From assembly GCA_003427395.1 (NCBI GenBank), contig BFEA01000035.1:1845338-1909337 (forward strand): DNA of 64,000 nucleotides, read 5' to 3'. Positions 1 to 64,000 of the stretch are shown in pieces (within the stretch, counting starts at the first letter, position 1; each line of letters begins with the position of its first letter). Origin of the DNA: Chara braunii (Eukaryota; Plantae; Charophyceae). The notes beneath the pieces were generated by a model that ran no database searches, was not told the DNA's origin, and worked only from the letters and a program-made list of their open reading frames with translations. The position numbers and the translations under genes are program-made.

Positions 1-885
1 GGTGTGTTCGAATAAAACACCCATCCGTACTATTTGAATAGAAAATACATGTGTACTATTTGAATATGCGTACTATTTGGATTTCAGGGGGCGACTTCAA
101 GAAATAGACTTTTCCAAGGAAAGTTTAATAGTACATACGTGCATTTTGTTCGAAGGAAGACTGTCGTCCGGACGTCTGCGGCATCCGAGAGTAATGACAT
201 GAATCGGTAATGCTTCTTTTTTTGTCGAGGCTGTAGAGGTGTGTGGACATAGGAATGTTGAGGTCAAACATGTTCTACTTCAAATAATAACAGCCCCGCG
301 ATTCAGAGCCTAAGCAGGCTAAACGGAGGGTCGTGCCGGACATGGGTGGTCGCTCAGGCTATCGATAGATAGTCGGCCACAGAAAAGTATGGCAACAGGC
401 CGATGTTGTGGCCTACCCGGTTCAGTGACTGTTTAAGTCGTGGTCACGCGGCCAACCGACGGGGCAGGGTCAGTAAGCGAGGCCTGTTAGGCCTCAAGCA
501 GGCGAGACCTGCAGGGCCACAGACAGACATACCCTTAGCCCTCAAGCAAGCGCGACAGGCAGAGTCTTGGGCCTCAAGCAAGCAAGGCCTGCAAGACCTC
601 AGGCAGACAGGGTCTGCAAGGCCACAGGCCGGCCTGCTACTGGGAACAAGCCCTTCATATAGAAGGGTTGCTCGTATTATTTTCGTAGTAGGAGTTAGCC
701 CAGTAGGTTTGACACTGAAATATTACCCAACAGAGATTAGGATCGAGTCCAGGTTGCGCTAACATTAAGCTAACTTCTTTTGGAGTTGCCCTTATCCTCT
801 CTGAAGTCACACAGTCAATTTCGATCGCACGATCTCAAAGATCGCGCGTCCGAGATTAGCCACGCGCGAATCAGCATCACAAATG

Positions 886-1282
886 GTTAACGGGGACCTC
901 CATTTTCAGCTCTGACTAATGGGACCAAAATTGAAATTAGGGTTTGGGGGTCAAATTTTTGGTTTTTTGTTTTTTTGTTTTTTTGTTTGTTTTTGTTTTG
1001 GTTTAAGGTTGCTGTCTGTCAAATTTGGTTTTATTTGGGTTATTAGAATTTGTGCTGTTGGGAGGCCTGAAAATCCTGAAATTTGGATGACGTGTTTCAT
1101 GCCAAAATTGCCTGAAAATGCACTTTTGGGTTGTTGTTTTATGTGTTTTTATTTTATTTTATTGATTTTTAAAAAAATATATGTTAGTAAGAAGTGCACT
1201 CTATACATTGGTGTGGAGTTTGCTTGAAATGGCCTTATGGTTTTCTTATAAATTGACCTGAAAAATGGGGGGTCGGTTAACC
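886..1282. mobile_element. Short element bounded by inverted copies of a GGTTAAC-GGGACCCCCA-TTTTCAG terminal motif (family X terminus)
   Basis: Left ggttaacggggacctccattttcag; right ctgaaaaatggggggtcggttaacc. The internal 990-1100 region aligns in reverse to about 57800-57900. The motif recurs at 45543-45586, 57983-58025 and 58157-58199. Confidence 0.55.
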
Positions 1283-1292
1283 TTCTCTCGTC

Positions 1293-1346
1293 AGCATGGG
1301 TCTGCACAAGGATGACACGCATAAGTCGATAAATGACCCAAATTTT
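1293..1346 (+). pseudogene. U6: Degenerate 3' half of U6 snRNA
   Basis: agcatgggtctgcacaaggatgacacgcataagtcgataaatgacccaaatttt matches the plant U6 3' half AGCATGGCCCCTGCGCAAGGATGACACGCATAAATCGAGAAATGGTCCAAATTTT. Confidence 0.85.
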
Positions 1347-2076
1347 ACATTTCGATCCCTGGAGGGATCGATCCAAGGTCTGTATTTCAATAGCTCATGG
1401 TTGAAAAGTCACGAGACGTGACATGCTGTGAGCTTCAGAAAAAGAAAAAAAGAAAAAAAAAGAAAAATTAAAACTAACTAACTATGAAGCGTCATATGGC
1501 GCACTTAGAATTGTCTGGGGCACTTCAGTCCCCAGTGCACTTGACAATCCCTCTAAAAATGGGTGATCGTTTTTCCTATGAGGTAAGTTTTTTTCTTTTT
1601 CTTTTTTTTCTTTAGATTTTCTTTAGATTTTTTTTTCTAAATTTTGATCTTAGATTATTTTTCTTTCTTTTAGATCCCCCCCCTCTCATTTTACAAACAG
1701 TGACTTTTGTTATGCGCCTGTTCGTTTCAAAGAACGGGCTGCAGACTATTTCATCGATAGGGAAGCAAAAAAGAGTGAATCTACTACCAGAACATAGTAC
1801 TATATATCGTGTATGGGTGTGTAAGAGAGAGTATGGGAGAATGTCTTATCTGACAGCGGCTGGACTCCCGACGACAGGCAAGGCGACGACCAGCAGGTAA
1901 GTCTCCAACGGTGGGGCCTAGCTCTAGCTACTTTCATTCGTAGGGCGAACAACGTTCCAGTAACAGGTAAGTCTCTAACCTTGTGACTGACCCTCTGGCA
2001 CTTCCATCTTTAGGATGAACAAAATCGAATGAATTTACTGTAGAACAAGGAAATATACACTGTCACTTTATTATTA

Positions 2077-2111
<35 letters not shown>

Positions 2112-4909
2112 TTATTTTATTTTATTTTATTTCTTCTCCATTTGTTTTCATGTCACTACTTCATCGCCCGTTCGAACGGGCTGTGACTGCAAAAAAAACG
2201 AGTGAAGCATCAGATGGCGTTGTCAGTTGTGATGGGGATTTGAAGTCCCCAAGGTTGCAGTAGGCGCCCATGTCAACGACCGACCGTTTTCTCATAGAGG
2301 TATATTTTTTTTATTATTTTAGAGTTTATTTTATATTTTCTTTTAGATTTATTTTTCTTCTTCTTTCTTTCTTTTTGAGAACCACCCCCCCGTTCTTACT
2401 AAAGTGTGACGGTTAAATTTTTTAAGGCAGGCAACACTTTTGGGTCGTGCGCCTGAATCCGACACCTAATCTGTGTCAGATACAGACGCAGGGCAGGGGG
2501 GTAGAGGACTCTATTGAGCTTGACTCTAGTTCAGCTCTACGAAATGACTGAGGAGGGGGAAGGTGTCTGTCCATTTTGAACGACTGGCTGCCCCTCCAAG
2601 AGAAACGGGGAGACAAGAAGAAAAATGGGGGATTAAAAGGAAGAGAAAAATAAAAAAAATGAAAAGGATAAAAAAAAAAAACGGTCATGTATGTGGCCGA
2701 AGTCGTGGTCAGGTGCATGTGTGTAAGTGTGGGTGTGAGAGTAGTTGCGCCTGTTCGTTTTTTGAACAGGCTGCAACATTTTGGTTGGGTACAACTGTTT
2801 CCAGAAGCATGTGGTCAGGGAAAAAGGCTAAATGCTTCCAGGTATCCAGGATCTTGGATCCCATAGGGGAATATCAAGATTTCTGACCCTTGATCGCCGC
2901 TCTGATCAACGGTCTAGCTCAACTTCATTTTTTTGGACTCTGGGATAGGCAGTTGCCCACAGTCCTCGGTTGGCTATAAAAGTCGGCACTCTACCCAACA
3001 GCCTCACACTTATGGCAGTGTTGGTGGGCCATTCACTTGAGTGAATGCTGGCTGGCAACTATTGTGGGGCGGTGTTGTCGGTGAGGAGTGAGACGAAGTG
3101 CTGCTGGTGGAGGAAGTGAAGATCTGCGAATTAAGGGGAGACGCTATTGGAGGAGTGCAGCCAGGGCATCCATAACCAAGGGTTTAGGGCTCTTTGCCCC
3201 ACCCTTGTGTTGGTGCCGTGGCGGCAAGGCTGCGTCAAGGATGGACGGTGAAGCAAGCGACATGGGTGTGTCAGGGGTTATACTGCCGAAATTCTGACTT
3301 GGCGGCAGCGTTCTTTTCATAAGTGTTGCCATTTTCTTTTTTTTGGCACGGCAGCAACGACGCTTCGGTGGGGAGGTGTTGCCGGACTGACGGTGTGGCG
3401 ACATTCTGGTCTCCCCAAGGGAAGGTGTTGTCCGTTTGGCGGTACGACAACAATAATATTTTTTGTGGGGTCATGCGGTCAAAATTTTGACTTGGCGGCA
3501 ATTTCTTTTAGAGGGAAGTGTTGCCCGTTCGGCGGCATGGCAACCATAATGTATTCAGCGGGGCAGTTATGCTGGCGAAATTTACGGCGCGGCACGCGGT
3601 AGTTCCGCTTTTATTTTTGTGGCGCACAACGGTTATGGTGGATCCCAGTGTGGCTTAGAGGTTGGGCTAGCGCTGATATGTGATTGGGATTGTGCGGAGC
3701 TGGTGCACGATTGGGTCTGTGCGGCAGTGGTGCATAAGTCGGTGGCATGAAGAGAGCGCAGAGTGAGTGCTCGCGGCAGTGGCTATTGGAGTTGCGGTAC
3801 TTGCGATATGCGCGAGAAGGATTTTTTTTTTTTTTGGCTCGCAGCATATGAGGTTTTGAGCCATAGCCACCTTTATTTTTTTTTGGCGCGTGGTGCGAGC
3901 GGTTTTTGAGTTTGGGACCATCCGATGGTACATCGGCAACATGGGACCATCTGAGACCATTTTGGGACTAGGTGAGACTGATTTTGAGATCGGGACGGAC
4001 AAATTAGTGTGGTTATCGTGAGCGGGCATGGTGATTGGAGGCGGCGTGGACTTGCTATTGGTTAGGGAAGTATCTTGGGTGGTCAAGGTGCAATTGGGAC
4101 TGTGTTATGATAGTACGAGACGTTGAGATGACGCTAGATTTGATCATGGAAGCACCCTCTTTGAGGGTTATCTCATTCAAACATTTCAGTGGACCCAACC
4201 TTGGTGTGATCAGGCACTTGGAGAATGAGGTGGACCGTCGTTCGGTTGGAAGGTTACAACTTGTGGAATTGTGGGTCATATCTTTCGATTACCAGATAAT
4301 GATTATATTTTGATTGGAAGATTAGTCGACTTTCTTGAGTGAGCCGATTCAAACTTCACTCAAGCTTAGTTAAATGATTCAGACTTCCCTTCGTACATGT
4401 GTGAGTCCACACTTGCTTGACCTTGTTCATTGAATGTTCATTGAAAGGGCAAAGAAAATGTGTATTTGCTTGTGAATGGTGAGGTCTGACTTGGGTATGG
4501 GGTTGCATTGGTTTCCTTTGAACTTGTTTGTTTTCTTTGAGTGCAGGTAGGTAGAAGGATGCTTGCAATGAAGATTGATTATGCATATTTGAGATTAAGA
4601 AAATGATTGTCTTTTTTTTACGTTTCGCCTGCCTGCTTGTTAAAATGACTTATTATTATGAAAAAGATTAATTTAGCGCATCGTGAAATGAACTCGATTG
4701 AACTAAAGCAGATGAAGTCAAATGGACTTAGTTTTTCCCTGGATTGACCCTTTCTATCCCGAATGACCTTATCTACCTGTACCTATCCAAATGATTCTCA
4801 TTATCTATCTCCTTCGATTTCTTTTCGTCTAAGTTATTGTGAACTTAAGAGAAATGATAATAATTGAAAGCTATTTGCGGTGAGCACATTCTTTTTCTTC
4901 GGGAAACAT

Positions 4910-5230
4910 CTGAGGCGAGGTTTCGTTGCTTTAGGAGCCGACCACATTATCGACCCAGGGTGGACCGTTTTATGGGGGGGGTACTCTGCCGATTCGGTGG
5001 AGACGACTTGACTTCTGAGATCCGACCTTTGAGCTCGAACGAGGAGGAGGAGTACCCCAGACCACTTCCTAAAAGGGGAGACATGCAACACTTTAAGCAT
5101 TGCACCTGATCAAGAATCATTCGCAGAGCACCCTATCCAGAAAGGTTGGAAGCATATGAAGACGAGTGTGTGCGTACCTAATCTTAAGTCTGCGGTAGGA
5201 TGAAATGAATAACTTTGGCAGCGTGTCTCA
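4910..5230 (+). ncRNA. Putative multi-hairpin structured RNA domain
   Basis: Stems ggggtactc/gagtacccc, ctctgcc/ggtggag, gagacatgc/gcgtgtctc, gcatat/gtgtgc and tgcaa/ttgca, with G-U pairs on the + strand. Confidence 0.4.
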
Positions 5231-5459
5231 TCAAGTCAAAACTAAGGCAATCGATTACCTTGTCGGCTGCATCAATGCTATTGTCGGTAGCCAACTCCTT
5301 GTTGGCGGTTGTATGATTGTTTTGTGGAGTTTGACCCAGGGTGGTCAAATTTTATTTTTGATCTTGTGATATTAGATGTATCAAATGAAGATTTGGATTC
5401 TCATAGTTATCATTCGTCCTCAGTAGATCAGCGCCCTAAGGACGACGCCGGGTCCACTT

Positions 5460-6010
5460 GGCGTTAACCAAGCGTATCTATACTACAGCGAACGAGAAAA
5501 TGCCCTCGGCCGACCTACCTCTGCAATTGCATTTAAAAACTTTCGCATGTGGGTCAGTAACTCGATAAGGATACATCCCTAAGGGTGGTGACAACCCTTT
5601 AGGGAAGTTTATGCCCCGCGCGAACCTATCCTGTCGTAGGGGACTGTGGGATGTACAGCTGGCGCACCTGGCTAAAGCGGCGAAGAGACGATGTGACCGC
5701 CGCCTTCTCGACGGTTCGCGGGGATGTTATGCATCGTTCCCAAGTTGTCTCTTTGACTGTTTTGTTTACTCTTGCATGACATGGTCGGGATGACTCTCCC
5801 ACTTTACAAAAAGGCGGGAGCCGATGCGCTCGACAGTGTGAGGAACAACTTACCTCTGCCCAAGGGGCTGTCATCACCTTTGGACAGGCGTATCCCCGTC
5901 GAGCTACCAAACCACATGCGAATGGTGCTCGAGTGCAATCATAGAGATAGCCTAGCCGAGGGCGTTTCTCGTTCTCTGTAGTGTAGGGGATAAACGAGAT
6001 TGAACGTCTT
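5460..6010 (+). ncRNA. ~550-nt rod-like imperfect fold-back with forked apex
   Basis: 5478-5510 pairs with 5955-5986, 5579-5600 with 5862-5883, and aaagcggcgaagagacgat with gttgtctctttgactgttt. Most non-Watson-Crick positions checked are G-U on the + strand. Confidence 0.7.
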
Positions 6011-6399
6011 AAATTGCCACCCCCTCCAATGTCAAAAACCTCGGGGAACCGGTAGAGCTGTTTCACGAGGGGTACCGGTAGCATAGAGTGGAAAATCGGG
6101 TGAATGGTAAAAATAAAATTTGCGTCAAAAAATTAGAATTGTGTCGAATCGGCGCGACCATTATTTCACGGTCAAAATGATTTTATTTATTTATTCTGGT
6201 TTTTTTCCTTCAAAGATCACGACCTAATCCACGAGACCTCAAAGTTTTTGAATTTTTGAAGAATTATTCTGAGCACGAAAAATCGTTAAAGTTGCGGCTT
6301 TAAGATGGTAGGATTGGACCCGCCGGTGACGAACGGTTGTCGCTCATCCGTACAACCTAGCCCTAACTCACAGGGCGGAGTGTTTTCGGTTGCCAGGAG

Positions 6400-8050
6400 G
6401 AGTGGCGGTTTAATCGGACGCGTACGAAAACGGACGCTTTGAGGAATGATTTTCCCAAACGCGACTCTGCATCTGTCGACTAGGATGATTAAACTAACCA
6501 CATGATACACTTTGCGAAGATAACATCAAGTTTCACTCGCAAGTCGCATCTAGTCTTTTTTTTACATCCGACCCATAACCTTTTGACAACAAAATACGCG
6601 GGCGTTGCACGTGAAACTCTGAATAAGTATTGTAGCGACATATACCTTGTTATATCGACTAGTCATGCATGAATACGCAAACAGTCGCAATGATGGCATA
6701 ATATGTGGTACCCATGATCACACGGTCCTCACTAATTTTAAGGATTGCTTCTGATACTTGTGTCGACTAACACACATCTTGAGGCGTTAATCTCTTGACT
6801 CTAGACAATTACAAGTGTGATTAAGAGAACTACCCTCTTCTGCACACTACGCAGATGATTGGTAGGCGGGTCTCGGGTCTTTGTGGCGACTAAACGCCTC
6901 TGACCCTGGGGACGAGATTCTATCTTCAGAGACCTTGGACAAAGTCAAGGGGTCTAATTTTGACAGCCACCACGGATCTCAACGTCCAACCATAAAATTT
7001 TAACGAACAGATAAAAATAAAATTTTTTATTCATCTCAACTCAAATCCTCTTGATCCTTACGCATGGTCAAAATAGACCATGCAAATACATAATATATAA
7101 ATATAACTCGGTCTCTGAACACGAGACGATCACTCTCACAATCATAGTGAAACTTTCTTCCGAATATATAGGAATGATCGCAGACAAGTCAAATACGGAC
7201 TTCAACTCAGAAAATATATTTTTCATGACACCAAAGATTCAACACCGGCAGACCACACCCTACATGGGGTCAACTTCATTTACACTCGGCACTCACACCC
7301 CTTGCCTTTGTCAAACCTTTCAAAAGAAACACTTATTTTTTTTTAAATGACCATTTAATAAAAGTTCGAGTAAAAACTCAAAGAAACAATTCAACCCATG
7401 GGGGCTACGGCCTTAGGTTAAGCCGCGAGAATGAGTTCAAAGTTGAATCATAAACCGACTTGTTATCAAAAGATAACAGAAAATGATCATTGTAGGATCA
7501 GACTGAGCCTTAGTCAAGCCTTGAATCAAATTGAGTAAAGAGGGTCTGTTACGCATTATAGACCAGTATCGAAGACTATGTTTAAATGTATAGAAAAAAA
7601 TTAATATCACATCTCATCTAACTTTCCTTAAGACTAAGTCTTAACTTATCTCTAAATGATATCAGAATTAGAGAAAATTTTGACAACACCTCCCATATAC
7701 AGGATAGATTGTCAAAGTTTTTCTTATCAAATATAATAAAACTCCTTGAAACTATAAAATTTTCGATAACACTCCCTCTAAAAAAGATGTTTTTTTTCAG
7801 AATTTATACTCAGCTAAATATGAAATCTAACGACTTTTTACTTTATAGAGTCAAATTTTGTCAAACTGTCTGATTTTTTAAAAATTTGGACAACGTTTTT
7901 CCTAGATTTATACTAAGTCAGATATGAACTCGAAGACAAAAGTTGAACTCTGCTAAGACAAAAAACTTAACTAACTTTTTTATTTTATAGAAATTTTGGG
8001 AACACTTCCCCTAACGAAAGTGTCTTTCCAAAATTTATGAGAGATGGTTA
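6400..8050 (+). repeat. Non-coding module of family X, inverted homologue of about 56100-57700, ending in degenerate ~110-120 bp tandem units
   Basis: For example 6652-6850 is the reverse complement of about 57245-57440 (gtctag-gtc-agagattaac-cctcaa, ccgtgtgat-atgggtac, ttgcgactg, ctagtcgatat shared). Confidence 0.8.
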
Positions 8051-8094
8051 ACAACAGATGTACATGTCACTTTTAGTCGCTTCGGGTCGCTACC

Positions 8095-8420
8095 AACATG
8101 AAGTGGATGAAAATTTGAAAGCGGTTTCAGATGTTTTCGTCCAACTATTTAGATTGGGGAACCTGAAACCGCTTTCAGATTTTGACCCACTTCATGTTAT
8201 TTCAAGAATTTCAGGTGGGGACAAAAAACTGCAGTAATGACGTGAAACCCTTTTCAAAAGCTTCAGCCACGTCAAGTCATTACTGCGGTTTCATGTTCCC
8301 ACGTGAAATTCATGAAATGACATAAAGTGGCAGAAACTTTTGAAAGGGGTTTCACGTCCCCCCATCCAAATGGTTGGATGATGATACTTGAAACCCCTTT
8401 CATAAACTTCTGCCACTTCA
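8095..8420. repeat. Fold-back cluster of inverted repeats (MITE/foldback-like)
   Basis: 36-bp arms aacatgaagtgg...gcggtttcag (8095) and ctgaaaccgc...cttcatgtt (to 8198); gcagtaatgac/gtcattactgc; gtgaaacccttttcaaaag repeated in direct and inverted orientation. Confidence 0.7.
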
Positions 8421-9254
8421 GGTCATTTAAGGTGACACACAAAAGTGCTAAACCAAAAGAAAAACATAAAAACAAACATAAAACTTATCCTCTAAACCAC
8501 TCGAAACTTTTGAAATGACTAGGAGTGTCTTCATGTAATTTCAGTGGTTTTAAACCACTTTAGAATCTTTCATTCTGAAATTTCAGGTGGTCGTTAATCA
8601 TCAGTGGTGCAAAGGTCAATGTTAAGTATCGAGCTATTAGTACTTAAGATGCACACACTTAAATCGCTGCTCTTGAGTTATGGGTCTTAACTGCTTAGTG
8701 CATGAGTCACTGTTAAGTATAATTTTTTAGTATTCACAATCTGAGTGCTTAGATCTCTGTTACTTCAAACGAGAGTTGAGGTTGTAGCTGAGTTTCAAAC
8801 TCTCAGTACTCGACAACTGAGGGTCGAGTGCCACATCTGAGTACGAAGATCCCAATTTTCAATTCTTACAGTCTGCTCAGCCTCTAATTATGGTGCATGC
8901 TTGTTAAGGTAACTTTGTTCAGTGGGTATGTGGCCCCAACGTTTTAGTTCACAACTCGTATTATGTGCACACATCTTAGTAGTGATTGCTGCAACAATTA
9001 CCATCTTCGCTTGAACACACAACACACCATATAATTGAAAATGCATACAAGCTACAATCCCTGTCCAATACCGTTATATTGAGGTTGCCTCGAGTTTGGG
9101 TGAATACTACAATGTTATATATCAAGAATGTTTGTCCTCGACGACTCATTTTTTCGTTGTTTTTTTTTTTCTACCCAGTTTTTTTCTTTTCTGCTAAGAG
9201 CGACAAACCATATTGTTGTTGTTGCACAATTATAATTTAAGATTGTGACCTGTT

Positions 9255-9367
9255 TATTAACAATCATTCAAAATTATGTTTATTAACAATTATTTAAAAT
9301 AATTATGTTTAATAGCAATCATTCAAAATTATGTTTATAAACAATCATTCAAAACTATGTTTTATAA
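9255..9367. repeat. ~26-bp tandem minisatellite, about 4 copies
   Basis: aacaatcattcaaaattatgtttat repeated. Confidence 0.85.
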
Positions 9368-10877
9368 CTTTATACTACTGTATACCACTCAGCCAGGGAA
9401 GGTGTAGTTGATTTTTTTTCGGTTTAAGGCACTCAGCAATGAGTCAACATTAAACTCGTGAACGTAAAAAAAAAAAAAAAAAAGGCGACAACCTTGAGAT
9501 ATCATCATCGAACTAACCGACCATAAGATAATACGGAATTGGAGTATTTCACTCATCTACTTGAAGTGAAGTTTGAACTTGAGTCTGTAGTTCAACGGCT
9601 CAGGACTGTACCAACTGAGCTAGGGGAGTTGTTGGTGAACGTCAAAATTGAAAGGGAAAAAACACGGATTTATATAGAATGCAGTCTATTGCACAAAGCA
9701 CATTGTTCTTCATTTATTTTTTATTTTTTATTTTTTTGTCAATGGATTTTCAACTTTGAAGTTCCAAGGAACAAAGTTGTCAGACATCTTTGTGAAGAGC
9801 ATTACAGAGTTGTCACTGGGTCCCGAAGTACACCCATTGCACTCGCGAACCTCTCAAATCTGGGCCGCTCGGGCGGTTTGAAGGCAGCTATGGCAGGTTG
9901 GATGCGTTCAGTGATATCATGTGAACCCACAAGTTTGAGCGTCTTGGGTTGGTTTGGGGGGTCATGTGGGTATGCCCTAATAGGACTTCACTTTTTATCG
10001 CTTCAACAACCTTTTCTTTTGTTAGTTGAAGAACAATAATTAACAGTCAGAGGGTTGGCACGCACTACTAGTACTTTTGACCCTTGTGATGTCGAGCCTC
10101 GAAATATCTGGGACCCAAACGAAAACGGACTGGTGCATCCGTTCTTTTGGCTGACGTAGCCAGCCATTTTGCTCCAGTAGGCCGACTGCCGAACTTGCGG
10201 TAGCATGTGCGCTACATCTGAGCAAAATTGTCGGGAAAGGTACTGGTGGTTTAAACCAACACTACCCCATGCGACTACCCTCTATTCACTGGTCGGTTAA
10301 CACCGTGTTAATCCATGTACTGGTGGTTAACACGGTGTTGGGGAAAGACTCGGTCTACCGGGGGAGGAAGGTTGGCAATACCAGAGAAAATCGCAACTGC
10401 AAGGGTTCAAAGTTTAAGGTCTGGCAAAGTCGCGCATTGACGAAAAGAGTCTGGGCGATATTGGCATTGAGATCTCATCCATCTGAATGAATTTCGTCGA
10501 ATAACACTCCCCACTCACTACTCATCCAGACCTCAAAGTAGTTTAGACCTCTTTTTTCTTTGAATGAACAATGTCAGGGTTTTATACCCCCTGTCTTAAC
10601 ACAACCCATTGCCACTCTGTTATCTTTAAGGTCTTAGAGTGCTCCGCAACAATCGATTGTGCGGTTCAAGAGCAGTGCATGTGCTCCTTCCTCATGGATA
10701 TGCCACCATTTCCATGCAGAGGAGAGACTCCATTGTTGGCTTTGCTTTATTGGGAGAATATTCCAAACTTAGTGCAATCTTCGTCGATCGGCTGCCAGTG
10801 ACCTGAAAACTGTACTGGACGCGTCTCCCTCATGGAAAAGCAACTACCTATTTCCATTAAGAGGACAACCACTACTA

Positions 10878-10910
<33 letters not shown>

Positions 10911-11367
10911 ACAAAACCTCATCTATTGTGGGGGGCATCAGTCCGGTTGCTCATCATCGACAGACAAAAAGTACACGAGAAGCAGTTGGAGAGGAAAAAA
11001 AAGAGTAGATCAGAGAGAAGTAAGATAAAACCACATTTGCAGCTCTAGTCGCTTACACAAGAGGCACGTTGCTTCGGTTACTCTCCCCCCGAACCATGAC
11101 TAATTTGCAGGATGCACTTGCTAGCCGGGAAACTTACTGGCAGCACCCAGACACACAACATGTGGATCCTATAAATTTCGGGGCATGGGGGAGAGCCGCC
11201 TGACAGCCTCACCGACCGATTAATATCCAAATTCTAACTGAATATCTATTCCCCCGGTCATTGTCTCTACCTTCTACTCAATGAAACTATCTCACCGTTT
11301 CCTTGCCGTTTGCTTGACATCAAAATACTTCATTACTATAAACTACAGTAGATGATATGCCTTATGA

Positions 11368-12423
11368 TTTTTTTTTGAAGAAAGAACAAGTGCTCTTCGT
11401 GGGGAGCAGCACGTGCTGGGAACCAGGCCCAGCGTCCCATATCGAATTGTACAAGTCATTGAGAACATTTGAGGTCGTTTGAGGTCATTTGAGATACCGG
11501 GGTCATTACCCGACTTTGGCTAAGAACAATCTATGAACACGATGAGATTCAGAAACATGGGGAGGATCCTGAGTATCTAATGCCTATTAGGGAATTACTC
11601 ATGCAATAACCTGCCACAAAGGTCCTACGAATGCTCACTACCCTCAGGTTCCCTGACAAACCCTTCTAAGACTTCCCAACACCGTCTTACTCCCTGCTGA
11701 GCTCTTCCAGGCCTCACATCCCCACCCTGCTGAGTTATAGGGCAACACAACTCGCCCCAACTCCGACCAGCGTCATCCCGACAACAACCCTTGGTCGTCC
11801 CTTGGGATGCCCACCCCAAAGCATCCCCAAATCTCTCTACCAGGCCTCACGCTCCCGCATCAATAGGTTGCAGGGCAACACCCCAGCACCGGCCAGCGTC
11901 GTTCTGGCATTGAACGACCACGGATCACTAAGTATAATAGCATTGAAACCGCCTACGATGGATTGCTAAGAAACCCTAAAGTCCTAAGATATTCATAAGA
12001 ACAACCGACTTTTTTTTTCTTTCAATCAGACTCTACCAAGTCAATAGAATATGTATGTCAAAAAGCCTCCCCATCACAAATCAGACAGGTGAAACCTATT
12101 CAATCCACCTACGACCACCACCAGCATGGCTAATTTCAGCACGAACCGAAGCTCTTCCAGGCCTCATGCTCCCATCAGGTTAGGTTACAGAGTTGCACCA
12201 CCTTGCTCCAGCATCGACCAACATTGCTCTAGTTACGACCCCCGATGACCACTAGGACTGCCCCCGCAAACAGCCCCCCAGAGCTCTCTACCGGGCCTCA
12301 CGCCCCCACTAAGCTAGGTCATAGAGTTGCGCCACCTAGCTCCGACTCCGGCCAGCGTTGCTCCAACATCGGTCTTCGAGGGCCACCGACTTTTCAACCA
12401 CCGCTTGCAGGATCACAAATGAC
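11368..12423 (-). mobile_element. Non-coding poly(A)-tailed retro-segment (long LINE 3' UTR or SINE-like), copy 1
   Basis: T tract at 11368, shared LINE 3' motif at 11400-11438, and ~0.9 kb co-linear with about 42350-43274. Internal degenerate gagctcttccaggcctca repeats. Confidence 0.7.
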
Positions 12424-12949
12424 GAAATTGGCCTCACATTATGTGCCCATTCCCTACCTTGGGCTATGCCCCTAATACTCACGAGCTCCCTTGGTTCCTT
12501 ACAGTCTATGTATAGTACCCCGACTTTTTCATTACANNNNNNNNNNNNNNNNNNNNNNNNNNNNNNNNNNNNNNNNNNNNNNNNNNNNNNNNNNNNNNNN
12601 NNNNNNNNNNNNNNNNNNNNNNNNNNNNNNNNNNNNNNNNNNNNNNNNNNNNNNNNNNNNNNNNNNNNNNNNNNNNNNNNNNNNNNNNNNNNNNNNNNNN
12701 NNNNNNNNNNNNNNNNNNNNNNNNNNNNNNNNNNNNNNNNNNNNNNCACCCCAGCCTTTTTCATTACAGCTTTGTCTCCCTCCCCCCCCTCCCCCTCCCC
12801 TCAAATACTTGTACCCCCACCCCTACTTTCTTCCTATCCTATCCTCATCCCTCTCTTTGTGTGCCCACGCTACAACTTGATTCTATCCTATCCTCATCCA
12901 TTCCCACTAACTTCCAAACCTCTATATTACACATCGGTCTCCGCTTGAC

Positions 12950-13565
12950 ATGTTCGTCGCACCAAGAAAGACCCAAATGAGACCTGGCCCGACTGGGGGT
13001 CCAGTACCAGCAGCTGTGAATAAGAGTTCCATCTCTTCCAAAAGCGATCCTTTCCTTCTCCTGCTCGGTCACACCGACGGAAGTCTGCCTGAATGGCCAC
13101 TTGAATACTTTCAATCGCTTGTCCCTGATATTCCTACAGGGTGGGGGTCGTGCCTTGTCTGCATCACTCGTTTTTCAGGGTCCAGATGATCCATATTAGT
13201 GTTGCTCTCGCAATTTTCATTGCCAGCTGATTCTTCGGCTGCAATCTATTGGCCTTCATCAGGGTTCAGGAGAATGAGTGCCTCATCTGTTTCTGCTACT
13301 TCCAACGGGGTGCGCTCTGCTATTTGCCCCCATCAGGTCCAGAAAGGCCCGAATTACCGGGTATTGCACGAACAGGTGGGGTATGGTTTCCACCTCTCCA
13401 CATCTTATTGTGCATTGTTGCTCTCATGGCAGCTTCTGAGAGCCAACCATTGCGCTGTCAGAATGGCCAGATGATAGATTTGCCATAGCAAGCCAGCCTG
13501 TTTCTGATCTGGCAGTGCCGCCGTAAGAGCACCTTGCACTTTTCACTTACGATGAGTCCATCTTT
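12950..13565 (-). pseudogene. LINE family 2 ORF2 C-terminal zf-RVT region (3' piece, split from 19434-23365 by LINE A)
   Basis: Minus-strand translation gives ALPDQKQAGLLWQIYHLAILTAQWL and QCTIRCGEVETIPHLFVQYP, a CCHC-like zf-RVT remnant. Confidence 0.8.
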
Positions 13566-13634
13566 ACGCTGGCACACCAGAAGGATAGAAGGTCCTCTCT
13601 ATTAGATGAGGATGAACCCTTCTCTTCTCACCCC

Positions 13635-14348
13635 ATGCAGAGAAAAGTAAAGGAAGGTGAAGCAGTAGAAGAAATAACAAGCAGGAAACCCCTCAAGTTC
13701 ATAAGTAAGGAAGACGAAGCTATTGACCTTACCCAGGACACCCAGGACCACCAATCTGAGCTCATATCTACAGTAGAACAAGGGTCTGCAGTAGAACAGG
13801 GGGTACAAAACGCACAACCCTCGCAGTCACTTCAGATAGTCACATTGTCAGATCTCACCAGCAAAAGGCAAAAACTCAAAGCACGCCTTTCCCATTATGC
13901 CGATCAGTCCTCCCTCTCCAAATCAGGAATGGTTTTCCTCCCGGTAAGGTTCAAGGACGGTGAGTGGGAAGCGGACCTCTCAGCGATTGCCCCATCTCAT
14001 TATGGAGAGATCACTTTGCACGGAGCGGACACATCGGCAGGTAGGTCTGATGCCCTTAAATGGATAAAGGATCAATTCCCAGCAGGAGAGTGGGTCTCCC
14101 CCTCACTGTCATCATGCCTGGAGAGAGTAGTTGATTGCGATATATTTATTAAATATAGAGTAACAGACACTCCCTCCCTGAAATGGATGAACTCAGAAAC
14201 TATCAAAGACCTACAAATACTTAAAATAAAATCTAATCAGTTTTGGACGGAAGAGGATATCATCACTCTTCTTCTCATATTGGTACGTGAGGCTTCCCTC
14301 AAGAAAGGCGGGATTCTGGATAAGGTGACCTGGGAAGAAATATTGTGA
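13635..14348 (+). CDS. LINE ORF1 C-terminal portion (237 aa)
   Basis: Open frame ending 1 nt before the ORF2 ATG. Assigned by position; no domain recognised. Confidence 0.65.
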   Translation: MQRKVKEGEAVEEITSRKPLKFISKEDEAIDLTQDTQDHQSELISTVEQGSAVEQGVQNAQPSQSLQIVTLSDLTSKRQKLKARLSHYADQSSLSKSGMVFLPVRFKDGEWEADLSAIAPSHYGEITLHGADTSAGRSDALKWIKDQFPAGEWVSPSLSSCLERVVDCDIFIKYRVTDTPSLKWMNSETIKDLQILKIKSNQFWTEEDIITLLLILVREASLKKGGILDKVTWEEIL

Positions 14349-14349
14349 A

Positions 14350-17300
14350 ATGGGTAATAAAACTGAGGAAATGAATTTAATAGACCTACTCTATAATAAA
14401 GACAAAAATTGGAAGCTCCGCAAAAGAAATGCCGACTTGGACTTCATGTCACTCAATGTGAATGGTATTGCTTCAGCCAAAAACTCTAAACGCCAAGCCA
14501 TATTGAAACTCCTCAAAGGGGTAGGTGGGAAAGAGTGGCCTGACGTAATTTGCGTCCAAGAGACACACCTAATGAATACAACACCACACAATCATATTCA
14601 CAAGGAATTTTGGCCTCACACGGCGTACCGGGCACATGCCCCTAAACCAGGGAGCGCAGGTGTGGCGATATGGGTCCCACCGGATTCAAAAGCAGAGATA
14701 CTCAACTGGGAAGCAGGCCAACAAGAAGGAAGATGGGTATACATACTGGTAATGTTAGAATTAGAGGTAGTCAGTATACTCTATGTATACGGACTCAATG
14801 ACATAGGGGAGCGCCATTTTTTTTTTGAATGATTACTTCCCCACCTCCCGGTAGGTATCCCAGTGATAATGGCAGGGGATTTCAATGCTGCACCGGACCG
14901 TAATCTGGATTGATGGAATATTCCTAAGTCGTGCCCACCATATATAGAAACTGATGAACAAATTATATCTAAATTGTGCAATTCCTACAACCTGTTTGAC
15001 TCCTTTAGGAGATTGAACCCTACCACTAAGTTTTTTTCCTGCTTCACTAGAAGACATTCAAACAGACCTACTAAATCTAGGATTGATCTTATTCTAGCCT
15101 CTGAAGATCTTCAGGGAGGACTTCAATTTGTCTGCATCCTACCTAGAAACCCATATCCAAGCCTTGACCATGCAATGTGAATGGCGGTCTTTTCCTTTCG
15201 AAAGAAGCCAGATCAAGGGGATTCTATAAACTAAATATGTCACATCTTAAGGACCATGGCTTCCTTCAATACCTGGAGGACGTATGAGAATTCTAGAGAA
15301 AACAGAGAGCTCGCATCGACAATGACATCATGTGGTTCAACACTGGCCTAACCTTCCTAGGTCGTAAATGCAATGAATACTCTAAAGCCTTGGCAAAGGT
15401 AAGACATAAAAAAGAAACGGAAATCCTAAAAAAAAATCAAGAACTACAAGAAAAAGAGATAAGACCAGACGATCAAGACGCTTTGGAGCCAAGTGCAAAG
15501 GAAATCCAGACAATAGAGGATCAGTTACTCAAATACATGGAATACATATGACAGAGATTCATAATACAGGAAAAACTAAAAAAACATCAGATGAAAGGGG
15601 ATATGGACGCTCGCTTCTTTGCCATGGCCAATGCTAGGTCAGGGAGGACCACGATAGAGGCTTTAATAAATCCTTTCAACAACAATGAACCCTTAGCCAT
15701 TTCAACATCAGCCAGTATGAAAATAGCCAGGGATTTTTACAAAGATTTTTTCACGTAAAAAAACTCAACTATTCATCAAACACAAAAGGAGAAAGAAATT
15801 GATGAATTCCTAATCCCCTTCAACAAATCAATCACGGATGAACAAAAGAAGATATTGGAAATGCTAGTATCCAAGGAAGAAATTTGGAAGACCCTAATTC
15901 TCATGGAAGAAGAAGAAACACCAGGAATTGATGACCTTCCAAAAGAATTTTAGGAAGTCATGTGGGGTCCCCTCATACAAGATTTAATGGATTACTACCA
16001 TGCGGCATGGGAAACAGGGGATATGGGGGAAATAGTTAATCAAGGGGTCCTCACGCTTTTGTACAAAAAAATGATAAACTTAGTATTTGTAACTATCGCT
16101 CAATCACACTACTCACGGTGGTATACAAATTAGTTGCAAAGGTACTAGCAAATAAAATGCTCAAAGTCATAGCTGACATCATCCATCCAGCGCAAACAGG
16201 GTTCATCACTGGAAGGAATATACAGGACAATATTCTCCTCATAAATGAACTTATCAAAGTTGCACGCTAATCTAAACATAACGCAACATTCATCTTTATA
16301 GACTTTGAAAAAACTTACGATCGTGTAGATTGGTTCTTCCTGGACAAATGTCTTACAAAAAATGAACTTTGGGTCAAACTTCAGAAGATGGATCACAATC
16401 TTGCATCAAAAGGCAACCACCAGTGTTATGATCAATGACAACTTGACACCTCCAATTGATTTGCAGAGATCGGTCAGGCAGGGCGATCCATTGACACATT
16501 TTCTTTTCATCATTATTATGAAAAATTTAGCGGTTAATCTAAAGCAATACAATGATATTAGAAAAATACGAGTGGCGTCGATCCTAGAAGAGGCAATCCC
16601 CATGTGTTCTCTCTTTGCTGATGATCTTTCTCTGATGGTGGATGCATCACACGAAAATATGATTGCAANNNNNNNNNNNNNNNNNNNNNNNNNNNNNNNN
16701 NNNNNNNNNNNNNNNNNNNNNNNNNNNNNNNNNNNNNNNNNNNNNNNNNNNNNNNNNNNNNNNNNNNNNNNNNNNNNNNNNNNNNNNNNNNNNNNNNNNN
16801 NNNNNNNNNNNNNNNNNNNNNNNNNNNNNNNNNNNNNNNNNNNNNNNNNNNNNNNNNNTCTGATGGTGGATGTATCACACGAAAATATGATTGCAATTCA
16901 AGAATTAATGGAGAAATTTTGTAGATTAGCAGACATGAAAGTCAACTGGGGGGAAAAGACCTTAGGATGGTGGATAAACTATCAGGGAGTTAGACCACCT
17001 GAAACGCCCCGAATTAAATGGTTTCCTTTAGACAGGCCAATAAGGGTCCTCGGTATCTCGCTATCTGCTGAAGGGAAACCAACAATCAACGAGGAGGTTA
17101 TCTTTCAAAGTNCCCAGACCAAATTANAATTATGGAAGAATAAACACACATCTATAATGNGCAGANCTTTGGTGATTAATAATGTAGTACTAGCCTCAAT
17201 TTGGTACAAATCAGCAATTTGGGCCCTAGATAACAAATGGACTAAGTCCCTTCATCAACAACTCAGAGCCTTTCTGTGAAGAGGAAACCATGATTACAAG

Positions 17301-19112
17301 AGCGTCATTGGTAGAGTGGCTTGGACCTCTATCATTCAACCAAAGGCTAAGGGGGGCCTGAGAATCATTGATCCAACACTCCAAACCATGACACTCTCCA
17401 TCCAATGGATCAAGAGACTACCACTCAATCCTCAAACCCCTTGGAGTGGTTTAGCCTGGGAACAATTAAGGAGACTGGCCCCCCAGACAACGGAGACTGT
17501 TGACCCAGCTATGTGGCTAGAGAATAGGGACTGGTCCATACCGAGAGGCACAACCAAAGAGACGGATATGAACTAAATGACAAACAGGGCAGCAACCAGG
17601 AAGGACGTTATTAAGGATCCCTTCTGGCCAACTATTCTCAAAACATGGGGGAAGTTACCCCTACCAGACAAGCACTTCCTTGAACGATGGGATGAAATCA
17701 ACTGACAACCATTTTTTAACAATACATGGATAAGAGACCACCAAGGCATCACACTTCATTGCAATGATAATCCATGGAAGGGGTGGATCAAGAGAGGAGT
17801 AATCAGGATCAAGGACATTTGGAATGACAACTCTCGTGACTGGATTCCCCCACACATTCTACATGAGAGACTAAAGCATTGTCACCATGCACAAAACAAT
17901 CTAGACAGAATAGTGAAATTGATCCCTATTGAATGGATTAGAGTGCTCAGGAGAGGGGAAAAATTTCATGAAAGTGATTGGGTTGCGATGAAGGAGAATC
18001 CAAGAAGGGTAGGTAACGTCATCCTCATAGCCCTATACAAGGAGGTCTTAATTGCGCCATATGAATTAAAGGAAGATAATGTTATAATTATTAAAAAGTA
18101 TATAACCCCGATATGGATGCCGGTGGAAAACATCTTCAGAATCAGAGTTTTCTCACGGGGCGCGCAGTCGTGTCAGACTTTTCGACCTTTAACGGACATC
18201 GCAGACCTACCTATAGATCCTGAGTGCTGGACATGGGGAACCAAAACAGACTCAATAGAAAATTCAACATACATCTACATACCTTATCTATCAAATCAAC
18301 TTACCGGAAAATTAGACCCTAAATAAACTTGAAAGATAGGGTGGTGGAGAGATGGACGAAACAGCTGAATATCAGCAAGGAAGATTTGAGGAACATTAAA
18401 TGATTCAAAGATTCCAAGATCCAGCCATCGGAGGTAGCCTCCCTTCAGTGGCAGATTGAACACAGGTGTCTCCCTACTAATGATTGGTTGATAGACAAAT
18501 CCTCACTGGAGAAAAGGGGCATTGCAGACCCATGGTGCAAACTTTGTCACTCGGCGTACCACAGTTAAATGGCCTTGGGAATGGAAAGCAATCCTGCTTG
18601 CGCATTGGTCACCAGAACTGGAAGATAATTTCACTCAAAATCTGTTCACCATAAGTAGAAGTGCGGTTCTCTAGGCTATCTGGCGAAGAAGGAACACTTA
18701 CGAATGGGAAGATGCTAGACTGGATAGCCCAAAATTCACCGACAGCATAAAACAACAAATCCAAACCAATATACAGGACCAATGGATCAACATTAAAGAA
18801 AAAATCCAATCCAACTCATCCAAATATCAAATTAAAAAAATATTCCATAAATTCAGCAGCAATTGGCTGGGGGGGGGGAAGGGCAAAAAAATAGGGAGGG
18901 TGGAATGGGAGGGAGCGGAGAAGGAGGAGGAGAAGGTTCTTATCAGAAACTTCAAGTTGATTTTTAATGATTGGACTCAGGTGCATCCCTTGATACCTCT
19001 TCGTCCGGCTCGTGAGTTCCCAAGTCTTTTTACTCTACCTCAGAATGCATTGGTTCCACCGTCATGGTATGGAAACGACTCAGTTGCAGAAGAAAGGGGA
19101 AAGAAAGAGTAG
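14350..19112 (+). pseudogene. LINE ORF2 (APE endonuclease, RT, zf-RVT) with many stops and frameshifts
   Basis: SLNVNG, DVICVQETH, AGDFN, SRIDL, LDH (APE); FIDFEK, VRQGDPL, LFADD (RT); LQWQIEHRCLPTN..WCKLC. Confidence 0.93.
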
Positions 19113-19390
19113 ATAACCATACCATCATTCTCTCCCAATTGTTGGAAAGGCTAGGCAGGTAAGGCTACATCTGGCGCCCCACGTGAAGAGGTCTATTCCA
19201 ACAAAGGAAAATAGCCACAGCAGGAGGGAGGATTATCGGGAATACTGTGAACGATTCATTTTTCACTCATCAAATGTGAGGGACGTTGGACCCGTTTTCC
19301 AGCAGGTGCTGCTCCCCACAAATAGATGGAGCTTCCTAGAGAATGCTAGGGTAGTCTGCTCTTATCTGCTACCCTACCACCAACTCAGGG

Positions 19391-19427
<37 letters not shown>

Positions 19428-19433
19428 ATCTTT

Positions 19434-22400
19434 TGTAATAAACGTTTGGAAGCCAGTCTCTCTTGGCCCAACGATTCTTGAGTTCCTAGAGATGTTGCGT
19501 GGCTCTAGCAGGGAGTTATAAATGTTTTTGTTCGTCAGCTGTTGCAGTGGGGTTGTTCTCTTATGCATCCTCTGAGGAGGCCACTCTCAGTCCCGCGGGT
19601 CCTAACTTAAGTCTCGTTGTCAGTGTGTCACCCTATATGGGTATAATTGCCCTTGTTCCTTCGTCCCTCTCTCGCATACCACTACAGTATCTGCACCGCT
19701 CCTCAATATTCGTCTTTGTGTGGCCAGGGACATCCTCAGGGGTTTGGCCATCCCTTCATATCCAGAGTCAGATTCAACGTACCACGCGGTGACTTCCAAC
19801 CACTCTTGTTGGGGGGGCTGTTCCACTCTATAGAACATGTCTGGCCTGGTGACTCCTTTAATTCGCACCCATTCTCCTTGTGCCACCTTATCCGTCTTTA
19901 GCAGATCTATCCATTGCGAGGGGATAGCTTCTCTCAACTTTCTCACCCGTTTCATTCTTCATGCTTTCCCAATGAGCATTGTCGTCACCTCACTATCTGT
20001 GCACCCGTCTTTGTGGTCCTCGTCCCATAAGTGTCGTACTTTGAATACCCCCCCGTCTGCCCGCTTCCATCTGAATGTTCCCCGCCGACCCGCCATGGGA
20101 AGCGGTCACCTTCTTCATCGCATATGAATCTGTTGTCAAACAACAACTGGTTGAAAATTGCGTACGCAGATGCTGGTATCCGGCATCTCAGCTGCACCTT
20201 TTCCACAAAGTCAATTTGGTGGACCAAACAGTGCCTCTGTGAATATGACCTATCAGAGAGCTATTCAGCAGGCATATATTTCCACTATCTCCTCCGCGAC
20301 CTGTAGTGCATATGTCGAGTGGGCTCGTGTAACTTCTTGCCATGTGTCCCCCCATTGTCCCCAGCACGACCCAAATTAATTGGCGAATTTGGAGGGCTAT
20401 TATCTGGAATCTCGGATCCAACAGTCCCAAGCCCCCGAACCGTCTTGGCTGAATCACCTTGTCCCCTGTCACTCCGCAAATTGAATCTTCAGCAACCACA
20501 TTGTTTGACCATAAGTTGCCATGAATTGCATGTTTGATATACCATAAGGTTCGTTTACCTGGCATGTGCATTGCCCCCACGTACCACAGTGTTGCCAACA
20601 CCGAATTTTTCACTACCGGGTCCTTACCGACCCATGCTACCTTTTGCACTCCAGGCCTTGAGCCTAGCCAGATGGTGATATGTTTCACGCCCCCATAAGC
20701 TTGGGGTCAAGTTTGCTCCTAAGAAGGTCATTCATTCCCCATTCTCGAATGTCGGAAGATCCCATCCCTCCAGCGGGTCCACCCTCGGGGGCATCACTGC
20801 TTTAGATTATTGCCAGTTGACTCGTGCCCCAGAGTACTTGCAAAATACACCCAGATCCTCTTTAAGCAGTCCCAACTGTTAAACCGCCGACATAATGATT
20901 GCACCTGTATCATCCTCAAAGGCCGTCGTCTGCAGCGTCTTTGATCATGTCTTCAGGCCCTCTAACCTATCATCCACTCATAATATTTCATGCAATGATG
21001 ATTCAATATAGATGACATTAGGGCGGGGTACAGTGGGCAGCCTTGCCTAACTGACCTTGTGACCCTCAAACTGTCCGATCTTACTCCATTCACCTGTATG
21101 ACAGTATTTGCCCCCCTGAGCAGATTGCGGACCGACGCGCCATGCTTTGCAGCATGGACTCCCAGCGTACTCGATCGTACACCTTCTCCAAGTCTATGGA
21201 TATAAATGCTCTCACTCGCCCTATGCACTGATCCTCCTCTAGCACCTGTTGGGCCATCAGGGCGTTTGTGAGAATTTGGTGCCTTGCCACAAAGCCCGTC
21301 TGTGTGTGATAGATGATGTGTGGTAAACGACCATTTCGTCAAAATGGACATTTTTTATTTTTTGAACGAAATTGAAACCGAGTTTTTTGTCCGAAAACTC
21401 GTCAAAATTTGCTGTTCCTGAGGGTCCAGCGTTTGTAAAACACTGGACCCCCTAGCTGTACATGGACTTAGCTTGAGACCAGGCACCTCCAGGCAGGACT
21501 GCCTGGAGGTACCTGGTCTCAAGCTAGGTCCATGTACAGGCAGGGGGTCCAGCGTTTTACAAACGCCGGACCTTCAGGAACAACAAATTTTGACGAGTTT
21601 TCGGCCAAAAAACTCGGTTTCAATTTCGTTCAAAAAATAAAAGATGTCCATTTTGACGAAATGGCAGTTGGTAGGGCGTCGCTAATGTCGTTCGCCGATA
21701 CTTTAGCCAATATCTTATGTACTGCGTTCAAAATTGATATTGGGCGCCAGTTCCGCACATCCTCCCTCGACCCCTTCTCGTAGAGCAAGACCACATAGGT
21801 GTCAGCGAATCCCAACGGGAATGTTCCGACTCAGAGTGCTTTGTTATAGGCCGTTGTGAGCAAGGTAACAAAGAAGTTACAAAAATCCTTGAATAGTTTT
21901 ACCGGGATCCCGTCCAAACTTGGTGCTTTCAATTGCGGCAGGGCAGCGATCAACCTTTCCACCTCCTCCGTCGTCACATCTGCTTCCATCCTGCATGTGC
22001 TATCGAAGTTGAGGCGACTCTGGATATGCTTCCATACTTCCTGCTCTGGCTCTGCTGCCATAGCTGCAGACGTCCATGCCTCCTCTTCCATGAGCAGCTA
22101 TTGGTAGAACTTCGTGACGTACTTTAAAATTCCCCCTGTGTAGTGCTGCCTCTCCTGCTGGTCGTCAAAACGACGGTCCATTACCGTCATCAGCGGGGCC
22201 CCTTCTTTTCCCAGCGCAGCAAAGAATTGTCACGTCACACGTTCCCCCACTAAATCAACAGTTCCTTGGTGCGCCTCCCCCACCGAATTGCTTCCTCCTC
22301 CTGCCACTCCCTCCACCCCCTTGCGGCCTCCACCCTTTCTGCCCACCATTCGTCGTCCGACTGGTCTTCCCCAGGACCGGAGTTCAACTCCTTCAATTTG

Positions 22401-23365
22401 CCAGCGTACTCCTCCCCCGTTCTTCGGTGGGCCAGATAGCTGCCCCTCAATTGCTTATTCAATTTACTTCGCAGATCTTGCAGTGCCGTTGTTACGTGCG
22501 TCAACAGGCCATCCGCCGGAACGTCTCTCGTCCATTCCTTCCAAAATTGGGTTGCCATTGGGCGAAAATCCTTGCTTTTGAACACCCATGCTGGCAGAGA
22601 CTTCGGTGGGTGACTTATTTCGATGTTCCCCATTCGATAGCATGCTATGACAACTGAATGGTATGAGGTGGCCATCGGGCAGATTTGAGCTTGTTGTATG
22701 ACATCATTAAGAATGACCAACGCCCAGATCATATTGATTCTACTTCTCTGGGTGATCGTGTTGCCCCAGAAGGTGTAGATCTTGTCCCTGGGGTGTATCA
22801 CTCTGAAGGAGTCTGTACATCCCAGTCAAGTTATGCCATTCACTAGCGCTAGCGAATCGGCTTCCATCTGCCTGCCTCCCACTGCATCCAGCGAAGGGGT
22901 CACTACAAAGTTAAAATCGCCTGCAATGATAATCTTGTCCACCTCAGGTATTAATGTTTGAATCCATTCCCACATTCTCCTTCATGTCCCAATTTCCGTT
23001 GGCCCGTAAACTGTGATCACTCCCTTTCTCTCCTCTCCCCACTGCACGATTACCCAGGCCCATTGCCCCCGCAAGTCACAAAACCAGTCTACTGTTCCCC
23101 CTCGGAAGTGAGGCGATACCAGGATGTACACCCCTCCTTTGCTGCCCTGCGCCACGGCCCACACCTGGTGGCCCTTCCACAACAGTGCAGGGATCTCGGT
23201 CCTGGCCTCGTCCAACTTAGTTTCTTGGAGGCAAACCACGTCGATCTGCTCTGTTTTGACCATCTGCTTGAGCTCCCGCCGCTTGGCCTGCAGCGAATTC
23301 CTTCCCAGGCCTCTCACATTCCATATCATCAGCGTCAACCTGTTCCATTGCCTCACTCCCTGCAT
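19434..23365 (-). pseudogene. LINE family 2 ORF2 (APE and RT), degenerate
   Basis: IWNVRGL, DVVCLQETKL, KAPSLDGIP, VRNWRPISILN, IDLEKVYDRV, VRQGCPL, AFEDD, GGLGLLDP. Confidence 0.9.
21326..21669. mobile_element. Near-perfect 344-bp palindromic MITE/foldback element inserted in the LINE RT
   Basis: Arms are complementary to the centre (tccaggcag/ctgcctgga). Flanked by GGTA (or TGGTA); removing it restores DALPHIIYHTQTGFV. Confidence 0.92.
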
Positions 23366-24028
23366 CTATCCCTTTTCCTTCCTACACGATTTTATTATGT
23401 CTTCCTATACTCCCTCACCTTTACATTACCTTCATACCTAAGTCCTTCCCTACTCTCCCATCTGTTCTCCCCTATTAAACACATCTTGAGAGAAAATGAA
23501 TGCAATGTATGTCCTTTAACCCTGTGGCAGGGGCCAAATGGAGTCCAGATGTTATTGGATGGAGCGACTGGGGTGCCAACATATAACACGAATGCACTTC
23601 CACAGGAGCAGCAAGTTGTGTGGTGTGTGCAGGAACGGGTGGGGGATGACTACGAGGTGTTCTCCCTGCCCCGATTGTCAACAATAAGATTTATGCGCCA
23701 AACAGGTACAGGGATGAAATACTTGATCGTAATGTATTTCCTGCAAGTCATTCCCCCGAAACCGGGTACGCAAGACTGGGAAAAAGGGAAGATTGGATGA
23801 GGCGCAAGCGCGCGGGGGTCTTACCGGCCGGCGGACTCGGCGGTCTTGATCCTCCATCCCTCGGTGATACCGAGGTAGCCAAGTGTGTTGACACCATTGC
23901 CACCCGAGGTGAGTGTTGACCCGATCTGGGTTGACGAAATGTGAAGTGCACGTGCAAACGGGAGGCGTAAGCGAGGTGATTGCATCTCGCGTTCAGCACA
24001 TAGAAGGCGTCCTTGTGCAATAAGGACA

Positions 24029-25138
24029 ATGGGTACGGTCTGGAGTGAGCGACTGAAGGCTCTTCAGGTAAGTGATATGGCTCTTGCAGGCGATCTACAA
24101 CACGCAACTGCTCATTGGATCTCCACCCTGCATGATGGTCGGGACCGACTGCTACAGATGGTGGCTGCTCTCTCTTCGCCGACACCGGAATTGATGGAGG
24201 TTGATGGGGGAGCGACCTCCCTGGTCTGCTGGGTGGAGAGTATCATGGAGCTCATGTTGGAGGTGGTTTGGGGCTTGGAGCAGGGACCCGATCCTATACT
24301 TGATGCCCTACTCGATCACCGCCAGATGGACGATCTTATAAGTAAGTGCTATGAGCTGCTAGATGAGGGGCAGGTTCAGGGGACTGCCCTGGTCAATCGC
24401 TTGGGTGGGGCGCTGCCGGTGAGTATGGCTGCTCGTGATCAGCTTCTTGTCATCCACTCAGGAAAGGCAGCGCAGGGAGCAGAGATGGTGGAGAGCTCGA
24501 GCGAAGAGCTGTCAGTCAACTCAGCTGCATATGGGCAGTCTCCTATCACTCAATCTGTGATGACATCTACAACAGGATCACATATAATCACTGCTATACC
24601 GACTACAACATTTATACCTGCGACGACTGCTCCTGTGTGCAGTACAAAGATTTCAAGCGAATTGGGAGTTTTTTCTATAAAAATGGTTGGCCCGACGTGC
24701 ACCACGATAACATCTGATGGAACCGGGGTGCTTAACAATCAATTATCGAGTTCATTAACATTCAATACAATGAAGGACGTTCTTGTGGGCATCAAGGAGA
24801 TATCAAATAATTCGGGCGCTGTCTCTCTTCAAACGATTGCTCTGACGTGCATCGCGACGCCATCTAACGAAACGGGGAGATTTTGCAATCACGCATTGAG
24901 CTCACCATCAGTAGTACCGGTGATACCTCCTGCGGCGGGTGAGCTGTTGATAGTTTTGCCGAAGTCACCACTGACACTGCCTCCATCACCTTCTTCAATT
25001 GCGCCTGTTGTCCCAACGCTTGTCATGGAGACTTTTCACAATTTGGGGTGTTCTTCTCCAATTAGGGTGACTGCTTGTTACCTTCCATCGGGCAAGTTGG
25101 CCGCCGGATCTTCACATAGTTCTATCTTTCTCGCCTAA
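24029..25138 (+). CDS. Hypothetical 369-aa protein, helical N-half and S/T/P-rich C-half; probably repeat-derived
   Basis: Longest uninterrupted ORF in the window; no motif recognised. Confidence 0.4.
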   Translation: MGTVWSERLKALQVSDMALAGDLQHATAHWISTLHDGRDRLLQMVAALSSPTPELMEVDGGATSLVCWVESIMELMLEVVWGLEQGPDPILDALLDHRQMDDLISKCYELLDEGQVQGTALVNRLGGALPVSMAARDQLLVIHSGKAAQGAEMVESSSEELSVNSAAYGQSPITQSVMTSTTGSHIITAIPTTTFIPATTAPVCSTKISSELGVFSIKMVGPTCTTITSDGTGVLNNQLSSSLTFNTMKDVLVGIKEISNNSGAVSLQTIALTCIATPSNETGRFCNHALSSPSVVPVIPPAAGELLIVLPKSPLTLPPSPSSIAPVVPTLVMETFHNLGCSSPIRVTACYLPSGKLAAGSSHSSIFLA

Positions 25139-26038
25139 GCTTTGCCATTCAGCTTTTTGCACGTGGCGGTGTGGGGTAGTGTGATGGGAATGGGTAGGCT
25201 CTCCCTCACCCCTCCTTCATTTCTTGGTTTTCGTTTGTATGGCTTTGGTTGACAGAAGGAAGAGGGGTGGAGGGGTGCTTAGAGAGCAACTTATCCACCT
25301 GCGGCTGATTGGTGTTTTGTTGTTTTAGTTCGATGGATCGCTTCCACCTTGGTCACATGTGCCCTCCCTTTTGGTGTGTCCTGTGTTCACATTAGGTAGC
25401 GGTGGAGTGCCATGAGTGTTGTTACACCTTGGTCGTCATCATCTAGAATTTGACTTCTTTTTTTTTTTTTTTTTTTTTTTTTTTTATTTAACACATTCTT
25501 ATGGAGATACGTTGGTGAACACATGAACTGTTGAAATACAGACTTCTTCCTGAGTTCAAATCGCAATGACCTCTGAACTTACCTGCGGCTGGTCAGTTTG
25601 AAGAGGTACCACACCTTGGTCCTATTCTGGTTCAGTGGGATCTCAAAGTACCTCGTCCCTCAACCAATTATGCTGCTCTAGCTACTGCTGAGAATGTAGC
25701 GGCTCTGGGTGTTGTGTGTTGTATATGTGTGTGTGTGGGGGGGGGGATGGGGCTGGGTGAGGGCGCATCGGGTGTTCCCCCCCTCCCCCTTCCCCTCTCC
25801 CCCCTCCCCCCTCTCGCCTTCAAAATTCAAGATTGCATCGGGTGTTGTTGTAGAGATGGGCAATGGATCCGTCTGCTGGAAAACTTCGAAAAATAAGCCC
25901 GTTGCCATTTTGCGTAAGGAGGTAGCGGGTTCAGGGTTCTTATTTCGTTCTTTCTTTCGTTTACTGTATTAGGATAGTCCGTAATATTCTTAAAATAGTA
26001 AGGATTTGAACTCATGATCTGTCTACAAGGGCGATTTT

Positions 26039-26157
26039 TTTTTTTTTTTTTTTAATTTGGACCATTTCTCGATTTATGCGTGTCATCCTTGCGCAGGGGC
26101 CATGCTAATCTTCTTTCTCTCTGTATCGTTCCAATTTTAACGGATGTCCCGAAGGAC
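26039..26157 (-). pseudogene. U6: Full-length U6 snRNA retrocopy with poly(A) tail and 14-bp TSD
   Basis: Reverse complement reads GTCCTTCGGGACATCCGTTAAAATTGGAACGATACAGAGA...GGTCCAAATT plus an A tail. TSD acaagggcgatttt at 26025-26038 and 26158-26171. Confidence 0.96.
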
Positions 26158-26578
26158 ACAAGGGCGATTTTGGCTGTGTCGCCCTTGCGTTTCAAGGGCG
26201 CACCCTTGCGACGCAAAAAAGTGAAAACAAAGCGGGTCGCTCTAAAGAGGGGGGGGGGAGGAGGGAACGATGATTTTTCGCTTCGCTCTTGAACTCAAGT
26301 GGTGTGGAACGAGGCCCTATGTATCATCACTCGGTCACAAGGCGCACACGTTCGTTCGAAGTAACTTTTCGGGAAGATGCTTGCTGTCTCGTTCTGTCTT
26401 TGGGCCTCGCTCCACTACAAAACATTTTACATGGACAAAGCATGGACCAGATACATTTGGACTCATCCAGCATTTTTGTATGTACTGGACCATAGACAGC
26501 GCCGGATACATTTAAAATGTTATGTAGTGGATCGAGGCCCTTTGTTTTCCCGTCCTCGCGTATGCACGGATGGACCTA

Positions 26579-26750
26579 TGGCGGAGGTCCCCCTGGCAAA
26601 GAGGGTTGGATTTAACACCCGAATCTGGACGTGCTTGTGGATAGATGCACAAAATCACGATTTTTTGTATCTTCTTTTCTGCATCTCTGCACGAACCATA
26701 TCCAGATTCGGGCGCTTCATCCAATCCCCTTTGCTAATGAGACTTCGCCC
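26579..26750. mobile_element. ~170-bp hairpin MITE, copy 1
   Basis: ggcggaggtccccctggcaaagagggttggat ... atccaatcccctttgctaatgagacttcgcc; homologous to 31462-31626. Confidence 0.75.
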
Positions 26751-27013
26751 TAAGGGCCTAGTTGCACTACTCTCCATCCGCCAAGATTTTGAGTGCATCG
26801 GGACAAACAGCGTGTCCAGATGCGTCTCGAATCTTGACGGACTACCTAGGGGCGAACGCCAGGAAGTACGGATTCAACTACTGCGGAAGCTTCTGTGTAA
26901 CCTATGGGGAGAGCTTTGGCCCTCGTGTGGTGTGGTGACCCGGGAATGGAGCAGTGGAGGGTCACGTGCTGAGAACTGCCGGTTGCGTGTGGTGTTCTGT
27001 GTGGTGTGAGTGA

Positions 27014-27096
27014 GTTGAGGATACCGCACCCTTGCAGGTTTGGGGTGGTTAAGGATACCGCACCCTTGCAGGTGTGGGGTGGTTAAGGATACCGCA
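27014..27096. repeat. 34-bp tandem repeat, about 2.4 copies
   Basis: gttaaggataccgcacccttgcaggtgtggggtg repeated. Confidence 0.85.
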
Positions 27097-27097
27097 N

Positions 27098-29148
27098 TTT
27101 TTTTTTTTTTTTTTTTTTTAACAGAAACCCGTGGTATCAGATTGGAGTGATGATAAGAACATACACTCCTACCTGACACACTGGGGGCTCCAGTCTATTG
27201 GTGGGGAGCTGCACCTGCTGGAAAACGAGTCCAGCATTTCTAGTGTTGCAATACAAAGATTAAAAAGTGAGCACTTGCTGGGAACCGGGCCCAGCGTCCC
27301 TTGTACCTCTTCACCTCAATAGAGTGTGGCCAGATTGAACTCGTAAGCTCTAGTACTGATGAGAAACTACTGACTTTGGTGATAACAGTGACTCTTCTTC
27401 GATCTGTGTTTGTATTGCCTATCTTGTGCCCATTAGGCTGATCCGTCCTGTGAGAACACAACATTGATCGCTCTAGCAGTAGTTATCCTATTCACATATC
27501 ATCTCCGATTCCAAACCAAGAATTGGGGACAACCACACTGGGGGGAGATGGGAACGAGTCAGGGAAATCTGAGAGGGGTCTCAAGGGAATTGAGGAGTCA
27601 ATTGAACACCGCTCTTTAAACACAACCCTGTAATTTCTTTTGATGACCCCATCTTCCGCCTCAGTAGCTCCTTCCCACACTACCTTTCCAATCCTTCCCC
27701 CCTATTTCCCACCAAGCTAGACCAAATTGAACTTTTGTATTTGCTGAGAAATTTCCTTTTTGTTTGATAAAAAATGGATTTTCTCTTTTGCGAGTTCCCA
27801 TTGATGCAGGATGCCTGTCTGAATTTGTTCTTTAATGGTTTCGGTGAATTTCGGGTCATCTATCCTGACTCCTTCCCATTCGTAGATACATCTTTTCCTC
27901 CAAATGACCCATAAGACCGCCCTCCTACTAAGAATAAATAGATTATGAGTAAATTCGTCAAATGGGACATCATTCCATGCTTCCAGTAAGAGGGGTTTCC
28001 ATCCCCATGGCCACTGAGTCTTTGTCTCCAAATTATTCCAGATTTTGTCCCACCATCTCCAAAGCCAAATTGAACCCGGACATTGAAGAAAAATGTGTTC
28101 AATTGTCTCCGAAATCTTTCTACTTGGATAAACAGTATTGCATAGCTTACACCAGGGTTGGGTGTGATTGTTCTTGTCGTGTGACGTTCTGTCTATTAAC
28201 CAGTCATTTGTAGGGAGGCATCTGTGTTCAATCTGCCATTGTAGGGATGCTATTTTGGCTGCCTTAAAGTTCTTGCTGCGAAACCACTTAATGTTTTTCA
28301 GGTCATTCATGCTCAGATTTAGATGTCTCATCCATCTGTCAGATACTCTATCCCTGAGGTTGGTTGTTGGACGCAGCATTTTGTATGCTGATTTGACTGA
28401 CAGAGTATGGAGGGATCTGATATAATTTCTGTTCTTTTTGAGTTGCGACCCCCACTTCTATACAACTGGGTCCATTGCTAGGTGCGATATGGGGGTTCTG
28501 GGTCTGAAGGCCAGCCATTCATTCCCGATCTGTAATACTATAATTCTAAGAATTTGACCCTTAGTAACCCATCTGATTTCCTCCTCTGGATGGGGAATTG
28601 TTCTATTGTCTTCTTTAAGGATGAAAAGGGAGGTTAAAGTATCACCATTTGCCTCAACTTCCAAGACATTACCTATTTGGTGATTGCTGTCGGTGAAGGC
28701 CACTCAGTCGTTGGGTTTGATTTCAGGGCCTTTCCTGAGGATGCGGACCCAATCCAAGGGTATCAACTCGATAATTTTTTCCAAGGCGGTCTCCAAATGG
28801 TGACAATATCTTAGTCTCTCTTGAATTTCCTCCTGAGTAACCCAATCCATGGATTCTTTGTTCCAAATATCCTTGATTCTAGCTACTCCGTTCTTAATTC
28901 AACCTTTCCAAGGGGAGTCATTACAATGTAACGTGATTCCTTGATCGTCTCGTATCCATGTGTTGTTAAACAGGGGTTGCTGACAGACGTCCTCCCATCT
29001 TTTAGAGTGGATTTATCTCGTAAAGGTAATTTCCTCCAGGTCTTGATAAGGGAGATCCAGAATGGATCCCTACTGAGGTCTTTTCTGGCCTCTTCCCTGT
29101 CGTCAGAGGGGGCTTCATCCCCTTTCAACTTTTTACTCCTTGGAGTTT
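27098..29148 (-). mobile_element. 5'-truncated LINE copy C (family 1), ORF2 C-terminus, 3' UTR and poly(A)
   Basis: ORF 27717-28379 contains SLQWQIEHRCLPTND..WCKLC..ETIEHIFLQCP; T tract at 27098-27119. Confidence 0.9.
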
Positions 29149-30830
29149 GACTTGGTTTAATGATCTGTAGGTCTAGAATAAAATGTTTTCCAATTAGTGT
29201 GCTTCCCTTCGGTTTGCGTCTGCGTTAACTACTGTTGCTTAGTGGAAGCTCGACCTAATTTTTGATGAATTACTAAACTCTTTTGCCCTGTTGTCATTCT
29301 CTTTGCCCTAATGGTATCTCCCCCACTCCTCACTGTGCAGAAGATTAAAAGTAGGGGTAATTGAGGAGTGTAGGGCAGAGTTTGATTCTGCACAAAACGG
29401 GGTTAATCTTTCCTCACTGAGGAGGCAATCAATGCCCTGTGCTCATGCTATATTCGTGTTATACAGGGAAACTGTCTCCTGGGGAGCAGTGGCTGAAGCT
29501 CTTCCAGCCCTAATGGGAAGAGGCGTGTGTATAAGTGTTGTAATCAATTTCATAACTGGAGCCTTGGGCACTGGGCCCTTTCTCAGAAAAAAAAAAAAAA
29601 AAAAAAAAAGACTGGAAAAAAGGGTCTGGACTGGGAGGAGTTTGCCCAAGTCTTTGGTGCAAGGGCACTATTGCAAGATTATTGTATAGCCCATGAGACC
29701 ACCCTGGCCATCCTCAACCGCGTCAACGCGCGCTTACCGGCATAAGACCGTGTGGGGACTGAGCACTTTCAGAAAGGGATGGGGGTGTGGGAAAGGGGAG
29801 AGTAGAGGGTATAGTATCCTATGGGGTGTCACTAGGATGATGACACCCCCCCCGGCAACAAAATGCTAGTCCTCCTCTACTCGGATAGTTTTTTTTTTTC
29901 AGTTCGGCTGACTCCTTTCTGATCCATTGTACGTCGTTAGACGGGCAGTACCTTTCCCATATATGGGCCGCGGGCCCGCGCGCCAAGGAATCCGGATGCA
30001 TCTGGCTGGTCCGCGAGGTCGTTCGTGGCCTCCGTGTTAACCGGCGCATTATTTTTTTTTGACTGGGAAAGGTACTGGCGGTTTGAAAGCAAGTAGTGGA
30101 AACAGCAGTTAGGACACCAGCAATCGGTTTCGTCGCGCAGGATAGGAGCATCCCTGTCTTCCAGATGCTTGGAAGCTGATGCTGCTAGCATTCATAATTG
30201 GAAGGGATTTGTCTAGGATCCGGATAAATGTGTTACTGGCTTGTCATTCTCTTTCCTCTCTCAGCCTTGGCTTGAGCAGCATCTACCCCCCTCGCGGGCA
30301 CAGGTATATGGGAAGGACACTCTAAACAAGATGAGAGGGGGGGTTCTGGGAGGGAGGGTGGTAAGAGGAGCTTTGGGAGAGCAAGAACGGAGAGGGGTTT
30401 CTGGGAGGGGCCTAGGAACAGAAAAGGAGAGGCTGTGAGAGAGCGAGAATGGGGGAGGGGGGTTCTGGAAGGGAGGGGTAGGAGTAGAAAAGGAGAGACT
30501 GAGAGAGCAAGAAGGGAGGGGAGTTTTTGGGAGGGAGGGGTAGGAGGAGAAAAGGAGGGGAGAGTGCGCAAGGGAATGGTTATGTGATGCTGCGTGGTAG
30601 AGAAAAGGGTGCTGCTTGTATGTCATGCTTTATTTGTTTGCTTTTTTCTTTTTTTGTCTTTTGTTATGATTCGAAGGCGGCGGCGGTGTGAGAGCCTCAC
30701 TGCATCACCGACCGAATGTGAAAATGTACGGATGTATCACTCCAATTTTATTTATTTATTTTTTCCTTCCGGTAATAATCAAGTGATTGGGTTATTACGA
30801 ACTTATTAGTACAATTTAGTGGGAAGATAA

Positions 30831-31386
30831 GGCCTGGACCCCACAGGGAAAAACCGTGGAAAAACTGGCGTGGAAAAGCTTATCTTGGACTCCATCGGAC
30901 GAAGCAGGCTCTCCGCAAAGCCGATTTTAGCACGGCGGGGAGGTTTTCCGGGACCCCACAGCCTGGAAAACGGTATCTGGAAAAGCCACGTTTTCCATTT
31001 TCACATCGGTTTCCGGTCGGAAAAGTGGGTGTGGAGGAGTTTCCGCCGTATTTTTGTGCCCTTTCCAGAGAGAAGGGGGGGGGCATGTCTATGGTTGGAA
31101 ACTCCTCGCCAACCCACCGGCCCATCCGTTGTCTGCCCGAAGCCGTTCCCTGGTCCACTGGACAGGGCTACGGACAACCAAAACAGGTGCAAGGCCATTC
31201 GAACGGACATCAGCGACCACCATCCGGTCCATCTCCAGTTTCCAGCCTTTCCAAGCTCGCGGAAACTGGCTTTTCCAGCTACTCCAGTGGGGTCCCGTCA
31301 TTCTGCAGGCAAACTCTTCCAAACACTCTTCCACGGAAACCTGAATCTCGTCACTTTTCCAACACTTTTCCTGTGGGGTCCAGGCC
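30831..31386. mobile_element. PIF/Harbinger (Tourist-like) MITE, 556 bp
   Basis: TIRs ggcctggaccccacagg / cctgtggggtccaggcc; TAA TSD at 30828-30830 and 31387-31389; subterminal ggaaaa repeats. Confidence 0.9.
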
Positions 31387-31461
31387 TAACTCGCCATTTT
31401 TCATATTTGCCAAGTGGTGCAGCGAGTGAGGTCCTTAGTGGTCCTCATGTAATTGAATCCT

Positions 31462-31626
31462 GGGGCGAGGTCCCACTAGCGAAGAGGATCGGATAAAGCT
31501 CCTGAATGGGCTTGTTTTCAGCAGAGATGCAGAAAAGCAGTTCAATCTCAATTTTCTGCTCCTTTGCACAAACCCATCAAGATTCAGGCGTTCAATCCAA
31601 TCTTCTTGCTAGTGGGACCCCACCCC
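31462..31626. mobile_element. ~165-bp hairpin MITE, copy 2
   Basis: ggggcgaggtcccactagc ... gctagtgggaccccacccc. Confidence 0.75.
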
Positions 31627-32642
31627 TGAGGAAAAGTGTCAGAGAGTTGAGCACACTTGGCCAAAGAAAAGGACTTTCAAGCCTGTGCAGTGGGGACTAA
31701 ATAAGGGCTCAATTGTGTAAGCTGTGGTGTATTTGGCATGGCGTGACGTGTCCTTAGAGTCACGTACTTCTTTTTCAAACTTCCAAACTCAAACACCTCT
31801 CTTTCCCTCTTTTTTATCTCTATTTTTCGGGTTCTGTTCTGAAAGGGGCAAAATGAGAAATAGAAAAAGCAGTGGCAAGCGGGCAGTAAAGTTGGGGCTG
31901 GCAATTTGCTGCCTTTTTTTCCCCAGTTGAATGCACAGTTGGGGGATGAACTGTCTATTACCGCCCCGCTGCTAGATCTGCAGTCCCATGCCTGCACTTG
32001 GGCATGGGAGCAGTCTATGTCAGAGTGTTGGATGTCAGTCCTCACAAGAACAGTCTGAATGTGGAGGTGTCCCTGTGTACGGAAGTCTGATGATAGACAG
32101 CAGGAGACGGGGTAGATTTCGGGACCGGCATCAACAGGTAGTCCCAGAGGGCTTCCTTTGTGGGATCGGTTAGTTAACTTGTGCCTTTATGCTACTTGGG
32201 GGATATCATGGCCTACTCAAGATGCCCGTAGGGGGGGAATGATAGCACCTACTGTTTGACGTACCCTGTGCGGTGGGCTCTTCCTGCCTGTGCTTCAGAT
32301 GGGACTGTATCATGGGGAGGTTGTAGTGTGCCAGTGGCTGGTGAGTTGCGGTGACTATAGTAACCGATGATTGAGAAGCAGTGTCACGTCGCCTCACAAA
32401 GGATGGCTGTAGGAAATTGGGGTGTGTTGGGGGATATTGAGGTGGATATGGCGGGGTAAGTTTGTGAAACCCAAGGAGGGGGATGTTTGAACCCCTTGGG
32501 CCCTTGGGCTATATGTTCGGAGAGGACACCTGACAAAGGTAGGGGTGAGGCCCAGGACAGCTTCTGAAAAGGTTCACCTGTCCTTTCATAAGAAAAAAGG
32601 AGGTCCAAAAGGGCCTGACCTGACGAGAGCTCATGGGTCCAG

Positions 32643-32689
<47 letters not shown>

Positions 32690-32896
32690 NNNNNNNNNNA
32701 TTGGTTTAATTTGGAAGAGAAAAGTGTTGGGAGAAGGTGGAGTGGGTAGATGATCCCTACGTGTAATGTGAGGTGATTCTTTATTAGTTATGGGCTGTAT
32801 TTTGTATTGATATTAGTCATTTTGGTTAGTAGTGATTGGTTTGATTTGGAAGAGAAAAGTGTTGGGAGAAGGTGGAGTGGGTAGATGATCCCTACG

Positions 32897-32934
32897 CTGT
32901 CTCTTATACACATCTAGATGTGTATAAGAGACAG
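32897..32934. other. Nextera mate-pair junction adapter (assembly artefact)
   Basis: Exact CTGTCTCTTATACACATCT+AGATGTGTATAAGAGACAG, two back-to-back Tn5 mosaic ends. Confidence 0.99.
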
Positions 32935-33482
32935 CCCATATACAGGGTGTCATCAGAGAACAGCAGAGAAACAATCCTGCCAGCATTGATTACCCTGGCT
33001 TGCAGGGGATTATTGACTGAGCAGGACGTTGGAAAACTTGGGAGAACGAATTTTTCAGAATCAACAACTGGAAAACCCTGCCAATATTGACTGCTCTGGA
33101 CTCCGGAGCTGGTTGTGAAGGCTGTTTTAACGGTAATCCACCTGTAAGCACCAAACCAGCTGTGGGCCTGGAAACTGCAGCCCTCATGCAGGAAGATATC
33201 TGAAATGCACAAACAAGTGCAGCCAGGGTCCAGCTGATCCTCTTTCCTTTCGTCGACCCTTCATCTGGTCAACGTATCGAGAGGAGCCACTGGGGGGCAC
33301 CAGCGGGTCCTCCCGACACCCAGCCCTTCCTCGAACGGTCGCCTTGCGGCTATGCCACCATGCAGTCATCTGTCGGGTATAGCCCGCTGTCATCCCTCCC
33401 CCTTTTTTTGCATAGTAGATTCAGAGTGGTAAAGAAGGAAAACTGGATGGTGTCTGGAGGGAACCTGCCAGCCTTGATTGCT

Positions 33483-34560
33483 CTTTTTTTTTTTTGAAAA
33501 GCCCTTGCGATATCCCTCTATCCTGGCGGTGGTAAGAGAACCGTCAGAATTGAGGGCTTATCTGTCAGACTGCTCCATCTATAGGTGGGGAGCGGCACCT
33601 GCTGGAAACCGGGTCCAGCGTCCCATTGGTACAACATACAATCTGTCTCTTATACACATCTAGATGTGTATAAGAGACAGATATGGGGGTTCTGGGTCTG
33701 AAGGCCAACCATTNNNNNNNNNNNNNNNNNNNNNNNNNNNNNNNNNNNNNNNNNNNNNNNNNNNNNNNNATATTGGTGATTGTTGTTTCCTAGGGCTATG
33801 GTGATACTTGTCTCTTCCCGGGTCTCCGTTGTCCCTTGGAGCTGCAATTTTCCCCCTTCCCTTCATGGAGCACCTCCTTTACTATTAACATAGCCCTAGT
33901 TCTGCAGCCCCCCTGAATAAANGGGTCCTATTCTGCAACACCTCTGTGCAATGTCTCTATTGAAACCCTTGAAGCCCCTAAACCCCTAAACCCTCACTGT
34001 GACCTTAGAGAACCGAAAAAAACACAGTATCTGCGGTACTGTTGCAATGAGATAGAAAGTACAGCAACACCACACAGGACAATAGAAAGTTAGTATCTTG
34101 GGGCATCCCTGTCGAAATGAGGCAGCCCTGTTCTGCAGCCCCTCTATTCATTGTGACTATCTGTCGTCCCTTTAGAACCCTTTAGAACCCTTGAAGACCC
34201 TATAACTCAAACCTTTTCTTACCGCAATCAGGATGAGGACTTCCAGACTCAGACCATCCCAGATTCCTGCAGGTGTCCACTTTGTTGTTGCCGCCATCCT
34301 GTCGCTTACACTCCGGGACTTTCCAAAACACACCCCAAGACCTTTTGAGACCGTTCGACATGCTGGGCCGTTAGTCCACTGCAACCGTCGTTTCACCGCC
34401 CTCCAGTGTATTCCTGATTTCCACCATGATCTCGTCGTGGCCACCACTGTCCCTTCCCCAAGAGTCCCCTACCCGTCCGGAGCTCTCCCCCAAATCCCTC
34501 TTCCTTCCACCTAGTTTGCAAGTGCCAAACAGCCACATTGCGGTCCTAAGACGTCCCATT
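33483..34560 (-). mobile_element. LINE 3' UTR fragment with poly(A), same subfamily as 39777-40500
   Basis: gatatccctctatc...gtggtaagagaa...ttgagggcttatctgtc shared with 39802-39940. Interrupted by the adapter and a gap. Confidence 0.7.
33643..33680. other. Nextera mate-pair junction adapter (assembly artefact)
   Basis: Same exact 38-mer, close to an N gap. Confidence 0.99.
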
Positions 34561-34710
34561 GATACATCTTACAATACAAAGATATTGGTGTTTGTTGTTT
34601 CCTAGGACTGAGGTGATAGTTGTCTCTTCCCGGGGCTCTGTTATCCCTTGGAGCTGCTATTGTCCCCCTTCCATTCTTGGAGCACCACCTTATCTGTTAG
34701 CCCAGCCCTA

Positions 34711-34815
34711 CCGTCTTCACCCGAATAGAACGCCCAGTCATTATATCTGTATTTGGCAAAAAATTTGGTCCAGATGCAGCGATAATGACCAGGCGTTCTA
34801 TTCGGGTGAAGACCG
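34711..34815. mobile_element. ~105-bp hairpin MITE, Tc1/mariner-like (TA site)
   Basis: 22-bp perfect stem gtcttcacccgaatagaacgcc/ggcgttctattcgggtgaagac. Inserted after cccTA; paralogous sites near 33895 and 40080 are empty. Confidence 0.75.
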
Positions 34816-35517
34816 AAGTTCAGCAGCCCCCCTGATACGCGAAGAATCAGTCTGTGGGTGGTATGCTGGTGCAAAGTAAGCATGAACTAGAGGATGAGAC
34901 TCGCTGGCCTATTGGTTAGGTGTTTGCCTGACAAGCCGTTGGCTGTGTGTTCGATTGTCGGATTGGACATGCAGGTTCATGCAAAGTTAGCAGATACGAG
35001 GAATCAGGCCTGGTGGGATATCAAGCGTCCTACTAGTGAGGGGGCTAGCTTGTAGGATGGAAATAGGGCACAGCAGCAGCGTAAATGGTGGCTCTGCTGC
35101 AGTAAGTCTTGCCGGAGTGAGGTAAAAAGGATGGATGGGGGGTTCTGAGTCATTTTCTGACTTTCGCCTATTTCTGAAGCTTGTCGTAGAAATTTTCTAA
35201 GTAGCTCCAATTTTCTTAAGCCAAAAGCCGGGTGCAATCAGACTCGCATTCATTCACACTTCACACGTATGCAAACACGTTGCGCAGCAAACTGGCGCCA
35301 GGCGCCCACTCAGAACTCAAAGATATAGTACCAAGAACATACTCAGATACAAGTTCACTTCACATGGCTATGGCGGCACATCCCCCGAACAACTCTCTGT
35401 TCGTCACTCCCACGACACTGCTGTTCGCATACAGGATCACCCTGGATACCCCACACGCAACACCCTGTACACTTGCGCACACTCTGCCAGATGGCCCAAA
35501 GAACCGCTCTTCTACCT

Positions 35518-38500
35518 AGGGTGAAAAGGTTCTTAGTGAAGCTATCCTCCGGGTCTGGGGACCAGTGTGCTAGCAGAATTGCCTTCCACTCCCAAGACCA
35601 TTTATGTCTAGTTTCTAATTGCCCCCATATTTTGTCCCACCAACGCCACAGCCAGATGGAGCCTGTGCACTCGAGGAAAATATGTTCGATCGTTTCTGGT
35701 ATCTTTCTATTTGGGTACGCGGATTTACAAAGTTTGCACCATGGGTCTACAATACCTCTTTTCTCCAGGGAGGTTCTGTCTAGCAGCCAATAATTTGTGG
35801 GGAGACACCGGTGTTCAATCTGTCACTTAAGGGAGGCTACATTGGAAGGTTTGATCTTGGATTCTTTGAACCATTTAATGTTTCTCAGATCATCCTTGTT
35901 GATATTCAACTGTTTCATCCATCTCTCCACCACCCTATCCTTCAACTTTATTTTGGGTCTAATCATCCGGTAAGTTGATTTGAGAGATAGGGTGTGTAGG
36001 TGTTTACTAAAATTCATGTTGAGCCTGTTCTTGGTTTCCCACGACCAGCACGCAGGGTCGATGGGCGGGTATGAGATGGGCGTAGATGGTCTGAAGGCGA
36101 GACACGACTGTGCATCTAGTGGAATGACTCTGATTCTGAAGATATTTTCCACAGGCATCCATATTGGAACAAGATCATTGTTAAGGTTTATTACATTGTC
36201 ATCTCTTAGTATATATGGGGCAATTAAGGCCTCCTTGTCTGGGGAGATGAGAATGACATTAGCTATCCTTCGTGGATTCTTCTTCGTGGCCACCCAATCA
36301 CTTTCTTGGAATTTCTTCCCTCTCTTGAGCACTCTAAGCCACTCAATGGGGATCAGTTCCACAATTTTGTCTAGATTACTTTGTACATGGTGACAATGCT
36401 TTAGTTTTTTGTGGAGGAGATGTGGGGAAATCCAATCAAGAGAATCTTCATCCCAAATATCCTTGATCCTAGTAACCCCCCTCCTAATCCAACCCTTCAA
36501 TGAATTATCATTACAATGTAGTGTGGTGCCTTGGTGGTTTCTTATCCAAGTATTATTGAAAATTGGTTGTTGATTAATCTCTTCCCATCTTTGGGGGAAG
36601 TGTTTATCTGATATGAGTAGCTTCCTCCAATTTTTGAAAATAGTTAGCCAGAAGGAATCTTTTATTATGTCTTTCCTTACTGCTTCCCTGCTAGACATTT
36701 GAGTCGGGTCTATCTCTTTGGTTGTGCCTCTTGGGATTGACCAATCCCTATTCTCTAACCACATGGCTGGATCTACGACCTCCACTGTTTAGGGGGGCAG
36801 TCTTCTTAATTGTTCCCAAGCCAGGCCACTCCAAGCGGTTTGAGGGTTGAGTAATAGTCTTTTGGCCCATTGAATGAAAAGTGTCATGGCTTGGAGTGCT
36901 GGGTCAATAATTCCCAATCCCCCCTTGGACTTTGGTTGGATGACTGAAGACCAGGTCACTCTACAAATAAGATTCTTATATTCATGATTTCCTCTCCACA
37001 AGAAGGCTCTAAGTTGTTGGTGAAGAGATTTGGTCCATTTATTGTCTAGGGCCCAAATTGCTGATTTATATCAAATTGAGGCTAAGATTACATTATTAAT
37101 CACCAAGGATCTGCCTATTATCGATATGTGCTTATTCTTCCATAGCTCTAGTTTGGTCTGGGCACTTTGGAAGATAACCTCATCATTAATTTTGGGTTTC
37201 CCTTCGGCAGACAACGAGATGCCTAAGACCCTTATTGGCTTGTCGAGGGGAAGCCATTTGATTCTAGGCATTTCTGGAGGTCTTACTCCTTGATGATGTA
37301 TCCACCATCCTAGGGTCTTTTCCCCCCAGTTGACCTTCATATCTGCTAATCTATCCTAGGGTCTTTTCCCCCCAGTTGACCTTCATATCTGCTAATCTAC
37401 AAAATTTATTCATTAATTCCTTTATCGCATCCATATTCTTCTGTGATGAATCAATCATCAGAGAAAGATCGTTTGCAAAAAGAGAGCACATGAGAATTGC
37501 GTCTTTCGGTATGGACGTCACTTGAATTTTCCTTATATCCTTCTGTTCTTTCAGATTGACCGCTAAAACTTCCATTATAATTATGAAGAGAAATGGTGTC
37601 AATGGGTCGCCCTGCCTGACCGATTTCTGTAATTCTATTGGAGGTGTCAAACTGCCATTAACCATGACTTTTGTGGTTGCATTTTGATGCATGATAGTGA
37701 TCCACCTTCTGAAACACGGTCCGAAGTTCATTTTCTCGAGACACTTGTCCAGGAAAAACCAATCCACATGATCATAAGTTTTTTCAAAGTCTATGAAGAT
37801 AAATGCTGCATTATGTTTAGATTGGCGTGCAACTTTGATAAGCTCATTGATAAGGAGGATATTATTATGTATGTTGCGTCCTGTGATGAACCCTATTTGT
37901 GTTGGGTGGATGATGTCAACTATTACTTTGAGCATTCTGTCTGCTAATGTCTTTGCCACCAATTTATAAACCACTGTGAGGAGCGTGATAGGATGATAAT
38001 TACGGTCATTTAGTGTGTCTCCTTTTTTGTATAAGAGTGTGAGAACCCCTTGATTAACTATTTTCCCTATATCCCCTGCCTCCCAGACCGCATGGTAGTA
38101 GTCAATTAGGTCTTGTGCGAGCGAACCCCACATAGATTCTCAGAATTATTTTGGGAGACCGTCAATTCCTGGTGTCTTTTCTTCTTCCATGAGGATTAAA
38201 GCCTTCCAAATTTCATCATTGGTTAATGACATTTCCAATTTCTCCTTTTGTGCTTCCGTGATTGATTTATTAAAGGGGATTAAAAATTCATCGATTTCTA
38301 TTTCCTTTTGTGCAAGAGGAATAATTTTTTTTTGAAGTGAAGAGTTCTTTATAAAAATCTCTAGCTAGTTTCATACTAACTGCTGTTGAGATGGCTAAGG
38401 GTTCATTATTATTGAAAGGGTTGAATAAAGTCTCTATCGTAGTCCTTCCGGTTCTAGCTCTGGCTATGGCGAAAAAACGCACGTCCATATCGCCTTCCAT

Positions 38501-39776
38501 TTGATATTTCTTTAGCTTGCCACGTATTCTGAATCCTTGCCATCTATATTCCATATAATTGAGTAAATGATCCTCTAATGTTTGAATCTCCTTTGCTATT
38601 GGCTCCAGGGTGTCTTGATCATCTGGGTTTATTTGTGTTTCTTGTAGTTCTTGAATTATTTCAAGGATTTCAGTTTTTTTTTTATGTCTTAACTTTACCA
38701 TGACTTTAGAGTACTCATTGCATTTACGACCTAGGAAGACTAGGCCGTTGTTGAACCACGTAATGTAATTGTCGATATGAACTCTCTGTTTTCTCTAGAA
38801 TTTCCATACATCCTTGAGATACTGTAGAAAATTCTGGTCCTTGAGGTATGAAGTATTAAGTTTATAGAACCCCTCACCTTGATCCGGTTTCTTCCGGAAG
38901 CAGAAAACTGCCATGCACATTGTGTGATTAAAGCTTGGAAATGAACTTCTTGGTAGGATACATGCAAATTGGAGCCCTCCCTGAAGATCTTCAGAGGCTA
39001 GAATAAGATCAATCCTGGATTCAGTAGGTCTGTTTGAATGCCTTCTGGTGAAGCATGAAAAAGACTTGGTGGTAGGGTTTAATCTCCTAAAGGAGTCAAA
39101 CAGGTTATGGAATAGCACAATTTGGATATGATTTGTTTATCTCCTTCTATATAGGCCGGACACGGCGTGGGTATATTCCATCTATCTAGGTTACGATCCG
39201 GTGCTGCATTGAAATCTCCTGCCATTATGACCGGGATGCCTACTGGAAGGCGGGGAAGTAATGATTCAAAGAACAATCGGCGTTCCCCTATGTCATTGGG
39301 TCCATATACATTCAGTATACTGACCACCGCTAATTCCAACATCGCCAGTATGTATATCCATCTTCCTTCCTGCTGGTCCGCTTCCCAGTTGAGTATTTCA
39401 ACTTTAGAACCCGGTGAAATCCATATCGCTACACCTGCGCTCCCTGGTTTTGAAGCATGAGCCCGATACGCCGTGTGGGGCCAGAATTATTTGTGAATGT
39501 GGTTGTAGGATGCTGTGTTCATTAAGTGCGTCTCTTGGATGCAGATCACATCAGGCCACTCCTTGCCCCCTACCCCTTTGATAAGATCGAGTATGGCTTG
39601 ACGTTTGGAGTTCTTGGCAGACGCCATACCATTCACATTAAGGAATCTGAGGTCCAAGTCAGCGTTTCTTTTGAGGAACTTCCAATTTTTGTCTTTGTTG
39701 TGGAGTAGGTCTATTAAGTTCACTTCCTTACACTCATTACCCATTGCATACTATTTTCTACCATCTTTCCTTAACC
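35518..39776 (-). mobile_element. LINE copy B (family 1), degenerate ORF2 (APE-RT-zf), 3' end missing
   Basis: Co-linear with copy A: MGNECKEVNLIDLL, DVICIQETH, AGDFN, FIDFEK, VRQGDPL, LFAND. A 46-bp tandem duplication lies at 37308-37399. Confidence 0.92.
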
Positions 39777-41398
39777 TTTTTTTTTTTTCTTTTTTTTTTT
39801 TTTTAAGGAAAAAACCTGTGTGATATCCCTCTATCTTGGCAGTGGTAAGAGAAACGCCAAGATTGAGGGCTTATCTGTCGGGCTGCTCCATCTATTGGTG
39901 GGGAGTGACAGCTGCTGGAAACCGGGTCCAGCGTCCCCTTCATACACCATGTACACATAGCTTGGTGACTGTGGTTTTTTAGGCTGTGCTCCTTGTTAAC
40001 TCATCCCGGGACTCCGTTGTCCCATGAAACTGCTAATGTCACCCATCCCCTTGTTGGAGCTCCCCTTATCCCTAAGCCCAACCCTATTTCAGTAGTCCCC
40101 CTGTTTGGTTATTGCTGTGACTGGCCCTTTAAACCCTTAAACCTTTAAATCTACAACAGACCCTCTGTTCTAACCTTGTTCCATCAATGATTGTGTGCTG
40201 TCCCAGTTGACTATGCTACCAGAACCTTTGAGCTTGCAAATCCTATGTACTGTTCTGTCTATCTTCCGTTCTGTGTTTGGAGGGGCGGAAACCTCTTCAC
40301 CCTGGACCCGATGCCAGTTGCCTGCAGTGTTCACTAGTTCCACCTTCTCCCCAACAGGAGTCGGTCCAACATCCCTACAGAGACAGACTTTGCCTACACC
40401 TGTGTGATTGTTACCTTCATAATCTGCTGAGAGCGGATGTCTCTCCCCTACGAACCAACCTACCTCCTTACTGATACCTGTATTCCTGCAGAGACAGACC
40501 TTGCCTACTCCCGTATGACTGTTGCCAACCTAATCTGCTAAGTGTAGGTGCCCAGCAGACCGACCATTCTTACTGTTGCCCTTACTGATGCCCTTACCAT
40601 TGCCTTTCAACGATTGCTATGGCTACCGGGGAAAACATATCTGGAAATTCCTTAGGGTGTTTCATCGGAATGTTGGGGTTGACATGGAGCCAGTCGTGGA
40701 ACCTAAGCTTGTAGTCCTTGGTGAAGTCCTCTTGCTCTTCCTTGTGTCTTATTTCCCCTGGCCATTCTACCTGGGCCATCCAGCCCCCTCTTCCCCCCCC
40801 TTCCCCCCCCCAACCATTTTGTGCAGAGGTTATGGATTTCCTTAGTTATATCAACTTTTTGAGATAAGGTTTCCATTTTTCCCTGCACTTTTTTCCATTG
40901 CATTCTTATTTCTGTTTCAATAAAATGTTTTGTTGTGTCGGCCACTTCCATTTCCCCCATCCTGGCTCCTTCTTGATCAAAGACACACCTTCTTAACCAT
41001 AACGTCTAGATCAACGCTTTTCTGGATATGGAGAAAAGGTTGCTGGCTAAGCGGGATGCATGCGGCCTTTCCCATTCACCTAAGAGAAGGGCTTCCCATT
41101 TCCATGACCATTCCTCGCCAGTGCCCAGTTGAGTCCAGATACGGTCCCACCATCGCCACAGCAGGACTGCTCCAGGGCATTGTAGAAAGATATGTTCTAT
41201 TGTTTTGCAAATCATACGTCTCGGGAACCCTGCGTTACAGGATTTGCACCATGGCAGAGTCTCCCCTCTTTGTTCAAGGTTCGTCCTCTCGATGATCCCA
41301 TTGTTGGTGGGGAGGCACCTGTGACTGATTTGCCACTGTAGGGAGGTGAATTTTGCCGGTCTTTCTTTTACTCCTCTGAACAATCTTTCCCCAAACAT
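39777..41398 (-). mobile_element. 5'-truncated LINE copy D, zf-RVT, 3' UTR and poly(A), abutting the ORF1/ORF2 junction of copy B
   Basis: SLQWQISHRCLPTN..WCKSC..TIEHIFLQCP; T tract at 39777-39804. Confidence 0.85.
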
Positions 41399-41795
41399 AA
41401 CATACCCTGGTTATGAATCTATACAGGCTATAATTCCCGTCAGGTGCGGTTGTGATGAGAATGTGTTACGTTCGGGGTAAGATGGTAGTGAATGAAAGTG
41501 GGGTGCTGGATGGGGAAGGGTACCTGCATGACGCACAGGAGTAGACATTCGACGGAAAGACTGGGAAGGATGACGATTGGGCCCCCCTTGACAATGAAGT
41601 GGCAGAGTTTGAGATAGCTCGGTGTGTTTAATTGATAGAAGGTTTGTTCCTCTCCTGGCCAGAGGGGGAGGACAAACTTTGGATCACTGTGGAAGGACTT
41701 TGGAGCCAGGTGTCCTGAAGGACGACATAAATGGGTCCAGTAGACAACCAGGAGGGTTCAATATGTCTGTTGAATCCTGAACCCTTGAAAAGGTC

Positions 41796-42190
41796 GGGAG
41801 AAGGTGGGGTGGGTAGATGACCCCTAAGTGTAATGGGAGGTGATTCTTTATTAATTACGGGCTGTATTTTGTATTGATATTAGTCATTTTGGGTAGTAGT
41901 GATTGGTTTGATTTGGAAGAGAAAAGGGTTGGGAGAAGGTGGGGTGGGTAGATGATCCCTAAGTGTAATGGGAGGTGATTCTTTATTAGTTATGGGCTGT
42001 ATTTTGTATTGATATTAGTCATTTTGGTTAGTAGTGATTGGTTTAATTTGGAAGAGAAAAGTGTTGGGAGAAGGTGGAGTGGGTAGATGATCCCTACGTG
42101 TAATGTGAGGTGATTCTTTATTAGTTATGGGATGCATTCTGTATTGATATGAGTCATTTTGAATAGTAAGGATTGATTTAATTTGAAAAA
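41796..42190. repeat. 135-bp tandem repeat, about 3 copies (also at 32700-32896)
   Basis: gggagaaggtgg recurs at 41796, 41931 and 42066. Confidence 0.92.
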
Positions 42191-42192
42191 GA

Positions 42193-43274
42193 TTTTTTTT
42201 TTTTGCTGGGGGGGGGGGACAAGGCTCCAATCTATTCGGGGGGAACAACACGTGCTGGGAAACAGGCCCAACGTCCCATATGGAAATTTACATCGAACTT
42301 TGAAAGTTTGAGATACCGGGGCCATTACCCGGCTTTGACTGAGAAAACTTTAAGAGAATTTTGAGCTACTTAGAAAATTACTACGACAAACTACAAAGAA
42401 AGGTCTGCCCACAACAAAACATGCCACCACAGAGGTCCTACAAATGCTCAAAACCTTGTGAATCCCTAACAACCCTTCTAAAACTCTCCAGCATTGTCTT
42501 ACTCCATACCGAGCTCTTCCAGGCCTCATACCAACACCCTGCAGGGTTACAGGGCAACACGACTCGCCCCAGCTCCGGCCAGCATCGTCCCAGCAGCAAC
42601 CCTTGGTTGTCCCTTGGAATGCCCACTCCAAAGCATCCCCAGATCTCTCTACCAGGCCTCACACTCCTGCATTAGCAAGTTACAGGGCAACACCCCAACA
42701 CCGGCCAACTTCGTTCTAGCATTGAGCAACCACAAATCACCGTGTATATCAGCATGGAGTCATCTGAGTTGCTAGAAGTCCCTAGAATCTTAAATCATTC
42801 TTAAGACCCCCATTGGCAACCAAAACCAACGAACCATGGATGAAGGAAAAACTTAGAAACATTCATGGCCACTACTCAAAACTCTATTAAGTCACTAGGA
42901 TATGTGTGTCAAAAAACCTCCCAACCACGAATCAGATATGTGAAACCTATTCAATCCACCTACGACCACCACCAACATGGCTGCTTTCAGCACGAACCGA
43001 AGCTCTCCCAGACCTCATGCTCCCATCAGGTTAGGTTACATAGTCGCACCACCTTGCTCCAGCACCGGCCAACATTGCTCCAGTTACGACCCACAATGAC
43101 CATTGAGACTGACCCTGCAAATAGCCCCCCAGATCTCTTTATCGGGCCTCACACCCCCACTAAGCTAGGTCACAGAGTTGCGCTACCTGGCTCTGGCTCC
43201 GGCCAACGTTGCTCCAGCATCGGTCTTCGAGGGCCACCGAATTTTCGACCACCCTTCGCAGGATCACAGATGAC
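42193..43274 (-). mobile_element. Non-coding poly(A)-tailed retro-segment, copy 2
   Basis: T tract, shared 3' motif at 42224-42277, co-linear with about 11570-12423. Confidence 0.7.
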
Positions 43275-46265
43275 TTGCCAGATAGCGCTTATTCCTACAA
43301 CCTCCTCGAGAGGCAAACCAAAATAGAAAGAATGGAAAGAAATACTAAAGTGGATGTTTGAATTCTTCGAGAGAGATTGCCCCTCCCTCCACCTACCGCT
43401 TCCCCCTCAGTCCTACACTGCCTCCGCCGAGGTGAGTCACCCACTCTCCCTCGGCCCCAATATAGGACCAACCCTCTATCCTTCTTTCCCCAGGAGCACG
43501 CAGTTCCCACCTAAAGCATGCCCCCCCGCCCCTTGCCCATTTCTGCGTCCGCTGGGACTGACGTTGACCCATACACCAGCCCCTGCCCCAGAATAGGGCA
43601 ACCCCCTACTCCGCCCCTACCCTCTTTAAGACATTCACCCCCCACCTTGTGATGCCCCGGCAAGGTAGAGCTCCCCCCACCCCCTTCTTACCTTTCAACT
43701 CTCCGGAAACGATCTGATCCAGCCGACTACAGTTATTGATGACACACTTACCAAAATGTCGATCATAATTTGCAAAAGCAAGACCTCTTCAAAGATATGC
43801 AGCTCCCACCATGTGCATGTATCACCAATTTAAGAGAAGCAAAAAACTAATTATCGGAGAGGGTCTTCAAATTTATAGCTAGAATAGTAGGATTCCGAAG
43901 TTTTCGGGTTCCAAGATTATAAAATCATGATAGAACTTTACTTGGGACTTTAGAAATTATAGTCGAGATTTAAGTGTACGTAATTATAGAATAGATCCCA
44001 ACGAATTGTGTTGATGATTCATAATAGATATGTGTGTATGTGTGTACATGTAGATGATAATACTTTACTTGGGACTTTTAGAAATTATAGTTGAATTTCA
44101 GGGATATATGTGTATGTGTGTACATGTAGATGAGAATTTCGCTGATCAGAAAATAGAGGATAAGATTGTGAGTTTATTTTTCCAAATTTGAGAAGCTCAA
44201 TTTATAATTGTGTAAGCACTAGATTAGAACACGGATATAGAAAATTAGAAGATACAAAATTAAGATCAGCAAATCAAATTGAAAAGACAGCCGATGCGAA
44301 GAGCGCCACACATGTTCACACAAAATTTTTCTGCTCCATCGCCGCTGTTCTTATTGCGGCGCTACCTGCTTCCGTGTCTTTAACCGGTGAACCGGCTCAA
44401 ACGAACACTTGAAACCGCCAACTCTTTTTGACAATCCAACTTGTAACAAGCCTCTCTCCTCCCACTCCGCATGAGAAGATGCTCCTCACCTTCTACCCGC
44501 ACTGCCCAACCAACCTCCGCTAGATTCGCGCAGGAGCATAGGAGCAGGGTCACAACCATGCCCAAGATCTCATGAAGACTATCCTAATCAACCCGACATC
44601 CTCCCCTTCCTCTAGCGTGTCATCCCGCAACACCACATGAACGAAGCACAGAGCAAGAGACCTCTTCAGCCTAGATTATCAAGGATGGAAGAACCCCCAG
44701 CTGAAACATCACGTCAATGACCGCACCAGACAAAACCAACGGAACCTCGCATCATTGCTTGCCGCCGTACTCCCCATTGCCCACATCAACTCATTGATAT
44801 TCCTCGCAGAGAGCCGTGCCGACAAGGCACCACCAACACACGAACCGGCCTATGTCGATAGCGGAGCAGCGCTGCGCTCCTGGTCGCGCTGCGCCGCTCC
44901 CGTAGTGGGACACCACTACGTTCAAATCTTCTTCTTCTTCTTCTTCTTCTTCTTCTTCTTCTTCTCCCTTTTTTTTTTCTTCTTCTCACTTCACTTCTTC
45001 CCCGCTGGAAAAGGCTAATGTTTTAGATAACGTTTTTTTTCACATGTGGGACTTGTTCTTGTTGTTGCCACAATTCTGGCTAAAGTTCTTTGAGGAAGAT
45101 GAGTGGGGGAAGCTTTGCCCGAAATTCCTAATGGTATACTGAACCTGTTTTCTAGCTGCAGAAGCCAAACCTGGGTAATGACCGCAGTTATTTCCTGGGT
45201 TGAATTGTGAGGTCCACAACCTTGTGTCTATGCATGATAAAATTCTTATGTTCCAAAAAAATTTGGTCAAAAACCTCCTCCTCTACATCCCACAACCTTA
45301 TGACCTCCTCTACATCCCACAACCTTATGACCTCCTCTTGAAGGTCCAGGTTACAACCCACATTGTCATTCCTTCGAATCTCAAGATAATCACCAGCCCC
45401 TGAGATAAGGTGAACAGAGCCCTAAATTTCCAGGGTTTGTCATGGTGTTTATAACAAACCTCGCACACCTTTTAAGCCAGACTTATCACCAGTCCATAGA
45501 GTGAAGACGGAGTAAAACAACAACACTCTTCAATGCTGAGGAGGTTAACCTAAGGCTGAAATATTGGGGTCCCTGCTAACCGCTTATTCAGCCCTTGCGA
45601 TCTCAGGATACTTGTGACGGACCTGTCAGGATGGCGGTCCATCAAATCAAGACGAAGGGATGAGGATGAAGGAGATGGAGATGGAGCTAGAAGGGACAAC
45701 ACAACTCTAACGCAAACTCAACACGCACATACTCCAAACTGTGCAAGTGAAGAATGAGACTGAAAACCGACTGCAACTGGGGTATAACCCCGAACTGACT
45801 GAATTGGAGTGGACTGGCCTGGTACCGACAATGGTACCGGGCATGACTGGACTGGATTGAATGAGCACACGGCCTATGGGATCAGGCCACTCTAGAGCTT
45901 GCTATGCCCTTCTGTTTTTTTTTTTCTTTTAGTTTGTTCTTTTTCTTTTGAAAAAATGTAACTCGTGTGAGAATAGTATAAGAACCTGGCAGTATAACCC
46001 AACTTCCTGGAAAGAAGAAAGAAAATGTTCCCTCTCTTTTTTTCTTTTTTTTGCACGTAGTTTTCTTCAGCGCGAGTGAGTTTCTACATGCAAAACAAAC
46101 TAACGGACAAGTTGTAGTCCGTTTTCTCCTTTTTATTGGGCCCACGGGCTTCCTCCCCCATTGAACTGCCGAGTCCAGTGACAAACTGATTTTAGCTTTT
46201 GCGTTAACTATGGTTTTTCAAGCGGGAAAAAATACTGGTGGTTTAATTCTTCCTTTAGTATTTTC

Positions 46266-46520
46266 CATACTTGCAAGCAGACGGACCGGACGAGCGTCCA
46301 GTCGGGTCCGCTTTGCCACGTGCGGCACCCTCCCCCCGGACCGGACGGACCCGGACCAGATCGGACGGGGGCAATTTTTTTATTTTTATTTTTCTTTGGG
46401 GGGGGGGGGGGGGGGGGGGCGTAACTGGTAGTCGGGCGCACGTTCATGCGCCACGCGGGTCCGATCGGACGGTCTGCCGCACGTGCAGAACCGGCCGGAC
46501 GGCGTCCGCTTGCAAGTATG
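46266..46520. mobile_element. hAT-type MITE, 255 bp
   Basis: TIRs catacttgcaagc / gcttgcaagtatg; 8-bp TSD gtattttc at 46258-46265 and 46521-46528; subterminal cggac repeats. Confidence 0.9.
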
Positions 46521-46589
46521 GTATTTTCCCAATGAGTTATTATTTCTGTTTGAATTTAATTGCGTGGACCATTTAATCGGGCCCCTCCA

Positions 46590-47290
46590 ACTCATGAGTA
46601 CACCGGTGATGTCATAGAGCCCAATACACAACCCTTTCTTCCTAAAACAAAGAGATTTAGAGTGTATGTATCCACTGGGTGCGGATTCCAGGTTCCCATA
46701 AGAGCCCTGTCAAGTCCCATTGTCATGACATTGAGATACCCAATTGACCCCAAATTGTATTCCACCATCTCCAAAGCCAAATGACCCCATGCTCAATCCT
46801 CTCTAAAACTTTCCTTGAAGGGAATGCAGAAGAACAAAACTTGCACTAGGGTAAGGCAATGCACTTCTGCTCGAATGTGGTTTTGTCAATAATCTAGTCA
46901 TTCGTAGGTAAACATCTATGATCAATCTGCCATTGCAGGGAAACAAACATACCTGGTTTGAATTTGACCGTTTTGAAGTTGTCGCATCCATTGAGCCTCT
47001 GCCCTATCTCTGAGATTATTATTATTATTATTATTATTATTTTCACATTTAAACATATTTTGAGTGTGGGAAGCCACTTAGAGAGGTGATCAAAGCGGGC
47101 CTCAACATCAGTGGATCTTACTGACAGAATGTGAAGCAACCGAATAAACATGCATCCCCCACCCCTTTTACCGACGTCCAAATCCAGGAAGTCGGGTCAA
47201 ACACAAGTTTATCAATTGAGAGAGGCAATTTAAAGGTTACCCGATTCTTTTTACTTTGAAGCACTCTTATCCTGAATAATTGGCTAGAGA
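46590..47290 (-). pseudogene. Highly decayed family-1 LINE C-terminal fragment
   Basis: SLQWQIDHRCLPTND and a downstream CKFC remnant. Confidence 0.7.
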
Positions 47291-47309
47291 GATAAAAGAG
47301 AGAGGAGAT

Positions 47310-50300
47310 AAAAGAGATAAAAAATCCCAAAACAATGCAGTTCAAGGTTTACACTTTAGCATAAAACCACATCGTTGAAGACATGGGACACATGCCACAT
47401 ACCTTCTCCTCACAACACCTGAAAAAATTTCGACGTTTGAAAAACCCAACTCTAGCATGTTCTCTATGCAAAGTCACAAGAGATACTAGAAGTAAGGCGT
47501 GAATCCGCGTGATTACTATTGGTCTCGTCATGCGAAAGACTTATACCACCCGGTAATCACATATATCGGTTTGCTTGGGTTTTTCCACACTCTTTCTGCA
47601 TTCTTGAACTTATGCATGGAGAGGACCTCTGTCACATTCTCCAAAATGAGGATTCTTCTTTCAAAAAACTCCATGATGTTGTAGTTGGTGTCTGTTATTG
47701 TCAACCTCAATTGTTTGTGATGTTAGTTTGTAATTCTATCCATTGTTGTTTTAATTTTTTTTTTCTTCTTCAAGATCGTTAGTTTTGAAGAAGCCTAACA
47801 ACAAGATATCATCGACATATCTTTTACCAACAATTATTTTTTCATCCCTTACAAGGCTGTTTAGAAAACTTTCTTCAACATACATAGAAACCAGCGACGC
47901 CAGAGGGAACTTGCCCACCCATGAGAATGTAAGTGCCATGTTTGAGTATGATCCCAACAAATTTGAAGAACACATTATCCAAGAAAAAATTCATCAGCTT
48001 CTTTAAGTCGTTCAATCCGATCGTGACAATTTTTCCACCCACCGTCACATTTCCGTGTATTTGAACTCGAACCTTAAAACTCCCTTTTACTGTATATTTA
48101 TAAAAAATCCAGTCAACATGAAAACATCTCTTTAACATCATATATTCGGGCGCACGTGCTAAGTTGCTGATTTTTCGCCCGTTCGGTGACTGCTGCAATA
48201 CAATTATTCAGATTGTTACCAGAGGGTAGGTTAAAGTGACGCTTTTGAGTTTTTTTTTAACTTTTTATCATAAGATTTAACGCTTTGACCAAGTTGCTTC
48301 CAACAAATTAGGTAGGGTGAAGGTAAGAAAGACATTTGTGCCTTTTCTTCTCAAAATCTTTATCTTTACTCATGATAGACACCTTCTGAATTTTAAAAAT
48401 TTCCTTCGTTGTTTTATTTTCCAATTCATTCCACGTTTTTGTTTTTAATTTTTTTCCTCATATCTCACAGGATATCACTTCCGACTCTCTCAATTGTCTC
48501 GAAGTTCGAATTATCATTGAAGAACTTTTTATTTCCTGCGTAGTACTACAAAGGACATTCAACTAAGGTAGTATCACGATCTTGGTCCAATGGGGAAAGG
48601 GTCGGTCCCCCAAGGGTCACTTTTATACCGTGGATGTATTTACAAGTGACTACCTCGCGGAAAATCTCAGTAAGCCCACATTTTCGGAGCTTGAGTGACG
48701 AGATTCTGAATGTATCAGTAATCTCGACCTTCCTAAGCTTATTCAAGGCAGTCTTTCACACATTATTTACGGGTATTAATACTTTCACTTCGACCATGGC
48801 ATGAAACATTTCTTGAATTATGGTGGAAATGATCAACAAAATATACATCTTTTAGTCTAACCTGAACGTGCCCGTCAATTTTGGGCAGTTCAAACCTATC
48901 GTAGTCACAACCTTGAGTTACCTTAGAAATAACCACTTTATGGTTATGCAGAATATCCGCAATGGTCTTGACTTTACTCGAGACCACCCGTGACTTTTTC
49001 TGCATCAGGTCAGCAAGTCCCTAAGGTTCAAACCTCCTCCCAATCCATTCACATACGTCGGTATGAACATTACTCTTATCAATGGTGAAGTAAAATGATA
49101 TTTTTAGAATAATGTTTTGCTTGGGGTTAAATCCTAGTCTCCTTTTGAGCTCCGTCGCAATGAGACTCCTAATCACTTGGTGTCCCCTTTTTGTACTTAC
49201 AAATTTTACGCCTTTCAATAAACCCAGAAGTCCACTATTGCCCTTACATCTTAGATAGATCTTCCAAGGAGCACGAAGGAGGGTGATTAACTCAACCTTT
49301 CGCCGCTTTCCTTCAGGTTCAGCTCTGACCAAGCAGTTGAGATTTCATTCACCTCGAGATTCAAACACATATTTAATATCCTTAAGTAAATAATTACTAA
49401 AATTGTCACTCATTTTCTATTCTTCGTACACCAATTTAAGAAACCTCCATGATACAAATCATTTTTTTCTCGTCGTTACCGAAAAAATTACGTATTGGTC
49501 TGCTCAGACCTTTAGCATGTTTAAAGATATTCATGAGGTTAGGAGTGCGTTCATGACCCTTATCAATAGACGAAAAAAAGATCGGATCTCATTTGTGTGA
49601 AATGCTAGTTTCTTTTTTTGTATTTTTTTGTTTTTTCCTCGGTTTGCATCTAGTATTACTTTTTCTCGCATTGTGACCAGGATTTTCTTGTCGAATGATA
49701 CGTCTTTCCATTTTTAGTAGTTCAGTTTTGTCACCAACCTATAGAGGCATAACATTGTACGATTCATGTTTCATTTTGCTCAACCACTTATGCACTTTGA
49801 ACACAAGACATTTGTTAGCAGTAAAAGCGTGCTTCTTCCATCTCTCAGTAAGAGAGCCACTCCTTTGTCCTACGTATGTCTGTTTACAAAAGGGCAATAC
49901 CATCGAATAGGCGCAAGATGAGACTTGAGAGCTAAGTACTACATCGCTCCAACATTATTCCAATATTTGATAAACGTAGCTCGCCACTTCACATATCTAA
50001 TAACACACGAAAAAATTGTGCCCATCTTGAACTCAAGTTACCGTGTGGCAAGAGATGGTATGACAAATGTTTCTGCGAATGCACAATAAAGACCATTTCA
50101 AAGGGAATCAGTTCCTTGAAACGGCCTCAGACTCGTTTCTGTCCGATCCGGCCTGCTGTTTAGGCAATTCACGCTCAATTTCTAAGTTGGCATCGTCGTC
50201 TGCGCCTTCATCTCTAGCAATCATTCCGGTGAATTCGTTGGTGTCTTGTTTAGCTAGCTCTGAAACTCCCTTGTCCTTCCTTTCCCACTTGATGTTCCTC

Positions 50301-51100
50301 TTCATGCACAACGCCTTCACCTTCTGCCTTGTCATGTCCATGTAGTGGTGCAATGTTTCGCGCATGTACTCAACAGTCCCCATCTCTTGTCTCCCTCCCC
50401 CCGGATCATCCGCTTCCACGGTTCAAATGGATCTTATCGCCTTCATCGTTGGTACCTTCACTTTTTCTCCCCGGATATCAGGTTCTATACCGTGCTAAAT
50501 TTTCCAGATGCCCCTTCCTTTGATCCTGATGTGTTATCTAGGTTGACCTTGTCGATGATCTTCGTCGGCATTTTCATTACGTCATCGAGTTTATCACTCT
50601 CTTTTGCGTTGGGTTGAGCAGGTACTGGTTGCATACCTTCGATCTTAGCTTCTTGGGGTTTCTTGCCCTGCCCTTCATCGTCAGAGGAGAGCAAAATACT
50701 CGACTCCCTGATCTTTTATCCCCTGGCTTCGAGATTGGATCTAGATTTCTGACGTTTAGAGGCAGGAAAGTTGGGACCAACGATCCTCGTACACTTTTCG
50801 TTGCTGCCACCATCTTCTTTGTTTTTTTCCGCCTTAAGCTCAGCCAACAACTTAATCATTCTATCTCGTTCCATATCGACCACCATCATCTTTTTATCGA
50901 CGACCTCAAGCTTGTTCGAGATGCGCTTCAGCGATGCTCCAAAGTTGCTAGCCATCCAAACCTTCATGTCTTTTTCACTATCTTCCTCGCTGGTCGTGAC
51001 TTCACCGCGTTGCCAGTGCGAATACCCTTACAAGGGTATCCGCCCTTGTTTTTGCAAGTGACAGAAAATAAGTTTCGTTTAGAGTCTCAGTACAACGAGT
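47310..51100 (-). mobile_element. Degenerate Penelope-like element with N-terminal GIY-YIG (Chlamys/Naiad architecture)
   Basis: About 49670-49930 translates as CAYSMVLPFCKQTYVGQRSGSLTERWKKH...MERRIIRQENPGHN. RT remnants downstream (FFLDNVFFKF...ILMG, RYVDDILL). Upstream SAP/HeH-like QKVKALCMKRNIKW. Confidence 0.8.
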
Positions 51101-51854
51101 GAGACTGTGTTTCGACTACGCTGACTAAGTGGTTGACTGGAAATAGAGAGTGCATGGGCGAGCAAATTTAAGGTGCGCGTGATCTCTTTTTTTGTTGATG
51201 ATTGTAAAGTCGGTGTGGTTGCTAGCCAAAATTTTGGATTTTCTTTGATTTAAATTTTAAAATAGGATTAAAAGGTTTCGTCTTCTGATTGGTATGCTTG
51301 ACCGTGGCATGTGCGCTCGTACGGAGGACGACATCGGCGACAACGTGGCTTTGAGTAATGGTCCGAGTATACACGAGGATAGACGTGTGGTGGGCAAGGG
51401 GTTTGACGACCGAGGGATTAGTGGATAGGTCGAGGTGTGGCTTTGGAACGTCTCAGTAGACTTCACGCCGCATGGTGCCTGCTTATATAGATTACCGCCA
51501 ACACTAGGCTCAACCTTAGGCCTAACACTATTGTTTACGGTAGCGGACTATCATTCAGGAGGTTCAAGGATCAAGGCGTGCAGTTGACAATGACGAAGCG
51601 GTGGAGTATCTTAAAGGGAACTAAGGGGTTGAGGGCCCGACGAAACTATCCCCCGTAGTTTTGCTGGCCGCAGGGTAGCGCGTCGGGACCAAGGCGCTAT
51701 TAGTAATCCCCTTTTCTTTCTCCCCTCTCACCGTGCGGTTTTGCCTTGATTTTTTTTTTTTTTTAATCTTTAATTTCAAGCAAGGCGCGACACTAGTTTT
51801 AGGGGCCAATCGGATCTGTGCATGTGCTGAACACTGGCATAATTCCTCTATCTG

Positions 51855-52050
51855 CTCGTCTTGAAACTTGGACCGCGGAGTTCAACGTGCATGCGAGTTA
51901 GTGGGTCATTAGCCTATGAGGCGGAGGGAGCCTGGGTAGCACGGGCCCATTGCAGGTGCCCGGTCTGCCACCATGGTCCGTTGTGAGAGGGATGGGAGAG
52001 TGAGCCTAGCCCTTGAGGCCCCAAATGGTGATGGGTTGTCCCTGGGTGCA
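51855..52050 (+). pseudogene. Decayed LSU (25S/28S) rRNA fragment around the LR3 site
   Basis: ctcgtcttgaaacttggaccgcggagt resembles CCCGTCTTGAAACACGGACCAAGGAGT, with a weaker match on to atggtga. Confidence 0.7.
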
Positions 52051-52099
52051 AAGGGGCAACCACACTAGGGCCGGGGTTGAAGACTGCAGGGGGGGCAAG

Positions 52100-52419
52100 G
52101 CTGTTCGCGTGGGACCATTTTCCCACTTCGGTCTTCAAAGTTCTCATTTGAATATTTGCTACTACCATCGAGAATCTGTGCCAGGACCCGCTTTACTTGA
52201 CTCACACTACAATTTGTGCGGCAGGCCTGCACCTTCCTATTCCTCGTAGTGGCGGAGTCGGGACGACCAAGCATAGGTCGAGCGCCTCAGCGTCGTTCGT
52301 ATTCAGGGCGGACGAAGTCAGCAGGTGAGTTGTTACTCACTCCCTAGCGAGTTTTGACATTTGTGACCATCATCCTGCTACCTGTATCAGCACCCCTTTG
52401 GGGTCTAGGTTAATGAGCG
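52100..52419 (-). pseudogene. Decayed LSU rRNA fragment spanning the LR7 site
   Basis: cttcaaagttctcatttgaatatttgctactacca and gcaggtgagttgttac-cactcc-tagcg are conserved eukaryotic LSU antisense sequence. Confidence 0.92.
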
Positions 52420-52699
52420 GATTGTCATTGACCCGCGGTCGGATAATCGCTGTCGGATTTGGGTATGGGGCGAATGACTAACTGAGCCACCTAGTAGTTG
52501 GTCGTGTTTGAGACTTTCCCCACGAAAGCCAGACCAGCCGAAAACAGCAGCAAGCGCTGGGCGCTGTGAGGTCGGTACGACTGACCGCTGCGATAAATCA
52601 CAAGGGAAAGACGGACACTGGGAGTGCGGAGTGCAGTGAATAGCAAAACGAAGATGGCGAGGAGCTAGGCAGGGCGCAGTGGAAAGGGAGTAGCACACA

Positions 52700-54590
52700 C
52701 GATTGTTGACGGAATCGGGCAAGGGAGGAGTCTACGATGGGGTTTTCAAGGACAACGAACGCGAATCTGCTGTTAGTTTGAGTAGAGAGTTAGTGAATTG
52801 GGAGTCAGGAAGAGGAAGCCGTGTGCAGAGATGGCGGGAAGCAAAGAAAGAGGAAAGTGAGAAGCACATATCTCCTGCGTTTCCGAATTGATTTCGGCAC
52901 GGCGAGAGCCGAATCTATTGTTTTAAGCCAGGGCGATTTCGTTGGTAAAGTTAGTTTTTATGGTTGGTTAGTGGAATACGAGTTAGTGGAGATAGAGCGG
53001 CGTGAAGGCAACGAGAAGCAAATATGGTAGGAATTGAAAGATGAAGTTTTCACTGGATTCTGCATGAAATTGAGCGAACTTAAAGGCAAAGTGGGGGTTG
53101 TTGACCACAACGAATTCGATGGTGGAAATCGGAGTTAGGAGCTAGTGGGTAGTTTCGACGGTACAGAGGTTAGGTGCTGTGTAGAGAGGGTGGCATGTGT
53201 CTATCCATGTTTTGACGAAAGATTCATTCTCGTAGCGCTTTTGGTGAGTAAAGAGTATGACGCCCCCTTCACCGTCGCCTTCATTGTTGTGAGCGCGATG
53301 CTCTATCTCATCGTCAGAATAATCGATGTTGTGGAGATCTTCATTGGTGGCCGAGTCGCCATTGCAGTGGGATCTTCGTCTTTATGACTTCGAACTGCCG
53401 GGCTTGGTCATCATCAAGCTCCTCGAGATATGCTGGCCCCGCTCACTATTCTACCAGTGTATCATCCTAATGATGCTTGAAACCACATTGTTGTCTGTGG
53501 AAGCTGAAGTCATGGTCGTAGCAAGCGTTCCAAGCGACTGTCTATTCCGTTCGGGCGTTGAGAAAAAGTGCATGAATCTAGATGTGATTGCGAGCAGATG
53601 CGTTGAATTGTCGAAAGCAGGAATAAATAAAAGTGAAGCTACGGTGCCAAATAACATGCGGGAAAGAATCGGTGAGGAATCCTCTCTTTCTTTTTATGAG
53701 AGTGTCATTCTCACTTGGCACGAGGTGGTGAAGGTCGGGCGGCTTGTTCCTCGTGAAAGTGATATTCCTTTACTATTACAACCAGCCGGATCTTCGTTCC
53801 GGTTGGGTTAGCAGTGATCGCTTGATTGATTGAAGGTGATTTTTTGCCCCAAGCCACTAGTACATATCATCGAGGCCATGGACGTTATCTTGCTCGTGGT
53901 CTGCAAACTTTTCATCATCTTGGAGCTCATCGGTTTTGCCCCTTACAAGCATGAGGAAGCAGGGGTACACCTGACTCGACGTTCTTATGTGCGGTGATCC
54001 TCTTTATCGTGCTGTTTATGCATGGCCGTTCTTAGTTTGGTAAAGTGATCTGCCTGATGAATTCCGATAACGAATAAGACTTTGGTCTGCTAAATAGTTG
54101 TGTAGAGACTTTTTCCTCGTGGCCAGCCCCCTGTGACTGTTAGAGGTGAAGCATAGTCTGCTACTTCTGGTAAGGCTAGTGCAGCAGAAGCAAAGGGAGC
54201 CATGAAGTGCAGCAAGTTGAGGCGCTAACACCGCCTCCCGACAGAGTTGTAGTTGCCTATGAGGATCCTAACTCTGCTTGGGTAGGGTGTTGTTTGAGTT
54301 GTTGCTGTTTTTTTCTGGTAACCGATTGCATACTCATGGTGCTGAGGTCCTCTATAGCAACGCGATGCAGTTTGGGGCACGGACGTTCGAAGAACTGCTA
54401 TTCCCCCAAACAACGGGTTGCAACTTGGAAATACTGGTGTCTTGGGGCTATGCATTAATTGAACGCAACCATTTTAGGTTGCGTAGTGGTGATTTGATCC
54501 GAAACGAGCCCAAGCCTTGAAGGGAAGTTGTTGTTGCTAGTTGAAGAGGCGCCAGAAAGTCAACAGCTGGCAGTTTGACTTTTAACTGAC
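52700..54590 (+). pseudogene. Possible decayed ORF of unknown family upstream of the structured RNA modules
   Basis: Chain of protein-like + strand ORF pieces (52821-53030, 53145-53387, 53326-53811, 54278-54520); no motif recognised. Confidence 0.3.
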
Positions 54591-54740
54591 CAAGCTACTG
54601 CGCACTTTGACCATCATTGCGGGGCCCTCAGGCGCATCAAGGATTCAAGGCCCACTCACGCGAGTATGGGTGCACCTCTCTTGGATGTAAGCGACTTAAC
54701 CTGTCTCATTCTGCCCTTCTTATTCCAAGTCTAGTCTATT

Positions 54741-54897
54741 GGTTTGGAGAGGAAGGTGGCAGGTGGGATTGCAACCCGTAATCCGTGCCACGGCCTCTGT
54801 GAGAGGTTTCCCCACCGATTGTGGGAGCTTTGCTGGAACCTAGGCGAGGTTCTGGAGATAGGGAACTGAGTGGTAATCTTTATCTCCTTCTCTAACC
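54741..54897 (+). ncRNA. Compact multibranch RNA, five hairpins closed by a basal stem
   Basis: ggtt(t)ggagagg/cttctctaacc encloses gtggca..tgccac, ggcctc/gaggtt, cccac/gtggg, ctggaacct/aggttctgg and gagataggga/tctttatctc. Confidence 0.6.
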
Positions 54898-55138
54898 CAA
54901 CTAAAACCCTTACCTACGTACCTTGCTACAATTTGACTAAGTATATTGAATGCATCCCTACTGAATTTATGTTTGACTTTCTGAACTTGAATCAAAGTTA
55001 AGTAAAGGAATGCATGCACAATCTAAGTTCTACGTTTGTTGGTTGTCGGAATTCAGATTAAAAAAGGGTTGTGAATTGGGGGAAGGCAGAAAGAATGTGG
55101 TTTTGTTTGTGATTGTCTGGGTCAACCGAAGGTTGGGC

Positions 55139-55892
55139 TTAGTTTCTAAGTTGAATGACTCATTGCTATGTTTATTTTATTTGCCGAAAGGAACAAAGTT
55201 TGTTCCTAAGTTGGATGGTCTGATTGCTCTGACTTGTGAGGGTTGCCTGTGTGTGCATTTTCAGAGACCAAGTTTTGTTTCTAAGTTGAATGACTTGGTC
55301 GCCTTGATTTATTTTGGGGTTTTCTGAGTGAGAGTGTACTTTGTTTCTAAGTTGAATGAATAAGTCTGTTTATGTTTTTTTATTGTTTACAAGAAAAATA
55401 GTTTGAACTTTGTTCCTAAGTTGGAAGACTCAAACTTCTGTTTGTTTATTCTGAGGGGATTAGGTGAAGGAAAAAACAGTAAATTTGTTTCTAAACCACA
55501 CACATGTTGGAACCAAGGAATGGTATGATTTATATTCTGTTATTATGTTACTTATGAACATGCTAGTCAGATTTTGTTTCTAAGTTGAATGATCTGACTA
55601 TAACTTATCATAATAAAGAGAGTACAAATTAAAAGTATTTATTGATGATAAAATGGGGAAGGTTGAACTTTGTTTCTAAGTTGAATGGTTCAGTCCTATG
55701 CTACCGTAAAAGACTAAGAGTAGAAAGTTATATATAACTTGGCTACTTTAAACAATTCAGGGCAACTAGGCATTGTTTCTATGTTGAATGACATAGTCAT
55801 ATGTCAAATGAAAAGAAAAGTAGTAGTGCCCTGTGTTTGTGTATATCCAATGGGTGGGCCAGACTTTGTTTCTAAGTTGAATGGTCTAGCTT
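55139..55892 (+). repeat. Array of 10 stem-loops with constant apical motif TTTGTTTCTAAGTTGAATG and unique spacers
   Basis: Cores start at 55139, 55199, 55274, 55340, 55409, 55484 (disrupted), 55573, 55669, 55772 and 55865. Confidence 0.9.
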
Positions 55893-56099
55893 TACACCTT
55901 ATGTAAGTTGGGTATAAGGGATAAATCATTGAGACATTATGAACTATTATTGACAAGGTTCAACTCTGAGACTGGGTGAGAGTACTTACCATAGTGGTTT
56001 GGACTTGCATGTGGCTAGGTGAGAGTTTTACTTAGTCTGAGTTTCTGTTTGATAGGTAGTTACTTTAGTTGCTTGCCACGTGCTAGAGATATAAAAGTT

Positions 56100-58200
56100 A
56101 GTTCAATTTTCACATTTTCTGAGCTGATTTTTTATTTTACTTAGGTGAATTTTCTCATTTTATATGATCATTTATTTCACTTGGCTTTGTATAAATTTTG
56201 GAAAGTTACTTTTTCTATGGAAAACACTGCTGAAATTTTTACAAAACCAAGGAGTTAGTTAAATTTTGGGTTTTCAAAGTTCAATTTTTGTCTAAGTTTA
56301 TATCCGGCTTAGTATGAATCTGAAAAACTCTTTTTTCTAGGGGAAGTGTTGCCCAAAATTTTGCTAATTCGGGGAGTTAGACAAATCTGACTTTGGGAAG
56401 TCAGAATCATTTCAGAATCTGTATTTAGCTTTGTATAAATTTTGGAAAGGTACTTTTTCTACGGGAAGCGCTGCCAAAATTTTTAAAAATCTAAGGAGTT
56501 AGTTAAAATTTGTCTCGACAAGAATTCAAGTTTTGCTTTGAGTTCTTATCTGACTTAGTATAAATCTGGGAAATCTACTTTTCGAAAGAAGATGCTGCCC
56601 AAAGTTTTGCTAATTTAGGAAGTTCGACAAAATTTGACTTTCTAGAATCGCAGACCATTGTAGTTTTCATATTCGAGCGAGTATAAATTTTGAGAAGACA
56701 CTTTTCCTATGGGAAACACTGCCGAAATTGACCCTGTGTAGTGCATTGAATTTTGGTTGAAGCTATATTCTAAGGAGTATGAGGGCAGAGAGTGGTTGAA
56801 GTTGACCCCGTGTAGTGCATTGACTTTTGGTTGAATCTTTGATGTGATTGCAAATATGTTTGTGGTTCGGACTACGGATTTGATTGCCTGCGAGCACATA
56901 TATATGGATGAAGGGAATCCCACTGTGATTGTGAGAAGTGACCGTCTCGTGTTTATAAATCTTTAGATATATATATATATATATATCGAGTGTTTGCACG
57001 ACCTATTGCGACCGTGCATAAGGGTTGAGTTGATTTTTATTGCGTTTGAGAGGAAAGGGAGACCCCTTTTTCAACCCTTTGTTTTTTAGAATTATTATAG
57101 TTGAACGTTGGAGTCCGTGACAGTCGTCAACGTCAAAACCATGGATTTCTCTCCAGACCCTGGATGATGAAGCTTGTTTCTAGGGCGATAAAACCCGACC
57201 GCCACAACAGGCTGGAGCCTGTGTACCACCCACTCTCCGCAAGATGCAGAAGAGAGTGTGGTTCTCAACCACCTTGACGGTTGTCTAGCGTCGAGAGATT
57301 AACCCCTCAAAGCGCGTGCTAGTCAACACTTGAGTGGCGAACACGACCCTCGAGACCATTGAGGGCCGTGTGATTATGGGTACTACATAGTACTCCATCG
57401 TTGCGACTGCTTACGTATGCTTGCATGGCTAGTCGATATGAGAAAGCCCTGCGTCCGGACGGTTTCATCTTAACTCTCGCGTGTGACGCCTAACTGATTT
57501 CCATGCCGAAAGGTTACGGGTTGGATACTGAAGGGACTAGGAGTGTTTGCTTGCATGAGTAATTTGATTTTATGTTTTTAGCGTGATGTAACGAGTGGTA
57601 AGAAGGATGTGTCCTAGTCGACCAACAACGAGTCGCACTCGGGACTTCCGCTCCCGGATGCGTCGGTTCGTCATTTTAACCAACTTGCCACCAATTCATA
57701 AAGTGGAGATTATACGAGTTACTTTAAAAAAAAAAATGAAAAAAAAACTTTAAAACCCTATAAACATCAAGCCAAAAATGTGTTTTCATGCAAAATTCAC
57801 TCAATTTTCAGAAATTTTCAGGGCTGACCAAAACAGTCAACTCCAAGACCCCAACAAACACCAAACTTGGCACACACAGACCTTGACCAAAAATAAAACA
57901 AGGCAAAAAAAAAAAAAAAAAAACAGAAAAAACTAAAAAAGATGATCTTCAATGCACTTTTCAGAAATTTCAGGGTTGAGGGGGTTAACCAGGGCTGAAA
58001 AGTGGGGGTCCCTGTTAACCGCTTATGCCAAAATAGTCAACTGCAAGACCTCAACAAACACCAAACTTGGCACACACAAACCTTGCCAAAAATAAAACAG
58101 GGCAAAAAAAAATAAAAAATAAAAATGATCTCCAATGCACTTTTCATGGTTGAGGGGGTTAACCAGGGCTGAAAAGTGGGGGTCCTTGTTAACCGCTTAT
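56100..58200 (-). mobile_element. Family X second copy: degenerate ~120-bp repeats, conserved non-coding module, tandemly duplicated terminus
   Basis: Inverted homology to 6400-8050 and 886-1150. About 57830-58027 is duplicated at about 58030-58200, each unit ending ggttaaccagggctgaaaagtgggggtccYtgttaaccgcttatg. Confidence 0.7.
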
Positions 58201-58772
58201 GAGAATTTTGGTACTCCGTCCAATATCGATTATTGCCAGACCACCTGCCTCGACCCTTCCCTCGCCCAGTCCCTACTCCCCTTGCGTACATGCAGTCTTG
58301 ATACTTCCTTCAGTTAACTTCGGTCCTCCTACTCTTCACGTTTTGTAAGTGGATCTTCGATGCGATGTCTGGGTGTAGTAATCACGCCGTGTGTCTTTGA
58401 CATCAATAGTTGTTGAGGTATGTCAAACTCTCAACACAACTTAAGAGATATCAGTAGCGACCCGTCACTCGTACGCGAGTCTAGCGACTAAGCGGAATCA
58501 AGTCTTCTCGTCATAGAGGCAGCGCAAGGTGTTGTACTCGAACAAATAATCGTAAAGGTAATAAAAAAATAGTCAAATAATAATAATCATCGTCATCGAA
58601 AGATAGATGAAAATGAGTGCGCATGCGCTTCTTTTAGTACACAGACTATGCGAACGTAAGTGAGTGTAGAGTGTAAGGCACCAGGTGAGCAGTTCCAAGC
58701 GTGACAATAGGGTCGCTCATTTGGCTTGGGTAAGAGATAAAAAATACCAGAAACAATACAGTTCAAGGTTTA

Positions 58773-60933
58773 GGGGCTCGTTAGACACTCCAAGGAGCGT
58801 CCTCGGGGCCGAAGGACGTTTCCTTCGACGTTTTGAAGGAAATTTTCGCCGTCGTTCCACCTATCCTGGGATGGTCTCCCAAGGATGATTCCTTTTGGCC
58901 CCTGATGACCATTTTTATAATATTATAGTCAACCGCGGGGAGGGGCAATGCCTTGTTCCATTGGGTGATGTCCGTCTCACTACGGTGTGCTCCAATTGCC
59001 GAAGGCGGGAAATTTTGAAAGGCGCTGGCGACGGGGGAAAAAAAAAAAGCAATGAACCTTCCCGTTCGAAAATCAAATTTCGAATTGGGTGTTGGACGTC
59101 ACGACGATGATGCAGGGCTGGTGACGTCCATATTGGCGACGGTGGAGACATGCATTTGCAGCAGCACAACGGAGTCGTTGTAAGTCTAGACGAACTTGTG
59201 AGCGCCCCGTGAAGGTCCATCGCCATCACCTCCTCCTGCCGCCTCGCGTATGTGTGGAGTCAATAATACGGGGAACGTCGTCAGCGACTTGGCGTTAAGG
59301 TTACCGTGGTCATGGCGAGTTGGTAGGCTATTGTATTTTCGTGGTTCATGAGCATTTGCAACATACGTGCCGATGGAGGGCGGCAGCGACGACGAACGTG
59401 AGAAGTTGACGACGATCGAGAAGACGGACGTGGTGGCGGCCGTGACGGCCATGCTCTTTCGTTGTCAGCCGGAGAGGGCATTGGGCAGAATGAGAGCGCA
59501 GATCCTCGCGTGGAGGAGGAAGACACTTCATCAAGTCCCGGTCGAAGGGCTGGATACCGTGACCATCATTGAGGCTGTAGTTCAGGTTTGCTGCGCCATG
59601 TGTTGCAGTGTTCTTCGACGAGCGACGTTGAGGTGGTGGATGAAAAGAAGGAAGGTGGGGGTGGGTGTGGGAGGATCTCACACAATGTGATGCGGCGACA
59701 AAGAAGTACTTCCAGGAGAAGCTGCATATGTTGCCACGTGTCTTTCGGTCGCCGGCGATTGCACCCAGTATGGACGAACGTCCGCGGGATGCGTTGCCGA
59801 TGTCGATGTCGACTGCAGTCGGTGTTGATCCCTCATCTTCTCTGCTGGAGGCCTTCGATAGAGGTCGACCATCAATGATAGAGGATGAACACGTGGAACA
59901 GGAGGACCACGACAAACAAAATCACGACTAGGAGTAGCAGTGGCAACGTTCAATTATAGAGGTCGACCATCAACGACACGTATGACAAGGCTGTAACTCC
60001 ACAACGACGGTGAAGGTCCACCGAATGGTGACTCTGAAGGGACCAGATGGTAGAGGACAGCATACGACACACGCACTCTAACGGGTCGTACACCCTTGCA
60101 CTGCGATCCAGGACGTGGCCTGCGCGGTGGCTCGTGGAGTGGTCCACTGAAGACTTGCTCTTCGCCTGCCGTCCGTCCATGATGACGCCCTTCTTCGCAG
60201 ATCGCCTCTTGCGTGTGTGTCCAGGCAGCCTGCCGAGGATGCAGATGCGGAAGACGATGAGAAGGGCAAGCACAATGATGACCAGGAACAGCAGTGGAAG
60301 CCTTTGGAAGACGTCGGCCATGAACGACACGTGGGGAAGGGCAGTAACTACACTGCGCCGGTACGCCTCCAGCAAACGGTGACGATAAGAGGGCAGCAAA
60401 CGGCAGGCTGCAGAATCCGACAAACACCATCCTAATGTTTTGAGTTGTGGAGCACAGCTGGGAATAGAAACTTGGGTCGGCTAAAATATTCAAATTTGCC
60501 GACCGTTTGATCCTTTCCGTTTGGCGGCACGCACTGTGAGGGAGAACACTGGTCGACGACATCTGCGGGGGCCAGCCGGCCACCAACGGTTACCGTTGGC
60601 GTATGGTTCCTGGAAACCGAACGTTGAAGACCCAAGATCTCTGCGCGCTGCCCGGTAGGAACTCCAATGGACCAGCCGACGGAAAGTTCTTGCCGACGAC
60701 GGGTGCCCTTGCCGCTCCGAATATCGCGGATCCTTAACCTCCGAGGGACCTTTGAGAGGTACCTTGGAAAAAAAAAAAAAAAAAAGGTCACAAAATGGCT
60801 GTAGCCCGAGGACACCCCGAGGATTGCCGGAGGAAATGTTTTCACATTTTTTTTTTTTTTTTATCCCTGAGGACATGTGGAACGATAATTCCCTCGGGCA
60901 CTTTACGCGCCCGAAGAGTGTCTAACAAGCCCC
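58773..60933 (+). mobile_element. Internally deleted PIF/Harbinger transposon, 2161 bp
   Basis: TIRs ggggctcgttagacactc / gagtgtctaacaagcccc; TTA TSD at 58770-58772 and 60934-60936. Transposase N-terminal remnant RWWMKRR..WEDLTQCD..YFQEKLHM.PRVF at about 59630-59750. Confidence 0.9.
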
Positions 60934-63448
60934 TTACTCTATAGCGTAAAGCCACATCGTTGAAGGCATGGGAAACATGCCAAAGACCTTCTCCTCCTGT
61001 CACTCAGTCTGCTTTGAGGGTGTCTGCCTCCAATCCTATATATCTCTTTCTACTTCACTTACCATCTACTGCGGTAATTCCCTCCTTAAACCACTAGTCC
61101 CTCTGCTAGTGTTGGGAAATCAGGGAAAACAGGATGTTCCCCAAGAGTTCGGAGGTTTCAGAGGCTCGACAAGAAGAATAAAGTTTAGTTTTATATTACC
61201 CGCACGTGAAAGGGAAAAAAAAAAAGAAGAAGATACTTTCTGTATTGCAATGATGTCCGCAGGGTAGTCTAGGAGGCCGTGCTCACAGTAGTCCTCCACA
61301 GAATGAATCTTATAGCTAAAGCAGTCAGATTCTGCATGTTGCTGTCCTCTTTTTTCTCTCTCTTCTCATTCTTATGAGTCCCCTGCCAACGCTGCTCAAG
61401 CTGTGTTTCCTCATAGGATTGTAACCCCTGATCACAGTGGCACTTAGAGGAATGCATCCAGCCAATTTCACGGAAGAATCCGTGTTTCCTTTTTTTCTTT
61501 ACTTCTTCCTCTTTCTGGAATCTGACAACCAGGCCATGGGGCTGAGACGCCCTCACCGAGGGCACACTCACACTACCACTTCCAAGAATGTATACAACTG
61601 CATTTCATGGGCAAATCTTTGTTTTCTTTTTTTCCCAATTCTTTTGTTGGTTTCATGGCCGAGACTTTTCTTCTTCCTTCTTTCTTTTTTGTTTTTTCCG
61701 TGAGAGTACTAGAAAGGAAAATGGAGTGGGACCCAGGCTCGGCGAAACTCGAAGTGGAGTGAAATTCAGGCTCGGCAAAAGCGGGCTCGGAGGTACTAGT
61801 GGTCTGAAAAATTCACTGGCCGAGCTCCTGAGCATGTAGACGTGTTCCAGCCACGGTCCAGATACAAAATTCACTTGCTGTGGTAATTCCGGCCTGACTT
61901 ACTTTCTGAAAAAAAACTCACAGGACGAGCCCCGAGCAAGTAAACGTGTTACGGGGCTCGGTCTTAAAACATCAAAAATTTGAAAAACTCAGGTTTACTC
62001 AGCAAGTACTGCCGAAAGAACTTGTGCACAACCTGATGACGAGCTCAGTGAGTCGCTTAGTATGTGCCATGTGGCAATCGCGTCAGAGACCGGGGTATCG
62101 GATATCTCTGGAAGTTGCTTCGTTGGCTTGGAGAAGCAGCTTCTAGCAATCGTCTGGGCCTTTGGCCTGTCACGTTCCCGGTTCGAACCGTCGATAGGGC
62201 CTTCAGTACCAGGTCTTATAACATTTCTTGAGCCTGCTGACAAAGCCTGGTAATTAGCTAGGCTGAAACTATTTAGTCTCTTCTGGTTGGTTTTTGTGTA
62301 AAATATTATCCCTTAGATTTTTTTATTTTCATTTTTTTCTTTCTTTTTGAAAAGCCCAGGTTATGGAGGTCAGGTATCGACCCAGGTGGGTACTGTCATT
62401 AGAGCACCGGAGGGAGACTTCCCAGTAGGCAACCTACCCAGTATTATTACTGGCAACCGAATCAGAAGTTCTCATGGGGAGGTTTGTTCCTGAGTGGTGG
62501 TATTCCACTGGCGCCAATCATGGACCACACCCCCCGCCAGGTGTGGCCTCATGGCTCCCACCTATTCTGATACCGGAGGGGACAACTTCCTGGTACTATT
62601 CCACCTCAACCAGCTAATGGGTACTCTGATGTACGACGGCAGGACTGCCTCCCAACCCTACCTCATTTCAATTCTCCTAACGCACCCCCTACACCTACTA
62701 TCCTACCTCAGTGATACAGACACTCAGGACAATCACCCTATTCCTCAGAGGGCGACATAGACCGAACAGTAGCTATAGGCACCAGGATGGACAGTCTTAC
62801 CTCTACCCAGGCCCAGTGAAAGCCTAATTGCGCAAGCCTTGTTGCTCGAGGACTTCGAACGTCAGGCACAATCAATATCATTATCGGTCCATACCGACGA
62901 ACCGAATTGCAGCCAAGTGTCTGCATGGACCAGAGTAGACTCCTCGTAGCCTGGCCTGAACCCATGACGAGCCCATGACAGGGATCGGTCTCCCCCACCC
63001 TATTCTACTAGTATGCAGGTATGTCGTAGCACTAGCATGCAGATGTGTCTATCTATGTCGTAACACATGTCTGTATGTGTAAGCAGTGTGTGTACGCGTA
63101 TAGGTAGCAAGAACCGTGTGACACTGTAAGTATATATATGTGTGTATGGCAACTATGACAGACTCAAACCTAGGATGTGTTATATGAAACTAGGATAGGC
63201 AACCGTGTATGAGAGAGATGAGCACCTAGGATGTGTTGTATGAGGGACAGATGGTGGGGGAGATCAACAGGGCAACCAGTGGCCAATGTCCTCCAGTAAC
63301 CCGCGTAGGTAGAAACCGACATATAGCAACGCGGACTAACCCTTGGGTGGTGCGCAGGCAGTGTCTGTAATAGCTTACCTGCATCAGCCCAAGGGGGTGT
63401 GTGTCCAGCTGTGTGTCAAACTAATGCCCTGCCAGTGTCCATGCGCGA

Positions 63449-63535
63449 GGCTGCAATTGAGTTTTGAGCCCACAACCTCATACCACAATGAGCATTTCCA
63501 ACCGGTGCTCTAACCACTGAGTACTTACGGCTACC
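63449..63535 (-). pseudogene. tRNA-like SINE head or tRNA pseudogene
   Basis: Reverse complement carries an A-box-like tactcagtggttagagc and a B-box-like gaggttgtgggctcaaaactc; imperfect acceptor stem. Confidence 0.5.
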
Positions 63536-63963
63536 GAATAAACCTGCATCCCCTACCCCCTACTGACGTCATAATCCAGGATGCCAAGGCTAACCAATCT
63601 TCTGTACTTTGAAGCACTGATATCCTTTTTTTTTTTTTTCCTTATTATATTATACTACTAAAGGAAACAGCGGTCCTCGCGTGGGGCCCAACAGAAACCG
63701 GGCGCCTCCGTGCGGGACCGGTAATGGCCAGCGGCCAAGGGGGAACCGGTGGAGCCAACTGCGGGATGGGCAGGCCCAGGTATGAGGCGCGCCGACGCAA
63801 AATGGCGCAAGGGGGAAAAGGGCAGGGCCTGGCAGTCACGGGTTTGGAGACTGTGGAACCGGAGGCAGGCGCGAGGGGACGTGCAAAGACCGACGGAGCG
63901 ACGGGTGCACGAGGGAGGACATCAAATGGCGAGACGCGAAAGGGGATGCCGGTTGTTGTTGTT

Positions 63964-64000
<37 letters not shown>

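Follow-up and report, generated by a model that had tools for sequence, protein, structure and literature searches.

The analysed window, a stretch of 64,000 nucleotides from Chara braunii (contig BFEA01000035.1), is eukaryotic and repeat-rich, and contains LINE remnants, a Penelope-like element, a U6 copy and a piece of LSU rRNA. Two LINE copies with endonuclease and reverse transcriptase (RT), at 14,318-18,560 and 35,714-39,776, are about 80% alike and lie in opposite orientation. The best RT relatives found for them were 32-41% identical and included a Closterium protein. A full-length U6 snRNA copy (26,051-26,157, minus strand, Rfam 83.6 bits) lies near LINE remnants. The decayed Penelope-like element occupies 47,400-51,100 on the minus strand, with an upstream ORF, and carries a GIY-YIG-like motif near 49,900 before an RT with YVDD near 47,820. 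This endonuclease-before-RT order matches the Chlamys clade, which has been described from Chara braunii (PMC8557442). Near the element, at 47,015-47,041, is an (ATT)n tract. Between the Penelope-like element and a low-copy reading frame lies a diverged eukaryotic LSU rRNA fragment (52,267-52,442, minus strand, Rfam 71.5 bits), beside which a purine tract followed by TGATACA on the minus strand could be an LTR start. Also present are a 171-bp inverted repeat, nearly perfect, whose halves are 2 nt apart (21,326-21,669), and a 200-bp tandem duplication (57,828-58,201), with a palindromic 60-nt segment that recurs at 45,529.

An array of ten hairpins at 55,130-55,892 sits inside a high-copy repeat (54,560-57,720, no strand assigned), which was delimited by a step in DNA depth and by a second copy that is 68% alike. 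The left edge of the repeat lies at about 54,560-54,615 and the right edge beyond 57,720. When a DNA run was aligned to 52,500-57,720, depth rose from about 14 in the flank to 800-210,000 from about 54,600 rightward, which is 100 to 10,000 times the flank, summed contig depth not being a copy number. This contrast places the array in an element that is highly repeated and at least 3.1 kb long. The second copy, at 6,420-8,038, is reversed, covers the right-hand (3') part of the repeat and has many small indels; a covariance model search found no array in it. A palindrome-rich insertion (8,095-8,428) is present in this copy where the array side would begin.

Read on the plus strand, the repeat begins with a folded 160-nt domain and the array, which are followed by three repeats of 244 bp, a TATA-like tract and some 700 further non-coding letters that are conserved. 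The multibranch domain upstream of the array (54,739-54,900, plus strand) was identified from conservation, RNA reads and folding. It is among the most conserved stretches in the relatives and is the main site of stranded RNA reads; its folding energy was -69 kcal/mol on the plus strand and -52 kcal/mol on the minus strand, and two majority variants of the relatives change A-U to G-U on the plus strand. Two overlapping splice-donor-like motifs (54,900-54,925, minus strand) lie between the array and this domain. The three tandem repeats (56,181-56,760, no strand assigned) are diverged, measure 244-248 bp and also occur in the second copy. The TATA-like (TA)n tract has an initiator-like pyrimidine stretch downstream on the minus strand (56,940-56,986); both are conserved in the second copy, and together they appear promoter-like. 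Beside the repeat, a low-copy, decayed reading frame on the minus strand (52,400-54,560) is poor in stops (20 against 40 ± 6). It gave no Pfam match and no homolog matches, and is possibly the internal region of the array-bearing element.

The high-copy repeat is probably an LTR or LTR-like terminal region of a Chara retrotransposon, an assignment made on plausibility. The depth step at about 54,600 and the diverged second copy identify a high-copy dispersed repeat, as an LTR would be. Self-BLAST of the window gave no paired LTR, a scan for solo-LTR ends (TG...CA) with 4-6 bp target site duplications (TSD) returned only chance-level candidates, and neither a gag/pol match nor Ty3 motifs were found in the window. 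A TGACAG-like start is present near 54,561 in one expressed relative. The left edge can be read as a purine-rich tract on the plus strand or as a 7-nt PBS-like TGGCGCC on the minus strand, neither of which is canonical. A pseudo-LTR of the neighbouring Penelope-like element was considered and rejected, as 54.5-57.7 kb is unlike the region beyond the RT (about 47 kb).

The array is a real feature. A search of the whole window for the 19-nt core with up to three mismatches gave nine matches against 0.05 expected, all on the plus strand within 55,139-55,883, and a truncated tenth core starts at 55,484. Start-to-start distances are 60, 75, 66, 69, 75, 89, 96, 103 and 93 nt. The ten cores, spacings and arms of the initial annotation, which had been made from the sequence alone, were thus in place, with the correction that the core of unit 6 is truncated and nine of ten are intact. 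Each unit is a two-tier hairpin with a variable outer stem of 7-9 bp, an asymmetric internal loop, a 3-bp inner stem and a six-letter loop (UAAGUU on the plus strand, AACUUA on the minus strand). The core search, a test in which arms were swapped, covariation and RNAalifold all describe this structure, to which no strand was assigned. The spacers are 23-66 nt long, A/T-rich, of low complexity and U-rich in the manner of a UTR. They are non-repetitive, as had been claimed: pairs were mostly unalignable (z mostly below 2, highest 3.1), with weak residual similarity among spacers 1, 4 and 5 (z up to 3.1). Tandem Repeats Finder reported no row at the array, and with the unalignable spacers this led us to reject a tandem satellite.

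Rfam covariance models gave no match at gathering score on the array and three chance matches elsewhere (E 1.6-3.9), so that known structured RNA families (ribozymes, CsrB, snoRNA and others) were rejected. Scans for tRNA and bacterial promoters were uninformative. Among metagenome and viral contigs, the core search gave 16 single matches, no arrays and no similarity to the window, and these matches were taken as chance. A covariance model built from the nine intact units found nothing in the window beyond those nine, and no second array bearing another loop emerged from a generic hairpin scan of the window. A 26-bp tandem repeat at 9,251-9,362 has short hairpins and a TTGAATGA stretch that resembles the 3' half of the core, and is probably unrelated. 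The array had been described as CRISPR-looking though not CRISPR, and this was borne out: spacer length is inconstant (period 60-103 nt), the flanks of the repeat pair with each other, the only cas-named Pfam match (E 0.15) fell below the cut-off, and the surroundings are eukaryotic repeats. In the open literature covered, no description of such arrays was found for Chara or for other retrotransposons.

The units differ in state of preservation, and none was assigned a strand. Unit 1 (55,130-55,166, core 55,139-55,157) has decayed arms. Unit 2 (55,190-55,226, core 55,199-55,217) has an inner stem of TCC/GGA, and one half of its core recurs, inverted and without mismatch over 9 bp, as its left arm. 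A fold-back of this kind occurred in 43 of 2000 array shuffles (P about 0.02), and the left arm is a possible template-switch product. Unit 3 (55,265-55,301, core 55,274-55,292) has a perfect 8-bp stem, which one related contig suggests to be longer in relatives. Unit 4 (55,331-55,367, core 55,340-55,358) has weak arms. Unit 5 (55,400-55,436, core 55,409-55,427) shares the TCC/GGA inner stem and has an outer stem of 7 bp on the plus strand, or of 9 bp with tandem wobbles on the minus strand. Unit 6 (55,475-55,511, core from 55,484) is broken after the first 11 core letters. In a contig of the same locus from the DNA run, 20 extra letters at 55,493, absent here, restore the core of unit 6 and give a spacing of 109 nt. 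Unit 7 (55,564-55,600, core 55,573-55,591) has a perfect 9-bp stem and unit 8 (55,660-55,696, core 55,669-55,687) one of 8 bp, including two G-U pairs on the plus strand. Unit 9 (55,763-55,799, core 55,772-55,790) has a variant loop and weak arms. Unit 10 (55,856-55,892, core 55,865-55,883) has one mismatch, at 55,860, where most related contigs (43 contigs, depth 2786/3855) carry a pairing T that repairs it. The units at the array ends are common to many related contigs.

Complementarity of the arms within units, another claim of the initial annotation, was evaluated on the nine letters flanking each side of the core in all ten units. Cognate arms formed 55 Watson-Crick pairs out of 90, compared with 33.0 ± 4.9 when arms were permuted among units (P = 1.5e-5, an optimistic value, since the units are related by duplication). 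In the nine intact units 77.8% of cells pair, falling to 31-46% after a register slide of one to three columns. Changes on both sides were found in 11 of 14 pairs, and RNAalifold returned the same two-tier fold with such changes in 8 of 10 pairs; this covariation was measured within one array, and duplication of the units overstates its independence. Arms of different units have only about three of nine letters in common, and the non-palindromic loop letters are near-invariant. The double change from TTC/GAA to TCC/GGA in the inner stem was located, as annotated, in units 2 and 5, whose arms are unrelated; it is synonymous at both codons in one minus-strand frame. The fold that had been drawn for every unit held in local context for units 3, 5, 7, 8 and 10 and was weak for units 1, 2, 4, 6 and 9.

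In this one array a conserved loop stands on covarying stems, which is the pattern of a multivalent protein-binding RNA array. As the initial annotation had argued, the array is no simple decayed satellite. Template switching that perfects imperfect inverted repeats is a documented type of mutation (PMC3820800), and templated correction of this kind can also change both sides of a stem where its pairing is not under selection.

The evidence on strand is divided. G-U pairs had been taken to mark the plus strand, a claim that failed on counting: of the cells given by nine arm positions in each of nine units, 7 are G-U, which pair only on the plus strand, and 11 are A-C, which pair only on the minus strand. 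Against shuffled sequences, the array folded with z = -2.1 on the plus strand and z = -4.4 on the minus strand. Over 54,425-54,949, the stranded poly(A) libraries X5 and X7 gave first-mate-minus reads only (summed depth 23 and 45 versus 0), and in the array bins first-mate-minus depth was 1.5 and 2.9 versus 0.02 and 0.21 for first-mate-plus. These reads correspond to plus-strand RNA provided that the libraries follow the usual chemistry, their orientation being uncalibrated. Library X6 shows the opposite mate excess, which runs from the TATA-like tract as far as the right-hand half of the array; its depth tracks DNA depth (Spearman 0.87), as DNA-like background does. Stranded RNA-seq thus favours the expected plus-strand expression in X5 and X7, and the reverse in X6. 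The plus strand is favoured by X5, X7 and the upstream folded domain, and the minus strand by the promoter-like signals in both copies, the stop-poor decayed frame and library X6. The plus strand is, in our judgement, somewhat the more likely of the two.

The copy of the array in the window is a decaying member of its family and is probably silent. Decay is evident from the 20-nt loss in unit 6, the family T at 55,860 and the differences from relatives, which are mainly A and T in the window against G and C in the family, as deamination predicts. The CpG observed/expected ratio of the array copy is 0.2. Nearly all RNA reads were 82-95% alike to the window and therefore come from relatives; no read of X5 or X7 matched this copy at 99% identity. 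RNA depth over the array stayed below 2 in both libraries. The stranded poly(A) reads from relatives cover the folded domain and are thin over the array, and they indicate that the family is transcribed at a low level. The poly(A) libraries, of a type that could not reveal small RNAs, had no read-end pile-ups. Overall, the earlier interpretation was partly supported; it had missed that the array sits in a high-copy mobile repeat and that this copy is decaying.

We infer that the units fold in RNA, somewhat more likely that of the plus strand, that they bind protein and that they belong to the LTR of a Chara retrotransposon. The array would then be a set of selected, single-stranded candidate protein-binding sites on retroelement RNA, serving packaging, export or localisation, a reading to which we give a probability of about 0.55. 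Each unit would present the same six-letter loop and asymmetric internal loop, with the sequence of the stem free and its pairing kept. A constant loop and internal loop on stems that vary and still pair are characteristic of sites that are recognised as folded single strands, and ten such sites in a row in the terminal region of a mobile element suggest cooperative binding of one protein. About ten copies of that protein may bind the element RNA together, the candidates being Gag or an accessory protein of the element, or an RNA-binding protein of the host, and the bound RNA would be packaged, exported or localised. The conserved domain beside the array, which has its best fold on the strand seen as RNA in X5 and X7, was counted in favour of this explanation. 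Structured cis-RNA elements (RTE and MTE) serve the export of mammalian retrotransposons and are unstudied directly in plants (PMC12786077). By analogy with MS2 tagging, and as a tentative extension that we regard as rather unlikely, a family-specific element protein might read the loop as a packaging or transport address, and non-autonomous elements might hijack the matching autonomous partner.

The strongest rival to RNA binding is a motif array in duplex DNA, an enhancer or anti-silencing array in which the 19-bp core would be a site for a transcription factor or an element protein and the arms would have arisen by template switching. We hold it to be a serious though unlikely alternative. 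There are precedents in the motifs that recur in cis-regions of plant LTRs (PMC4728375) and in the tandem target motifs of VANC (PMC5735166). Template switching is documented (PMC3820800) and the 9-bp fold-back of unit 2 (P about 0.02) resembles its product, the wobbles show no strand bias and RNA is sparse. Yet a double-stranded site has no use for flanking arms that keep one register in all units, the one core change that is tolerated, in two units, keeps a 3-bp stem that would be too short for an obvious template switch, and the opposite pattern is known from the palindromes of Sireviruses, in which the arms are conserved and the centre is variable. Much less probable is a role of the hairpins in single-stranded DNA or cruciforms, at the stage of reverse transcription, strand transfer or integration, where the strand would be unimportant. 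The mostly Watson-Crick covariation and the folding of both strands (z -2.1 on plus and -4.4 on minus) would suit such a role, the strand bias of the adjacent folded domain argues against it, and no comparable case of an LTR with ten sites of this kind is known to us.

A second proposal of the initial annotation, that small RNAs are released by processing at the units, is one that we consider improbable; either the spacers or the hairpins would be set free, and they might serve as decoys in silencing. The stems of the array are too short for Dicer-type precursors, the spacers vary in length (23-66 nt) and are of low complexity and UTR-like, and read-end pile-ups are absent, in libraries unsuited to show them; in favour are the repeat-spacer layout and the finding that hairpin regions of maize LTRs are hotspots of siRNA (PMC4728375). 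A neutral by-product, in which an old hairpin minisatellite had its core homogenised by conversion and its arms symmetrised by template switching, is highly improbable in our view. The decay of this copy (unit 6 deletion, CpG ratio) and the weak similarity among spacers 1, 4 and 5 agree with it, against which stand the near-invariant core beside unalignable spacers, the empty Tandem Repeats Finder result and the presence of the array-end units in many related contigs. A decayed protein repeat, with the core encoding I-Q-L-R-N-K on the minus strand, is barely credible. In its favour, three divides seven of the nine spacings (P = 0.008, post hoc) and the double change is silent in that frame. 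Most phased intervals, however, contain stops, stop counts (13-20) are close to those of shuffled sequences (20 ± 4), the 109-nt spacing at unit 6 of the other sample speaks against it, and the complementarity of the arms specific to each unit is left unexplained.

Little is known of how LTR elements of the plant lineage select, export and package the RNA that they make; according to a recent review, its export has not been studied directly (PMC12786077). The binding-site array preferred here offers a testable candidate signal, a repeated hairpin of fixed loop in a high-copy element, and if a cognate protein exists, hairpin and protein together might serve as a new orthogonal RNA-tagging tool. 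If the arms stem instead from template switching, the array is a caution that covariation in mobile repeats need not mean selection on RNA.

Several known systems resemble the array in part. The CsrB and RsmZ sponge RNAs and the MS2 and PP7 arrays consist of many stem-loops with one loop and variable stems, and bind protein multivalently. Unlike the Chara array, CsrB and RsmZ are bacterial stand-alone RNAs with GGA loops, and the MS2 and PP7 arrays are engineered. CRISPR arrays likewise alternate a near-constant repeat with unique spacers, whereas in Chara it is the variable flanks, and not the repeat, that build the main stem. In the VANC target arrays of VANDAL elements, short motifs are multiplied in non-coding regions of a transposon and vary between families, as in Chara; these belong to a DNA transposon, the targets are double-stranded and lie in tandem repeats, and covarying stems are absent (PMC5735166). 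No VANC-like gene was identified in the window. The palindrome arrays in LTRs of Sireviruses (maize Ji/Opie) have in common with the Chara array their fold-back motifs, their place in the non-coding terminal region of a high-copy retroelement of the plant lineage, and a motif copy number that varies and decays with age (PMC4728375). They differ in that the arms are conserved, the centre varies and the motifs form close pairs, read as DNA cis-elements or siRNA sources (PMC4728375), while in Chara the loop stays constant and the arms change from unit to unit; membership in this class was rejected on the opposite pattern of conservation. RTE of IAP and MTE of MusD are structured cis-RNA elements of retrotransposons that recruit proteins to genomic RNA, as the favoured reading would have it, and they are single complex mammalian folds instead of a row of ten identical loops (PMC12786077). 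Both kinds of feature, fold-back motifs that recur within LTRs and RNA signals of retrotransposons that are structured, are already known.
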